This document shows positions 1 through 64,000 of a stretch of 64,000 nt of DNA, one piece after another (positions within the stretch are counted from its first letter, which is position 1; every line of letters starts with the position of its first letter). Below the pieces are notes generated by a model, which worked only from the letters and a program-made list of their open reading frames with translations, was not told the origin of the DNA and searched no databases. A program made the position numbers and the translations under genes. The stretch covers positions 992,001 to 1,056,000 of the forward strand of contig OZ242220.1 in NCBI GenBank assembly GCA_965206745.1, written 5' to 3'. The stretch comes from Nitrosopumilus sp. (lineage in GTDB: Archaea > Thermoproteota > Nitrososphaeria > Nitrososphaerales > Nitrosopumilaceae).

Positions 1-1274
1 TTAATGTCAATTAAAAACAAGGATACTGGATCATCTATCTTTTCACCTAGTTTGAAGGGCAGAACAGGCACCGTTGGGGAGATTAAAAGATCAAATTTTC
101 CAAATGCCTCATCGACCTCCCTTGTCAGCTTGCTTTTTACTTTTAGTGCCTTTAGGAAATATCTTCCCGCATGGCCTGCCGATGGAACAAATCCGCCGAT
201 GATCATTCTTCGCGTCACTTCCGGTCCGAAATTCCGTCTGGCCTTTGAAATATACGAGTTAAACTCATAGCCCTCCAGCGGGAAATCATATCCGTATCGC
301 AGGTTGTCATATCTTGCAAGATTGCTGCCTGCCTCAGTTGCAGTAATGGTATAGTATGCGGCAACAGAGTATCTTACCATGTCAAGGGATATCTCCTCAC
401 ACGTTGCCCCCAAGCTCTCCAATTTTGCTATCGCACCTTTTGTTGCAGTCAAGACGGCAGAGTCAATCCCATCTCCGATCATCTCCCGGATTATGCCAAT
501 TTTCTTGCCCTCTATGCCTGACCCTATCTCTGAGAGATAGTCTTGATTTTTGTTATCAATTGTGGTGTTGTCATTTGAATCAATTCCGGAGATCAGATTC
601 AGCATGAATGCTGCATCCTTTACTGTCCTTGTAAGAGGGCCTATCTGCTCGATGCTGTTAGCATATGAGATTAACCCGTATCTGCTGATCAGTCCGTATG
701 TCGGTTTGTAGCCTACAGTAGAGCAAAAGCTGGCAGGGTTTCTTACAGAGCCACCTGTGTCAGAACCAAGGGATGCAACGCATTCAAAGGAGCTAACAGA
801 GACGGCACTGCCTCCAGACGAACCTCCTGGGACGCATTGTGTATTCCAGGGGTTCTTGCTTGGGCCGTATGCGCTAAACTCAGTTGAGATGCCCATGGCA
901 AACTCATCTAGGTTCACCTTGCCGACAAATATTGCGTCTTGCTGCTTTAGCTTTGAAATCACGGTTGCATCATAGGGGGCAGTAAAATTCTCAAGCATCT
1001 TTGATGCGCAGGTTGTCTTTGAATCTTTGATGCAAATGTTGTCCTTAATCGAGATGGGCATCCCAAAGCAGTCCCCGACTTTGTGGCCTGACTTTATCCT
1101 CTTGTCAATTTCCCTGGCCTGATCAACTGCCTTGTCATTTACAGACAGGAACGCATGCAGTTTATCATCGACATCTTGGATTCTTTGGATGGTCCTTGCA
1201 ACAAAATCCTCGGCAGATATGTTTCCAGCCTTTACTTCCTCAATAAAATCAAGGGCAGATATTCTCAGGTTCAT
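1..1274 (-). CDS. gatA: Asp-tRNA(Asn)/Glu-tRNA(Gln) amidotransferase subunit A (3' end outside window)
   Basis: Manual minus-strand translation from ATG at 1274: MNLRISALDFIEEVKAGNISAEDF..., with amidase signature motifs GKVNLDEFAMG, PGGSSGGS and SLGSDTGGSVRNPASF. ATGA overlap with gatC. Absent from the ORF track because it is open at the window edge. Confidence 0.95.
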   Translation of the reverse strand, partial: MNLRISALDFIEEVKAGNISAEDFVARTIQRIQDVDDKLHAFLSVNDKAVDQAREIDKRIKSGHKVGDCFGMPISIKDNICIKDSKTTCASKMLENFTAPYDATVISKLKQQDAIFVGKVNLDEFAMGISTEFSAYGPSKNPWNTQCVPGGSSGGSAVSVSSFECVASLGSDTGGSVRNPASFCSTVGYKPTYGLISRYGLISYANSIEQIGPLTRTVKDAAFMLNLISGIDSNDNTTIDNKNQDYLSEIGSGIEGKKIGIIREMIGDGIDSAVLTATKGAIAKLESLGATCEEISLDMVRYSVAAYYTITATEAGSNLARYDNLRYGYDFPLEGYEFNSYISKARRNFGPEVTRRMIIGGFVPSAGHAGRYFLKALKVKSKLTREVDEAFGKFDLLISPTVPVLPFKLGEKIDDPVSLFLIDI

Positions 1275-1543
1275 GACGACATCTTTGGTGCACGGACGTA
1301 TGTTCCCCTGTAATGGTTTAGCTTGTCTATTAGTTTGTCATCAAATGGAACGTGTTTGTCATCACGTAGATTCGAGATTGGAATTTCAGGCATTGAGATC
1401 TCTTCGGATTCGACTCCTGCAGAATCCAGAATATCAAAATAGCTAATCATGGTGTGCACCTTTTCAACATACTCCTTGTGATCATCTATGTCGATTCGCA
1501 TTAGTTTTGAAACATGTTTTATCTCTTCTTCAGTTACCAACAT
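1271..1543 (-). CDS. gatC: Amidotransferase subunit C
   Basis: MLVTEEEIKHVSKLMRI...LRDD...YVRAPKM, located between aspS and gatA. Start moved to the ATG at 1543. Confidence 0.9.
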   Translation of the reverse strand: MLVTEEEIKHVSKLMRIDIDDHKEYVEKVHTMISYFDILDSAGVESEEISMPEIPISNLRDDKHVPFDDKLIDKLNHYRGTYVRAPKMSS

Positions 1544-1549
1544 GCACAC

Positions 1550-2860
1550 CTACGGAGTCAGTCTATCCACGTCCCGCGGATAAAATGTGGTATCCCTGAT
1601 ATTTTCTGTCCCAGTCAAAACCATGATCAGCCGCTCCAGTCCTATTCCACAGCCTGCGTGGGGGGGAATGCCAAAATCAAATGCGCCCAGATGGTATTCA
1701 AACGTATCAGTCTTCATGCCTTTGTTCTTCATTCGCTCAGCTAACTCGTTGCGCTTTTCAATCCTGGTACTGCCCGATGACAGCTCCAAGTCACCATACA
1801 TCAAATCAAATGACTCTGAGACCTTGGGATTTGATTTGCTATCTTTTACGTAGAACGGTTTTGGCGCAAGCGGCCAGTCAGTAATGAAATAAAATCCGTC
1901 CAAGCCGATCTTCTTAAGGTTTGCAGGATACAGATCATCGCCCCATTCTGTTTTTGCACCTGCCTTTTGCATTCTATTGACTAGTTCATCATATGAATAT
2001 CTGGGAATGGCATCAGGCACCGGGATGCTTGGAAATTCAGATTCCGGATTATCCTTTGCATAATCACTGACAGTTTGAATGGATGTTTTTATGATCCCCT
2101 CAATCCTGTTCATTATATCATTGTAATCGACAAATGCCTCCTCCATATCTATTGAGATTGCCTCAGACAGATGGCGATTTGTTCTTGAAGGCTCTGCCCT
2201 AAAAATTGGCGCAATCTCAAAGACCTTTTCAAAACTCATCGTCAGTTGCTCTTTGTACAGCTGGGGACTCTGAGCTAGGAATGCCTCTTTGTTGTAGTAA
2301 AATATTGAAAACAGTGCAGCCCCGCCTTCCGTAGCTGTTGCAATTATTTTAGGGGTGTTAATCTCAACGAAATTCTGGCTTGCAAAGTATTCTCGAATTG
2401 ATTTTAGAACCAGGCTTCTAGTCTTAAAGATGTGCTGCAAGGCATCGCGTCTGAGGTCAATTGGCCTGACCTCCAACCGGGTATCGATGTTTTTTACAGT
2501 TTTTACAGTGGGCTCAAAGGGAGGAATTTTTTCAACATCTGAGAATACCCGAAGTTCTGTGGGGATTATCTCATAACCGCTAGGTGCCTTTTCAGATGCC
2601 TTGATTCTGCCTGTGATTGCAACTGAGGAATGTGCCTTTAGCGATGAAATCTTTTCACGGATATCGTCTGGACAGTCCCCCTTTTTTGCTACAATTGAGA
2701 GATTGCCGTTTTGATCACGAACGGTGGCAAAGCTGATGTTTCCATGCCCACGGACTGTCAAAATCCAGCCCATTACTGTGACCTCTGTGCCATCCATTGA
2801 GGCGTCAATTTCATCAGAGTAGTGAGTTCTGCGTAAAGTTCCCAGTTCTGTTTCTATCAT
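1550..2860 (-). CDS. aspS: Aspartate--tRNA(Asp/Asn) ligase, archaeal non-discriminating type
   Basis: OB-fold N-terminus; LAQSPQLYKE, FRAEPSRTNRHLSE and PPHAGCGIGLERL class II motifs; operon with gatCA. Confidence 0.95.
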   Translation of the reverse strand: MIETELGTLRRTHYSDEIDASMDGTEVTVMGWILTVRGHGNISFATVRDQNGNLSIVAKKGDCPDDIREKISSLKAHSSVAITGRIKASEKAPSGYEIIPTELRVFSDVEKIPPFEPTVKTVKNIDTRLEVRPIDLRRDALQHIFKTRSLVLKSIREYFASQNFVEINTPKIIATATEGGAALFSIFYYNKEAFLAQSPQLYKEQLTMSFEKVFEIAPIFRAEPSRTNRHLSEAISIDMEEAFVDYNDIMNRIEGIIKTSIQTVSDYAKDNPESEFPSIPVPDAIPRYSYDELVNRMQKAGAKTEWGDDLYPANLKKIGLDGFYFITDWPLAPKPFYVKDSKSNPKVSESFDLMYGDLELSSGSTRIEKRNELAERMKNKGMKTDTFEYHLGAFDFGIPPHAGCGIGLERLIMVLTGTENIRDTTFYPRDVDRLTP

Positions 2861-3112
2861 AATTTACTCTATTTCAGATGTAATCAATATACTAAGTTAT
2901 TGTATTTCCGCCCATGTCTGAATCCAAATGCGCCAAAAAAGACTATTTTTTACTTTGCTGCATGGCGCTATCCGTTCAGATCATGGTTTGTCTCCCGGCA
3001 TAGTCCAAACCGTGCTTGTATCCTCTCTAGTCACCCCCTGCTTGCTAATCCTTGTTCCCGTATTGACAATTGTGATGGTGAATGTCCTATGAGGTGAGAA
3101 TCACGGGTTTTA

Positions 3113-6100
3113 TTATTCCTGTATGGTCACCTTCTGCCTAGCAGTTACAGAATTTCCAGAATCATCAGTTGCCACATATGTCACTATTGTCAGACCTAGT
3201 GGGAATGATTCTGGGGCATTATGAGTAATTGTAACATCAGGGTCTGCGATGTCAGTTGCAGTTGCGATACCAAGATTCACATCAGTTAACTGACCTGTAG
3301 CTTCTGCGACAATATTATCTGGAATCATAATGGTTGGGTCAATCGTATCCTCTATAGTAATTAACTGGGTGGCAATGACCATATTACCAGAATTATCCAT
3401 GGCAGTCCAAGTTACAATGGTATTGCCAACGGAGAACAAGTCAGGGGCATCATTGGTTGCAGTTATCGAATCAATATTGTCTAAAGCTATGAAACTACCA
3501 AGATCCACCACAGTCAGGGGGCCTGTTGCCTCAACGATGACATGTGTTCGTATATACAACACAGGATCAGTTGTATCTTGAACCAGTACATTTTGTGTGG
3601 CAGTCGCAAAGTTTCCTGAATCATCAGTTGCAGTCCATGTTATTGTGGTGGTGCCAATTGGGAACAAGTTTGGGGCATCATTGGTAATTGCAACGTTGGA
3701 ATCCACTGTATCAGTTGCAGTCGGAGTATCAAGTTGAATCATGGAAAGCAGTCCGACTGCCTCAAGGATGAGATCTTCTGGTGCCACAATTACTGGTTTT
3801 ATCGTGTCCTGTATGGTCACCTTCTGCATGGCAGTTACAGAGTTGCCCGAATCATCAGTTGCCACATATGTCACTACTGTCAGGCCTAGTGGGAATGATT
3901 CAGGGGCATCATTGGTAATTGCAACATCAGAGTCCACTACATCAGTTGCAGTTATGACCCCAAGATTCACATCAGTTAACTGACCCGTGGCTTCGATAAC
4001 GATACTGTTTGGAGATGTGATTGTCGGATTGGTAGTATCCCTCACGATAACTGTCTGGGTGGCATTGACCACATTACCAGAATAATCTCTGGCAGTCCAT
4101 GTTACTGTCGTATTTCCCAGTGGAAATGAGGCAGGGGCATCATTGGTTGCATTGATAAAGATTGTATTGTCCGTAACTGTTGCAGTTCCAATATCCACCA
4201 CAGTCAGGGGACCTGTTGCCTCAGCGATGATATAGGATTGTAAAATCAACACGGGATCAGTTGTATCTTGAACCAGTACATTTTGTGTGGCAGTCGCAAA
4301 GTTGCCCGAATCATCAGTTGCAGTCCATGTTATTGTGGTGGTGCCAATTGGGAATGAGTTTGGGGCATCATTGGTAATTGCAACGTTGGAATCCACTGTA
4401 TCAGTTGCAGTCGGAGTATCAAGTTGAATCATGGAAAGCAGTCCGACTGCCTCAAGGATGAGATCCTCTGGGGGGATAATGGTTGGAGCAACGGTATCTT
4501 GTACTGTTACCCTTTGGATGCCAACTACGAAATTCTTTGAATCATCAATTGCAAGATATACCACGATGCTCAGACCTACTGGGAAAGAGTCAGGTGAATC
4601 ATTGGTAATCATGACGCTTGGATCTGCAAGGTCAGTTGCAGCTGCAGTACCAAGATTTACACCAGTCAGTTGACCGGTGGCTTCGACGACGACATCATCG
4701 GGAATCAAAAGGGATGGATCGGTCGTATCCCTGACGGTAATTGTCTGCGTGGCGGTTACAGTGTTTTGTGAGGCATCCCTTGCAGTCCAGGTTACAAGAG
4801 TATTGCCAACGGGAAACGAGTCAGGGGCATCATTGGTAATTGCAACATTGGAATCTACAATGTCAGTTGCAGCTGCAGTACCAAGATTCACACCAGTCAG
4901 TTGACCGGTGGCTTCTACAAGTATGTTATCTGGAACGTCAATTGTGGGATTGGTCATGTCTCCCACTATAACTATCTGAACGGCAGTAATCACATTACCA
5001 GAATAATCTCTGGCAGTCCATGTTACTGTCGTATTTCCCAGTGGAAATGAGGCAGGGGCATCATTGGTTGCATTGATAAAGATTGTATTGTCCGTAACTG
5101 TTGCAGTTCCAATATCCACCACAGTCAGGGGACCTGTTGCCTCAGCGATGATATAGGATTGTAAAATCAACACGGGATCAGTTGTATCTTGAACCAGTAC
5201 ATTTTGTGTGGCAGTCGCAAAGTTGCCCGAATCATCAGTTGCAGTCCATGTTATTGTGGTGGTGCCAATTGGAAATGAGTTTGGGGCATCATTGGTAATT
5301 GCAACGTTGGAATCCACTGTATCAGTTGCAGTCGGAGTATCAAGTTGAATCATGGAAAGCAGTCCGACTGCCTCAAGGATGAGATCTTCTGGTGCCACAA
5401 TTACTGGTTTTGTCGTGTCTTGCACGGTTATCCTTTGTGTGGCAGTCGCAGAGTTGCCCGAATCATCAGTTGCCACATATGTCACTACTGTCAGGCCTAG
5501 TGGGAATGATTCAGGGGCATCATTGGTAATTGCAACATCAGAGTCCACTGTATCAGTTGCAGTGACACTGCCAATATCCAATCCTGTCATACTGCTCAGG
5601 GCTTCTGCGATGATATCATCTGGAATCACAATGGTTGGAACCACAGTATCCCTGACAGTGACTGTCTGTATGCCTGTCAGGATGTGCTCAGAACTGTCAG
5701 TGGCAGTCCAGGTTACAGTCGTGATGCCGATAGGAAATGCATCAGGGGCGTTGTTGGTTGCAGTTATGGAACCGGCACTGTCTGTAGCTGTTGCAGTTCC
5801 AATATCCACCACAGTCAGGGGGCCGGTTGCCTCTGCCACAACATCAGAAGGCAGAATCAGCACAGAAACAGATGAATCCTTTACGGTCACCGTCTGTATC
5901 GCAGTTGCAGAATTACCCGAATCATCAGTTGCAGTCCATGTTATTGTGGTGGTGCCAATTGGGAATGAGTTTGGGGCGTTGTTGGTAATTGTAAGGGCAT
6001 CATCTACAATATCAGTGGCAGTAGCAGTGCCAAGGTTAATCATGGAAAGCATGCCGGCACTGACAAAGGTGATATCCTTGGGGGCAATGATGACAGGCTT

Positions 6101-8104
6101 TGTCGTGTCACGTACTGACACTATCTGTGCATCTACTACAAAATTATCCGAGTCATCAGTTGCAATATATATCACCGCAGTCAGACCGAGTGGGAATGAA
6201 TCAGGGGCGTTATGAGTGATTGTGACATCAGCATCTGCAACATCAGTTGCACTGGCACTGCCGAGATTCACATCAGTTAACTGACCTGTAGCTTCTGCGA
6301 TGATATCATCTGGAATCACAATGGTTGGAACCACAGTATCCCTGACAGTGACTGTCTGGGTACCAATTACAGTCCTTGCCGCATCACCAGTTGCAGTCCA
6401 GGTTATGGTTGTAGTGCCAACGGGAAACGAGTCAGGTGCATCATTGGTGATAGATGGCAAATCAACATCATCTGAGACAGTCGCAGTGCCAAGTTCCACC
6501 ACAGTCAGGGGACCGGTTGCCTCAACTATAACATCAGGTGGCAACAACAGCATAGGATCTGGATAAGCAACTGTAACGGTCCCTACTGTCACCTGTCTGT
6601 TTAAGGATGCATCAATGGCAGTACAGGTGATGATGTGGGTACCAATGTCCAATGGCGAACCATTGCCTATAGACACGCCACTTCCCACAAGTCCGCCATA
6701 TAGCCTTTCACATGTGAGAAGTGGCAATCCGTTTGGATCGTTGTCAGTTACATAAACAAAATCAGCTCTCGTTCCCAAAGGACTTTCAGGTACAAGTTCG
6801 GTGTTAAATGTAATGACAGGAAATGTCTCATCAACGACATTCACAGAAAATCTTTCACGTGTAGTGGTGTCGCTGTCCCGATGCCTGACTTGGGCATCCA
6901 CATCAAAGGACTGGCCAATCATCGAATCATTAGGAAACCATCTAATAACACCTTTCTTTGTAAGCGTTATTCCGGAATCCTCTACGACCTGACCTAGTCT
7001 GGTGACATTGAGAATATTCCAATCATACAAATTCTCCACAGAGATGGTATCAACTATGCGGTGTTGCTGGAATGAGTCTGTTGGGAAATCAAAATCCAGT
7101 GGCCCATCAGGCAGATATTTGAACTCGACAGGACTTGTTTCAAAGCCATATATCAGGGATGTATATGCACCATGAACATCAGTGAGCACCATCTCCATAA
7201 AAGTCCCGACTCCGACTGAATCAGAACGTGGAATCCACATGAATGATCCATCATCAACACCACCAGTAACCACACCCTTTATGGGACGTGCCATACTCCA
7301 TGTTACATCATCGCCGTCAGGATCCGAACCGGTAAAATTAAATAATACGCGTTGGTTGACGTGGACTGAACCAATTATCGGAGGAAAGTGAGGATTGATT
7401 ATTGGCTCCCGGTTCCGGTTGTCTAGGGTTATAATGGCATGCTGGGGGTCGGATTCTCCCGTGCCATCATTGTATGACCAGCTAAACGTGAGTGTCAGTG
7501 GATCCTGTAAACCGATTATGGCATCATACGGAAATGTCTTTGAAAAGTCACCGGTGTTTGGATCAAGGGAGTCAATGATGTCACGCGATATGTCAGCAGT
7601 TATGATTCGATATTTTGGAACCGTCGAGGTGTGGTTAGTCACTGGGTCCGTCACAACAGTTGAGAGGCTCGGTATGGTTTGGTCCTCCTCAATGTTCACA
7701 TTGTATTTTTTGATTTCCACCAGATTGTGCATGAAAATACCACTTACAAACAGTTCAAAGTCTCTTGCAGCCAGACCATCCTGATGATTTTGTATGATCA
7801 CAATGACGGCACATGTCTTGTTTGTATCCTCTGCAGTTGGAGTCCATGTGAACAGTCCTGTACCATCAATGTCCTCCTCCACTATGGAGCAGTTATCACT
7901 TGATACACTCCAGATGTTATTCCCGCTATCATTCCCGCCGGCAGTAAACTGGAACGAGAACTCTTCCAAGGGCAAATGTGTCCGATCTGAGATTGAAAAG
8001 TCAGATGGGAACAGGATAGATTCATCATGATGATCTCCGGCAAACACGGGAGTCAGGGAAACGGACAGGACAAGGCACACAATGGTGATTAGGAAAATAT
8101 TCAT
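3113..8104 (-). CDS. Giant secreted surface protein with cadherin-like domains and ~15 HYR-like (76-77 aa) repeats; C-terminally truncated
   Basis: Signal peptide; NREPII...DPDGD motif; tandem DTTxPxI..EATG..G.ATATD..ITNDAP.SFP.G.T.VTWTATD.SGN repeats; ends abruptly at a repeat junction. Confidence 0.85.
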   Translation of the reverse strand: MNIFLITIVCLVLSVSLTPVFAGDHHDESILFPSDFSISDRTHLPLEEFSFQFTAGGNDSGNNIWSVSSDNCSIVEEDIDGTGLFTWTPTAEDTNKTCAVIVIIQNHQDGLAARDFELFVSGIFMHNLVEIKKYNVNIEEDQTIPSLSTVVTDPVTNHTSTVPKYRIITADISRDIIDSLDPNTGDFSKTFPYDAIIGLQDPLTLTFSWSYNDGTGESDPQHAIITLDNRNREPIINPHFPPIIGSVHVNQRVLFNFTGSDPDGDDVTWSMARPIKGVVTGGVDDGSFMWIPRSDSVGVGTFMEMVLTDVHGAYTSLIYGFETSPVEFKYLPDGPLDFDFPTDSFQQHRIVDTISVENLYDWNILNVTRLGQVVEDSGITLTKKGVIRWFPNDSMIGQSFDVDAQVRHRDSDTTTRERFSVNVVDETFPVITFNTELVPESPLGTRADFVYVTDNDPNGLPLLTCERLYGGLVGSGVSIGNGSPLDIGTHIITCTAIDASLNRQVTVGTVTVAYPDPMLLLPPDVIVEATGPLTVVELGTATVSDDVDLPSITNDAPDSFPVGTTTITWTATGDAARTVIGTQTVTVRDTVVPTIVIPDDIIAEATGQLTDVNLGSASATDVADADVTITHNAPDSFPLGLTAVIYIATDDSDNFVVDAQIVSVRDTTKPVIIAPKDITFVSAGMLSMINLGTATATDIVDDALTITNNAPNSFPIGTTTITWTATDDSGNSATAIQTVTVKDSSVSVLILPSDVVAEATGPLTVVDIGTATATDSAGSITATNNAPDAFPIGITTVTWTATDSSEHILTGIQTVTVRDTVVPTIVIPDDIIAEALSSMTGLDIGSVTATDTVDSDVAITNDAPESFPLGLTVVTYVATDDSGNSATATQRITVQDTTKPVIVAPEDLILEAVGLLSMIQLDTPTATDTVDSNVAITNDAPNSFPIGTTTITWTATDDSGNFATATQNVLVQDTTDPVLILQSYIIAEATGPLTVVDIGTATVTDNTIFINATNDAPASFPLGNTTVTWTARDYSGNVITAVQIVIVGDMTNPTIDVPDNILVEATGQLTGVNLGTAAATDIVDSNVAITNDAPDSFPVGNTLVTWTARDASQNTVTATQTITVRDTTDPSLLIPDDVVVEATGQLTGVNLGTAAATDLADPSVMITNDSPDSFPVGLSIVVYLAIDDSKNFVVGIQRVTVQDTVAPTIIPPEDLILEAVGLLSMIQLDTPTATDTVDSNVAITNDAPNSFPIGTTTITWTATDDSGNFATATQNVLVQDTTDPVLILQSYIIAEATGPLTVVDIGTATVTDNTIFINATNDAPASFPLGNTTVTWTARDYSGNVVNATQTVIVRDTTNPTITSPNSIVIEATGQLTDVNLGVITATDVVDSDVAITNDAPESFPLGLTVVTYVATDDSGNSVTAMQKVTIQDTIKPVIVAPEDLILEAVGLLSMIQLDTPTATDTVDSNVAITNDAPNLFPIGTTTITWTATDDSGNFATATQNVLVQDTTDPVLYIRTHVIVEATGPLTVVDLGSFIALDNIDSITATNDAPDLFSVGNTIVTWTAMDNSGNMVIATQLITIEDTIDPTIMIPDNIVAEATGQLTDVNLGIATATDIADPDVTITHNAPESFPLGLTIVTYVATDDSGNSVTARQKVTIQE

Positions 8105-8505
8105 ACGATATTGAGTAACCAGACATAATAAAAAATAGTGGTTTTTTACACCATAAGATCAGAATTAATCAGGCATGATATCTGCCAATTTCACAGCGCC
8201 TGGCAGAACTAAAGTTCCGATTGTGATGCAATCATGCAAAAAATTGAATATGTGCCTTGATCCTTTGAGAAATCTTATTGGCCCCTGATTTGTAGCATGA
8301 CCTGTCTGGGTCATCTTTGGATCTCCAGTCTGACAAAATTAATGAAGGGAGATCCTCCAAGACAGTAAGATTGAGAACCACCCCAAAACATCTAGTTAGG
8401 CATTACAGAACAAGATCAGACAAAATACAGAAATGCTTTCTGATTTTGCAAACTCTGGGAATCAGGATTTATAGAGTCATCTGCCATACTTTCAGATTCG
8501 GCAGG

Positions 8506-10484
8506 CTATGGTGGATTAACTGTAACGTAAAAGTGGCCTACTACAAAGTTATCGTTTATATCAATTGCACCACATGTGACTGGCGTACGACCTGAAAAGA
8601 ATGCATAATAGAACGGATAATCGCACAATACGGTTACTGGAAAAATTTCTGTGACAGTAGGATTTTCAAAATTCACAACAAAGCGATTTGCAGATGTTAC
8701 AACCACATCATCTGGAAAGGTGTCAAAGACTGGCTTTGTCGTATCCTCAACTGTAACACTTTGGGTATCACTGGCAATATTTTCAGAACGGGCACTAGCA
8801 GTCCAAGTCACAACAGTATTGCCTAGTGGGAATGAGTCAGGTGCATTGTTAGTTATGGTGACAGAATCAGCACCGCCTGTAACGATGGCATTTCCTATAT
8901 CTACCACAGTTAGCACGTCAGTAGCTTCTACTATAATATCAGACGGCAAGATCAGATTTAGATGCGCGGCACCAAAACAGTCCCAGTCAGCACGGTTTTA
9001 TTTGATGCCCGATCAGTGGCAGTACAGGTAATTGTATTAGAGCCAAACAGCAGCAGGTCACCGTTTGTTATGGAAGAACCATCTTCTCTGATACATACAA
9101 CAGCAGGCTCTGCATTTGGGTTGTTATCTGTTACTTGAACAAAGTCAGCTCTAGTTCCCGTGGAACTATCTGATGCCAGCGGAGTAATAAACGAAATTAC
9201 CGGTTTTGCATTATCAAAAACGTGTACATTCAAAGGCGCCAGTACCGCCCTGTAATATATGCTTTCTGACGCCTTGACATTTACTATAAATGATTCACCG
9301 ATTAGGGCATGTGGGGGGTTCCAAGTCAGGTAACCTCTATTTGAAATTGTTATGCCGGGATTTTCAATCACGTCATTGGACTGCAAGACACTGAGAATCT
9401 CCCAATCTAAATTGTTTGGATTAGTAGATGGAGATAGAGGGTGTGCGGTGGATTGGCCAGATGGGAGACTAACGGGTGTAATATGAAGTTGGAGCCACGG
9501 GATGTCAACATCTGTTATATGAAATACGCGAACTAGGGGTTGGGATTGTGCTCCATTAATGTCAGTTAGTAAAAATTCAAACGGGATGCTGGTATCGATA
9601 TGGTCACGTGTTGGAGAAAAGAAGAATATCCCAGTGTCCACATCAATCTCTGCACCATCAACTGGAGATGCTATGCTCCAGAGTACGACATCCCCATCAG
9701 GATCCGAACCTGTCAAACCAAGTGTTGCAGATTGAATTATAGAAAGTCTTATGGCAGGCGCATTAAAATGAATTGGATCTATTACAGGAGCTCTGTTCTC
9801 GGGATTTACAGTTATTATAGCATCCTGGGGCTCTGACTCTTCAACATCATCATCATATGTCCAAGTAAACGTAAAGGTTGAAGAATTTTGTGAGCCAGTC
9901 ACCGTATCAGATGGGAAAGAGGCTGAGAATTCACCCGTGCTTGCATCCAGGGAATCCATCACACTCTGAGGCAGATTGCCAGATGTGATGCGGTATGTGG
10001 GTGTAATTGCAGATTGACTATCAGCAGGGTTTGTCACTACGGTAGAAAGACTTGGAATCTCTTGATTCTCTTTTACATCTACATTGTATTCTGTAATGAC
10101 TGCCACATCATTCATGGGGGCGGCATTTACAACCAGAGCAAAGGTTCTTGCTGATAAATTAGTTTGATCAGCTAGTAGAATTATATTAATCGTACATGTT
10201 TTGTCCATATCCACACTGGTCGGCACCCATGTAAACAGTCCAGTACCATCAATGGCATCTGAACCCAATGCACAGTTCGGACTTATGGCAGCCCAAATAT
10301 TGTCAAGAGGATCGCCGATGTCAGTGGTAAATTGAAATGAAAATTCTTCAGATACAGAGCCAATTCTGTCTGATTCTGTAAATTGGGGCGGATATATTAT
10401 ATGAAAAGGACCTTGGGCAAAAGCAGGAATTGTGACAATGGAGAAGACGAGGCCGATTGCAACTAACAGGGTTACATTTGCCAC
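8506..10484 (-). pseudogene. Frameshifted paralog of the cadherin/HYR-like surface protein (ORFs 8958-10484 and 8506-8949)
   Basis: The N-part ends TGTVLVPRI*. The paralog-matching LILPSDIIVEAT continues in another frame 14 nt after the Val codon, where the paralogs have 18 nt. Confidence 0.75.
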
Positions 10485-10652
10485 TATTGTCTCTTAAATC
10501 ATGGATATATAACATATGCGTGTGAGATCACATACTAAATTAGTGTACTGTGCAAATAGCACATCATCCCAAATGCGCAAAAAATCTAATCAAGAAAGCA
10601 TCTAAAAGCATCATAATGCTTATAGCCGGTTAAAATTTCACAAAAAAACAAG

Positions 10653-10853
10653 TTGAAGGCACTGATGTTTCTAGTAATTGCAATCTTTGTCATTGTCGGC
10701 GTATATGTAGGATATCATGCGTCTCAGGATGCAGAAGAAAAGGCAAAGGAACACAATGTAACTGTTGAATTAGAAATATTGCAGAGTACAGGGTTGGCAC
10801 AAATTTATCAGGATTGGAGAGACACCCCTTTGTCAAAGCAGGATTTGTACTAA
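10653..10853 (+). CDS. Small membrane-anchored hypothetical protein
   Basis: N-terminal hydrophobic helix; in line with the next two genes. Confidence 0.55.
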   Translation: MKALMFLVIAIFVIVGVYVGYHASQDAEEKAKEHNVTVELEILQSTGLAQIYQDWRDTPLSKQDLY

Positions 10854-10868
10854 GATGTTGTTTGTAAA

Positions 10869-11078
10869 ATGACACTCTCAGATAAAGAAAAGATCATAGC
10901 AGTAATTTCCAATGGAATTGCAGTGTTCTCGCTGCTACAAGAACGAGACGAGCTGCCAAAAAATACTACAATGTATGATTTTGTACTGGGGATAATCCCC
11001 AAGGATATTAGGTCAGAACTCAGCGTGGAGCTAATAGATGAGGTATTTGAGTATGTCACATCCGCACATAGTTCATAA
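10869..11078 (+). CDS. Hypothetical protein
   Basis: Compact 69-aa ORF directly upstream of purP. Confidence 0.7.
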   Translation: MTLSDKEKIIAVISNGIAVFSLLQERDELPKNTTMYDFVLGIIPKDIRSELSVELIDEVFEYVTSAHSS

Positions 11079-11102
11079 AGTACATGGCAACTAGACATCA
11101 TA

Positions 11103-12128
11103 ATGACATCAATTGCAACCCTGGGATCCCACTGCTCACTGCAGGTTCTAAAGGGGGCAAAGGACGAGGGACTAAAGACCATTCTGGTGTGTGAGAAAAA
11201 GCGCGAAAAACTGTACAGGCGATTCCCATTCATTGACGAGATGATAATGGTTGATTCGTTCAAAGAGGTTCTTGATCAGAGATGCCAGAGGATCCTTGAG
11301 GAAAACAAAGCAGTACTAATCCCACACGGAACGCTAGTTGCACAGATGAGTCCGGATGAGATCGAGTCAATCAAGACCCCTGTCTTTGGCAACAAGTGGA
11401 TTCTAAGATGGGAGGCAGACAGAGACATGAAGGAGAGGCTCATGAGGGAGGCAGACCTGCCGATGCCAAAGCCGGTTGCAGAGCCAAAGGAGATTGACAG
11501 CCTGGTCATTGTAAAAAGGCAGGGAGCAGCAGGTGGAAAGGGCTACTTTATGGCAGCAAACGAGGATGACTATAATTCAAAGAGGGAGCAGTTGATCTCA
11601 GAAGGCGTAATTTCCAGAGACGAGACACTGTACATTCAAGAGTATGCGGCAGGCGTTTTGGCATATCTGACATTCTTTTATTCGCCGCTAAGTGGGGATG
11701 TAGAGTTCTTTGGGGTTGACCAAAGGCACGAATCGGACATTGAAGGCATGGGTAGGATTCCCGCACAAGAGCAGCTAAAATCATGCAAGGTTCCATCCTT
11801 TAACGTCATTGGGAATAGTCCCCTTGTCTTGCGAGAGTCGCTATTAGATGAGGTGTATTCCATGGGCGAGAGTTTCGTGCAAGCTGCAAAGCGAATGGTT
11901 GCACCAGGAATGAACGGCCCGTTTTGTATAGAGGGGGTCTATGATGAGAATGCAAGGTTTACGTCTTTTGAGTTTTCGGCAAGAATAGTTGCAGGGTCCA
12001 ACATCTACATGGACGGTTCCCCCTACTACTCACTGCTATTCAATGAGACGATGAGCATGGGCAAGAGGATTGCAAGGGAAGTGAGGACTGCCGCAGAGTC
12101 AGGCAAGCTAGACCAAGTCACTACCTAG
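11103..12128 (+). CDS. purP: Formate--phosphoribosylaminoimidazolecarboxamide ligase (PurP family, ATP-grasp)
   Basis: IATLGSHCSLQVLKGAKDEG, LIPHGT, GAAGGKGYF and FEFSARIVAG motifs. Confidence 0.9.
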   Translation: MTSIATLGSHCSLQVLKGAKDEGLKTILVCEKKREKLYRRFPFIDEMIMVDSFKEVLDQRCQRILEENKAVLIPHGTLVAQMSPDEIESIKTPVFGNKWILRWEADRDMKERLMREADLPMPKPVAEPKEIDSLVIVKRQGAAGGKGYFMAANEDDYNSKREQLISEGVISRDETLYIQEYAAGVLAYLTFFYSPLSGDVEFFGVDQRHESDIEGMGRIPAQEQLKSCKVPSFNVIGNSPLVLRESLLDEVYSMGESFVQAAKRMVAPGMNGPFCIEGVYDENARFTSFEFSARIVAGSNIYMDGSPYYSLLFNETMSMGKRIAREVRTAAESGKLDQVTT

Positions 12129-12921
12129 TGACTTTTTTTACAACTGCCTCCATTCCGTGCTGGGATTTGACAATGTACTTGTCCCGGATTTTGACACTGG
12201 CCCAGTCAATAAACAGCACAGTCACCAGCACTATGAGCATGAATACTGCGGCTTTTCCATACTCGAAGAATTTGATATAGTTGATGATGTAAAATCCAAT
12301 TCCGCCTGCACCCACCAATCCCAAAATGCTGGTCTGGCGCACATTGTAGTCAAACATGTATAGTATCTGGCTTAGCAAGTGGGATGCAGACTCTGGAATC
12401 ACCACATACCGGATCAGCTGCCATTTTGAGACGCCTATTGAGCTTACCGCATCCATGGGATCAGAGTCAACTGTCTCAATTGCCTCATACTGCAGCTTTG
12501 CCACAAATCCCACAGTATACATCACGATTGCCAGGACGCCTGCAAACGTTCCAAGGCCTACCATGATTACAAACAGGATTGCCCACAAAATCGAGGGAAA
12601 GGTTCGAATCGCTGCAAGCAGCGCACGGATGGGGGCATAGACATACTTGCTATTGAGGTTTCTTGCGGCAAGCATGCTGAGGGGAAGTGCGATTGCAGTG
12701 CCCACCACGGTTCCGATAAATGCCATCTGAATTGTTTCAAACATGGCCCAGAGTGCCGTAGGGACATATTTTGGTTCGACTAGCAGCATCTCCTCGACTA
12801 TGACTGCAAGGTTTGGCAGGCCTTCGGCAAACTCCAAGGGATTGGCATCCACGTTGTATGAGGCAACGACGACAAGTGCGATGATGATTCCAATTACGAT
12901 GTTATTTTTTGGAGTCATCAT
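12121..12921 (-). CDS. phnE: Phosphonate/phosphite ABC transporter permease
   Basis: ETIQMAFIGT, IRTFPSILWA, AKLQYEAIE and SILGLVGAGGIG motifs. Confidence 0.9.
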   Translation of the reverse strand: MMTPKNNIVIGIIIALVVVASYNVDANPLEFAEGLPNLAVIVEEMLLVEPKYVPTALWAMFETIQMAFIGTVVGTAIALPLSMLAARNLNSKYVYAPIRALLAAIRTFPSILWAILFVIMVGLGTFAGVLAIVMYTVGFVAKLQYEAIETVDSDPMDAVSSIGVSKWQLIRYVVIPESASHLLSQILYMFDYNVRQTSILGLVGAGGIGFYIINYIKFFEYGKAAVFMLIVLVTVLFIDWASVKIRDKYIVKSQHGMEAVVKKVTR

Positions 12922-13717
12922 ACATCCCCATTATCTCATCTGTAGTCATGTCTCCCGTCTGAAAGTCAACGATGGTGTCCCCCTCCACGCCAATCTCCAG
13001 GACCTTGCAGCCCTCCTTGATGACTGCCACCCTGTTTGCGTACTCTAGTGCCAGCTGCATATCATGGTGTACCATGATTGCAGTCAGGTTCATTCTCTTC
13101 TGTGCATCTGCGACCAGATTCATGATTTCACGTGCAGTGACAGAGTCAAGCTCTGAGACAATCTCGTCTGCTAGCAGGATTGTAGGTTTCTGCATTAGCG
13201 CCCTTGCGATGGCGACTCGGCGCTTTTCACCGCCACTTAGCATGTATGCCTTTCTCTGCTCTTTTCCAGACAGTCCCACAAGTGAGATTATCCTCTCTGC
13301 CTCCCGTATTTCCCGCTCCGGGAACCTTTTGAGCAGCGACTGGACTCTGTTCAATCTTGGTAGGGCACCAATTAGGACATTCTCAAGCACCGTGATGTTT
13401 TTTATCAGTCCGAGGCTCTGGGGGATGTACCCTATGGTGTGCATCATTTTTTTAAACTTTTTATCAGTCATGTCCGGTGTGACATAGTCAACCTTGATTG
13501 TTCCGCTGCTTGGGATCATCATCCCGTTTAGCAGTCTTAGCAGTGTAGACTTGCCAGAACCGGACTGGCCTACAATGGCATAGTTTGTGCCCCTCTCAAT
13601 TGATAGGTTGACCCCCTCTAGCGCAAAACTTTTTGAATCATACGATGTCCAGACATCACTCATCTGGATAACCTTGGTTGTGGTAATTGATGAACGATTC
13701 ATCTGAATTTGCTCCAT
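12902..13717 (-). CDS. phnC: Phosphonate/phosphite ABC transporter ATP-binding protein
   Basis: GQSGSGKST, LSGGEKRRVAIARAL, ILLADE. Start is uncertain (13717 or 13702 avoid overlap with phnD). Confidence 0.88.
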   Translation of the reverse strand: MEQIQMNRSSITTTKVIQMSDVWTSYDSKSFALEGVNLSIERGTNYAIVGQSGSGKSTLLRLLNGMMIPSSGTIKVDYVTPDMTDKKFKKMMHTIGYIPQSLGLIKNITVLENVLIGALPRLNRVQSLLKRFPEREIREAERIISLVGLSGKEQRKAYMLSGGEKRRVAIARALMQKPTILLADEIVSELDSVTAREIMNLVADAQKRMNLTAIMVHHDMQLALEYANRVAVIKEGCKVLEIGVEGDTIVDFQTGDMTTDEIMGMYDDSKK

Positions 13718-13733
13718 CTCCGGAAACCCTGTG

Positions 13734-14813
13734 TTACTTGCCCTTCTCATAGTTTGACTTGTCAAGGATCAGCTGGTCAAGTCCCGTCAGGGTATCAATA
13801 TAGTCGCCAAACTGGCCAATATGCAGGGCAGTAGTGGTTGGAACTAGGGCCTCTGCACCGTACAGATTCCTCAAGATGTGGTTATCCTCATCATAGTTGA
13901 GCTGGATTAGCGCATCAACTAGCGCCTTTTTGGTAGAGTCAGACATTGCAGAGCTTACCATGAATGCGTGTGATGGTACAGGGCCAATGGTGGTGACAGG
14001 GCGCAGCTTTGTCTGGTCTTCTGGTTTGAGGTACTTTTGCGGGGCAATGTCCGAACCAAATGCGACATCCACATTTTCATTTAAAAGCAGTTCCAATGCG
14101 GCCTTGTAGCCTCCTGCAAAAGTATAGCTCTCAAAGTTCTCTGCCAGTGCAGACTCTAGTGCGACGATATCATCACCGTTAATTGTGACATGTCCGTCAG
14201 TGACCAGTGTTCCCATCGGCCTGACAAATCCCGAGGAGCCAGTTATGCTGGTAAATGCCACTTTTTTGCCTACTGCATCCTCCAGCGTATGGATGGAGTC
14301 ATTATCAGCCAGTGTCCAAACAGTTGCCTGATAGTTTACCTTGCCTGCAACAAGCTCGGCCATTACTACCTCTGCACCTGTTCTTTGGTGGGTAATCCAT
14401 GCGGGACCTGTATCCATAAAGGCAGCATCAATGTGACCGAACCTCATCCCCTCAATGATGGTCTCATAGTTTGTCGGGATTACAATCTCAACGTCTGTGC
14501 CAAGTTTGGATTCCAGGAACGCTTTGAGTGCCTGTGCTTTGGGGGTCAGCTCGTCTGCTTTCTCAACTGGGATAAATCCGATGGTCAGTGCATCGGCGGC
14601 ATCTGCTGGTGAAACGTCGATGATTCTGTTTTCGAGCAGAAACCTAATCCCGTCCAGAAAGGTCTTATCATCGATTGTGCCGTCTGCCCACCAGCCAGCA
14701 TTTGCCTTAATCCACTGTGGGATTGGGCTCTCTGCCTGTACGCTTGTCGGAAGTAGGAATATGCCAACTGCCGCAGATACGGCAATCAGTGTAAATGCAA
14801 TATGTGGTTTCAT
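13734..14813 (-). CDS. phnD: Phosphate/phosphite/phosphonate ABC transporter substrate-binding protein with N-terminal IPxWIKxNAGWW domain
   Basis: Signal peptide; TNYETIIEGMRFGHID and SITGSSGFVRP PhnD-like motifs; first gene of phnD-C-E. Confidence 0.88.
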   Translation of the reverse strand: MKPHIAFTLIAVSAAVGIFLLPTSVQAESPIPQWIKANAGWWADGTIDDKTFLDGIRFLLENRIIDVSPADAADALTIGFIPVEKADELTPKAQALKAFLESKLGTDVEIVIPTNYETIIEGMRFGHIDAAFMDTGPAWITHQRTGAEVVMAELVAGKVNYQATVWTLADNDSIHTLEDAVGKKVAFTSITGSSGFVRPMGTLVTDGHVTINGDDIVALESALAENFESYTFAGGYKAALELLLNENVDVAFGSDIAPQKYLKPEDQTKLRPVTTIGPVPSHAFMVSSAMSDSTKKALVDALIQLNYDEDNHILRNLYGAEALVPTTTALHIGQFGDYIDTLTGLDQLILDKSNYEKGK

Positions 14814-14870
14814 GGGATATACTAAATTAGGATAAGCTAAGTTATTTAAATCAGGATTTGGTTCTACAGT

Positions 14871-14894
14871 CTCATTCCAAGTTTATAGAATGAG
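14871..14894. promoter_or_regulatory. Inverted repeat CTCATTCCA-N6-TAGAATGAG upstream of the phnD TATA box (14843-14850)
   Basis: 7-bp perfect arms; a related site occurs at 15835. Confidence 0.55.
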
Positions 14895-15097
14895 GAATAT
14901 TGACAGATGCGGGCATTTTGGATCTTTTCCCTGATATGTGATATTGTGACAACGCAGATGCCCTGCCTTTGAAGGTGTCATCTGGCAATTCCTGTAAAGG
15001 CATCTACGTGGCCTGTCAGGGGATTGTCACAGTACAGCAAAGTCTTTCTGCAGGTTTCTCTGATAAATGGCAGTCTCTGATTGTAGTGTTAGAATAT

Positions 15098-15448
15098 TTA
15101 GGATATGTATTTCGGGTTTGTTGTGTTTGAATACAGGTTTAAGCTAGGCTCCATCTCATCTAGGGTGATCTCGACTCTGCCAATCCTGCTCCGATAAAGC
15201 TTGATCTTTTTACCCTCAGAGGATATGACATACCGGTCCACTTCGGCAAGGGCAAGGACCTCCAAGGTGGACAGTGTTTTGTATACAGTTGAGAGGGATA
15301 GCTTTAGTTCGTCTGCAATCTGAGTCGCGTCCTTTGATTCGTTTTTTACCGAGAAGAGCACGGATCTGGTGCATACGTTGGTAAGGGACTCTATGATTTT
15401 TTGGGTAATGTCAAATTCGGATAGTTGGATGATGGTGGGCTTTTGCAT
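15098..15448 (-). CDS. Winged helix-turn-helix (ArsR-like) transcriptional regulator
   Basis: ATQIADELKLSLSTVYKTLSTL HTH; paralogous to the adjacent gene. Confidence 0.85.
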   Translation of the reverse strand: MQKPTIIQLSEFDITQKIIESLTNVCTRSVLFSVKNESKDATQIADELKLSLSTVYKTLSTLEVLALAEVDRYVISSEGKKIKLYRSRIGRVEITLDEMEPSLNLYSNTTNPKYIS

Positions 15449-15456
15449 GGTATCAC

Positions 15457-15786
15457 CTAGTTTGGAATCAAGGTCAGTACCGGTTCTGGCTTTCTAATCG
15501 AGATGTCAGCCTTGCTGATTCGACTTCGGTATACCTTGTACTTTCTTCCTTTATCAGAGAGCATCCATTTCTCAACCTCGATGAGCGTTAGTTCCTCGAG
15601 ATCTGCCAGTTTCTTGTACACGGAACTGAGAGGGATTTTTAGTTTGTATGACAGATCTGTTGCAGTATTTCCCTTCTTGATGATTGAAAATAAGATTGCG
15701 CGTGATTCAGAGTCGGCTAGTGCCTCAATCACCTTTTGGGTGATGTCGTATTTTTTTAGCTGTGGCAGGGTTAGCTTGCGTGACAT
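15457..15786 (-). CDS. Winged helix-turn-helix (ArsR-like) transcriptional regulator
   Basis: IEALADSESRAIL...ATDLSYKLKIPLSSVYKKLADL. Confidence 0.85.
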   Translation of the reverse strand: MSRKLTLPQLKKYDITQKVIEALADSESRAILFSIIKKGNTATDLSYKLKIPLSSVYKKLADLEELTLIEVEKWMLSDKGRKYKVYRSRISKADISIRKPEPVLTLIPN

Positions 15787-15834
15787 ACAGATGTAGTAAG
15801 CATTGCACGCATATTTAAACGAGGTGCATTGGTT

Positions 15835-15858
15835 CTCATTCCATAGAGTTAGAACAGT
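15835..15858. promoter_or_regulatory. CTCATTCCA-N6-TAGAAcag site upstream of the regulator-pair TATA box (15812-15819)
   Basis: Same core and spacing as 14871-14894. Confidence 0.5.
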
Positions 15859-16586
15859 CAGTAATTTTCAGGGGCGTCTTTGTGGGGTTCAAGACGGCCC
15901 CATAGCAGACCCAGGATAAGCCCAACTGAGAGCCAAAATGACGAGACGCCAAGCACCGACATCAGCCTGAACTCGTTGATCCAGGTCATTTGAACTGGCA
16001 CCTCATCGGGATTTTCAGGCATTGCCAAAAATACGACGCCCATTAGGGCGGCATATCCGACTAGTGATGCAAGCTTTCTCTTGCCTCGGAATCTCTTTGA
16101 TATCTTGTAAAATACGAGTGCACCCATGGCAGATATTGTGATAAGGGAGAGGTGCAGGACTGTCCTGAGAACCAGGGTCTCGGCATCCCCGACAGATGGG
16201 GGATTTGCAGGATACTTTAGAAACGGCACAAAGTACAGGGCAAGCCACATGATCCCAGCTAGGAGCAGTGATTTTTTTACATAGTTGCATCCGGGCAGCG
16301 AGTCTTTAGATAGTGCAAATATCATTCCAAACAGGGCGCCCATGGATGTCCCAAGGATCACGCCTGCCAGAACCTGTCCGCCCTTCTGCCACATCCTATA
16401 CCCTTCGTACTCTATTTGGAACTCTGGGGTGTCTTTTTGAACACCGGATTCAAACAGATTCTGGTTTTCAATTCCTATTGCATAGTCAAGATATGGCTCT
16501 ACTAGTGCAAGGTTTACTGTCCCGTGAATCAATCCTGCAAAGGCACCTGAAGCCAATATGACGGTTATGAAAAGAGCAGTCTTCAA
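15858..16586 (-). CDS. cbtA: Predicted cobalt transporter subunit CbtA
   Basis: Multi-TM protein; EPYLDYAIGIE and PFLKYPANPPSVG motifs. Confidence 0.85.
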   Translation of the reverse strand: MKTALFITVILASGAFAGLIHGTVNLALVEPYLDYAIGIENQNLFESGVQKDTPEFQIEYEGYRMWQKGGQVLAGVILGTSMGALFGMIFALSKDSLPGCNYVKKSLLLAGIMWLALYFVPFLKYPANPPSVGDAETLVLRTVLHLSLITISAMGALVFYKISKRFRGKRKLASLVGYAALMGVVFLAMPENPDEVPVQMTWINEFRLMSVLGVSSFWLSVGLILGLLWGRLEPHKDAPENY

Positions 16587-16596
16587 ATCAACTAAC

Positions 16597-16821
16597 CTAG
16601 TGGCAGGGAAAGCCTGCTGCGTGCCTCATATCGTGTGTGAGTTCGTGCAGTATCATGGGGTCTATACCTCCTGCAAGTACGTCCTCTGCATATACAAGGT
16701 TTACAATGTGTCCGTTCTCAAATGCGACTATGAACATTCCCAGCACAAAGACTGCAACTAGTGCCAGGACTGCCAGCTTTGGGATTTTTTGTTTTGATAT
16801 GTCAAGCTGGGATTCTAACAC
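16597..16821 (-). CDS. cbtB: Predicted cobalt transporter subunit CbtB
   Basis: One TM helix plus the C-terminal LHELTHDMRHAAGFPCH signature. Confidence 0.88.
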   Translation of the reverse strand: MLESQLDISKQKIPKLAVLALVAVFVLGMFIVAFENGHIVNLVYAEDVLAGGIDPMILHELTHDMRHAAGFPCH

Positions 16822-16899
16822 ACACGGGATATTTTGTGAGATTATTTAAATTGTTGGACGGTTTATCCAATTTATATATTTCAAAGTAGGTATTTTTTC

Positions 16900-17532
16900 G
16901 TGTTAAAGGAGATAAAGACGCTGCAAGACATTGTTGCACGGAGGGGATCAAGCAGGACACTGACGTTTAGTGCCCCGCACGTACTAAAATCCATCTTTTG
17001 TTTTGGCAATCAAAAGTATGTCAGCCGTGCGACATTTTGCAGGGAGGTCTGCCTGGGACAGGGGGCCGTAAAGACACTGATTTTGCACCTCAAGGAGTAT
17101 GGAGTGGTCTCATCTATAAGATCGGGGACCTTTCTTACCAAAAAGGGGGCAAGGCTTGCAACGGAATTTTACAGGGCCATGCCATCACAGGATTTCATAA
17201 AAGACTGCCACATGACCAACGGCAGATACAACTATGCAATACGGTTGAAAAAAGAGTATGTCTCAAAGTTGGGAAACGGGATGCAGCAGCGAGACTATGC
17301 CATATTATACGGGGCAAGCGACTCGCTGACGCTGATCTTTGAAGGAAACGAGTTTTTCTTTTCAGGGGACAGCAGGATCTGCTTTTCAGCCAGGTCTCAA
17401 ACTGGAAGGGAGTTAATTGGCCTGCTGAATCCGGAGAACCAGGATATTGTGATAATTACCTCGTCTGATGACAGGTTCGTTGCCGAGATTTCGGCAATCA
17501 ATACAGCATTGCAGACGCTTGGTGAAAAGTAA
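16900..17532 (+). CDS. wHTH protein with C-terminal ligand-binding-like domain (DUF2111/DUF4443-like), putative regulator
   Basis: VSRATFCREVCLGQGAVKTLILHLKEYG HTH and GMQQRDYAILYGA motif; divergent from cbtBA. Confidence 0.7.
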   Translation: MLKEIKTLQDIVARRGSSRTLTFSAPHVLKSIFCFGNQKYVSRATFCREVCLGQGAVKTLILHLKEYGVVSSIRSGTFLTKKGARLATEFYRAMPSQDFIKDCHMTNGRYNYAIRLKKEYVSKLGNGMQQRDYAILYGASDSLTLIFEGNEFFFSGDSRICFSARSQTGRELIGLLNPENQDIVIITSSDDRFVAEISAINTALQTLGEK

Positions 17533-17537
17533 CAGTT

Positions 17538-17771
17538 CTAGTGGCAGGGAAAGCCTGCAGCATGCCTCATATCGTGTGTGAGTTCGTGCAGTATCATGGG
17601 GTCTATGCCTCCTGCAAGTACGTCCTCTGCATATACAAGGTTTACAATGTGTCCGTTCTCAAATGCGACTATGAACATTCCCAGCACAAAGACTGCAGCT
17701 AGTATTAGGACTGCCAGCTTTGGGATTTTTTGTTTTGATACGCTGAGCTCCGATTGCAACATGAAGGACAT
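17538..17771 (-). CDS. cbtB: Second CbtB paralog
   Basis: Nearly identical to 16597-16821. Confidence 0.85.
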   Translation of the reverse strand: MSFMLQSELSVSKQKIPKLAVLILAAVFVLGMFIVAFENGHIVNLVYAEDVLAGGIDPMILHELTHDMRHAAGFPCH

Positions 17772-18028
17772 GGTTCTGTGAATATATTTAAGCCCTTGTA
17801 TGGCTGTTTTATCGACAAGAGTCAGGATTGTTTTTGGAATTTTTGGCAGATACTCAAAATTTTCTCATGGTATACCCTACTCTAAAAAGAACTGGCACCA
17901 TTCTATAGTATCATTCAACGGTATTACCATGCAACGATATTACCATCAGAAAAAAACCAGCATTCCAGGATATCGATTTCCCGGGAACAGTCATGCAAAT
18001 TGTGCATAACTCACGTTAAGAGGGATTC

Positions 18029-18049
18029 AAAAAAAGGAAAAAAGGAAAA
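18029..18049 (-). terminator. U-rich archaeal terminator of the S-layer gene
   Basis: TTTTCCTTTTTTCCTTTTTTT on the minus strand ~20 nt after the stop; duplicated at 39058-39078. Confidence 0.6.
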
Positions 18050-18066
18050 TTTGAACTAGTTTGTTT

Positions 18067-21000
18067 CTAACTTACGGTTATCTCTGTACTAACTGGTGGA
18101 GATAGTGCTGTCGGATTGCTCAAGGATTCCCATGCAAATGCAGTGATTTTGTAATCTCCTGCACTAGTTGGAGTCCATGAAACTGCCGAGCTAAATGACT
18201 GACCGCCATATAGTGAGCCTATAATCCACGAGAGTGAGACTGTAACGCCGTTACCATCTTGAATCTGTACCAAGTATGCAAATTCTTGATCCTTGTCCTG
18301 ACCACTTGCCAAATCGGCAGTAACCTGTACCTGTTGATCGACTGAAATAGTATCTAAACTATTTTCAAAGGAATCAAGAGGTCTCAAGTTGCTAACGACT
18401 ACCCTCTCTAGAGGTGGTACGACTGTACCAATCAGAGTGGTGGCAGTAATCTCAAGTTCATCTGCAGTTGAGTACGGATCTGGCAGGGTATTGTCCTCGT
18501 ATTCTACGGTGACTGTGTCACCTTCTGCGACTCTGAGTCTGTGACCTTCGGATTTATCGCCCAGTGTAAAGAACACTGTGCCCTCGAAGATACCAGTTGC
18601 CTCATTAGTCTCAGTTACGGTTAGGTCAATACCTCCAGAATCGGAGTCAGACCACACGTCGACATCAAAGTTGTCGACTGCTTCTGGATCCAAGTTAACG
18701 TCTGGGTCAATTACTCTTACAACACCTGTTCCGGTGGCCGGATAGCTTGCCTCTAACCACTGTACCTCACCAATATTCCATCTGATTAATGCTGAGCCGA
18801 CTACTGTCTCATCCTCTGAGAATTCAAAGGAGACTGTTAGTCCGTCATCATCATCAGCTTGTAGGAATCCGTTGGTTGGGCCTTCGCCTTCGGTTCTTGG
18901 TGATGTGTCATCACCTGCAACACCATCGGCATCATGGTGGAATCCTGTAAGGATTACCTCACCAGTAAAGATGCCTGTATCAGTACCAGTTTCAACAAGC
19001 CTGTATTGATCGAGATCGTTACCTCTGGTAGCGATCGTTACGGGATCCCTCTCGGTTTCTCCGATTTCGTCAACTAGGTCACTGTCAAAGTTGTGATCTG
19101 GTGCGACAATGGTAATGTAGACCTTGTCAGTCCATGTGTAGACCTTTTGGTCAAGCTCCACAGTTGCTCCAAAGTTTGAAGTGAACAATGTCAAGTTGAC
19201 ATCCTCATCTTCATCACCTACATAGTCAGAACCTGATGGACCCCAATCCGTATACTCTAAGAGGATCTCTTCCCCTCTTTCAAGAGGATCGCCATCCAAT
19301 GCTTCGGGAACTTCGATGACAATCTGGAAGATACCAGTACTGTCACCTGTTTCTCTAAAGTCGAGTGGTTCAGGATCAAATAGTGCTCCTGCGCCGTCAG
19401 CATCACCCATGGTGACAGTGGCAGCATCAGAATCCCATTCGATTAGGTCCAAGTCATAAGTCTCGGCCTGATCATTGTCCAGATCCAAGTCTGGCTCAAT
19501 GAGGGTCAAGATCATGTCAGATCCGATAATATATACAGATTTGTCAGATTGCAATACGCCGTTTCTCAGGTCAAATGTGGCTGAATCAGTCACAGTATTG
19601 ACATCACCAGAAGCATCAGTTGGATCAGTGTATTCAACTTGGAGAATATCTCCTTGTAGGATACAGTGCTTTCCTGGGATTACTGTGTCTTGCGGAACAG
19701 TAAATCTATCTAGTACGTCACCAGATCGACTGCCATCAGATATCAGATACTGAGTTGTATCTGGACATGATGAACTTGCCGGACCGTCAGTGTATCGGAC
19801 TGTGATATCAGCTTCAAATATGCCTGCATCTGGTGCGATTTCACTGATTGGGCCAAACTCTGGCACAGTGGATCTGTTTTGAGCTATATCGTCAACATTA
19901 ATCTTACCACCTTGGGTTGCCTCACCACCAGCGTATGTTAGTACGACTGTGTTTGAGCCTCTGATAACAGATACCTTGACAGGTCCTAATCCAGTTACTG
20001 GATCGACATATGCAATGGTATCTTCACCGGATGCTGAAACATCCCAATCTGGATCGTTAATTCTAACGTGAATCGTTAGATCTCCCGCGTTTAAGTATTC
20101 ACCAGAATCCAAACCAGTTGTTTGGTCGGAAATTCCGAGTCCATTTACACCTGATTGGTGGATTGGGAATAGTGAACGACGGTTGTTGTTATCGATACTT
20201 GGGGCATGTGAAGTGTTATCCTCAGGGTTATAGTCAGCAGGTATACCAAATGGTACTGGATAGACTGTTCTATCAAGACTTACCGAACCAGTGTTTGCGC
20301 GAACGCCTGCACTGTCTCCTACCTCAATGACTTCACCGCTAGCGTCTCTAAAGTCAACATAGTTGACTTCAATATCAAGACCTGTTGCGGTTTCTAATCC
20401 ATTAGTAGGATGGCACCATTGAGCTGGAATTTGGAAGCTGCCAACGAATCTGCCAGAGTCTCTGCTAGTCTCACCTAGAGTGAAACCAGTTGAACCCAAG
20501 CCTACATTGGCATCACTCCCTATACAGGTTGAATGTTCGCCTTCTGTCCAAGTTTGGTCATCAAATGTGACATCTAGTAGTCTGCCGAGTTGATCACCGT
20601 TACTTAGTGTAACAGATGTGCCTCCACCAGTTACGTGTGAACTGCCAACAACGTCATAGTTATCATCAGTAGCGTTTCGGACTATGGTATAGACGTCCTT
20701 CGTTTCAGAATCCACGTTCAGATCCAAGTCATCTACTGTAATTATTACGGTATCAGCAGTCTTGTATGAGTCGCTGTCAAATGATACGACACCAGAGTGG
20801 CTCGGAGCTGCTTCTTGATCAGATACCTGCGTTGAAACACCATCCTCACCCAAGTCAAAGTAAGTGACTCTGACATCATCTTCGTCAGTCAGATCCTCAA
20901 TTACGATGAAATCTGGGTCATCTGCGATTGTAGAGAGACCAAGATATGTACTTAGGTCGTTGATGTTTAGCTGGTTGATCATGGTGTATTCCAAGGTACC

Positions 21001-23232
21001 TGCAAAGGTACTTGTGTTGTCACCTGTCTCTTCAGCTTCAATTCTGATGATTTGGTTTGCGATCCTATCGGATCCTACCAAGCCGTCATTGTTGAAACCA
21101 AAGGAGAAGAAGTCTGCAACGATTGGATATTTCTTTGAACCGTCAACTACCATAGGAGGACTGAATTCAAATACTAATCCAACGTCGAAGGTCTCCCTAA
21201 GACTTGGACTAAATAGATTTCCTGTTACATCCTCAAGGGATAGATAATCCTGTGCGTCACCATTGGTAACTATTCTGACTGCGCTAGTACCGTTTTCGAA
21301 TGCACCAGTAGTAGCATTGATTGGCGTAGTGAATCCAGGATATACAAGATAGATATCCACACTGTTTTCAGCTGCACCTAGACTTCTAATGTCATAGTTG
21401 ATCAGGTTGAAGCCAGTGAAAGAGTCATCTCGGTTATCATTTATGCTGTCACGTATGTCTCTCATTGTAGAGCTCAAATCGATAGCAATTGAACCAATTG
21501 AAGTTGGAGTATCTGGTGCGTCGAATTGAATTATAGCTCGTTCACTAAAGGTTTCAACAGTTGCATTACCCTGTGTTAGAGCGCCAGTCATTATATCGAT
21601 TCTAGTTCTACCAGTACCATCACTGGATATAGAATTCGAACCCACACCGTCAGGACCTTCATCTATAAGATCAGCATGACCTACTACTCGCAGTACTCGT
21701 TCACTTTCACCCAAAGTGAATGGATCACCAAGGGTTATGGTTGGAATGAGTCCTACGTTTGGATCAAACAAATCCAAGTCTTCTTCAACTTTACTGTTCT
21801 TGTTGGCATCACCATCTATGATAATTACCGGGATTATTTCACCCGAGTTCCATTCATCATCAGATGCTTTGATGTCAATTACGGCAGTATCAAATTCGGC
21901 TGAAATTGAATGACCGACTTCATTGTACTCTATAACGGCAGTTGTGCCCCTTTCTGCATTACTTGTAATTTTCAATACTGATACATCTTGCTCATCATAT
22001 GTGGCAAAGATGCCAGTGTTGACCTCTTGTTCAGTAAGAGTTACAGGCCATGAACCTTCACCCAGTATAAGAGCGGGGTCGTTAGTACCTGTAGCGGTAA
22101 GATTATTCACCCCAAAGATATCAGGGTTGTTGGTATCACCGCTTGTACCTAAAATCACAAGATCAGTATCAACATTATCCTGAATGGTGACTACAGGAAT
22201 GTTTACATTATTTTGAGCAATAACATCAAGTAGCAATCTACAATTGGTTTCACACTGCATAGCACGACGTGAATCTTGAATATCGATTACATCACCAGCA
22301 AGTCGACCGTTCTCATCGAATACTTGGTAGTATACACCACCAGGTTGGATGTTAGATCCTTCTACACTTGCAAGGTTATTCTCGTCTTGGAGATTTGTAT
22401 TAAACGTCCAAGAGTCTTCGTCAGTTGGGTCGATGTTTAACCACCAGTCTGTAACTGTGGCATGCACTTGTGTATTATGTGAATACTTTGCCCTATCCAA
22501 TTCGAGCTTGGCAAATTGTTCAACGCTATCAAAGGTAAGTGTCGTTGATTGAACGCCACCTGCTGCATTGTATAGTACGTTGACATTTCCACCTTTTGCC
22601 AAATTGTATAGTTGTATGAAGGGCCAATAGTTTGGATTAATACCGATTTGTCCTGCTACTTCGGGAGATGGGAATCCGTTGATATCCCTCTCTTGACGAA
22701 GAACATTTTGGTTATCTGTATCGTCTAGTGGAGCAGTACAACGACCGTCATCCTCAACTGTGGGCATGGAGCCTACATACATTCCGACTGTTTCAGTTAT
22801 TGAAACTATACTACCACTGCCACTGATATCGGTATTCTCACTACAGAAAGTACCAAAGTCCAATCCAGAACCGGCAAATCGTTCTGCTACGGTTCCATCT
22901 GCGATTAGGGCTTGATCTTTATCTGCAAAGTAACCATACCAGGTACCATCAGAGGCTTGAACCATTCTAAGTTTGTTGCCATTGATGGTGACGTCAGGTT
23001 CACCTTTTGACTCGTTTGTCTCATTGATGTCAGAATTTATGACCTTGACCTCAATTACTTGAGGACCAGACATGTAGTTGTCAAACTGGGACTGTTCTGC
23101 GGAAACCCTTAGGTTAGCGTTGAGTGCAAATGCCTCCGGCGTTACGCCAGGTGCGGCAATTGTCAGACCACCAGCTAACATTATTGTCATAAGCGTTAGA
23201 CTAGTTATTTTTCGTTTTATTTCGTTATACAT
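18067..23232 (-). CDS. S-layer protein (Nitrosopumilus Nmar_1547/Nmar_1201 type), copy 1
   Basis: MYNEIKRKITSLTLMTIMLAGGLTIAAPG signal peptide; repeated ETGxxTGxFxG and IxDPDxNxD Ig-like motifs; very acidic; C-terminal AWESLSNPTALS. Confidence 0.9.
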   Translation of the reverse strand: MYNEIKRKITSLTLMTIMLAGGLTIAAPGVTPEAFALNANLRVSAEQSQFDNYMSGPQVIEVKVINSDINETNESKGEPDVTINGNKLRMVQASDGTWYGYFADKDQALIADGTVAERFAGSGLDFGTFCSENTDISGSGSIVSITETVGMYVGSMPTVEDDGRCTAPLDDTDNQNVLRQERDINGFPSPEVAGQIGINPNYWPFIQLYNLAKGGNVNVLYNAAGGVQSTTLTFDSVEQFAKLELDRAKYSHNTQVHATVTDWWLNIDPTDEDSWTFNTNLQDENNLASVEGSNIQPGGVYYQVFDENGRLAGDVIDIQDSRRAMQCETNCRLLLDVIAQNNVNIPVVTIQDNVDTDLVILGTSGDTNNPDIFGVNNLTATGTNDPALILGEGSWPVTLTEQEVNTGIFATYDEQDVSVLKITSNAERGTTAVIEYNEVGHSISAEFDTAVIDIKASDDEWNSGEIIPVIIIDGDANKNSKVEEDLDLFDPNVGLIPTITLGDPFTLGESERVLRVVGHADLIDEGPDGVGSNSISSDGTGRTRIDIMTGALTQGNATVETFSERAIIQFDAPDTPTSIGSIAIDLSSTMRDIRDSINDNRDDSFTGFNLINYDIRSLGAAENSVDIYLVYPGFTTPINATTGAFENGTSAVRIVTNGDAQDYLSLEDVTGNLFSPSLRETFDVGLVFEFSPPMVVDGSKKYPIVADFFSFGFNNDGLVGSDRIANQIIRIEAEETGDNTSTFAGTLEYTMINQLNINDLSTYLGLSTIADDPDFIVIEDLTDEDDVRVTYFDLGEDGVSTQVSDQEAAPSHSGVVSFDSDSYKTADTVIITVDDLDLNVDSETKDVYTIVRNATDDNYDVVGSSHVTGGGTSVTLSNGDQLGRLLDVTFDDQTWTEGEHSTCIGSDANVGLGSTGFTLGETSRDSGRFVGSFQIPAQWCHPTNGLETATGLDIEVNYVDFRDASGEVIEVGDSAGVRANTGSVSLDRTVYPVPFGIPADYNPEDNTSHAPSIDNNNRRSLFPIHQSGVNGLGISDQTTGLDSGEYLNAGDLTIHVRINDPDWDVSASGEDTIAYVDPVTGLGPVKVSVIRGSNTVVLTYAGGEATQGGKINVDDIAQNRSTVPEFGPISEIAPDAGIFEADITVRYTDGPASSSCPDTTQYLISDGSRSGDVLDRFTVPQDTVIPGKHCILQGDILQVEYTDPTDASGDVNTVTDSATFDLRNGVLQSDKSVYIIGSDMILTLIEPDLDLDNDQAETYDLDLIEWDSDAATVTMGDADGAGALFDPEPLDFRETGDSTGIFQIVIEVPEALDGDPLERGEEILLEYTDWGPSGSDYVGDEDEDVNLTLFTSNFGATVELDQKVYTWTDKVYITIVAPDHNFDSDLVDEIGETERDPVTIATRGNDLDQYRLVETGTDTGIFTGEVILTGFHHDADGVAGDDTSPRTEGEGPTNGFLQADDDDGLTVSFEFSEDETVVGSALIRWNIGEVQWLEASYPATGTGVVRVIDPDVNLDPEAVDNFDVDVWSDSDSGGIDLTVTETNEATGIFEGTVFFTLGDKSEGHRLRVAEGDTVTVEYEDNTLPDPYSTADELEITATTLIGTVVPPLERVVVSNLRPLDSFENSLDTISVDQQVQVTADLASGQDKDQEFAYLVQIQDGNGVTVSLSWIIGSLYGGQSFSSAVSWTPTSAGDYKITAFAWESLSNPTALSPPVSTEITVS

Positions 23233-23581
23233 GTTATTGATTTTTTACTCTGAAATGAGTATTTAATGTTAATGGACGAATCATTCACAAGATATGACCC
23301 AGATTTTGATCCCATATTCAGATGCAGAGCACGAATTGGACTTGAAAAAATCATGCCTGATGCAGGAAACGATTGGGAGGATATATTTTTCTGGAATTGA
23401 GATAATCTTTCTAGAGTCAAATGTATGGGTCATCTTGTAAATCTCTCATAGTCTGAATTTGCGTGATGTGAACAGAAAAGTTACTCTGAAGGACTTGCAG
23501 ATAAATATTGATGCCCCAATACAGGGTTACTCCAAGAGGCAAACAGACAAGATATTTACTTGAAATAAAACTTGTTCTCAT

Positions 23582-24226
23582 ATGAAACAATTTTACTTGT
23601 TGCTGATACCCGTTTTAATCGGCATAGTTACCGGGATGTTTTTGGCGTTTTACCCCGAATCAGAGACAGAACCAAACATATTCACTGCCTCAAAACTGAT
23701 CAACGGAGGTTCCCCAATCATTGGCAACTCTGATGCGCCAATCACCATCTTGGAATGGGGGGATTATCAGTGTACATACTGCTACAAATTTCACCAAAGC
23801 ACTCTAGATACAATAAAAGAAGATTTCATCAAGACAGGCAAAGTCAAATTGCTCTTCAAAGACTTTCCATTAAACGGTCCTGATTCATTGCTGGCTGCAG
23901 AGGCATCACACTGTGCAGAGGATCAAAAAAAATACTGGCAATATCACGACGAACTGTACAAGAACTGGGGAGGGGAGAGAACAGGATGGATTACCAGAGA
24001 GTCATTGTCAGATTTTGCAGATGCAGTAAACCTGGATTTGAATGAATTTGACAAGTGCCTCAATGAACACAGATATCAAGACAAAGTTAGCGCAATACAT
24101 GAGTTTGGAAAGGAGATAGGAATTGATGCAACACCGTCATTTTTGGTGTTCAATGGAGAGAATATTATCAAAATCAGGGGAAACCAGCCACTAGAGGTAT
24201 TCCTCAAAACATTTGAGGAACTATGA
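23582..24226 (+). CDS. DsbA-family thiol-disulfide oxidoreductase
   Basis: N-terminal TM anchor; WGDYQCTYC, KDFPL and GIDATPSF motifs. Confidence 0.88.
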   Translation: MKQFYLLLIPVLIGIVTGMFLAFYPESETEPNIFTASKLINGGSPIIGNSDAPITILEWGDYQCTYCYKFHQSTLDTIKEDFIKTGKVKLLFKDFPLNGPDSLLAAEASHCAEDQKKYWQYHDELYKNWGGERTGWITRESLSDFADAVNLDLNEFDKCLNEHRYQDKVSAIHEFGKEIGIDATPSFLVFNGENIIKIRGNQPLEVFLKTFEEL

Positions 24227-24277
24227 TTTTGAAAAATCAATCAAAAAGATATATTCGCAAATCATGGATACAACGTA

Positions 24278-25558
24278 ATGCCCAAGATTGACATTGAGAA
24301 ACAGGATTCTGTAAAAATCTACAAAATCAGGAAGACACTCGAAGAGTTGTCGCAAAAATCAGGCAGAGGTACAGAGCTAATCACGGTATACATTCCAAAA
24401 GGAAAGCAGTTGCATGAAATTATCAATTCACTTCAGCAGGAACAGGGTACTGCAGACAACATAAAATCGGATTTGACAAGATCACACGTTGTTGATTCTC
24501 TGGGCAAAGTTATCCAGAGATTAAAACTGTACAAAAAAACTCCAGAAAAAGGACTGGTGATGTTTTGCGGAGCGTTGCCTCCCGAAGAGGGAGGCCCCCT
24601 AGGAAGTGAAGTGGTCAAGGTTTGGGAGATAGACCCTCCAAAAGATCTGAATCAGTATCTTTACAGATGCGATGATCATTTCCATGTAGACATACTAAAG
24701 GACATGCTAAAGGATGACAATCTGATAGGATTTCTTGCAATAGATGCAAAAGATGCAGGTTGGGGATTGTTACACGGGGACAAAATAGAAGTGCTAAACC
24801 ATACAGGTTCCGGAGTGGCTGGAAAACACAGGCAAGGGGGACAGTCAGCAAAGAGATTCCAAAAGCTAAGAGAGATGGAATTGAGTTACTTTTACAACAG
24901 AGTCGCACAGACCACTAGGGAATATTTTATTGACATTTACCCAGTAAAGGGACTGATCATTTCAGGTCCAGGACCCACAAAGGAGGATTTTATCAACGGG
25001 AACTATCTAGAATACAGATTGCAAAACAACATCATCAATACAATTGACGCATCATATTCTGGAGCTGAGGGAATAAGAGAAGCGTTTCAGAAATCCTCGG
25101 ATATCTTAGGCAACTTTAGAATGGTCGAAGAGAAAAAAATGGTAGAGGATCTATTCAGAGAGATAAACACAAACACGGGAAAAGGCGCCTACGGTTTGCA
25201 CGAGGTGGTAGAGTATTTGAAAAACAACGTAGTTCAGACTTTGCTAATCACAGACAATACAAACATGCACAGAGTCGAGGGAAAATGCAAGCGTTGCCAA
25301 CACGTTCAAGAGGAGATTGTTGAAAGGCCGCTAGTCATTCCAAAAAAGACGGAATACTCATCCAGGTCATGTCCCGGATGCAATGCAATGGAGGTAAAAG
25401 TCAACGAGCAAGACATTGTGGACTATTTGGAGATACTCTCATCAAAAGCAGGCTCCCAGTTGGAAGTTATTTCTGGAAGTGCAGAACATGGAAACAACCT
25501 TTCAAGCTTGGGGAAAATCGGAGCTATCTTAAGATACAATCCGGGTCATGCTAAATAA
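24278..25558 (+). CDS. prf1: Peptide chain release factor aRF1
   Basis: NIKS, YRCD and GKHRQGGQSA motifs; C-terminal zinc ribbon. Confidence 0.97.
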   Translation: MPKIDIEKQDSVKIYKIRKTLEELSQKSGRGTELITVYIPKGKQLHEIINSLQQEQGTADNIKSDLTRSHVVDSLGKVIQRLKLYKKTPEKGLVMFCGALPPEEGGPLGSEVVKVWEIDPPKDLNQYLYRCDDHFHVDILKDMLKDDNLIGFLAIDAKDAGWGLLHGDKIEVLNHTGSGVAGKHRQGGQSAKRFQKLREMELSYFYNRVAQTTREYFIDIYPVKGLIISGPGPTKEDFINGNYLEYRLQNNIINTIDASYSGAEGIREAFQKSSDILGNFRMVEEKKMVEDLFREINTNTGKGAYGLHEVVEYLKNNVVQTLLITDNTNMHRVEGKCKRCQHVQEEIVERPLVIPKKTEYSSRSCPGCNAMEVKVNEQDIVDYLEILSSKAGSQLEVISGSAEHGNNLSSLGKIGAILRYNPGHAK

Positions 25559-25955
25559 AACCGCGGATTTTTTTGGCGAGCTCTAAAAGTTCTTGCTCAC
25601 TTGAAATCTGACGTTTAGTCCAGACGGTTCCCTTGCTATTGTATCTTGGAATAATATGAATATGAACATGTGGAATGATTTGTTTTGCGGCCCTGCCGTT
25701 GTTTTGCCCCAGACTGAATGCATCTGCCCCTGTAGCATCTAAAATCGCCTTTGCAATTTTTGGAACTAGTGAAAATACCTTTCCAACATTTTCTGAAGTC
25801 ATATCGGTGATTCTTTCATGATGTTTTCTTGGAATTACCAAGCTGTGGCCAACATCAATAGGATACTTGTCTAAAAATGCAATATGTGATTCATCCTCAT
25901 ACAAGAGATGCCCATCCCTTGTGCCATCTAAAATTTCACAGAAAATACACCCCAT
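25551..25955 (-). CDS. HIT family nucleotide hydrolase
   Basis: CIFC at the N-terminus; HVHIH triad. Confidence 0.92.
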   Translation of the reverse strand: MGCIFCEILDGTRDGHLLYEDESHIAFLDKYPIDVGHSLVIPRKHHERITDMTSENVGKVFSLVPKIAKAILDATGADAFSLGQNNGRAAKQIIPHVHIHIIPRYNSKGTVWTKRQISSEQELLELAKKIRGFI

Positions 25956-26314
25956 AGAAAACAGTGTTTTATGATTTTATTTATTGTTTTTATTCAATGT
26001 GAAATGAAATACAAGCAGGCCACACATAGGTTATCTGCAGAAAGTAAATCTCAAGGGTCTAGACTTTTTCTTGACCACAATGCATGCATCTTTTTGAGGA
26101 TAGTATCTTAAACCACACAAAATCATGAATGAAACCGTCCTTGCAACTCACATGAACCATAACAAGGACACCATTACAAAGAGTCTAGTCAAAAACTGTA
26201 TCGATCAGCATTAATTTTTACAGGTTTTCAAAATAAGAGACATCCTAAAACACGATTTAAGAGTCCACAGTTACGAATGGTTAATTAGGGCATATTTTAG
26301 AGTCAAATTATCTC

Positions 26315-26908
26315 ATGGGCCGAAAAGAGAGAAAAGAACGCGAAGTAAAACGTGAAAATTACGCCACAAAGCATTCTGCTGCAAAGAGAAAAGAGACACT
26401 GATTGCAGTCGGAGTACTGGCAGTAATTGCAATAATTGTCGGATATGCAGTATACGTGTTCATAGACCTGCCATCTGCACCGGGAGGTCCAGAGAATGCA
26501 GGAGATATAAGAAGTGCACATGATCATGCGGCAATTTTGGTAAAGATTTTTGGAGACACGTTTGACTTTTCCAGTCCGACATATCAGATAAAATCGCCTT
26601 GGATTCATTTTGAAGGAAGTGATGGGACCACAATCCACAAGCACGCAACAGGCGTAACTTTGGGATATCTCTTTGAGACTCTAGGGGTAGGTCTTGATGA
26701 CAAATGCTATACATTCCCAGACGGAAAAGACTTTTGCTCAGACGGATCAAATGTATTAAAATTCTTCATCAACAGGGAGCAGGTATCAGACATCAGGGAT
26801 TATGAGGTTATGGAGGATGACAGGGTATTGGTTCTGTTTGGCAGTGAAACTCCTGAAGAAATTGAAGCATATCTGTTACAACTAGACGCTCAGGAATTAG
26901 TCAAATAG
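26315..26908 (+). CDS. Membrane-anchored hypothetical protein with HxH metal-binding-like motifs
   Basis: Basic N-terminus plus TM helix; AHDHA, WIHFE and IHKHA motifs. Confidence 0.75.
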   Translation: MGRKERKEREVKRENYATKHSAAKRKETLIAVGVLAVIAIIVGYAVYVFIDLPSAPGGPENAGDIRSAHDHAAILVKIFGDTFDFSSPTYQIKSPWIHFEGSDGTTIHKHATGVTLGYLFETLGVGLDDKCYTFPDGKDFCSDGSNVLKFFINREQVSDIRDYEVMEDDRVLVLFGSETPEEIEAYLLQLDAQELVK

Positions 26909-26943
26909 AATTTTAAAGATTATACCCTAGTAAACAATAATGT

Positions 26944-27547
26944 ATTTTGTTGCATGATTCTGCCTGTATCATCTTTTAGATCTCTTATTTAATAAAATTA
27001 AATCTAAAGGGCATCAAATAATTCATGTCTGTGTAAGCAAAAATTAGAATGATTGCAACAATAAACTCTGCAAACGAAGGTTACTTTCGCATCAATGTTG
27101 ACCTCATAGATGGATTCAAAAAGGAATTAAAAAGGATGAACAAGAAAAACCAAGAGGACAGTATCCAGACGAGATAATTATGATTCTTGCATATATCCAT
27201 CTCTACTATACATTGCCATACAGACATCGGGTCTGACAGAAACCTTGTTTGATGATAAAATCAAGGTTCCCTCATACAGTACTATATGAAAAATAAACAA
27301 GTTACAATGTGACTTGACCCAGAGCAAATATGCACATGGCAACATCACCATTGCAATTGACAGTACGGGAATAAAGGTAGCAGTCAGGGATGATTCGATA
27401 ATATACAAGCACAGCAGCATGAGATGAAACTCAAGGTCGCCGTACAACAACAGGACGGTACTGGTACGATTTCAGAGAGTGTGGTTTGGACTAGATTGTG
27501 CAGGGAGGCAAATAATCATCTGAATTCAGTGAGTCATGTAGCAAAGC
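26944..27547 (+). mobile_element. Internally deleted IS5-family (IS903-group-like) element, ~600 bp, non-autonomous
   Basis: Degenerate TIRs attttgttgcatgattc and gagtcatgtagcaaagc (cf. IS903 GGCTTTGTTGAATAAATC); broken transposase pieces KKELKRMNKK, YPDEIIMILAYIHLYYTLPYRH and ITIAIDSTGIKV. Confidence 0.8.
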
Positions 27548-27591
27548 ACATGAAATCATAATTTTTAATGTCAAATTTGTCACATATTGAT

Positions 27592-27619
27592 TTTGTTATA
27601 TAACAAATTTGTTATATAA
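27592..27619. promoter_or_regulatory. Overlapping perfect palindromes TTTGTTATATAACAAA and TTATATAACAAATTTGTTATATAA
   Basis: Read directly from the sequence; function unknown. Confidence 0.35.
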
Positions 27620-27852
27620 AATAGCATAAACAACAAACAGGATCATGCTAGAACATCAGGATTACTTTTGAGAATTCATCTACCTACAAGTAGGACAGAG
27701 ATACGAATATCTTATACATTACAACAAATACAGAAACATCGTCGATTGTCATCGGATTCTTTAGAGCCACCTCTCAGTAGCATATTGGATAAATGACGTT
27801 ATAGTAAATCTCCTCAAACTCTAATATTATGGCAATCTAAATTTGACATGTC

Positions 27853-29526
27853 ATGGAAATATCTAGCAAGAACGTTGTAGGGGGTACAGCACGTGCCCCA
27901 CACAGGGCAATGTACAAAGCTATGGGGCTAGATGACAATGATCTGAATAAGCCATTCATAGGAGTATGCCATACGGGAAATGAGGCAACTCCGTGCAACA
28001 TACTGTTACCAACACTAGCTGAAGAGGCAAAAAGAGGAGTTGCGCAAAACGGTGCGACCCCGAGAATATTCTCAACTATTGCAGTAAGTGACGGAATTGC
28101 AATGGGACATGAAGGAATGAAATCTTCGCTGATATCCCGTGAAGTCATAGCCGATTCCATTGAATTGATGGTAAGGGCTCACCAGTATGACGGAATTGTA
28201 GGAATCGCAGGGTGTGATAAGAGCCTTCCCGGAACAATGATGGCAATGGCTCGATTAAACCTACCATCAGTCTTTGTTTATGGCGGAACCATCATGCCCG
28301 GAATTCTTGATGGAAAAGAACTGACAGTTGTGGATGTTTATGAGGCAGTGGGGGCATACGATGCAGGGCAAATCTCCTTGGAGATGTTAAAAAATATTGA
28401 AAATACGGCGTGTCCCAGTTCAGGATCATGCGGAGGCATGTTTACTGCAAATACAATGGCATCAATTTCAGAGGCCATAGGATTGGCGTTGCCAGGAAGT
28501 GCCAGTCCTCCTGCAGAAGATGACCGTCGAAACAAAATGGTGTATGATACAGGTGCTGCATGTGCAAAATTATTGGAGTTGAGCATCAAACCAAGAGACA
28601 TTATGACGTATGAGGCATTTGAGAATTCAATCGTAATGCTTAATGCAGTTGGCGGTTCTACAAACGGAATTTTGCATCTGTTATCAATGGCCAGCGAGGC
28701 CAGAGTCAAACTGACATATGATGATTTTGAAAAGATTCGCAAAAAGACACCACACATTGCAGACATGAAACCAGGTGGAAGTTACGTTATGAACAGTCTT
28801 GATAAAATTGGAGGAATTCCTTTTGTTCTCAAAAAATTAGCAGCCAAAGGGTTGTTAAACGAGAATTGTATCACCGTGACTGGAAAAACCATGCGACAGA
28901 ATCTTGATTCGATGAGCATTCCAGAACCTGAACAGACAATTATCAGGCCAATTGAAAACCCACTTCATACAGTTGGAACCGCAGTAATACTCAAAGGAAG
29001 TCTTGCTCCCGAAGGGGCCGTAATCAAGACGGCAGGAGTGGAGATGACAAAGTTTACCGGCAAAGCCCGAGTATACAACAGAGAAGAGCATGCCTTTGAT
29101 GCAGTTGCCAAGGGTGATGTGGAAGAGGGTGACGTTGTAGTTATCAGATATGAAGGTCCAAAGGGAGGACCAGGCATGAGGGAAATGCTTGCAACAACTG
29201 CAGCATTGGTAGGACAAGGTTTGGGCAAAAAAGTAGCAATGGTTACAGATGGAAGATTTTCAGGAGGCACCAGGGGGTTCATGGTAGGCCACGTTGCACC
29301 AGAAGCATATGTTGGAGGTCCTATTGCACTAGTCAAAGATGGCGATGGGATTACAATTGACACTGAAACCACGGTTATTGACATTCATGTCTCAGAAGAA
29401 GAGTTGGCAAAAAGGAGGGAATCATGGAGAAGGCCTGATCCAAATTACACATCAGGGGCATTGGCAAAATATGCAACGCTTGTAGGCTCAGCCGCACAAG
29501 GTGCAATCACCTCTGCAAACCCGTAG
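27853..29526 (+). CDS. ilvD: Dihydroxy-acid dehydratase
   Basis: [38 protein letters not shown] and TDGRFSG motifs. Confidence 0.97.
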
Positions 29527-29694
29527 GATGAACAATTCATCCACAAGCTTTATAGATCGCAATACAAGTTAACCATCAGAGATAACAGAAAAAATAACAT
29601 TATGCTTATCATATTGCTGTTGTCTACTACAGGTTAATCTCTCAACAGCATACCCAAAGATTAAACCAGAGTTTAAAATTATCAATATACACTC

Positions 29695-29904
29695 ATGAAT
29701 ATCTACTCTAGCAAATTTGCGATAATTGTCATAATAATACTGGTAGGCATTCTCGCATTGCAGATGGTGACTAATAGCAATAATGCCCAACAATTAATCG
29801 ACTTGGAAACTTGTGAGATATACACCATGGATCCTGCCAATACCAAAAAATATCTAAATGAATTTGATGCAAAATGCCTTGATTTTAAAAGCCTAAACAC
29901 CTAG
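29695..29904 (+). CDS. Small membrane-anchored hypothetical protein
   Basis: TM helix plus a two-Cys domain. Confidence 0.6.
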   Translation: MNIYSSKFAIIVIIILVGILALQMVTNSNNAQQLIDLETCEIYTMDPANTKKYLNEFDAKCLDFKSLNT

Positions 29905-29939
29905 AAAATCAATTAATAAAACAAAGACTGTGAAAATAC

Positions 29940-30137
29940 ATGGAAGATCCGTCTGAAATAAACTCTGTATTTTGGAATGAGGCAAAAAAATCATGGGATT
30001 ATAAAATGATCAAGGTTGATGAGTATTTTGGATTCAACGAATGCCAACAGTGCCGAAAACCAATGTCGCATAATGTAAAAACAGGAGGAGAGTTCAAGAT
30101 GGTTTATGTAAAATGTGGCTGTGCAGAAAGAGAGTGA
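29940..30137 (+). CDS. Small Cys-rich (CxxC...CxC) hypothetical protein
   Basis: 65-aa ORF with a zinc-ribbon-like pattern. Confidence 0.7.
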   Translation: MEDPSEINSVFWNEAKKSWDYKMIKVDEYFGFNECQQCRKPMSHNVKTGGEFKMVYVKCGCAERE

Positions 30138-30141
30138 TTCT

Positions 30142-31821
30142 TTAAATCTCATCGATTCCCAAAACATCATAGTATGCCTTTGGAATCATCTGCTGTCCCT
30201 TGAAGAGGACATTGTTCACTGCCGTATCCAAGACATATGTTTTTGCCCAATCATCATCGCTTCTAATTGAACGGCCAAACCCCTGTAGGATTTTGGTGAG
30301 GGTTTGAGAAGTGTACCATGAGGGAAATCTGTTCATCTTGGCCTTTGTCCTCTTTTCAGTGTAATTCGGGTATGGAACTTTGGCAATTATTTGGAATCTG
30401 GACAGATCGTCTTTCAAATCAACTCCTTCCCAAAGAGAGGAGGAAAGCAAAACCCCAGTCGGATCAGTTGCATGCTCTGAAATTACCTCATCTTGAGTTT
30501 TTCCATCCTTATTTCTACTATGACACAGCCTAACTCTTTGAGTATTTTTTGGAGAAAGATGGCCAATGATTTTTTGGCATCTTGGAATTGACGAGGTCAG
30601 AATTAACCCGCGTTGGTTTGAGTGCTCATCTAGTATCCTGTCAATTGCCCTGATAACCTCCAGTTCGTCTTCATCAGTGGAACCGTAACTCAGCCTTCTG
30701 ATGTTGAGAAGATCTATGCTCCTGTGCTCAATTGGGAAGGGGGATTTTATCGTATCGACAAATGCGACATCATCTTGCTGCAATCCCATGTTTTCACAGA
30801 AACTTAATTTGTCGATAGTTGCAGACATGAACAACTGGTACTCTGTCTCAAAAAAAGAGTTGGCAAATTTTGAAACATCAATGGGCTTGACTGAAATCGT
30901 TCTAAAATTCCCATTAAAGTCTTTGAGGGGGGCATTTACGACAAAATTATCCTTATCGGACATGATGTCTATTTTTGCCTGTGCGGCCCTATCGTAACGT
31001 CGCTCCAGTCCTGATATCAGTTCATAGTCAGGGTTGCTTTGAAAGGCAGTACTTTCTTTGGTGTCCTTGATTTTTTTAGCATAAGAATGGGCCATATCCT
31101 CAGTCAGCTTTATCACAGAATCCAAATCTGCAAAATCGTATTTTTCAGAATTGAGGTGGCACTCATCTACCTGTCCTGCAAAAATATCCAATCCGACAAA
31201 CTGGATTATTTGATCTTCGATCTTGTGGGCCTCATCAAAGACGGTTATTTTTCTATCCAGATAGCCCTCAAAGAGTTTTTTGTTAAATTTCATAATTGTA
31301 AAAAACGCATGGTAATTCCAAAGGGAATGCTTTGAAACCAAGGCATCGTACTTTTGCATGTAATAATGGCAAGATTCAGAGTCAGCGGTATTCTCTTCGA
31401 CCTGTTTTAGGGTGGGCTTGAATTTGCAGATCTCAAAGACTTCCTTGCCGTTTTTTGAGATCCTTTCTTGACATACACCCTTGTCACATGTCAGACCCCA
31501 CCTCATGGCCTTTCTGTCATTGTCAACTTTTTCAGATCCCATTAGTTTGAGACATGGAAAATTTTGCTTGCCCTTTACAGGTTTCAGAAATGGAATATCT
31601 TTGATGTACTGATCTTGAAGATGCTTTGATGCTGTAACGGTAAAAGAACTATCAAAATAATTTGAAATAGTGGCCCCTACAAGAGACTTTCCAACCCCAG
31701 TTGGGGCGCATAATATGATTTTCTTGAATCCTGATTTTATTTTCTCGTCTATCTGAGAGATGATCTCCTTTTGAATTTTCCTAGGAGTAAAGTGATCTGG
31801 GAATTTTTCTAATAAAGACAG
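30142..31821 (-). CDS. XPD/DinG-family Fe-S SF2 helicase, probable non-canonical CTG start
   Basis: The frame stays open 93 codons upstream of the tracked ATG (31542) and contains FTPRKIQ and Walker A APTGVGKS; also DEAH, SAT, WEGVD and QGFGRSIR motifs plus a Cys cluster. Confidence 0.85.
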   Translation of the reverse strand: MSLLEKFPDHFTPRKIQKEIISQIDEKIKSGFKKIILCAPTGVGKSLVGATISNYFDSSFTVTASKHLQDQYIKDIPFLKPVKGKQNFPCLKLMGSEKVDNDRKAMRWGLTCDKGVCQERISKNGKEVFEICKFKPTLKQVEENTADSESCHYYMQKYDALVSKHSLWNYHAFFTIMKFNKKLFEGYLDRKITVFDEAHKIEDQIIQFVGLDIFAGQVDECHLNSEKYDFADLDSVIKLTEDMAHSYAKKIKDTKESTAFQSNPDYELISGLERRYDRAAQAKIDIMSDKDNFVVNAPLKDFNGNFRTISVKPIDVSKFANSFFETEYQLFMSATIDKLSFCENMGLQQDDVAFVDTIKSPFPIEHRSIDLLNIRRLSYGSTDEDELEVIRAIDRILDEHSNQRGLILTSSIPRCQKIIGHLSPKNTQRVRLCHSRNKDGKTQDEVISEHATDPTGVLLSSSLWEGVDLKDDLSRFQIIAKVPYPNYTEKRTKAKMNRFPSWYTSQTLTKILQGFGRSIRSDDDWAKTYVLDTAVNNVLFKGQQMIPKAYYDVLGIDEI

Positions 31822-31921
31822 GATTACATCTTCTTTTATTCAATATTAAAAGCATGAGGGTTATTGGAATATGGTGTTGTTTTGTAACTTAGTTTAATAT
31901 CTAGTACCATTACGTTAGATC

Positions 31922-32239
31922 ATGGAATTGATAGATGATAAAATGAGGGTCTGGACCGATAGTGCCCAATATGTAAAACAGAGCGCAGGGGTATACATCC
32001 TATACAACCGAAACAGAGATCCAATATACATAGGTGAGACAGACAGTCTTGCAGAAAGGTTTGCAAAATACACAGATACCGAATTTGAGGGAAATGAGTG
32101 TAAACAAAAAACATCGTTTTATCAAAGAGAATTTGCAGAAAATCCAAAGGAAATTCAGCAGAGATTAATTGCGGATTTTAAAAATGAGACTGGTGATATC
32201 CCGGTTTGTAATGCAGGGATTAAGGTAAAAACACATTAG
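31922..32239 (+). CDS. GIY-YIG-like nuclease domain protein
   Basis: AGVYILY...IYIGET..L..RF pattern. Confidence 0.75.
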   Translation: MELIDDKMRVWTDSAQYVKQSAGVYILYNRNRDPIYIGETDSLAERFAKYTDTEFEGNECKQKTSFYQREFAENPKEIQQRLIADFKNETGDIPVCNAGIKVKTH

Positions 32240-32348
32240 GAAAATACGCGATATCATAATATCTCATAGAAATATCCCCACCTGCATTTGAAAGAAATTC
32301 CGTATTCCTTCAAGAAAGTAATTTATCATAGATGGACGTACTAATACA

Positions 32349-32483
32349 ATGCATCAGTGTTATTATTGCGAGCAACTGTTTGAATCAAAAGAAAAGTTAT
32401 ACGAGCATGTCGAGATACATTCAGATATTGAAAGGAACAGAGAAATCACAGACAGGAAGAAACGAAAAGCGAAAAAACAATGA
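32349..32483 (+). CDS. 44-aa classical C2H2 zinc-finger microprotein
   Basis: MHQCYYCEQLFESKEKLYEHVEIHSDIERNREITDRKKRKAKKQ; below the ORF-track length cutoff. Confidence 0.7.
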   Translation: MHQCYYCEQLFESKEKLYEHVEIHSDIERNREITDRKKRKAKKQ

Positions 32484-32565
32484 TTTCAGCCTAGATTAAA
32501 AAAAGAGCAGAGGTCAGAATCTTTCAAATTCTGGAGTGAATATAAGAATTATTTTCACATACAAT

Positions 32566-32832
32566 ATGGATTGGGTTGAGGCGTTATTACAAAAATCATA
32601 TGAAAGAACACTTACAAAAGGAGAAGTACTGCACAGTCTCTTCCACATGATTGAGGTAAATGAAAATACTCTAAACCGCATCCAAACAAACAAAACAGAT
32701 TTTGGTCCGGAACTAGAAGAATTAAAACAGACAGAAATACGAGATTTGGGTTTTCATTTGAAATATTATCGAAGTTTGGTCAATTATATCGATTCGACTC
32801 CTGAAAATAAAATCATAGAAAACAAATCTTAA
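32566..32832 (+). CDS. Hypothetical protein
   Basis: ORF from MDWVEALL; helical and charged. Confidence 0.55.
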   Translation: MDWVEALLQKSYERTLTKGEVLHSLFHMIEVNENTLNRIQTNKTDFGPELEELKQTEIRDLGFHLKYYRSLVNYIDSTPENKIIENKS

Positions 32833-33013
32833 CCATCAAAGAACATCACAAGATGTAAGAATGAGGTTTTTCTGTAATAATTCATTAATTTTTAGCATGA
32901 ATGGCATTACACTTTGAGAATTCATCGCATTTGAATTTAGTTGGTTTTAGAGTTTCCATAAGGGTGTGTTTCTTTGTTTAGACCTGGCAAATCAGCGCAC
33001 ACTGCAAGGCAAA

Positions 33014-33547
33014 TTATAGATGTAGTTTCTTAAAGACTGAATCATAATTGGATTGTGACTCTATGTTCTTGCCATAGTTTGTGTCATGATGGTATTTTAG
33101 AGATTTTTCATAAAATAATTTTTCTAGTTTTTCCACCTCATCGTGGATCATTTTGCCCGAATCTACTTTTGCAAACTGTTTTTGCTGCTCTGTATTTTGA
33201 CCTCGCGTGGAGAAATATTTTTTGTAAAATCTCTCTTGTAAATTTGTCATATTCTCACGTTTGATTTGTTCTGCGAGATCAAAAGTGCCTTGTTCGTGAT
33301 TAAGCAAAGAATCATTTGCCTCAGATGAACGTACCCAAGAAAGTAAGGGGTGAAATTCTACATAAAGCGAGATATCTCTAATTAAGAAAATGATCTTTCC
33401 ATCAACTTTATCTGAATCTACAACCCAGGTAAATCTGAATTTGATAATACTGTGGCTGTCTTCAAATACGGCAGGATTGGATTCTGCCTTAAAATCAGAC
33501 CAGGAAAGGGCAAGATCGTCTGACCACTCCAAAGATGTTTTCTCCAT
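33014..33547 (-). CDS. DUF922-like (putative Zn-dependent protease fold) protein
   Basis: LSWSDFK, LSWV and LLNHEQGTFDLAE motifs. Confidence 0.7.
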   Translation of the reverse strand: MEKTSLEWSDDLALSWSDFKAESNPAVFEDSHSIIKFRFTWVVDSDKVDGKIIFLIRDISLYVEFHPLLSWVRSSEANDSLLNHEQGTFDLAEQIKRENMTNLQERFYKKYFSTRGQNTEQQKQFAKVDSGKMIHDEVEKLEKLFYEKSLKYHHDTNYGKNIESQSNYDSVFKKLHL

Positions 33548-34085
33548 ACTAAGACAGGTTTTCACGAGAATAAAATTATTCTTTATTTCTCCATGCTAAA
33601 TCACGGAATGTGATCCTTCAAAAAACATCAGATATGCAGAAAAATCCAAACATGGCAGATATACAAGGATTCCAAACAGATGAATCCTATTTTGGACAAG
33701 TCAAAGAGGGGACAATAATGGAGCGCATGTGTACAACAGGCTTGTTGGTAAAAGTTGATCTTCTAAATTTCAGGCTCGGCTTCATAGAGTTTGAGTAGAT
33801 CATTTTTTCAACCCTTTTTGATTAAAATTCAAGACACGGTTAATTTTAAGAGTTTTTCAAAAGACAGATTATTACAAATATTGAAAGCAAGGTGATTGCG
33901 GATTTGATATCTACTGTAACCCCCAAAGGGCCGATGAAACGGATATCAAATTTGCTTGCTTTCACAAACTCTAAACTATTAATTTCGGCAATTTTCCATG
34001 ATCAACCATGATAATGAAATTTTATGTCTGGATGGGGATTTCAGTATCTGCACTAGTTGCAGGATTAGTCTTGTTATTTGGGTGA

Positions 34086-34985
34086 TTAGGATGCAATTTC
34101 AAAATTAGGATAACATTCAAGTTGGCTCAAGATGCCGTTGATTTGTGCGATTAGTTCATTTTGTTGATCAATTAAACCGTTTACTTTTTTGACTTGTAGG
34201 TTAATTTGCTCATAGGCCAGTTGGGCTTTTTCATACTCCTTTGGAGGAAGTGTTTTGCCTTCATAGTATTTGTACTGGTTATTGTATTGATCATATTGTG
34301 ATTGTTCACGAGCAATCCTGTCATCTAGTGACTCAATTTGGAATTCAATCTCTTTTTGTTGCACAATCAATGGTTTTTGCCCTACATAAAGTCCATCAAA
34401 TCTTGGAGGAATAACATATCCACTAGCATCAAAATTAATTTCAGGCGATTCAGCAGAATACATCAGATGGTTCTCCTCGCTAGCATGCCCCAATCCCAAT
34501 GCGTGCCCTATCTCGTGCATCAGAATATCGGCAACCATGTCTTGATCATTTTGAACAAAATCAGAGTTGCAGTCTTTTGCACCGACAGATATATCCAAAA
34601 CACAGTGATTTTGGATTCCAAGTATGCCAGTATTGCATGTTGCAAGGCCAGTGTGGGTGGATGAGGCATATTTCTGCCATTTTATTTCAATGTTGGCATT
34701 ACTAGATTTTACAAATTCCAAATCAGGGTTGTTTTGCTCCCATGTCTTAATTGCTTTTTTTAATGCCTCAGTCGGGATTTGCCTGTCTGGAACATCTGGA
34801 ACATCCTCAAAAGAATAGTAAATGACCTGATGATCATCAAGAGATATAATATTGGAGATTCGTTGAAGATTTTCAATGGAAGGGGACAGTCGGTTGCTAG
34901 TCTCTGCGGGCAAAGGCAACAAATCAGCATACCACACATAGCCAATCCCGATTAGAATGACAACTAGGAGGATTGCTTTCAACAA
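34086..34985 (-). CDS. Matrixin/M10-like metallopeptidase with C-terminal coiled coil
   Basis: HEIGHALGLGH...LMY Met-turn; N-terminal TM helix. Confidence 0.85.
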   Translation of the reverse strand: MLKAILLVVILIGIGYVWYADLLPLPAETSNRLSPSIENLQRISNIISLDDHQVIYYSFEDVPDVPDRQIPTEALKKAIKTWEQNNPDLEFVKSSNANIEIKWQKYASSTHTGLATCNTGILGIQNHCVLDISVGAKDCNSDFVQNDQDMVADILMHEIGHALGLGHASEENHLMYSAESPEINFDASGYVIPPRFDGLYVGQKPLIVQQKEIEFQIESLDDRIAREQSQYDQYNNQYKYYEGKTLPPKEYEKAQLAYEQINLQVKKVNGLIDQQNELIAQINGILSQLECYPNFEIAS

Positions 34986-35476
34986 TTAATCAAACAGCAT
35001 AAAGTAAGTAAAACTTTCCACCAAATCAACGGATTCCGGGCTCAAGGATGTTTTGCAATAAATTGAGCCTGTTTATTTTAAAGGAATGATCAAAGGGAAT
35101 ACGATACAAATAGATAATGCCACCAATTGCCTTAACGCAGTTGGACATACATTGACAATCTTATCGATGGCTTGAGATTCTGATCCGGATGAGGGTTTTT
35201 CAGGCAATCTGATTCTGTTCATCAGAAAGCAGTTGCCAGTCAAAGGGTAAGAATTTCAAGATATTTTAAAACTCAGAATAACATCAGGTATAATTCTGAC
35301 ATAATACTACAGTATGACAATTTCCCAATCATAGTCAATATCATCAATGATTTCAAAGAATAGCTTTTGCAAATACAACTAAATTTATTTTGAAATTTTC
35401 CCATAAAAATACCATAATTCATCGAAAAATCAAATATAATTTATTAACAATAGAGTTTTGATAGATTCGTACTAGC

Positions 35477-35683
35477 ATGACTGAATGCCCCACATGTAAA
35501 CTTGCAATGGAATCACATTCTACAGAGGAGTTGATGGAGTGTTGTATGAAACAGGTAGGCGATGAGTTTTCTGAGCAAGAATCAGGCATTTGTCCCAATT
35601 GCAAACACGACATCAAAGAGCACGCCAGTAAAGAACTTGCAGAGTGTACTCTGGAATTTCTAAAGTCCGGGATTAACAGGTAA
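35477..35683 (+). CDS. Small protein with two tandem C-x2-C-x6-H-x7-C modules
   Basis: CPTCKLAMESHSTEELMEC and CPNCKHDIKEHASKELAEC. Confidence 0.7.
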   Translation: MTECPTCKLAMESHSTEELMECCMKQVGDEFSEQESGICPNCKHDIKEHASKELAECTLEFLKSGINR

Positions 35684-35712
35684 AACAAGATAAGATTAAA
35701 CAGAAGAAAGGA

Positions 35713-36312
35713 ATGGGAAGGTCATTGGATCAGATAACAAAAAAACTAATTCAGGAATATTCTCCAATGTGGACCAACAGACAGATATGGGAATATGAGC
35801 AAATTAATCAGGAATTGACTTTTGATACAGTCTATGCAAAACGCGACAATTTTGAATCATGGAAGACAAAACTAGCACGACCTGACTCAGATATCAGGGA
35901 GGTCATAGTTGGAACATTTGATAATTTTTTGGAAGGGTACGAACTGTGGATTTCAAACAAGGATCAAGGGAAATTAGATTCAAAATATGTGGCCTATCTC
36001 ATGTCAGTCATGGCAGATATCATGATAGATGACGAGGTTTGCCTCAATTTTAGAATTGAAGATGATTGCCTGATAGCGGCAATGGATGAGAAGGCAGATG
36101 TAATTGACTGTAAAGAATTCTTTGAGGAATTTTATCATTTGGCCACAGGGTTTAATTTTGGCACAGATACAGGAATTCCAGATGATGAGACAGAAGCCCA
36201 AATGTACCTTACAAGGTTGCAAGAAGAGTTTGATGAGAGAATGAGAGACAATCTAGGGGACAGATACTTGCCAGGCAACAAGGATCCTGACACATTGCAT
36301 GCCAATGATTGA
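35713..36312 (+). CDS. Hypothetical protein
   Basis: 199-aa acidic ORF co-oriented with its neighbours. Confidence 0.65.
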   Translation: MGRSLDQITKKLIQEYSPMWTNRQIWEYEQINQELTFDTVYAKRDNFESWKTKLARPDSDIREVIVGTFDNFLEGYELWISNKDQGKLDSKYVAYLMSVMADIMIDDEVCLNFRIEDDCLIAAMDEKADVIDCKEFFEEFYHLATGFNFGTDTGIPDDETEAQMYLTRLQEEFDERMRDNLGDRYLPGNKDPDTLHAND

Positions 36313-36341
36313 GCTAAAATACAAGATGAATCTAGTGAAAA

Positions 36342-36710
36342 ATGATGCCAGAGAGAAAACAATATAGAAACTTTAAGAAACGCGAGCCAAGCATGACTAC
36401 AGAGCAAAAGATAGAGGGTTTTGTAAAGAGAAATTCCCAAAATGGGTTTTTTACCAAGGTTTCAACCCTGTCATACAAGTTTGGCATATCAGAGGACATG
36501 GCATGGAGTGTCGTTGGGGAGCTGCTATCTGAAGGATCATTTGAGTCAATTCATGACGAGTATTCAGGGGAGATGAAGCTGTGTGAGTTTGGAAAGACAT
36601 ATGCTATAATGGATTTGGAGAGAAAGAGAAAGAGGGACCGATACAAGGCAAACAGTAAAAAACAAAACAATGAAAGAAGAAGTTCAAAACCCAGCAATGA
36701 AAACTCTTAA
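36342..36710 (+). CDS. Hypothetical protein, possible wHTH
   Basis: VSTLSYKFGISEDMAWSVVGELL helix-turn-helix-like segment. Confidence 0.6.
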   Translation: MMPERKQYRNFKKREPSMTTEQKIEGFVKRNSQNGFFTKVSTLSYKFGISEDMAWSVVGELLSEGSFESIHDEYSGEMKLCEFGKTYAIMDLERKRKRDRYKANSKKQNNERRSSKPSNENS

Positions 36711-37639
36711 TTTCAAATTAATTTTAAACCATTCATGTATGAGAACTTGTTTGCTCAATTCCAGCAGATCATAAAACCAAGAAAGAGAGAAAGAATGAAA
36801 AATGATACAGTGTAAGTTATGCGGTACACCATTGGGCAAGAAACCGACCACCGAAGAGCTGCAAGTCCACTGGAAGAAGCATCACAGTTGGCACTGGGAA
36901 TCAAACAGAGACAAAACTCCAGAAGAGGCATTGTTAAAAAAGAGATAACAAATCTTGGCAGGGTAATAGTTTACAGCATATGCATACTAAAATCTCCAAA
37001 AAGTGGCAAGTAACAAAATGCAAAAGATAGATCAAATTTTGTTAGTATTTTTTGATTTATCTTGTAAATGGATGTAAGTTTCGGACATGGATAAAATTAA
37101 TGAATCCATACATTAATCAATAAAGAATCGATGTAAAAGATGAAATGCAATCTTTGGCCAATCAGTGATAAAGAATTTGATTTGAACCTGCAATTATAAA
37201 TCAGACATCAGGATACATGCCAAAAATAAAAACATGCCATCAAAGCAGTAAAAAATACCGGTGAAAGACCATCAATCCTGTTTGATGAATAATGTTCATG
37301 TACACTAAAAGGACGAAATCAAAAATGGGATCAATTCATTCAAAATTGTGGAAAGATAAAAACCAACAATGAATCAATCAGGATTTGAAACATGAAGGAA
37401 TTGTTTGTCAATAGACAATGTAAATATGAAAGTGATGGTTTGATTTTTTATTCAATCTCAAGTTTGAATATGGTTTGACAGAGAGGTTTAATTTAGATAG
37501 AAGAAAAGAACTGTCATGTTTTCCCAATCCCGGCACGGTGTTACTTAGAGAAAAGGATTATAGATGCGAGCTTGGAATGTGTCATGAAGGACATTATAAA
37601 ACAGAATGCAAGGATAACCAATAATTAGAAAGCATTATT

Positions 37640-38131
37640 TTGATTAAAGATTACAGTCAAATCATGTCTTTGGATATTGCTTGGAAGAGTAATTTTTACG
37701 GAATTTCCTGGGCATATGAGAAAGACAGGCTAGTAGTCTCCACAGTATTTGAGGACAAAAAGGAAGCAATCGCAATTGCAAAAGAGATCGAGGATTGGAG
37801 TGATAAATTTACCCGATTAACTATAATTGAGAAGGATAATGACGAGTTTGCCATATGCTGCTATCAAGACCCGCAAATTTCAAAAAAGGAGAGTCATTTA
37901 GGGCTATTTCGGACAGGAATGAGACAGAGCGGTGGGTATGAACAGGCAAAGCCAATGATCGTTGAAAAACCACCACTATTACAAATAGCGTATGCAGCAG
38001 ATGTTCGAGATATGAACACATATGAGCAAATTTCACGGCTAGTTCCAATGCGAAAATGCAGGATCATATCTGAAAAAGACTTGAAGAAGCAAGAATACTA
38101 TTACGAGAAAACTGCAAGTGCACAGAATTAA
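37640..38131 (+). CDS. Hypothetical protein
   Basis: 163-aa ORF within AT-rich DNA. Confidence 0.6.
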   Translation: MIKDYSQIMSLDIAWKSNFYGISWAYEKDRLVVSTVFEDKKEAIAIAKEIEDWSDKFTRLTIIEKDNDEFAICCYQDPQISKKESHLGLFRTGMRQSGGYEQAKPMIVEKPPLLQIAYAADVRDMNTYEQISRLVPMRKCRIISEKDLKKQEYYYEKTASAQN

Positions 38132-38457
38132 AAAAAAGGTGAGATTCAAATGAATCTAAGATTGAATCATCACCAGGTATGGTCAGGTAACACAACTAAC
38201 TCAGATTCGATATAAAGCAACACTACTCTTTTGTACGAATAAATGATACTGACAAATCATTCATCTTTGTTAAATAGAAATTTTTACAGTCATATGATAT
38301 GGAAGATAGTAATAATCAACAAGAGTGGGAAGAAGTGATAGGCCTCGGATGGCTTGTCTCAGAGGAATAAATACAGGTTTACTGTATCCAGTCCAAATTC
38401 TAGGTGTGAATCAGAGACACCAAACTGCTTTAGAATTATCCAAAGCGTTTATTTTTT

Positions 38458-38835
38458 ACTTTGTTGTATGACTTGACTCATTCAGATGATCACCTGACAC
38501 AATCTAGTCCAAACTGCACTCTCTGAAATCATGCCAGTACCATCCTGTTGTTATACAGCAACTTGAGTTTCATCTCATGCTGCTGTGCTTGTATATTATC
38601 AAATCATCTCTATCTATTACCTCTATCACTGCACTGTCAATTGCAATAGTAATGATGCCATGTGTGTCTGCTAGGAGTCAAGATATAACAGATTTATTTT
38701 TCATACGGTGCTGTATAAGGCAACCATGACTTTATCATCAAACACGTATTCGGATCCGATGTCTGTATGGCAATGTACAGTAGAGATGAATCAGCAAGAA
38801 TCATCATCAATTCATCCAAATATCATTCTCATGGT
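38458..38835 (-). mobile_element. 3' half, with right TIR, of a second copy of the IS903-like element
   Basis: Reverse complement aligns with ~27150-27547; TIR actttgttgtatgactt at 38458-38474. Confidence 0.8.
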
Positions 38836-38874
38836 GGGTTCGCCTCCAAAAGGGAACCGGCAGCGTACAAGAGC

Positions 38875-38975
38875 ACCATGCAACGGTATTACCATGCAAC
38901 GGTATTACCATGCAACGGTATTACCATGCAACGGTATTACCATGCAACGGTATTACCATGCAACGATATTACCAT
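38875..38975. repeat. 16-bp tandem repeat ACCATGCAACGGTATT x5 plus one variant unit
   Basis: Units start at 38875, 38891, 38907, 38923, 38939 and 38955 (G>A variant). Confidence 0.95.
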
Positions 38976-41900
38976 CAGAAAAAAACCAGCATTCCAGGAT
39001 ATCGATTTCCCGGGAACAGTCATGCAAATTGTGCATAACTCACGTTAAGAGGGATTCAAAAAAAGGAAAAAAGGAAAATTTGAACTAGTTTGTTTCTAAC
39101 TTACGGTTATCTCTGTACTAACTGGTGGAGATAGTGCTGTCGGATTGCTCAAGGATTCCCATGCAAATGCAGTGATTTTGTAATCTCCTGCACTAGTTGG
39201 AGTCCATGAAACTGCCGAGCTAAATGACTGACCGCCATATAGTGAGCCTATAATCCACGAGAGTGAGACTGTAACGCCGTTACCATCTTGAATCTGTACC
39301 AAGTATGCAAATTCTTGATCCTTGTCCTGACCACTTGCCAAATCGGCAGTAACCTGTACCTGTTGATCGACTGAAATAGTATCTAAACTATTTTCAAAGG
39401 AATCAAGAGGTCTCAAGTTGCTAACGACTACCCTCTCTAGAGGTGGTACGACTGTACCAATCAGAGTGGTGGCAGTAATCTCAAGTTCATCTGCAGTTGA
39501 GTACGGATCTGGCAGGGTATTGTCCTCGTATTCTACGGTGACTGTGTCACCTTCTGCGACTCTGAGTCTGTGACCTTCGGATTTATCGCCCAGTGTAAAG
39601 AACACTGTGCCCTCGAAGATACCAGTTGCCTCATTAGTCTCAGTTACGGTTAGGTCAATACCTCCAGAATCGGAGTCAGACCACACGTCGACATCAAAGT
39701 TGTCGACTGCTTCTGGATCCAAGTTAACGTCTGGGTCAATTACTCTTACAACACCTGTTCCGGTGGCCGGATAGCTTGCCTCTAACCACTGTACCTCACC
39801 AATATTCCATCTGATTAATGCTGAGCCGACTACTGTCTCATCCTCTGAGAATTCAAAGGAGACTGTTAGTCCGTCATCATCATCAGCTTGTAGGAATCCG
39901 TTGGTTGGGCCTTCGCCTTCGGTTCTTGGTGATGTGTCATCACCTGCAACACCATCGGCATCATGGTGGAATCCTGTAAGGATTACCTCACCAGTAAAGA
40001 TGCCTGTATCAGTACCAGTTTCAACAAGCCTGTATTGATCGAGATCGTTACCTCTGGTAGCGATCGTTACGGGATCCCTCTCGGTTTCTCCGATTTCGTC
40101 AACTAGGTCACTGTCAAAGTTGTGATCTGGTGCGACAATGGTAATGTAGACCTTGTCAGTCCATGTGTAGACCTTTTGGTCAAGCTCCACAGTTGCTCCA
40201 AAGTTTGAAGTGAACAATGTCAAGTTGACATCCTCATCTTCATCACCTACATAGTCAGAACCTGATGGACCCCAATCCGTATACTCTAAGAGGATCTCTT
40301 CCCCTCTTTCAAGAGGATCGCCATCCAATGCTTCGGGAACTTCGATGACAATCTGGAAGATACCAGTACTGTCACCTGTTTCTCTAAAGTCGAGTGGTTC
40401 AGGATCAAATAGTGCTCCTGCGCCGTCAGCATCACCCATGGTGACAGTGGCAGCATCAGAATCCCATTCGATTAGGTCCAAGTCATAAGTCTCGGCCTGA
40501 TCATTGTCCAGATCCAAGTCTGGCTCAATGAGGGTCAAGATCATGTCAGATCCGATAATATATACAGATTTGTCAGATTGCAATACGCCGTTTCTCAGGT
40601 CAAATGTGGCTGAATCAGTCACAGTATTGACATCACCAGAAGCATCAGTTGGATCAGTGTATTCAACTTGGAGAATATCTCCTTGTAGGATACAGTGCTT
40701 TCCTGGGATTACTGTGTCTTGCGGAACAGTAAATCTATCTAGTACGTCACCAGATCGACTGCCATCAGATATCAGATACTGAGTTGTATCTGGACATGAT
40801 GAACTTGCCGGACCGTCAGTGTATCGGACTGTGATATCAGCTTCAAATATGCCTGCATCTGGTGCGATTTCACTGATTGGGCCAAACTCTGGCACAGTGG
40901 ATCTGTTTTGAGCTATATCGTCAACATTAATCTTACCACCTTGGGTTGCCTCACCACCAGCGTATGTTAGTACGACTGTGTTTGAGCCTCTGATAACAGA
41001 TACCTTGACAGGTCCTAATCCAGTTACTGGATCGACATATGCAATGGTATCTTCACCGGATGCTGAAACATCCCAATCTGGATCGTTAATTCTAACGTGA
41101 ATCGTTAGATCTCCCGCGTTTAAGTATTCACCAGAATCCAAACCAGTTGTTTGGTCGGAAATTCCGAGTCCATTTACACCTGATTGGTGGATTGGGAATA
41201 GTGAACGACGGTTGTTGTTATCGATACTTGGGGCATGTGAAGTGTTATCCTCAGGGTTATAGTCAGCAGGTATACCAAATGGTACTGGATAGACTGTTCT
41301 ATCAAGACTTACCGAACCAGTGTTTGCGCGAACGCCTGCACTGTCTCCTACCTCAATGACTTCACCGCTAGCGTCTCTAAAGTCAACATAGTTGACTTCA
41401 ATATCAAGACCTGTTGCGGTTTCTAATCCATTAGTAGGATGGCACCATTGAGCTGGAATTTGGAAGCTGCCAACGAATCTGCCAGAGTCTCTGCTAGTCT
41501 CACCTAGAGTGAAACCAGTTGAACCCAAGCCTACATTGGCATCACTCCCTATACAGGTTGAATGTTCGCCTTCTGTCCAAGTTTGGTCATCAAATGTGAC
41601 ATCTAGTAGTCTGCCGAGTTGATCACCGTTACTTAGTGTAACAGATGTGCCTCCACCAGTTACGTGTGAACTGCCAACAACGTCATAGTTATCATCAGTA
41701 GCGTTTCGGACTATGGTATAGACGTCCTTCGTTTCAGAATCCACGTTCAGATCCAAGTCATCTACTGTAATTATTACGGTATCAGCAGTCTTGTATGAGT
41801 CGCTGTCAAATGATACGACACCAGAGTGGCTCGGAGCTGCTTCTTGATCAGATACCTGCGTTGAAACACCATCCTCACCCAAGTCAAAGTAAGTGACTCT

Positions 41901-44318
41901 GACATCATCTTCGTCAGTCAGATCCTCAATTACGATGAAATCTGGGTCATCTGCGATTGTAGAGAGACCAAGATATGTACTTAGGTCGTTGATGTTTAGC
42001 TGGTTGATCATGGTGTATTCCAAGGTACCTGCAAAGGTACTTGTGTTGTCACCTGTCTCTTCAGCTTCAATTCTGATGATTTGGTTTGCGATCCTATCGG
42101 ATCCTACCAAGCCGTCATTGTTGAAACCAAAGGAGAAGAAGTCTGCAACGATTGGATATTTCTTTGAACCGTCAACTACCATAGGAGGACTGAATTCAAA
42201 TACTAATCCAACGTCGAAGGTCTCCCTAAGACTTGGACTAAATAGATTTCCTGTTACATCCTCAAGGGATAGATAATCCTGTGCGTCACCATTGGTAACT
42301 ATTCTGACTGCGCTAGTACCGTTTTCGAATGCACCAGTAGTAGCATTGATTGGCGTAGTGAATCCAGGATATACAAGATAGATATCCACACTGTTTTCAG
42401 CTGCACCTAGACTTCTAATGTCATAGTTGATCAGGTTGAAGCCAGTGAAAGAGTCATCTCGGTTATCATTTATGCTGTCACGTATGTCTCTCATTGTAGA
42501 GCTCAAATCGATAGCAATTGAACCAATTGAAGTTGGAGTATCTGGTGCGTCGAATTGAATTATAGCTCGTTCACTAAAGGTTTCAACAGTTGCATTACCC
42601 TGTGTTAGAGCGCCAGTCATTATATCGATTCTAGTTCTACCAGTACCATCACTGGATATAGAATTCGAACCCACACCGTCAGGACCTTCATCTATAAGAT
42701 CAGCATGACCTACTACTCGCAGTACTCGTTCACTTTCACCCAAAGTGAATGGATCACCAAGGGTTATGGTTGGAATGAGTCCTACGTTTGGATCAAACAA
42801 ATCCAAGTCTTCTTCAACTTTACTGTTCTTGTTGGCATCACCATCTATGATAATTACCGGGATTATTTCACCCGAGTTCCATTCATCATCAGATGCTTTG
42901 ATGTCAATTACGGCAGTATCAAATTCGGCTGAAATTGAATGACCGACTTCATTGTACTCTATAACGGCAGTTGTGCCCCTTTCTGCATTACTTGTAATTT
43001 TCAATACTGATACATCTTGCTCATCATATGTGGCAAAGATGCCAGTGTTGACCTCTTGTTCAGTAAGAGTTACAGGCCATGAACCTTCACCCAGTATAAG
43101 AGCGGGGTCGTTAGTACCTGTAGCGGTAAGATTATTCACCCCAAAGATATCAGGGTTGTTGGTATCACCGCTTGTACCTAAAATCACAAGATCAGTATCA
43201 ACATTATCCTGAATGGTGACTACAGGAATGTTTACATTATTTTGAGCAATAACATCAAGTAGCAATCTACAATTGGTTTCACACTGCATAGCACGACGTG
43301 AATCTTGAATATCGATTACATCACCAGCAAGTCGACCGTTCTCATCGAATACTTGGTAGTATACACCACCAGGTTGGATGTTAGATCCTTCTACACTTGC
43401 AAGGTTATTCTCGTCTTGGAGATTTGTATTAAACGTCCAAGAGTCTTCGTCAGTTGGGTCGATGTTTAACCACCAGTCTGTAACTGTGGCATGCACTTGT
43501 GTATTATGTGAATACTTTGCCCTATCCAATTCGAGCTTGGCAAATTGTTCAACGCTATCAAAGGTAAGTGTCGTTGATTGAACGCCACCTGCTGCATTGT
43601 ATAGTACGTTGACATTTCCACCTTTTGCCAAATTGTATAGTTGTATGAAGGGCCAATAGTCTGGATTAATACCGATTTGTCCTGCTACTTCGGGAGATGG
43701 GAATCCGTTGATATCCCTCTCTTGACGAAGAACATTTTGGTTATCTGTATCGTCTAGTGGAGCAGTACAACGACCGTCATCCTCAACTGTGGGCATGGAG
43801 CCTACATACATTCCGACTGTTTCAGTTATTGAAACTATACTACCACTGCCACTGATATCGGTATTCTCACTACAGAAAGTACCAAAGTCCAATCCAGAAC
43901 CGGCAAATCGTTCTGCTACGGTTCCATCTGCGATTAGGGCTTGATCTTTATCTGCAAAGTAACCATACCAGGTACCATCAGAGGCTTGAACCATTCTAAG
44001 TTTGTTGCCATTGATGGTGACGTCAGGTTCACCTTTTGACTCGTTTGTCTCATTGATGTCAGAATTTATGACCTTGACCTCAATTACTTGAGGACCAGAC
44101 ATGTAGTTGTCAAACTGGGACTGTTCTGCGGAAACCCTTAGGTTAGCGTTGAGTGCAAATGCCTCCGGCGTTACGCCAGGTGCGGCAATTGTCAGACCAC
44201 CAGCTAACATTATTGTCATAAGCGTTAGACTAGTTATTTTTCGTTTTATTTCGTTATACATGTTATTGATTTTTTACTCTGAAATGAGTATTTAATGTTA
44301 ATGGACGAATCATTCACA
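38945..44318. repeat. 5374-bp direct repeat, copy 2
   Basis: Matches 17916-23289. Confidence 0.95.
39096..44261 (-). CDS. S-layer protein, copy 2
   Basis: Same 1721-aa protein as 18067-23232 except GINPDYW vs GINPNYW. Confidence 0.9.
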   Translation of the reverse strand: MYNEIKRKITSLTLMTIMLAGGLTIAAPGVTPEAFALNANLRVSAEQSQFDNYMSGPQVIEVKVINSDINETNESKGEPDVTINGNKLRMVQASDGTWYGYFADKDQALIADGTVAERFAGSGLDFGTFCSENTDISGSGSIVSITETVGMYVGSMPTVEDDGRCTAPLDDTDNQNVLRQERDINGFPSPEVAGQIGINPDYWPFIQLYNLAKGGNVNVLYNAAGGVQSTTLTFDSVEQFAKLELDRAKYSHNTQVHATVTDWWLNIDPTDEDSWTFNTNLQDENNLASVEGSNIQPGGVYYQVFDENGRLAGDVIDIQDSRRAMQCETNCRLLLDVIAQNNVNIPVVTIQDNVDTDLVILGTSGDTNNPDIFGVNNLTATGTNDPALILGEGSWPVTLTEQEVNTGIFATYDEQDVSVLKITSNAERGTTAVIEYNEVGHSISAEFDTAVIDIKASDDEWNSGEIIPVIIIDGDANKNSKVEEDLDLFDPNVGLIPTITLGDPFTLGESERVLRVVGHADLIDEGPDGVGSNSISSDGTGRTRIDIMTGALTQGNATVETFSERAIIQFDAPDTPTSIGSIAIDLSSTMRDIRDSINDNRDDSFTGFNLINYDIRSLGAAENSVDIYLVYPGFTTPINATTGAFENGTSAVRIVTNGDAQDYLSLEDVTGNLFSPSLRETFDVGLVFEFSPPMVVDGSKKYPIVADFFSFGFNNDGLVGSDRIANQIIRIEAEETGDNTSTFAGTLEYTMINQLNINDLSTYLGLSTIADDPDFIVIEDLTDEDDVRVTYFDLGEDGVSTQVSDQEAAPSHSGVVSFDSDSYKTADTVIITVDDLDLNVDSETKDVYTIVRNATDDNYDVVGSSHVTGGGTSVTLSNGDQLGRLLDVTFDDQTWTEGEHSTCIGSDANVGLGSTGFTLGETSRDSGRFVGSFQIPAQWCHPTNGLETATGLDIEVNYVDFRDASGEVIEVGDSAGVRANTGSVSLDRTVYPVPFGIPADYNPEDNTSHAPSIDNNNRRSLFPIHQSGVNGLGISDQTTGLDSGEYLNAGDLTIHVRINDPDWDVSASGEDTIAYVDPVTGLGPVKVSVIRGSNTVVLTYAGGEATQGGKINVDDIAQNRSTVPEFGPISEIAPDAGIFEADITVRYTDGPASSSCPDTTQYLISDGSRSGDVLDRFTVPQDTVIPGKHCILQGDILQVEYTDPTDASGDVNTVTDSATFDLRNGVLQSDKSVYIIGSDMILTLIEPDLDLDNDQAETYDLDLIEWDSDAATVTMGDADGAGALFDPEPLDFRETGDSTGIFQIVIEVPEALDGDPLERGEEILLEYTDWGPSGSDYVGDEDEDVNLTLFTSNFGATVELDQKVYTWTDKVYITIVAPDHNFDSDLVDEIGETERDPVTIATRGNDLDQYRLVETGTDTGIFTGEVILTGFHHDADGVAGDDTSPRTEGEGPTNGFLQADDDDGLTVSFEFSEDETVVGSALIRWNIGEVQWLEASYPATGTGVVRVIDPDVNLDPEAVDNFDVDVWSDSDSGGIDLTVTETNEATGIFEGTVFFTLGDKSEGHRLRVAEGDTVTVEYEDNTLPDPYSTADELEITATTLIGTVVPPLERVVVSNLRPLDSFENSLDTISVDQQVQVTADLASGQDKDQEFAYLVQIQDGNGVTVSLSWIIGSLYGGQSFSSAVSWTPTSAGDYKITAFAWESLSNPTALSPPVSTEITVS

Positions 44319-44339
44319 TATAGAAATTATTTTGCCTCG

Positions 44340-44720
44340 TCATCAGTGTCTTCCTCCGTCCATTCTGGGTTGATTTTTCTGATTATTTCAGTAGGCATTA
44401 TGTCATCAAATGCGATCTGAGAGGTCACTCCAATGTATTATCTGCTCCTCTATCGTGAGATGGAGTCCCTCAAGCTTGCCGTTTGTCTGAGGGTGCTGTG
44501 ATCTTGAATTTATCAGATCAATTCCCAGATTGAAAAGATTTGCCTCAAATACGTGGATCTGCCACGATTTGGGGGAGATATCCTCTACGAATCCCCACAA
44601 AGCACAAGTCATTATCAGATAGGATGACGGCATGTACTCCGCATCGTTTTATTACATCATGGAGTACCAATACTGCATTCTCAGATGGGGTCTCGGTAAA
44701 TATAGTACAGAGTAAAAATT
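44340..44720 (-). mobile_element. Degraded IS481-like (integrase core) transposase fragment
   Basis: GVHAVILSDN and LGIDLINSRSQHPQTNGKLEGLHLTIEEQI in broken frames. Confidence 0.65.
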
Positions 44721-44859
44721 CGTCAAGATATCAAACAGTATCATTCAATAATCATAAAGATTAGGTATATCATATACATTTTATGCACACACTAGACAAG
44801 GATTTCAAAAACATATTCTGCAAAGAAAAAGATAGTAAGGTTGTTCGGAGAATGCTTGC

Positions 44860-45350
44860 AGTGTACACAGGGTATTGGGAAAAAGGATGACGTATGAAAA
44901 GACAGGCAGTATGCTTATGCGTTCCCCCGACATGGTATCAATATGAGTGCAAAGGTTCAAGGAGGACAGTCTTGATGTCCTCGGGGATCCCCCAGTGGTA
45001 GACATCCAAAAACACAACACAGGAAGATTGACACCATGATAAATGAGACATCCAATTTGCAGATCACGCCATCAGAGTTACATCATCATGAACAGAAACA
45101 TTTTGATAAAATTGTAGTGATGGTGGATATGACACCTCAACATCAGGCAAACAATATCAAAGAGATGCTCAAAAGATACAAGAACATCAAGATAATCTAT
45201 CTGCCAAAGAGATCTACGTATTTGAATGCAGCAGAGTGATGCGGACATCAGGCAAAGCAATGTCTACAGGTTTCTCAATACCATGATACAGTTGAGGCGA
45301 TGCGAGAAAAGATCCCTGAATATTTTAGGATAGTACTATTCAATCTGAGA
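44860..45350 (+). mobile_element. Degraded IS630-like transposase fragment
   Basis: HTH-like ...VQRFKEDSLDVL and DDE-like VVMVDMTPQHQ...IIYLPKRSTYLNAAE*. Confidence 0.65.
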
Positions 45351-45391
45351 AATGACGGCGTTTCTTCAGAGAAAGTTAAAATCCCGATGAA

Positions 45392-45581
45392 CTTTTGATT
45401 GTCATCATATGAGGTCAACGCCGATGCGAAAGTAACCTCGTCTGCAGAGTTTGCTATTGTAATCATTCCAATTCCGGCTCATACAGGTATATGAACTATT
45501 TGATGAACTTTAGCTTTTTTGATTTGATTTTATTAAACTAGAGATCTAAAAGAGGATGCAGGCAGAGTCATTCAACAAGGC
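45392..45581 (-). mobile_element. 5' half, with left TIR, of the second IS903-like copy
   Basis: Reverse complement aligns with 26944-~27122; TIR gagtcattcaacaaggc at 45565-45581. Confidence 0.8.
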
Positions 45582-45686
45582 AGATTTTTTTGGTTATTTT
45601 AGGAGCACAATCAGAACTTGAGGATTGGAGATGAACATAAATGAGAGGAGCTGTAAACATGCAAAAAGTGCTCTCATTTACAGACG

Positions 45687-48600
45687 TCACCCCAAGTTAG
45701 AGGATATAGATGTGGGAGGATCAGTACCAAGATAAAAATTGTCAATGAGAAAGCTATGATGAGAAGATTGATACGAGTGATCAACGAAGTATAGCTGTAC
45801 AGTAATATCGTCTTGCCTGAATATGTGCTCTGAGATATCGGTATTAAATGTATGCCATCCAGCATGACGGTTGTTAGGCGGATAGATGTTATTTTTATAC
45901 AAGGTATTACCAGATTGATCTTTTATTTCAAGATAGATATTCTGTCTTCTAAGATCATAAAAGAGGCCGGATACGTCGTAATCAACACCAATGTACAAAA
46001 GATCATCAGAACTATAATTTTCAAGAGATATGTTTCTGGTAATTCCGGCATTGATGTTAAATCCTTGACCAGTGACGAGAGCATATGGTAGGTGGGGATC
46101 ATATATAGGAGAAGAATTTATTATCTTAAATTTGTAATTACTAAAAGTGTTCTGACGGTCCGATTTATGCACGAATTCGAAATAATTCCAGGAACCCTTA
46201 TTTTCAAATGCATCGATTATACTTTCAAATTCAGGAGGAGTAACTGTGACTGTGAAGGTGTCCTGTACAGAGTTGTGATTTGCATCAGTTGCAGTACATA
46301 TGACTGTCGTGCTGCCTACAGAAAATGACTCACCTGAATGATAGTTACACAGTATGGTTACCGTGAAAAGGTCAGTGGCAGTTGAATTTTCAAAATCTAC
46401 AGGAATACGTTCAGCAGAGAACACCATTACATCGTCTGGGAAATTAACAAAGACGGGATTTGTCGTATCTTGAATCATTATACTTTGGGTAGCGCTAGCT
46501 GTATTTCCCAAGCTGTCTCTTGCAGTCCATGTCACTATTGTTTCACCCAGAGGGAAAGAGTCAGGTGCGTCATTAGTTGCATTTACCGAATCGACATTGT
46601 CTGTAACTGTTGCAGTTCCTATATCTACACTAGTCAGTATACCTGTGGCTTCGGTTGTAACATCAGGTGGCAAGTCAAGTATAGGATCCGTAATATCCCG
46701 TATGGTGACTCTCTGTGTGGCAGTTACAAAGTTGCCAGAGTCATCAGTTGCAGTATATGTTATCAGGGTCATACCAACTGGAAAAGAGTCAGGTGCGTCA
46801 TGAGTAATGGCAACATCAGTGTCCACAATATCACGGGCAGCAGGACTGCCAATATCAAGTGGGGTTAGTTGACCTGTAGCTTCGGCAATAATGTTGTGGG
46901 GAACTGCAATGATCGGGTTTGTGGTGTCCCTAACTGTGACTCTTTGGATAGCAGTTACGGTATTTTCTGCGCCATCCCTTGCAGACCATGTCACTATTGT
47001 TTCACCTAGTGGGAAAGAGTCAGGGGCGTCATTGGTTGCATTTACCGAATCAGTATTGTCTGTAACTGCGGCAGTTCCTATATTTACACTAGTCAGTATA
47101 CCTGTGGCTTCGATTATAATATCTGATGGCAAGACAAGCACAGGATTTGTAGTATCCTGTATTATTATTTTCTGGGTATCAGTTGCAAAGTTGTCAGAGT
47201 CATCAGTTGCAGTCCATGTCACAGTGGTTGTACCTGCTAGGAACGATGTTGGAGCATCACTGGTGATTACAGGTGTTGCATCTACTGTATCAGTTGCAGT
47301 GGCAGTGCCCAGTTGAATCATCGAGAGCAGACCGGTAACCTCCAGTGAGATATCATCTGGTGCCACAATAACAGGTTTTGTAGTGTCCCGTATGGTGACT
47401 CTCTGTGTGGCAGTTACAAAGTTGCCAGAGTCATCAGTTGCAATACATGTCACAATGGTTGTACCGACTGGGAACGAGTCAGGTGCGTCATGGATAATGG
47501 CAACATCAGAGTCCACGATATCACGGGCAGTAGGACTGCCAATGTCAAGTGGGGTTAGTTGGCCTGTAGCCTCGGCAGTAATGTCAATAGGAACTGTGAT
47601 GGTTGGGTTTGTAGTGTCCCTAACTGTGACTCTTTGGATGGCAGTTACGGTATTGTCTGCGCCATCCCTTGCAGTCCATGTCACCATTGTTTCACCTAGT
47701 GGAAACGAGTCAGGTGCGTCATTGGTTGCATTTATCGAATCGACATTGTCTGTAACTGTTGCAGTTCCTATATCTACACTGGTCAGTATACCTGTGGCTT
47801 CTGTTGTAACATCAGGTGGCAAGTCAAGTATAGGATCCGTAATATCCCGTATGGTGACTCTCTGTGTGGCAGTTACAATGTTGCCAGAGTCATCAGTTGC
47901 AGTATATGTTATCAAGGTCATACCGACTGGAAAAGAGTCAGGTGCGTCATGAGTAATGGCAACATCAGTGTCCACGATATCACGGGCAGACGGACTGCCA
48001 ATGTCAAGTGAGGTTAGAGTACCTGTAGCTTCGGCAATAATGTTGTGGGGGATTGCAATGATCGGGTCTGTGGTGTCCCTAACTGTGACTCTTTGGATAG
48101 CAGTCACGGTATTGTCTGCGCCATCCCTTGCAGTCCATGTCACCATTGTTTCACCCAGTGGAAACGAGTCAGGTGCGTCATTGGTTGCAGTTATGGAACC
48201 GGCATTGTCTGTAACTGTTGCAGTTCCTATATTTACACTGGTCTGTATACCTGAGGCTTCGATTATAATATCTGATGGCAAGACAAGCACAGGATCCGTA
48301 GTATCCTGTATTATTATTTTCTGGGTATCAGTTGCAAAGTTGCCAGAGTCATCAGTTGCAGTATATGTTACTATGGTTGTACCTACTAGGAACGATGTTG
48401 GAGCATCACTGGTGATTACAGGTGTTGCATCTACTGTATCAGTTGCAGTGGCAGTGCCCAGTTGAATCATCGAGAGCAGACCGGTAACCTCCAGTGAGAT
48501 ATCATCTGGTGCCACAATAACAGGTTTTGTAGTATCCTGTATGGTGACTCTCTGGATGGCAGTTGCAGAGTTGCCAGAGTCATCAGTTGCAGTATATGTT

Positions 48601-51600
48601 ACTATTAGAGTATCTATAGGGAACAAGTCAGGGGCGTCATGAGTAATGGCAACATCCGAGTCCACAATATCACTTGCAGTAGGATTACCTATATTCACAT
48701 CTGATAGTTGACCCGTAGCTTCTGCAACAATGCTGTCAGGGACTGTAATGGTTGGGTCCGTAGTGTCCCTAACTATGATTCTTTGTGTAGCAGTTACGGT
48801 ATTGTCTGCGCCATCCCTTGCAGTCCATGTCACCATTGTTTCACCCAGTGGGAAAGAGTCAGGTGCGTCATTGGTTGCATTGACCGAACCTAAATTGTCT
48901 GCAACTATGACAGTTCCAATATCTACACTAGTCTGTATACCTGTGGCTTCGATTACAACATCAGGTGGCAAGATAATCACCGGATCGGTGGTATCCTGTA
49001 TGGTAACTCTCAGTGTGGCAGTTGCAAAGTTGCCAGAGTCATCAGTTGCAATACATGTCACAATGGTTGTACCGACTGGGAACGAGTCAGGGGCGTCATG
49101 AGTAATGGCAACATCAGGGTCCACAATATCACTTGCAGTAGGACTGACAATGTCAAGTGAGGTTAATTGACCTGTAGCTTCGGCAGTAATGTCAATAGGA
49201 ACTGTAATGGTTGGGTTTGTAGTGTCCCTAACTGTGACTCTTTGGATGGCAGTTACGGTATTGTCTGCGCCATCCCTTGCAGTCCATGTCACCATTGTTT
49301 CACCCAGAGGGAAGGAAGATGGTGCGTCATGGGTTATAGTTGTAGAGGCAGTACCGCTTGTAACTGTTGCAGTTCCTATATCTACACTGGTCTGTATACC
49401 TGTAGCTTCGATTACAACATCAGGTGGCAAGACAAGCACAGGATCCACAGTATCCTGTATTATTATTTTCTGGGTATCAGTTGCAAAGTTGTCAGAGTCA
49501 TCAGTTGCAGTCCATGTTACCTCAGTTATGCCGACTGGAAACGAGTCAGGTGCGTCATGAGTAATGGTAACATCAGTGTCCACAATATCACTTGCAGTCG
49601 GACTGCCAATGTCAAGTGAGGTTAGTTGACCTGTAGCCTCGGCAGTAATGTCAATAGGAACTGTAATGGTTGGGTTTGTAGTGTCCCTAACTATGATTCT
49701 CTGGATGGCAGTCACGGTATTTTCTGCGCCATCCCTTGCAGTCCATGTCACCATTGTTTCACCCAGTGGGAAAGAGTCAGGTGCGTCATGAGTTGCATTG
49801 ACCAAACCTAAATTGTCTGAAACTGTGGCATTTCCAATATTTACGCTAGTCAGTGTGCCTGTGGCCTCGATCACAACATCAGGTGGCAAGACAAGCACAG
49901 GATCCACAGTATCCTGTATTATTATTTTCTGGGTATCAGTTGCAAAGTTGTCAGAGTCATCAGTTGCAGTATATGTTACCTCAGTTATGCCTACTGGAAA
50001 CAAATCTGGTGCGTCATGAGTAATGGTAACATCAGAGTCCACAACATCACTTGCAGTAGGACTACCAATATCCACACTAGTTAGAGCACCTATAGCTTCG
50101 GCAGTAACATCATCAGGCAGTGTGATGATTGGGGCAGTAGTGTCCCTAACTGTGACTCTTTGAATGGCAGTCACGGTATTGTCTGCGCCATCCCTTGCAG
50201 TCCATGTCACCATTGTTTCACCTAATGGGAAGGAAGCAGGTGCGTCATGAGTTGCATTTACCGAACCTAAATTGTCTGAAACTGTGGCAGTGCCTATATC
50301 CACATCAGACATTACACCTGTAGCCTCTGCCATAACATCAGGCGGCAAGACAAGCACAGGATTTGTAGTATCCCGTATGATGACTCTTTGTGTGGCAGTT
50401 ACAAAGTTATCAAAGTCATCAGTTGCAGTATATGTTATCAGAGTAATACCGACTGGGAAAGAGTCAGGGGCGTCATGAGTAATGGCAACATCAGGGTCCA
50501 CGATATCACTTGCAGTAGGACTGACAATGTCAAGTGAGGTTAGTTGGCCTGTAGCCTCGGCAGTAATGTCAATAGGAACTGTGATGGTTGGAGCAGTAGT
50601 GTCTTGAATCGTAACTGTCTGTATGCCTGTTACCATATTTTCAAAGCTGTCTCTGGCCATCCATGTCACAGAGGTATCACCTAGCGGGAAGAAAGCAGGT
50701 GCGTCATTAGTTATTGTCGAGTCAGTATCGTTTGCAACTGTGGCATTTCCAATATTTACGCTAGTCAGCGTACCTGTGGCCTCGATTACAACATCAGGCG
50801 GCAAGACAAGCATGGGGGCAACATAGTCGACCAAAACGGTTCCAACCCGCGCCATCTGATTTAAATCAGCATCAATGGCAGTGCAGGCGATGATGTGAGA
50901 GCCAACTGATAACAGATCACCGTTTGTTATGACAGTTCCACCTGCCATAATACACACAACATCAGGCTCTTGGGTGGGATGATTATCAGTCACCTGAACA
51001 AAGTCAGCACGAGTTCCAGTGGAACTATCAGCAGTCAGCACAGTTGCAAATGAGATCACTGGCGATGTTTTATCAGCGACATGGATACGAATGGAATCAT
51101 GACCTGTACGGTTGGATGATTTGCTCGTGAACCCAAGAGTCACTTCATAGGATTCATCAATTAGGGAATGCGGAGGGTTCCAGGTCAGCTGACCTCCATC
51201 TGAAAGCATCATTCCAGGATTTTCAACTCGACTACTATCTTGGTGTACATGTCTAATATTCCAAGACAGATCATCGGGGTCTGGCGTCCTGTCATCTAGC
51301 ATCAGATATTCTTTGGGTTGGCCTGATGTGAAGACAAATGGCAAGTTAGAATCAAATATGTATATCACCTCGATATCCCCCACATTAAACACGTGGACCA
51401 AAGATGTTTCGGCCCCATGAATGTCAGTTAGGATAATTTCAACTGTGACAGAAGTGTTACCATATGCCGGTCTAGAAGCAAATGTAAAGTATCCATCATC
51501 AGCCAAGAATGCCCCCACAATAGGATTTGCCAAACTCCATCTCACAGCATCGCCGTCAGGATCCGAACCTGTAAAAGTATGTGCTATACGCTGGTTTACC

Positions 51601-54080
51601 AAAATTTCTGAAGGAAGGGAGGTCGAGGGATCCATCACAGGTGCCCGATTATCGATATTTACCGTAATTGTGGCAGTCTGTTCATCTGATATTCCAGAGC
51701 CATCCTGATACGTCCAACCAAACTCAAAGACTGCAGAGCTTGGCGTGCCAGTTACCGTGTCAAATGGAATGGTGCCTCTAAACGTACCATTGGTTGCATA
51801 TAGGGAATCGATGATGTCTTGGGTCAGGTTGCCAGATACTATTGTATAGTCAGATATGAGGTCTGGTGGATCCTCAAGGGGGTTTGTAACCACTGTAGAC
51901 AGAGAAGGGAGGGATTGGCCCTCTTGTACTGTCTGGACATATGCATCAAAGGTCGGAGGCATGTTTGTGCTGACACCGACTATAATGGTTCCAGATAGCA
52001 CTGCCTCATTTAGCGATGGATCAGTGGCAGTACAGGTAACAAAAGTAGCGCCAACAGACAGCAGATGGCCGTTTGCTATACTAGTGCCGTTCTCCCGAGT
52101 GCATGCAACATCTGGTTCTTGATTTTGGTCATTGTCAGTTACTTGAACAAACTCAGCACTAGTTCCAGTGGAATTGTCAGTTATCAGCAAAGTGACAAAT
52201 GAGATTACCGGTTTTATATCATCAACCACTGCAACATCCAGAGTGTCCATTCCGGTCATCTCATCTGTCCTATCTGTCACTCTAACTTCCACCTCATATG
52301 ATTGGCCAATCAGGGAATGCGGAGGGTTCCAGGTCAGTTGACCGTCATTTGAAATTCCCACTCCTGGATTTTCAACCGCATCACCAGACTGGAGAATTCG
52401 GAGGATCTCCCAATCCAGATTGTCTGGATCAACATCAGGGACGGCCATAACATACTCAGTGGACTGGCCTGATGGGAAATCAAGCGGCACCCCATCACCT
52501 GCCAGAATGCTCAGGGCATCAAACTTTGCTATATCAAATACATGAACCAAGGGCAGGGACTGTGCCCCGGTAATGTCAGTTAGCAAAAATTCAAACGTGA
52601 TGCTGGTACTGCCATGCTCAGGTATCGGGGTAAATGTGAATTCCCCAGTCTCTGCAGCAATCTTTGCACCATCAACTGAAGATGCTATGCTCCACAGTAT
52701 GACATCCCCGTCAGGATCCGAGCCCTTCAAATCAAATGATACAGGCTCATTTATTGAAAGTTCTGTTGCAGGGACAGTGTCTGGAATGGGATCAATCACA
52801 GGGATTCTATTTGTGTGGTTTACTGTTATTGTGCCACTCTGTTCATCGGACTCCCTGGTGCCATCCTCAAAGGTCCAACCAAATGCAAAGGTCAGGGAGT
52901 TTTGCAAGCTAGATACAGTATCAAATGGAACAGGTGTTGAGAATCTGCCAGTTGTAAAATTCAGGGAATCTGTCATGGCATCTGTCAGATTTCCGGATTT
53001 GATTCGGTATATTGACACATGATCGGGCGGATCCTCAAGTGGGTTTGTAACTACTGTAAAGAGGGCAGGCATTGTCGCATTTTCAGATACCGTTTGGCTG
53101 TATACATCAAATGTTGGCAATACATTCGAGATTACTTCAAATGTATGGGATACAGTTTCAGATAGGTTGCCAGAATCAGTCAAGACAAAGTCAATTGTAA
53201 TAGAGGCATTTACATGCTCAAGTCTCGGAGTAAATGTGAATGCCCCAGTCTCTGCATTGAGCGTTGTGCCCTCAACTAAAGGAGTCATGCTCCATAGTGA
53301 GACATCCCCATCAGGATCCGAGCCCTTCAAATCAAATGACACATGCTCGTTTATCGAAGGTGTTCTGGTAACAGCATCTGGAATAGGCTCTATTACTGGA
53401 GGTCGGTTGACATTGCGTACCTGTATAGAACTCGTAATATTCTCATGCATCACGTCGCCGTTCTCATATGACCAAATAAATTCAAATTTTTTGCGGCCTT
53501 GCTCAATGTTTGTCGTATCAAACGGAAAAGATGCTGAGAATTCGCCGGTTCTTGGATTCAGAGAATCTATGATGCTTTGAGACAGATTGCCAGATGTGAT
53601 GGTATATGTGGACTGGGATTGATCTGAAGATGAGTGTCTAACCACGGTAAAAAGACTCGGAATGGTTCTATTCTCAAACACCATTTTGCTGTATTCATCA
53701 ATGAGTGCCAGCTCCGGTACGTTCTCATCTATAATCAGATCAAAGTTTCTTACAGCAAAATTACCTCCTTGAGCGTATAAAATTACAACGACAGAACACC
53801 TCTTGCCTAGATCTGAACTAGTCGGTATCCACTGAAACAGCCCAGTATCATCAATGTTCTCAGAATTTACAGCACAGTTCTCACTTGAAACGCTCCAAAT
53901 ATTGCCCAGAGGATCGCCACTAGAAGTAAATTGAAATGAAACTTGGCTTGTTATGGAATGCGTCCTGTCAGACTCTGTAAATTGGGATGGAGGTATTATG
54001 GATACGGAACTTTGGGCAAAGGCTGGAATAACAGCAAAAGAGAAGATGAGACATATTGCAATCATATGTACTCTTTTCAT
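45687..54080 (-). CDS. Giant (~2800 aa) secreted surface protein: triplicated cadherin-like modules, ~20 HYR-like repeats and a unique C-terminal beta-sandwich-like domain
   Basis: Signal peptide (start probably MKRVHM at 54080); three NRxPV...GSDPDGD modules; 76-77 aa repeats; C-terminal ...FLIDNFYLG domain. Confidence 0.88.
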   Translation of the reverse strand: MKRVHMIAICLIFSFAVIPAFAQSSVSIIPPSQFTESDRTHSITSQVSFQFTSSGDPLGNIWSVSSENCAVNSENIDDTGLFQWIPTSSDLGKRCSVVVILYAQGGNFAVRNFDLIIDENVPELALIDEYSKMVFENRTIPSLFTVVRHSSSDQSQSTYTITSGNLSQSIIDSLNPRTGEFSASFPFDTTNIEQGRKKFEFIWSYENGDVMHENITSSIQVRNVNRPPVIEPIPDAVTRTPSINEHVSFDLKGSDPDGDVSLWSMTPLVEGTTLNAETGAFTFTPRLEHVNASITIDFVLTDSGNLSETVSHTFEVISNVLPTFDVYSQTVSENATMPALFTVVTNPLEDPPDHVSIYRIKSGNLTDAMTDSLNFTTGRFSTPVPFDTVSSLQNSLTFAFGWTFEDGTRESDEQSGTITVNHTNRIPVIDPIPDTVPATELSINEPVSFDLKGSDPDGDVILWSIASSVDGAKIAAETGEFTFTPIPEHGSTSITFEFLLTDITGAQSLPLVHVFDIAKFDALSILAGDGVPLDFPSGQSTEYVMAVPDVDPDNLDWEILRILQSGDAVENPGVGISNDGQLTWNPPHSLIGQSYEVEVRVTDRTDEMTGMDTLDVAVVDDIKPVISFVTLLITDNSTGTSAEFVQVTDNDQNQEPDVACTRENGTSIANGHLLSVGATFVTCTATDPSLNEAVLSGTIIVGVSTNMPPTFDAYVQTVQEGQSLPSLSTVVTNPLEDPPDLISDYTIVSGNLTQDIIDSLYATNGTFRGTIPFDTVTGTPSSAVFEFGWTYQDGSGISDEQTATITVNIDNRAPVMDPSTSLPSEILVNQRIAHTFTGSDPDGDAVRWSLANPIVGAFLADDGYFTFASRPAYGNTSVTVEIILTDIHGAETSLVHVFNVGDIEVIYIFDSNLPFVFTSGQPKEYLMLDDRTPDPDDLSWNIRHVHQDSSRVENPGMMLSDGGQLTWNPPHSLIDESYEVTLGFTSKSSNRTGHDSIRIHVADKTSPVISFATVLTADSSTGTRADFVQVTDNHPTQEPDVVCIMAGGTVITNGDLLSVGSHIIACTAIDADLNQMARVGTVLVDYVAPMLVLPPDVVIEATGTLTSVNIGNATVANDTDSTITNDAPAFFPLGDTSVTWMARDSFENMVTGIQTVTIQDTTAPTITVPIDITAEATGQLTSLDIVSPTASDIVDPDVAITHDAPDSFPVGITLITYTATDDFDNFVTATQRVIIRDTTNPVLVLPPDVMAEATGVMSDVDIGTATVSDNLGSVNATHDAPASFPLGETMVTWTARDGADNTVTAIQRVTVRDTTAPIITLPDDVTAEAIGALTSVDIGSPTASDVVDSDVTITHDAPDLFPVGITEVTYTATDDSDNFATDTQKIIIQDTVDPVLVLPPDVVIEATGTLTSVNIGNATVSDNLGLVNATHDAPDSFPLGETMVTWTARDGAENTVTAIQRIIVRDTTNPTITVPIDITAEATGQLTSLDIGSPTASDIVDTDVTITHDAPDSFPVGITEVTWTATDDSDNFATDTQKIIIQDTVDPVLVLPPDVVIEATGIQTSVDIGTATVTSGTASTTITHDAPSSFPLGETMVTWTARDGADNTVTAIQRVTVRDTTNPTITVPIDITAEATGQLTSLDIVSPTASDIVDPDVAITHDAPDSFPVGTTIVTCIATDDSGNFATATLRVTIQDTTDPVIILPPDVVIEATGIQTSVDIGTVIVADNLGSVNATNDAPDSFPLGETMVTWTARDGADNTVTATQRIIVRDTTDPTITVPDSIVAEATGQLSDVNIGNPTASDIVDSDVAITHDAPDLFPIDTLIVTYTATDDSGNSATAIQRVTIQDTTKPVIVAPDDISLEVTGLLSMIQLGTATATDTVDATPVITSDAPTSFLVGTTIVTYTATDDSGNFATDTQKIIIQDTTDPVLVLPSDIIIEASGIQTSVNIGTATVTDNAGSITATNDAPDSFPLGETMVTWTARDGADNTVTAIQRVTVRDTTDPIIAIPHNIIAEATGTLTSLDIGSPSARDIVDTDVAITHDAPDSFPVGMTLITYTATDDSGNIVTATQRVTIRDITDPILDLPPDVTTEATGILTSVDIGTATVTDNVDSINATNDAPDSFPLGETMVTWTARDGADNTVTAIQRVTVRDTTNPTITVPIDITAEATGQLTPLDIGSPTARDIVDSDVAIIHDAPDSFPVGTTIVTCIATDDSGNFVTATQRVTIRDTTKPVIVAPDDISLEVTGLLSMIQLGTATATDTVDATPVITSDAPTSFLAGTTTVTWTATDDSDNFATDTQKIIIQDTTNPVLVLPSDIIIEATGILTSVNIGTAAVTDNTDSVNATNDAPDSFPLGETIVTWSARDGAENTVTAIQRVTVRDTTNPIIAVPHNIIAEATGQLTPLDIGSPAARDIVDTDVAITHDAPDSFPVGMTLITYTATDDSGNFVTATQRVTIRDITDPILDLPPDVTTEATGILTSVDIGTATVTDNVDSVNATNDAPDSFPLGETIVTWTARDSLGNTASATQSIMIQDTTNPVFVNFPDDVMVFSAERIPVDFENSTATDLFTVTILCNYHSGESFSVGSTTVICTATDANHNSVQDTFTVTVTPPEFESIIDAFENKGSWNYFEFVHKSDRQNTFSNYKFKIINSSPIYDPHLPYALVTGQGFNINAGITRNISLENYSSDDLLYIGVDYDVSGLFYDLRRQNIYLEIKDQSGNTLYKNNIYPPNNRHAGWHTFNTDISEHIFRQDDITVQLYFVDHSYQSSHHSFLIDNFYLGTDPPTSISSNLG

Positions 54081-54482
54081 AAAAAGTACTAAAATCTTCA
54101 ATAATATAACCTATTTTAAATTTAAAATTTAAAATTTTCAATTTATCGTTCAAAAATGTGGAATTTTTTTTAGAGCCAATGGCAGTCTATTTTGAGTCTC
54201 GATTCTGCCAATCAAACCACTCTGCATCACCCTTCCCTTACCTGATATCACGATTATCATGGTTTAGGGCAAAACTTGAATTTCAGATAAGAGTATCTCG
54301 TTTTGCCATATGGTCGATTCAAGACAAATGTGATCAAGAATTCCATCCCCGAACGTGATCCTTGTTTGAAATTCCACCTGTTTTTTGCATACTGTATACC
54401 CATGGCAGAATCCCCATCAAAATCCAGCAGAACAGATACATCCTTCCAAATCATGCAACAGCATCAGATGTATCCTGAAAAA

Positions 54483-57143
54483 CTAGTCGGGTCCAAATGC
54501 CAAAAAGAACTCCTTTGCGCCATTTTTGGATAGTTCCTTATTTTTTGTCTGGCAGTAGTTTGTGATGAATGTGCATTTTGGACACCCGCCCCAGTTCTTC
54601 TCATCTCCCTGACTTTTGTCAGTCGGACAGTCGCAGTCACTTACAAGCAAGCGGCCAGTATCCAGTATTTTTTCAAATTCATCATGGATTATTTTACTGC
54701 ACCCGTTAAACCCGTCCGATGAGTTGTCATAAATGTAGATCACCCCTTTTTCATAATACACATCAATGTCACCGGACTCTGCCTTTGTCAGAATCTTACT
54801 TGCATTGACTAGAACGTGCGATATGGTGTGGACCGAGGGATCACTGACTATCGGACTCTTTGAGTCAAAAGCGTGTTTTGAGACAAATTCCGGAGGGAGT
54901 GTTATACCAACTGCAGAGTGCCTTGACTTCCAATGAAAGTTTCGCCATCCCGATATGCTGGCACCATCATACATCTGATATTTCTCCACAGTCTCATTAT
55001 AATTCCCCTTCATGTAGCCTGTAATGGTCCTGTCAAGTGAGATTGTCCCATAGCGCAGGGATATCTGCCTTCCCCGGACATTAATCTCCCGGCACACTGC
55101 TTGGGATGTCTGAATGATTGCAGTCTGGACTATGGGGATTGTTCTCTTTTGTCTTTCGTGTGATTTTACAAGATACGCCCTTGCGCCATTTTTGGATTTT
55201 ATCAGCGAGCTTACCTCATAGTTTTGCTTGTTAAAGTGGTAGATTGCCTTCTGGTGCAGTTGATAGTACCCCACAGGGACTCCACGGGTACCAATCTTTC
55301 TCGAGTTATAATAAATTTGAATCTCATCTGATGCTCCTCTCAAATTGACACTGCCTGCAAAATCAAAGAATAGTGATTTGTCTGACTCGCAGGCAGCACG
55401 GTCTTCAACACCTATTGACTCTTTGTGTTTCTCAGAGATGATCGAATTGTCCTTGTTAATTGAAATGACATGGTCCTGTGAGAGATATTCGTCAATGTGG
55501 CGTGCAAAGTAGTGGCATGCCGCATCGTCTGGATCAAAGACGCAGATGGCATAGGATCTCTGACCCTTTCTTCCTGCCCTGCCTATCCTCTGGATAAAGG
55601 AGTCAAACTCATTTTTGAATGCAGAGATCACCACATCCACGTGCCCTATGTCTATTCCCAACTCCATAGTCGGCGTGCATGATAGGACATCTAGCTCGCC
55701 TGCCTTCATCTGGGATTCGCACAGCTTTCTGTCCCTCTGATCAAGGCCGCCCCTGTGAATCTGAACCCGGATTCCCCCGTTTGTTTCTTGAAGATTTGAT
55801 GCCAAAAACTCTGCATCATTGTGGGAGTTGCTAAAGACCAGCTGTACAGAATCGCTCCTGTGACAGATTGATGAGAGCATCTCCATCGTGGTCCTCTGCT
55901 TGAATTTTCTGGGCATCACAAAGAGCATGTGCATGTCCTGTTTTCGCCTGAACTTGCTTTTGATGTATGTAAATGAGCTTTCAGGCAGATCAAACATGCT
56001 TGAGAAGAACTCTTTAGAGTTATCCAGCGTGGCAGACGAGCCGACAAACTGAACTGCACCCATGTATCTCTTCATCCTTTTTAGCACGTGGTACACGTTT
56101 GAACCATGAAAACTCGTGTAGGAATGTGCCTCATCCATCACCATAATCTTTGCACCCTTGAATAGTTCATTCCATTTTCTGTCCTGCAAAATCAGGTGAT
56201 AGTTGATAAAATCAAAATTCGTTGCGATGATCAGGGACTTTTGACTCGCATCAGAGAGTATCATGTCCTTGTATTGCACACTCTGACCGCCGTGAATCGA
56301 ATACACTGCAACCTTGTCAGACAGATTGCATCTTTGAATCAGCTCTGAGATCTTTGACACCTGGTCGTCAATTAGCGCATTTAGTGGATACACAAGTAAT
56401 GCAGAGACGCCAACATCAGTGTTCTCTGAGACCTTTTGCAGTATTGGGATTGCAAACGCCTCAGTTTTTCCAGAACCGGTAGGTGCTGAGATTATGGAAT
56501 TCTCTCCCTTTAGAATCGCCCTCACTGACTCTTCCTGAAATGGCAGCAGTCCTGCAAACCCGTACTCTTTCAACCCATGGATGATATTCTCAGATAGCAC
56601 GTCACTTAGAGACTCAAGTGGGATCTTTTCAGATTCTGATGCGACCAATTTTTCATAGTGAATCAGCGCAAGGGATTCCTCCTTGTGTCCTTGAATGATT
56701 TCCCGGATTATCGGGTCATCATCAGTTAAGGATTTTGGAATTTTGGAGACATCATACATGATGCTTGCAGGCAATGGAACTTTCTCTTCAGGTTCCTTTG
56801 GAACGGGTTCTGTATTTTCAGTCTCATCAGGACGGTACAGGGAGTCTGACTGAGTTGGACCGTCACACCTGTGGGGCTCATCAGTCCTTGAATCTATCGG
56901 GATGAATTTTCCGCTGTCGGATTTGAATACCTCATCCCAGTAAATCTCTGCCCCGCAGCCCTTGAAGCACTGCTTTGTCTTTCCAGAATGATTCAGGGCA
57001 TAGGATGGCATCTTTGAGAGGATCTTGTCAGGATTACACTTGGGACAGACCCCCGGACCTGCTACATCCTCATGGCTTTGCACCAGCCTAGAATCACAGT
57101 CAGAACAAAACTTCATGAATGAACTTTTAGACGAAACTGCCAT
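54483..57143 (-). CDS. SF2 DEAH helicase with C-terminal DUF1998-like Zn motif (Hrq1/SftH-like) and N-terminal zinc ribbons
   Basis: APTGSGKT, YPLNAL, DEAH, SAT, MELGIDIG and QRIGRAGR motifs; CDC...GCPKC at the C-terminus. Confidence 0.88.
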   Translation of the reverse strand: MAVSSKSSFMKFCSDCDSRLVQSHEDVAGPGVCPKCNPDKILSKMPSYALNHSGKTKQCFKGCGAEIYWDEVFKSDSGKFIPIDSRTDEPHRCDGPTQSDSLYRPDETENTEPVPKEPEEKVPLPASIMYDVSKIPKSLTDDDPIIREIIQGHKEESLALIHYEKLVASESEKIPLESLSDVLSENIIHGLKEYGFAGLLPFQEESVRAILKGENSIISAPTGSGKTEAFAIPILQKVSENTDVGVSALLVYPLNALIDDQVSKISELIQRCNLSDKVAVYSIHGGQSVQYKDMILSDASQKSLIIATNFDFINYHLILQDRKWNELFKGAKIMVMDEAHSYTSFHGSNVYHVLKRMKRYMGAVQFVGSSATLDNSKEFFSSMFDLPESSFTYIKSKFRRKQDMHMLFVMPRKFKQRTTMEMLSSICHRSDSVQLVFSNSHNDAEFLASNLQETNGGIRVQIHRGGLDQRDRKLCESQMKAGELDVLSCTPTMELGIDIGHVDVVISAFKNEFDSFIQRIGRAGRKGQRSYAICVFDPDDAACHYFARHIDEYLSQDHVISINKDNSIISEKHKESIGVEDRAACESDKSLFFDFAGSVNLRGASDEIQIYYNSRKIGTRGVPVGYYQLHQKAIYHFNKQNYEVSSLIKSKNGARAYLVKSHERQKRTIPIVQTAIIQTSQAVCREINVRGRQISLRYGTISLDRTITGYMKGNYNETVEKYQMYDGASISGWRNFHWKSRHSAVGITLPPEFVSKHAFDSKSPIVSDPSVHTISHVLVNASKILTKAESGDIDVYYEKGVIYIYDNSSDGFNGCSKIIHDEFEKILDTGRLLVSDCDCPTDKSQGDEKNWGGCPKCTFITNYCQTKNKELSKNGAKEFFLAFGPD

Positions 57144-57353
57144 TAATGAACATACGATATTCTATGATTACCCAGTGTGCAGATTATCAGACACACTTAA
57201 GACAACGTTTTGGGCATGAGAGTCATGGGATGGAAGAGAACCTTGAGTAAGTTTTGCATCATTAAAAAGGTCCGAGACAGGGCAGACGAGCCTGACTCGA
57301 AATAGTTCCAAGTCAATTGAAAAATTATTAATCAATCCAGCCTAGTTCTGACT

Positions 57354-57761
57354 ATGCCCCTAGATAAGATGCCCGATCCCGATGAATTCATTCCGACTCA
57401 CAACTCTAGGGTTTTGCACGTAAAGGGGAGTCCCGTAGCATGCATAATTGACAGCCAGAATGATTCAAGATATGCATCATTGTCCAACGATCCATCCCTG
57501 AGGGCAAGCTTGACTGGATTTTTGAACAAGCATGACGATCTGGGCTTGCTGATGGGATTCCAGTTAAAGATACAGACAGATACAGAGCACTTTGCCTATA
57601 CTATATATCCTGACGAGCAGTTTATCGATACCGTGATTTTTGATGAGGCAATTCACATCATCAATGATTCCATGGAGAGTCTCTTCTCGCTGAGAAGGAT
57701 CATAACGGATCAATTTGTAAAGACAAGATCAGAGTTTGAAAAGTTCAAAAAGGCACTCTAA
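57354..57761 (+). CDS. Hypothetical protein
   Basis: 135-aa ORF upstream of the nuclease. Confidence 0.65.
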   Translation: MPLDKMPDPDEFIPTHNSRVLHVKGSPVACIIDSQNDSRYASLSNDPSLRASLTGFLNKHDDLGLLMGFQLKIQTDTEHFAYTIYPDEQFIDTVIFDEAIHIINDSMESLFSLRRIITDQFVKTRSEFEKFKKAL

Positions 57762-57801
57762 TTCCAAATCATTCAATAACCACCAGAACTAAAAACTTTC
57801 A

Positions 57802-58467
57802 ATGTCAAGTTTTGCACAGATGCTAAGGGCTCGAGAGCCGACACTGTTGGATAGGGAGGATGGGCACTGGTATCAGACCAAGTCTGATAAAATCTATCCT
57901 TCAATTAGCACCGTTCTCTCTGCAACGGCCCCCGAACACAAGAAGGTCGGACTGCAGTCATGGAAAGAGAGCGAGCCGGCCCACAAATACATCACAAATC
58001 AGGCCCAGGATATAGGCATGCAGTCCCACAAAATCATAGAAGACTATCTCAATGACAGCCTGTCTTTGGATGGATTTGACTTGCTGCCCATTGCCCATTT
58101 TAATAATTTAAAACCATATCTTGAAAAGGTCTCAGAGGTGGCATGCATTGAACAGAGAATGTATTCAGAGAGGCTCAGGGTTGCAGGAACCAGCGACCTG
58201 ATTGCAAAGTATGACGGGGAGCTATCCATCATAGATTACAAGACAAAGCGCAAGCCCCAGATTGACAGATACATGCACGAGTATTACATGCAAACTACAT
58301 GCTATGCGCACATGTTTGAGGAGGCAACGAATCAAAAGATCAGCCAGATAGTGATTCTAGTCAGCAGTGAGAAAAACACAAGGCAGGAATTCATCAAGAC
58401 ATGCGATGAATATGTCAAACCCATGATGGAGCGGGTTGAGGGATACTATCTGAACAACCTGCAATAG
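57802..58467 (+). CDS. PD-(D/E)XK exonuclease (MGME1/phage exonuclease-like)
   Basis: YPSISTVL, G..SH.IIE.YL, AGTSD, IIDYKT and QxxxY motifs. Confidence 0.85.
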   Translation: MSSFAQMLRAREPTLLDREDGHWYQTKSDKIYPSISTVLSATAPEHKKVGLQSWKESEPAHKYITNQAQDIGMQSHKIIEDYLNDSLSLDGFDLLPIAHFNNLKPYLEKVSEVACIEQRMYSERLRVAGTSDLIAKYDGELSIIDYKTKRKPQIDRYMHEYYMQTTCYAHMFEEATNQKISQIVILVSSEKNTRQEFIKTCDEYVKPMMERVEGYYLNNLQ

Positions 58468-58726
58468 ATCAAAGAAAAGCATCGATTTGCCCAAAATCCC
58501 AGGCATGTTTCCAAGTCGCAGACCAAATCACAGATGTATCGAGGATTCCACTTCCTTGCATCCATAGATTACGCATCAAAATGCAAGGAGACAGATTAAA
58601 GATATCAGGGACAGGAACTGTTGCAAGACCAGAGACAGGAGGACACTGCAGGAGATGTACTGGCAATGAAGAAATTTGGCAATATCACTTGAAGGCAGTC
58701 ATATTTTATCGAGTCAATTCAGGGTC

Positions 58727-59077
58727 TTATTCATTCCAAATTGCCTGGGTTTTCAGCCATGCAATGAGGTCTTGGTAGAGTCTGCTTTTTTGCATGTCCA
58801 GTATCCCGATTTCAAGGTTAGTCGAGGATTTTACCGTCTTTGTATATTTCTCATAAACTGCAAAAATTACTTTGTCAAGAAACATCTCATTTTGCATCTC
58901 CTTTTTTGCCAATTCCTCAGATTCAGTCATTGCAAAGCTTGCAAAGAGTACCCCATCCACCCAATACGCATTGGCAGCTTCCAATGAGGACATCATGGCG
59001 ATAAGATCGTCTATGCTTAGCTTTATCATGTCTCGGACATAGATCCTCTCATATGGCCGGTGGACAAACTCTGTCAT
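58727..59077 (-). CDS. Hypothetical protein
   Basis: ORF from MTEFVHRPYERIYVRD, with YWVDGVLF. Confidence 0.7.
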   Translation of the reverse strand: MTEFVHRPYERIYVRDMIKLSIDDLIAMMSSLEAANAYWVDGVLFASFAMTESEELAKKEMQNEMFLDKVIFAVYEKYTKTVKSSTNLEIGILDMQKSRLYQDLIAWLKTQAIWNE

Positions 59078-59147
59078 GATCTGATACCTTTTGCTTGGTT
59101 TAAAGAACATTTGGAAATTTTATAACTGGTTTATCCCAAACGGTATC

Positions 59148-59378
59148 ATGAGTGATTCGTCGGATGATTCTTCAGGACATGACACGTTTGTGACAGAGTT
59201 CCCAAAAAAGGGATTCGGGATTGTGGACTATCTTCAAGGAAGGGTTCATTTTTCCATCATGGACCAGATGAAATTGATGCACAAATCCGGAATGACCCAG
59301 GCACAGATAAGGGAGAGCATACTTGCAAGTGTAACTGACATCATTGATAACTTTGAGCCAGAGTCAAAGAGTCCTTGA
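59148..59378 (+). CDS. Hypothetical protein
   Basis: ORF from MSDSSDD, divergent from the previous gene. Confidence 0.55.
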   Translation: MSDSSDDSSGHDTFVTEFPKKGFGIVDYLQGRVHFSIMDQMKLMHKSGMTQAQIRESILASVTDIIDNFEPESKSP

Positions 59379-59494
59379 TTCTAGACGGGATGATTCGGCC
59401 ATGATTATTTTGTGACACTGGCAGTGACAGTTGGTATGTGGCATGTCATGATTCATCCTGTAGTTACATGCTTTGGTGTGTTCAATGTTTGACA

Positions 59495-59590
59495 TTAGCT
59501 TTGACTGTCTTTCATGCAGAACTCTTTTTGTCCCTCATCATTTACAACAATGTGACAATCACAACTTGGACATTTTACTATCTTTGCCAT
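59495..59590 (-). CDS. 31-aa Cys-rich micropeptide
   Basis: MAKIVKCPSCDCHIVVNDEGQKEFCMKDSQS. Confidence 0.4.
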   Translation of the reverse strand: MAKIVKCPSCDCHIVVNDEGQKEFCMKDSQS

Positions 59591-59755
59591 GCTGAATCCT
59601 TCTGGCTTTCTGTATTTATGAGATTTCCTATAATTAATAATATGTGAAATATGATTATTAAGCTTTTTAATAATTTTTAATAACTTTCTCTTTTTCATAT
59701 ATAGATGGTTATTAAGAATTTACATATTTATTAATAACATTAGAACAATGCAAGC

Positions 59756-60760
59756 ATGAAAAACTCCAAAATGATAATAATTGGCAGCATAGTTGCAGCC
59801 GTTTTGCTCTCCCTAGTTATTGCATTTGCATCAACTCCAGAGACGATGACTCTAGCAGAGGAGAAGATGCTAGTTTACACCACGTTTTATCCACTTCAAG
59901 AGTTTGCCAGAAACATTGCAGGAGATGCTGCTGATGTCCGCTCACTGATTCCAACTAATGGAGATCCTCATGCATTTGAGATAAGTCCTAAAGCAATCAT
60001 CAAGCTGACCAAGGCAGACATGCTAGTTTACAACGGCGCTAATTTTGAGCCATTCATCGATGAGATCAAATCAGTTTCCGACTTTTCACACCTCATACTA
60101 GTAGACTCCTCAGAGAGGATTACTCTCTTAGAGGGTCAAGGGCATGACGATGAGGCCCATCAAGAACACGAGGAGGAGAAAGAACATGAAGAAGAGAAGG
60201 ATGAACATGAGCAAGAAGGAGAGCTTGATCATATCTATGACCCACACATTTGGCTTGATCCATTATTGGCAAAAGAGCAGGTGATGACAATTGCTGTCCA
60301 CATGGCAATGTCAGATCCTGAAAACTCGGAGATATATCATGCCAATGCAGATGCATACTCCAATCAGTTGGATATGCTGGATCAAGAAATCAGGATGCAA
60401 TTATCTGACTGCAAGAAAGATACGTTTGTACCATTCCACAATGCATTTTCGTACTTTGCAGAAAGATATGATCTACACACCCTTGCAGTGATTCAGGAGT
60501 TCAGCCCCGAGTCTCCGGTCACTGCAAAGGATATTGAGGAATTGATTCACTTTGCAAAAGAGCACGACATAAAGTATTTCTTTACAGAGGAGAACAGAAA
60601 TCCAAAACTTGCTCAAAGATTGGCAACTGAGCTTGGAGGAGATATTCTGCTGTTTAGTCCGTTGGAGTCATTGACTGAAAATGACAAGCCAGGTACAACA
60701 TATTTTGATAAAATGCAGTCAAATGTTGAGAATCTCAAAATTGCTTTGGAATGCTCTTGA
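59756..60760 (+). CDS. znuA: Zn/Mn ABC transporter substrate-binding protein (cluster A-I, His/Glu-rich loop)
   Basis: DPHAFE, His/Glu-rich linker, DPHIWLDP and HNAFSYF motifs. Confidence 0.85.
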   Translation: MKNSKMIIIGSIVAAVLLSLVIAFASTPETMTLAEEKMLVYTTFYPLQEFARNIAGDAADVRSLIPTNGDPHAFEISPKAIIKLTKADMLVYNGANFEPFIDEIKSVSDFSHLILVDSSERITLLEGQGHDDEAHQEHEEEKEHEEEKDEHEQEGELDHIYDPHIWLDPLLAKEQVMTIAVHMAMSDPENSEIYHANADAYSNQLDMLDQEIRMQLSDCKKDTFVPFHNAFSYFAERYDLHTLAVIQEFSPESPVTAKDIEELIHFAKEHDIKYFFTEENRNPKLAQRLATELGGDILLFSPLESLTENDKPGTTYFDKMQSNVENLKIALECS

Positions 60761-61181
60761 CTTTGCAGACTGCAAAAACCCTCACAGATACAGGCAACTG
60801 TCTGGCTTTGCTTGCAACAAAGCACAAATCATGACATTTGGATGCTCTGGGTATCAGGGGTCATGTCTTTTCAAAGGGGGTTACAAACTTGAATCAGATT
60901 CCAGAGAGAGCAGCCGGGAATCACGCATAGAGTACAAAACATCACAGACAGAAGGGAGTATAGATGCATAATGTCTCAGCCCCCGCAAGAACACACTAGG
61001 ATGATCATCTTGCTGCACCATCTTGCAAGCAAGAGAATCATCACCAAGCAGGAGGCAACTGACTTGTACAGACTGGGGAAAAGGCCCATCACAGAAAAGA
61101 TGTTGCAGGATACCAGATACATCTGGAAGTGATCAATCACAGCACTTGGCACAGAACCATTGGCAATTTGATATGCAGTGC

Positions 61182-61358
61182 CTAGTCCACATTAGTAGAT
61201 GAGCTTTGCAGGGATTGCTCCAACTCAAAATACTGTGTCAGTGCATCACTGAAATCCTCTAGTCTCCCTTGATCAAAATTTGACTCATCTAGTCGCTCCC
61301 AACTTTTTTGAATCTCTCCCTTGAGCACAAACAGCATTCTTTTATCATCACAGTGCAT
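61182..61358 (-). CDS. 58-aa hypothetical protein
   Basis: MHCDDKRMLFVLKGEIQKSWERLDESNFDQGRLEDFSDALTQYFELEQSLQSSSTNVD; below the ORF-track length cutoff. Confidence 0.55.
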   Translation of the reverse strand: MHCDDKRMLFVLKGEIQKSWERLDESNFDQGRLEDFSDALTQYFELEQSLQSSSTNVD

Positions 61359-61430
61359 GGTGATTTAATTTCAAATTACAATTTATCTATTCCGAGTCCG
61401 AACGTGGATTTGTCCTAAAGTATACGTCTC

Positions 61431-61565
61431 TTTTGCGATTGTGACTAGTTCCCGTTGCATCTTTTGGAACGCATATCTTCCTAGCATCATCGGAATCTGC
61501 AGGCTATGCGGGATTCTCAAGATGCAGAGAATCACGCTACCGAAAACCACAGTCACGCAGCAAAG
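61431..61565. other. Long irregular hairpin, candidate structured RNA or MITE
   Basis: Nested stems GTGACT/AGTCAC, TGCATCTT/AAGATGCA, CGCATA/TATGCG and CCT-GCA/TGC-AGG. Confidence 0.4.
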
Positions 61566-61604
61566 CTAGACTAGGTTTTAAAAAAATAAAAAAGAGACAG
61601 TAAT

Positions 61605-62000
61605 CTATCCTGTAGATTTTTTCATATTTTGCATCATTTCATGCATGGTATCCATCATTTTGTTCATCATGGATGTTCCCTTATCTGTCATAGCCTCGTC
61701 CATCATGCCCAAATTTGACATCTTGTCCATATTGTGCAACATCATGTCCATAGTGGACATCATCATGTTCATGTTCATGTTTGCAAACATCGTGTCTTTC
61801 TGGTATTCTGAAAGTCCAGAGTTTGACATCATTTCACTACACAATCGATCTCCACAAACATTTGTTGCAGAACCATACGAATGAGGAGACAGTCTGGTAT
61901 CACCAGTTGCTTTCAATGCACTAGCCTCATCAAATAGTGCGGGAGAAAGGGCCAATACAAGTAAAGGTATCAGCAGTGTGGCAAAAATTACTTGTTTCAT
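61605..62000 (-). CDS. Secreted methionine-rich protein
   Basis: Signal peptide MKQVIFATLL; SPHSYG...VCGDRLC motif; 24 Met in the last ~76 aa. Confidence 0.75.
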   Translation of the reverse strand: MKQVIFATLLIPLLVLALSPALFDEASALKATGDTRLSPHSYGSATNVCGDRLCSEMMSNSGLSEYQKDTMFANMNMNMMMSTMDMMLHNMDKMSNLGMMDEAMTDKGTSMMNKMMDTMHEMMQNMKKSTG

Positions 62001-62099
62001 TGTATTGTCATAGTGTATCTGAATATAAATAGTATTAGTGCCTAGCTTGTCTGATGCATATACAAGTATGAAGAATTGCATATATGAACTTTTTAAGTA

Positions 62100-62740
62100 G
62101 ATATGAATTTAGGATATTCATATATCAAGAAACAAAATCTAGGTTCAGGAAAACACAGCAGACATTTGCATCACATAGTCTACAAACATTTGCACAGCAA
62201 GGGTTCAAACTCAATTACAAAACAGATACCATGTATAACACTGCAAAAGAATTTGATCGCATTGCTCAAAAAAAGACAGATAGATTCAAACCAATCACAT
62301 AAAGACGGGGCAGTTACAGAGATTTTTTAAAAAAATGACATCATCAAAGATGGCCGTAACTGAATTCACAGTGAGGTATGCAAGAGACACATGTACGTGT
62401 TTTGAAATCACCAACAACAAATTGCATCACAGTTATTCTTTTGATGTAAATGCAGACATGCAATCTGCAATAAATTCGACGTTCAAGGCAGCATCTGTAG
62501 ATCCAGACGGATCAGAGAGGACAGCAGACAATACAAGTCAGTTTGCAAGCAGTACAGACAGATATGCAGTGATGCCACAAGACAAGGCAGGAACCATCTG
62601 AGGGGATACGAATCTGCATGATATCAGCAGACAGAGGACCACATGTGCCACAGTCAGTCATGCCAAGTCATAGATCCATCCGGTATTAGGATGCATTGCC
62701 ACCGATAGTTTACAGACAGATGGAAGAGTGGAACTTGTAA
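62100..62740 (+). mobile_element. Highly degraded IS3-like transposase remnant
   Basis: SYSFDV...AINS...TADNTSQFASS (cf. xxDNGSQF) and IHPVLG (cf. HSALG) in broken frames. Confidence 0.45.
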
Positions 62741-62889
62741 TAGGATTTTGGAATAAGGCTTTGTGATAGGATTGATTTTAGAGGAGACAATCCAGCGATC
62801 TTTACGGTTTAGTCACATCATGCAACAAAACAGGGAACATACAAGTAGGACAGCGCACGAAGGGACGCCATAATTTAGAGTTTGACCAG

Positions 62890-63078
62890 TTACTGTAATG
62901 TGTAATGTACATCACAGAACAGAACGGTTCCGTTAGGCAAGGTCTTTGCAGTGATACTGTGACCGTCCTCTAATCCCTTTCCACAGATGTAGCACTCTAC
63001 CTTGCTTACCGAAGATGAGAGGATTTCTGGTTCTGGAACATGCATCTTTTGCATGATTGTCCGGTTTGTAATCTGCAT
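62890..63078 (-). CDS. Small zinc-finger-like hypothetical protein
   Basis: CYICGKGL...FCDVHY. Confidence 0.6.
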   Translation of the reverse strand: MQITNRTIMQKMHVPEPEILSSSVSKVECYICGKGLEDGHSITAKTLPNGTVLFCDVHYTLQ

Positions 63079-63226
63079 GACATATCCACGATCAGCTAGA
63101 CTATAAAGGTACCGTACTGTACCGTAATCATCATATGCCTGAAAAATCAGCAATCCTCACCAAAACCAGGCAGCACTGAACCACTATATCAATTTAAATA
63201 ATAAACAGACAGAATTCTGTTTATGG

Positions 63227-64000
63227 GTGGATACCTTTGGAAAGACACAAGCAAAAGTAATACCCCTAGATTTATCTGAAAACCAATTTCAAATTTACAA
63301 CAAAATTTCAAGAAACTATGAGCATTCATTTCTGTTTGAGTCGCTGACAGGTCCAGAGGTTCTAGCCGAAACATCAGTCATGGGGTTTGACCCAAAAACA
63401 ATCCTCAAGGGATATTCAGACAGAGTGGAAATAATCAGAAACAACAAAACTCAAACCGTGCAGACCAAAAACCCGTTTGAAGAGATAAAAAAGATGCTAG
63501 ACAGATCCGATGATCAGAGTTACAGGTATTTGGGAGGGGCAGTAGGGGTGGTAAACTATGACGCAATAAGACTGGTAGAGGACATAAACGACTCTCACCA
63601 TTCCCCACAGCCACTAATGGAGTTTGGAATTTATGATGACGGAATTCTATATGACAAGATACGTGAAAAGCTGTTTTATTTTTATCATGATGAGAACAGG
63701 TTTGAGAAATTCGTGATGGACGATGGCGCCTTTGAAGAGTTTCATGCAGGCGAGGTGATCCCCAACATGGACGAGTCAGGGTACTCTGAAATTGTAAAGA
63801 AGACAAAAAAATACATACACGACGGGGACATCTTCCAAGTCGTATTGTCTAGAAAATTTGCCTTTGATACAGACGGGGACAGCCTTGCACTTTACAAGAC
63901 GCTGAGAAAGCTAAACCCGTCACCATACATGTACCATCTAAAACAGGGAAGCAAGACAATCATCGGCGCATCGCCGGAGATGCTTGTAAGAGTTACAGAT
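63227..64000 (+). CDS. trpE: Anthranilate synthase component I (3' end outside window)
   Basis: GTG start MDTFGKTQAKVIPL..., with FLFESLTG, YLGGAVG, GDIFQVVLSR, LRKLNPSPYMY and IGASPEMLVRV. Confidence 0.92.
   Translation, partial: MDTFGKTQAKVIPLDLSENQFQIYNKISRNYEHSFLFESLTGPEVLAETSVMGFDPKTILKGYSDRVEIIRNNKTQTVQTKNPFEEIKKMLDRSDDQSYRYLGGAVGVVNYDAIRLVEDINDSHHSPQPLMEFGIYDDGILYDKIREKLFYFYHDENRFEKFVMDDGAFEEFHAGEVIPNMDESGYSEIVKKTKKYIHDGDIFQVVLSRKFAFDTDGDSLALYKTLRKLNPSPYMYHLKQGSKTIIGASPEMLVRVTD

What the first reader, a model, noticed from the sequence alone, without database searches (positions are those of the whole stretch)
38458..45581. S-layer gene is enclosed as cargo between the two ends of a split IS903-like element
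The uninterrupted element at 26944-27547 maps, on the minus strand, to 45581-45392 (left TIR plus 5' part) and then resumes at about 38835-38458 (3' part plus right TIR), with only about 30 nt unaccounted for. The 6.5-kb insert holds the full S-layer cassette, the 16-bp array and IS481/IS630 fragments. The 7.1-kb unit thus has the form of a non-autonomous transposon carrying an S-layer gene, a possible route for moving or swapping envelope genes in ammonia-oxidising archaea. The simpler alternative is serial insertion into a dead IS. The flanks (TTATTTTTT / AGATTTTTT) resemble a degenerate 9-bp target duplication but are too T-rich to be decisive.
Basis: partly seen in the sequence, partly recalled or inferred. 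Interest (0 to 1): 0.8.

Follow-up and report, generated by a model that had tools for sequence, protein, structure and literature searches.

The report
Duplicated S-layer gene inside dead IS
One of two nearly identical copies of this ammonia-oxidising archaeon's cell-coat (S-layer) gene sits inside the wreck of an old insertion sequence, but it most likely arrived by ordinary duplication and recombination, not as cargo of a jumping element.

Summary
A 604-bp IS5-family deletion derivative (26944-27547) matches, on the minus strand, 45578-45392 and 38824-38459. The two parts are collinear and do not overlap; 44 nt are missing. The 6.6 kb between them holds a 1721-aa S-layer gene, a 16-bp array, and IS481-like and IS630-like remnants.

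The transposon reading is not supported.
- The S-layer cassette is one of two direct copies (17916-23289 and 38945-44318) that differ at 1 of 5374 bases. The other copy has no IS ends.
- The genome has no intact cognate transposase.
- IS copies are only 77-85% alike.
- The flanking T-rich 8-mers match at 5 of 8 positions, which decides nothing.

In most relatives the S-layer gene lies between a ThiF-type gene and a secreted-protein gene. Here that site holds a different gene, so both window copies are ectopic. Other genomes of the genus also carry near-identical ectopic S-layer cassettes, with no IS5- or IS481-type transposase nearby.

Best reading: ectopic duplication into a dead, scrambled IS, with the copies kept alike by gene conversion. 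The interest is moderate and lies in the recurrent relocation and duplication of the S-layer gene, not in the IS.

The parts
38459..38824 (-). Right part of the split IS5-family deletion derivative (positions 229-492 and 904-1031 of the 1032-bp copy), with a degenerate right terminal inverted repeat at its low-coordinate end
   Evidence: The flank to its left is syntenic with relatives up to 38410 (G017) and 38461 (G012).
38826..38874 (-). Outer 3' flank of cassette copy 2, weakly homologous and in register with 17862-17905 next to copy 1
   Evidence: 76.7% over 86 columns, repeat units included; local score 13 against a shuffle mean of 7.8; 15 of 2000 shuffles reach it
38875..38975 (.). 16-bp tandem array, 6.3 copies. 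Copy 1 has about two units of the same motif at about 17906-17945.
   Evidence: sequences
38935..44318 (-). Near-identical duplicate of 17906-23289. It spans the S-layer gene, 57 nt upstream and about 160 nt downstream.
   Evidence: 99.93% over 5384 bp; one difference in 5374 bp
39096..44261 (-). S-layer protein gene, copy 2 (1721 aa; D at residue 201)
   Evidence: 8c8k, 1971 bits, full length; no Pfam family
44262..44318 (-). Promoter segment carried with the cassette: a conserved palindrome and an AT-rich TATA-like box, shared with orthologues in relatives
   Evidence: alignment. Function is inferred from position and conservation only.
44319..44730 (-). Frameshifted C-terminal remnant of an IS481-type (HTH-rve) transposase gene. 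Its natural 3' end lies within a few nt of the cassette border.
   Evidence: no Pfam hit on the fragments themselves
44765..45391 (+). Degenerate IS630-type remnant (DDE_3 stretch 44976-45236, with stops and frameshifts). The outer limits are approximate.
   Evidence: related fragments elsewhere in the genome
45392..45578 (-). Left part of the split IS5-family derivative (positions 2-184), with a degenerate left terminal inverted repeat at its high-coordinate end
17906..23289 (-). Cassette copy 1 (S-layer gene 18067-23232, N at residue 201), lying between cbtB and dsbA, where three relatives have a response-regulator-like gene
26944..27547 (+). Uninterrupted 604-bp copy of the same IS5-family deletion derivative (no transposase ORF)

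Best explanation
The region 38459-45578 is an old, dead copy of a roughly 600-bp IS5-family deletion derivative that has been broken open and scrambled. It now holds remnants of an IS481-type and an IS630-type element, and one copy of a 5.4-5.5-kb S-layer gene cassette (promoter, gene, terminator, short flank). The cassette was not brought in by the IS ends. It is one of two ectopic copies of the genus's single-locus S-layer gene. In this lineage the gene was duplicated to new sites by recombination that needs no transposase (illegitimate or microhomology-type joining; this step is inferred). The ancestral copy was then lost. The two remaining copies are kept almost identical by gene conversion between them (inferred from sharp identity with decaying edges). 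Non-essential IS debris was simply a tolerated landing site, and 44 nt of the IS were lost at the joint. Shown: the split IS, the duplication, the vacated ancestral locus, the lack of a cognate transposase, and similar IS-free duplications in other genomes. Inferred: the joining mechanism, the order of events, and gene conversion.
For: (1) The duplicated unit is the cassette, not the TIR-bounded unit. 17906-23289 and 38935-44318 are 99.93% identical, with one difference in 5374 bp (N201D), and copy 1 has no IS sequence beside it. (2) In contrast, the copies of this IS in the genome are 77-85% alike over their longer aligned stretches, and the only DDE_Tnp_1 match in the genome is the frameshifted copy at C1:1757813-1758190. 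(3) The ancestral locus is elsewhere. In 8 of 10 same-genus loci fetched, the S-layer gene lies next to orthologues of G000 C1:299828-301156 (ThiF/ThiS) and/or C1:302394-303362: both sides in 6 loci, one side in 2. In 80 metagenome loci the upstream neighbour is present in 41 of 58 informative cases and the downstream one in 41 of 47. In G000 that gap holds a 366-aa ORF instead. The downstream breakpoint is reciprocal: the cassette copies keep the ancestral 3' flank up to about +70, and the old site resumes right after it. (4) Both window copies are insertions relative to G017, G012 and G014. (5) The same thing happens without a detected IS. G083 has two 5521-bp copies at 99.89%, all 6 differences lying in the first 27 nt; one copy is at the ancestral locus, the other sits between two genes that are adjacent in G000. 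G133 has an ancestral and an ectopic copy (91.9%). G161 has four ectopic copies, and its ancestral site (389 nt between the neighbour genes) is emptied except for the terminator. No IS5- or IS481-type transposase match at E<1e-8 was found in those 20-60-kb stretches; IS630 was not queried. (6) Edge decay of identity points to conversion of older copies rather than one fresh insertion. It is seen in G000 (3' flank about 70% alike and in register) and in G083 (first 27 nt). (7) Short-read unitigs of run X1 have about twice the depth on the cassette (686-813) as on its flanks (346-442). Unitigs bridge 44289-45451 and 44304-46500.
Against: No junction shows a diagnostic signature of the joining mechanism, because the pre-insertion sequences are unknown. 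The weak flank homology that supports 'old copies plus conversion' is short (about 45 nt; 15 of 2000 shuffles reach its score). Gene conversion would also erase the age of the insertion, so an old TIR-mediated arrival of the cassette cannot be excluded by identity values alone. Both IS ends are retained in the right orientation, and the flanks are not incompatible with a decayed 8-bp duplication (5 of 8). The right flank of the IS (45579-45686) has no counterpart in relatives, so no empty site could be reconstructed. No genome of the same species was available, and the best S-layer match outside G000 is 68% identical over the full length. The array side of the cassette (38875-38975) cannot be bridged by 31-mer unitigs.
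Confidence: 0.7

Rival explanations
1. One reading: the two IS ends and everything between them form a non-autonomous, MITE-like composite transposon. A cognate IS5-family transposase supplied in trans moved it, carrying the S-layer gene into this site.
For: Both degenerate terminal repeats are present in inverted orientation at 38459 and 45578. The halves are collinear and complementary. The T-rich flanks match at 5 of 8 positions, read against the 8-bp duplication seen in G089. Related intact IS copies exist in other genomes of the genus.
Against: The twin cassette has no IS ends. There is no second copy of the 7.1-kb unit in this genome. None was seen in the 31 and 151 genomes searched with the S-layer protein or among 80 metagenome loci. 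The genome has no intact transposase of this type. 44 nt of the IS are missing at the joint, which a simple nested insertion would not cause. The left flank is syntenic right up to the IS end, as expected for a plain old IS insertion. IS-free ectopic cassettes in G083, G133 and G161 show that the gene moves without such ends.
Confidence: 0.05
2. A single very recent copy-and-paste event: copy 1 (or copy 2) was duplicated a short time ago and joined by illegitimate recombination into the IS debris. There was no older second copy and no gene conversion.
For: There is one difference in 5374 bp. The 5' border is sharp at -57. Unitig depth is about double.
Against: Homology continues at about 70%, in register, for about 45 nt beyond the 3' border. 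The array has 2 units in one copy and 6.3 in the other. G083 shows the same decaying-edge pattern. A fresh insertion should have sharp borders on both sides. The evidence is short and modest, so this rival stays open.
Confidence: 0.2
3. Assembly artefact: there is only one S-layer gene, and the assembler placed it twice.
For: A 5.4-kb repeat with one difference is hard to resolve with short reads. I could not see long reads.
Against: Each copy has its own unique flanks on both sides. Exact unitigs (no differing letters in X1, one in X2) run from the last 15-30 nt of the cassette into the IS481/IS630/IS5 debris and on to 46500. Cassette unitigs have about twice the depth of flank unitigs in X1. 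The copies differ at one base. Similar duplications occur in other complete genomes of the genus.
Confidence: 0.04

Closest known systems
IS5-family insertion sequences and their internally deleted, MITE-like derivatives
   Same: Degenerate terminal inverted repeats. DDE_Tnp_1 remnant in the 1032-bp genomic copy. An intact relative in G089 is 1013 bp long, has a 308-aa DDE_Tnp_1 + DDE_Tnp_1_5 transposase and makes 8-bp target duplications in 2 of 3 copies. The 604-bp form lacks positions 493-903 and has no ORF.
   Different: All copies in this genome are dead. The copy at 38459-45578 is split, lacks 44 nt and has no clear target duplication.
Composite or cargo-carrying transposons (two IS ends mobilising a passenger gene)
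   Same: A passenger gene lies between two ends of one IS type in the correct relative orientation.
   Different: There is no sign that the unit ever moved as a whole: no second copy, no clear target duplication, no transposase. The passenger's twin lacks the ends.
Ectopic gene duplication with concerted evolution (gene conversion) in prokaryotes, for example the cases surveyed in PMC6053082 (search listing and abstract only seen)
   Same: Paralogues within a genome are far more alike than orthologues between genomes: 99.98% against at most 68% aa identity over the full length. Identity decays at the edges of the tract.
   Different: Here the gene is the 5.2-kb S-layer gene of an ammonia-oxidising archaeon. 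The ancestral copy has been lost, so the gene has in effect relocated. I found no paper describing this for Nitrosopumilaceae in the searches.
N. maritimus S-layer protein (PDB 8c8k and related entries, 'Cell surface protein')
   Same: Full-length sequence match, residues 1-1721 against 1-1734, 1971 bits.
   Different: The relatedness is by sequence only; no structure was predicted here. This genome has two copies that differ at one residue.

Membership tests
IS5 family insertion sequence (the split element) | DDE_Tnp_1-type transposase gene | tested here: met
   The element itself is a deletion derivative without an ORF. The 1032-bp sister copy scores 60.4 bits for PF01609. The intact G089 relative scores 86.6 bits (PF01609) and 64.7 bits (PF13737).
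IS5 family insertion sequence (the split element) | Terminal inverted repeats shared with other copies | tested here: met
   The ends of 10 left and 9 right copies align. The two ends of the split copy are degenerate versions, about 14 of 19 complementary, read.
IS5 family insertion sequence (the split element) | Fixed-length target-site duplication | tested here: inconclusive
   It is 8 bp in 2 of 3 G089 copies. At the split copy the 8-mers match at 5 of 8 positions in T-rich DNA.
Cargo-carrying non-autonomous or composite transposon | Both ends of one IS type flank the cargo in the correct orientation | tested here: met
Cargo-carrying non-autonomous or composite transposon | A cognate transposase is available in the genome | tested here: not met
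   The only PF01609 match in G000 is a frameshifted fragment.
Cargo-carrying non-autonomous or composite transposon | The whole unit has moved: further copies with the same ends and cargo, or an empty site | tested here: not met
   The twin cassette lacks IS ends. No other copy of the unit exists in G000. No close relative was found in 151 genus genomes or 80 metagenome loci. An empty site could not be reconstructed.
Nitrosopumilaceae S-layer protein | Full-length sequence similarity to the solved N. maritimus S-layer protein | tested here: met
   8c8k_A, 1971 bits, 1-1721 against 1-1734
Nitrosopumilaceae S-layer protein | Forms the cell's S-layer lattice | not testable with these tools
   No structure prediction or experiment was done.
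Paralogues under gene conversion (concerted evolution) | Within-genome identity far above between-genome identity | tested here: met
   99.98% nt against at most 68% aa over the full length to any other genome. The same holds in G083 (99.89%), G161 (95-97.5%) and G133 (91.9%).
Paralogues under gene conversion (concerted evolution) | Older, more diverged homology beyond the identical tract | tested here: inconclusive
   About 45 nt, in register; 15 of 2000 shuffles reach its score. In G083, 6 differences lie in the first 27 nt and none in the other 5494 nt.

The most novel reading that the evidence does not exclude
The S-layer cassette (promoter to terminator) is itself a recurrently mobilised unit in this genus. 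It has been copied to at least six different ectopic sites in four genomes (G000, G083, G133, G161). The 3' border falls within a 13-nt stretch, about 70-83 nt after the stop codon, in every case, while the 5' border varies from -7 to -271. This could mean a preferred break or recombination site just behind the terminator. It could also mean a so-far unrecognised mechanism for duplicating and relocating the envelope gene, with copies then homogenised by conversion and the ancestral copy sometimes lost.
Probability: 0.2. Interest if true: 0.65.

Novelty: new member of a known kind. Interest (0 to 1): 0.38.

Why it matters
The S-layer protein is the main envelope component of these ammonia oxidisers, and published work ties it to ammonium handling at the cell surface (abstract of PMC12153357 seen in the listing). 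It would matter if a transposon could carry it, but the evidence here does not support that. What the data do show is more modest and still useful. In this genome the S-layer gene has left a locus that is conserved across the genus, and it exists as two copies differing by one residue. Comparable duplicated or relocated cassettes occur in at least three other genomes of the genus. That bears on gene dosage of the most abundant surface protein and on how envelope variants could arise. It is also a warning for annotation and read mapping: a 5.4-kb exact repeat gives collapsed coverage. Finally, it shows that IS ends around a gene are not sufficient evidence of cargo.

Tried and rejected
Transposon test. 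I looked for a cognate transposase, for other copies of the unit and for target duplications. None supports mobility of the 7.1-kb unit.

Empty site. Relatives align up to the left IS end. Their continuing spacer is not found in G000, and the right IS flank has no counterpart. No empty site could be built.

Inversion as the cause of the split. The block 54483-61391 is inverted relative to G017, G012 and G014. Both IS halves lie at one junction in collinear order, and no inverted repeats link the junctions. I rejected this idea.

RNA-mediated copying. I considered it because 3' borders cluster behind the terminator. I rejected it because the G000, G083 and G161 copies carry promoter DNA (-57, -236, -82).

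Horizontal acquisition. I rejected it as the main source, because promoter and terminator flanks match those of orthologues at the ancestral locus, and the old site resumes exactly where the cassette ends. No formal tree was built.

Private flanks of copy 1 (17806-17861 and 23290-23544). Only short matches turned up: 23-36 nt in 3 of 120 other genus genomes and 43 nt in 1 of 120. Their origin is unknown.

RNA genes. There were no Rfam matches at E up to 0.1 in 36000-47000 and no tRNA in the window.

Pfam on the IS481-like fragments gave no hit. Identity rests on the G078 relative.

Sequencing runs. No RNA holder is listed. X3 and X4 (labelled 'RNA?' and 'DNA?', equal size, possibly one data set filed twice) cover only the gene, at 90-99% likeness, and not its flanks. 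Because their kind is a guess, I draw nothing from this about expression or about the context in that strain. The joints 38580->45439 and 38791->45408 in X1 most likely come from other IS copies laid piecewise, not from an unsplit allele. The cassette-to-array junction could not be bridged by unitigs.

The repeat finder did not list the degenerate TIR pair among its 25 longest inverted pairs.

Literature. The searches found no paper on S-layer gene duplication or relocation in Nitrosopumilaceae. From PMC6563490 and 10.1101/2024.04.23.590705 I saw only the passages returned by 'find'. Supplements were not opened.
Full report
OBSERVATION

The window is G000:C1:992001-1056000 of a 1.86-Mb, 41% G+C genome.

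BLASTN of the uninterrupted element with its flanks finds two minus-strand matches:
- 45578-45393 (element 4-178, 78.6%)
- 38807-38459 (element 234-603, 78.5%)

A longer, frameshifted sister copy of 1032 bp lies at C1:1757571-1758602 and carries the only DDE_Tnp_1 signal in the genome (60.4 bits). nhmmer with that copy places its positions 2-184 at 45578-45392, and 229-492 plus 904-1031 at 38824-38459.

The halves are therefore collinear, non-overlapping and on one strand, and 44 nt are missing. The right half has the same 492->904 internal deletion as the 604-bp element. Both descend from one deletion derivative that once multiplied.

WHAT LIES BETWEEN THE HALVES

Going up the plus strand (the IS itself reads on the minus strand), the order is:
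- IS right part (38459-38824).
- About 50 nt of cassette flank.
- A 16-bp array at 38875-38975, 6.3 copies.
- The 1721-aa ORF 39096-44261(-). It matches the solved N. maritimus S-layer protein over its whole length (8c8k, 1971 bits) and has no Pfam family.
- 57 nt of promoter.
- A frameshifted C-terminal remnant of an IS481-type transposase (44319-44730). It is 58% identical over 55 aa to residues 245-299 of a 346-aa HTH_28-rve-rve_3 ORF that is multi-copy in G078. Pfam did not score the fragments themselves.
- A degenerate IS630-type remnant (DDE_3, 30.5 bits).
- IS left part (45392-45578).

In G078 the IS481-type element ends 24 nt after its stop codon. In the window, the aligned tail ends within a few nt of the cassette border at 44318/44319.

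A self-comparison of the window shows that 17906-23289 and 38935-44318 are 99.93% identical over 5384 bp, in direct orientation. Within 17916-23289 there is a single difference, which changes residue 201 (N or D).

The shared unit runs from 57 nt upstream of the start codon to about 160 nt past the stop, into the 16-bp motif. Copy 1 has about two units of that motif and copy 2 has 6.3. Copy 1 has no IS5, IS481 or IS630 sequence beside it. What has been duplicated is therefore the cassette, not the unit bounded by the IS ends.

Beyond the array, the two loci stay about 70% alike, in register, for about 45 nt, up to 1-2 nt from the IS half. In the shuffle test, 15 of 2000 shuffles reach the alignment score.

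WHERE THE GENE BELONGS

In 10 same-genus loci fetched around the best S-layer matches, no window ORF of 100 aa or more flanks the gene, apart from one weak 25% hit in L015.

Instead, 8 of the 10 loci show the gene beside orthologues of G000 C1:299828-301156 and/or C1:302394-303362:
- both neighbours in L013, L014, L016, L017, L019 and L020
- one neighbour in L015 and L018
- other contexts in L021 and L022

The upstream neighbour is a ThiF-ThiS fusion. The downstream neighbour is a 323-aa protein with only a sub-threshold Filamin hit.

In 80 metagenome loci (S-layer identity 44-72% to the query), the upstream neighbour is present in 41 of 58 informative loci and the downstream one in 41 of 47.

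In G000 the space between these two genes holds a 366-aa ORF without a Pfam family. It is a paralogue (88.6% nt) of C1:497410-498267.

The alignment of flanks shows that the window cassettes keep the ancestral promoter block (a conserved palindrome plus an AT-rich box) and the ancestral 3' flank up to about +70. The old site in G000 resumes with the very next conserved bases. The cassettes therefore derive from the ancestral locus and are not foreign imports. Both are now ectopic.

THE SURROUNDINGS

Window 1132-38131 is collinear with G017, G012 and G014.

Copy 1 lies between cbtB and dsbA, where those relatives have a response-regulator-like gene that G000 lacks.

The left flank of the split IS aligns with relatives up to 38410 (G017) and 38461 (G012), that is, up to the IS end. 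This fits a plain old IS insertion at that point. The right flank (45579-45686) and the 2804-aa HYR-repeat gene beyond it have no counterpart in the relatives' syntenic regions, so no empty site can be reconstructed.

The block 54483-61391 is inverted relative to the three relatives. This does not explain the split, because both halves lie at one junction in collinear order and no inverted repeats connect the junctions.

TESTS OF THE TRANSPOSON MODEL

An intact relative of the IS exists in G089. It is 1013 bp long and encodes a 308-aa DDE_Tnp_1 + DDE_Tnp_1_5 transposase. It makes 8-bp target duplications in 2 of 3 copies.

The results against the model:
- At the split copy the corresponding 8-mers match at 5 of 8 positions in T-rich DNA, which decides nothing.
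- No intact transposase of this type is in G000.
- IS copies in G000 are 77-85% alike over their longer aligned stretches, whereas the cassettes are 99.98% alike.
- No second copy of the 7.1-kb unit was found in G000, in 31 and 151 genomes searched with the S-layer protein, or in 80 metagenome loci. None of these is a close relative: the best full-length identity is 68%.

A defining feature of a mobile cargo unit, evidence that it moved as a whole, was tested and not met.

THE SAME PHENOMENON WITHOUT A DETECTED IS

Of 151 genus genomes, 72 have a match at E<=1e-300. Besides G000, three carry recent multiple copies:
- G083 has two 5521-bp copies at 99.89%. All 6 differences lie in the first 27 nt. 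One copy is next to the ancestral downstream neighbour. The other is inserted between orthologues of two G000 genes that lie 10 nt apart.
- G133 has an ancestral-locus copy and an ectopic copy, 91.9% alike over 5284 bp.
- G161 has three copies at 95.3-97.5% and a fourth at 77-79%, all ectopic. Its ancestral neighbours are only 389 nt apart, and that spacer still holds the S-layer terminator region.

No IS5- or IS481-type transposase match (E<1e-8) lies in those 20-60-kb stretches. IS630 was not queried there.

Across G000, G083, G133 and G161 the 3' border of the copied unit falls about 70-83 nt after the stop, whereas the 5' border ranges from -7 to -271.

READS

Logan unitigs of run X1 give depths of 686-813 for cassette pieces and 346-442 for flank pieces, roughly double. 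Unitigs run from 44289 to 45451 (X1, no differing letters) and from 44304 to 46500 (X2, one differing letter), across the cassette/IS481/IS630/IS5/flank joints. The tool warns that unitig depth is not a copy number, so I treat this as supporting evidence only. The array side cannot be bridged by 31-mers.

CONCLUSION

The split IS is real, but it is the target, not the vehicle. The best-supported account has four steps:
1. The S-layer cassette was duplicated to ectopic sites by transposase-independent recombination.
2. One copy lodged in a dead IS remnant that also collected IS481- and IS630-type debris, with loss of 44 nt.
3. The ancestral copy was lost and its place was taken by another gene.
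4. The two survivors are homogenised by gene conversion.

Steps 1, 2 and 4 are inferences from borders, identity patterns and parallels in G083, G133 and G161. The duplication, the vacated locus and the absence of a transposase are shown.

I put 0.7 on this account, 0.2 on a single very recent copy event without older homology, about 0.05 on the transposon model and about 0.04 on an assembly artefact.

Noticed in passing
window 54483-61391, junctions 38461-54483 and 61392-62887: The block from the DEAD-box/MrfA-type helicase gene to about 61391 is inverted relative to G017, G012 and G014. Both junctions hold lineage-specific DNA, and no inverted repeats link them.
   Followed up: partly
window 16597-16821 and 17538-17771: Two copies of cbtB (PF09489, 33.2 and 31.4 bits; 93% nt identity over 224 bp) flank a DUF4443 gene (16900-17532) that is absent from the same place in three relatives. 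The gene looks inserted with duplication of cbtB.
   Followed up: partly
window 3113-10484 and 45687-54101: Giant HYR-repeat surface-protein genes (1663 aa plus 508 aa; 2804 aa) are paralogous (65-70% nt). Both are lineage-specific insertions relative to three relatives. One lies directly beside the split IS.
   Followed up: partly
window 45581-45619 and G000 C1:788433-788471: A 39-nt sequence that starts at the outer edge of the left IS end recurs, with one mismatch, at a distant locus. Meaning unknown.
   Followed up: no
G000 C1:301157-302393 (locus L033): The vacated S-layer site holds a 366-aa ORF whose 5' region (upstream region and first codons) recurs at about a dozen places in the genome. 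Its stop codon lies in what is conserved intergenic DNA in relatives.
   Followed up: partly
upstream of S-layer genes: window 44262-44318 and 23233-23289, and loci L013-L020: A conserved 15-nt palindrome directly upstream of an AT-rich TATA-like box is shared by all 10 aligned S-layer promoters. It may be a regulator binding site.
   Followed up: no
G161 C1:878378-925230 (L149-L151); G083 (L152, L153); G133 (L154, L155): There are multiple recent S-layer gene copies in three other genomes of the genus. G161 has four within 47 kb and an emptied ancestral site that keeps only the terminator.
   Followed up: partly
window 29500-38400: This stretch has low G+C (33-39% against about 41% genome-wide) although it is syntenic with relatives. 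It includes a matrixin-type metallopeptidase gene (34086-34985).
   Followed up: no
G000 contig C2 (2066 bp, 37.6% G+C): A small second contig of the assembly. Not examined.
   Followed up: no
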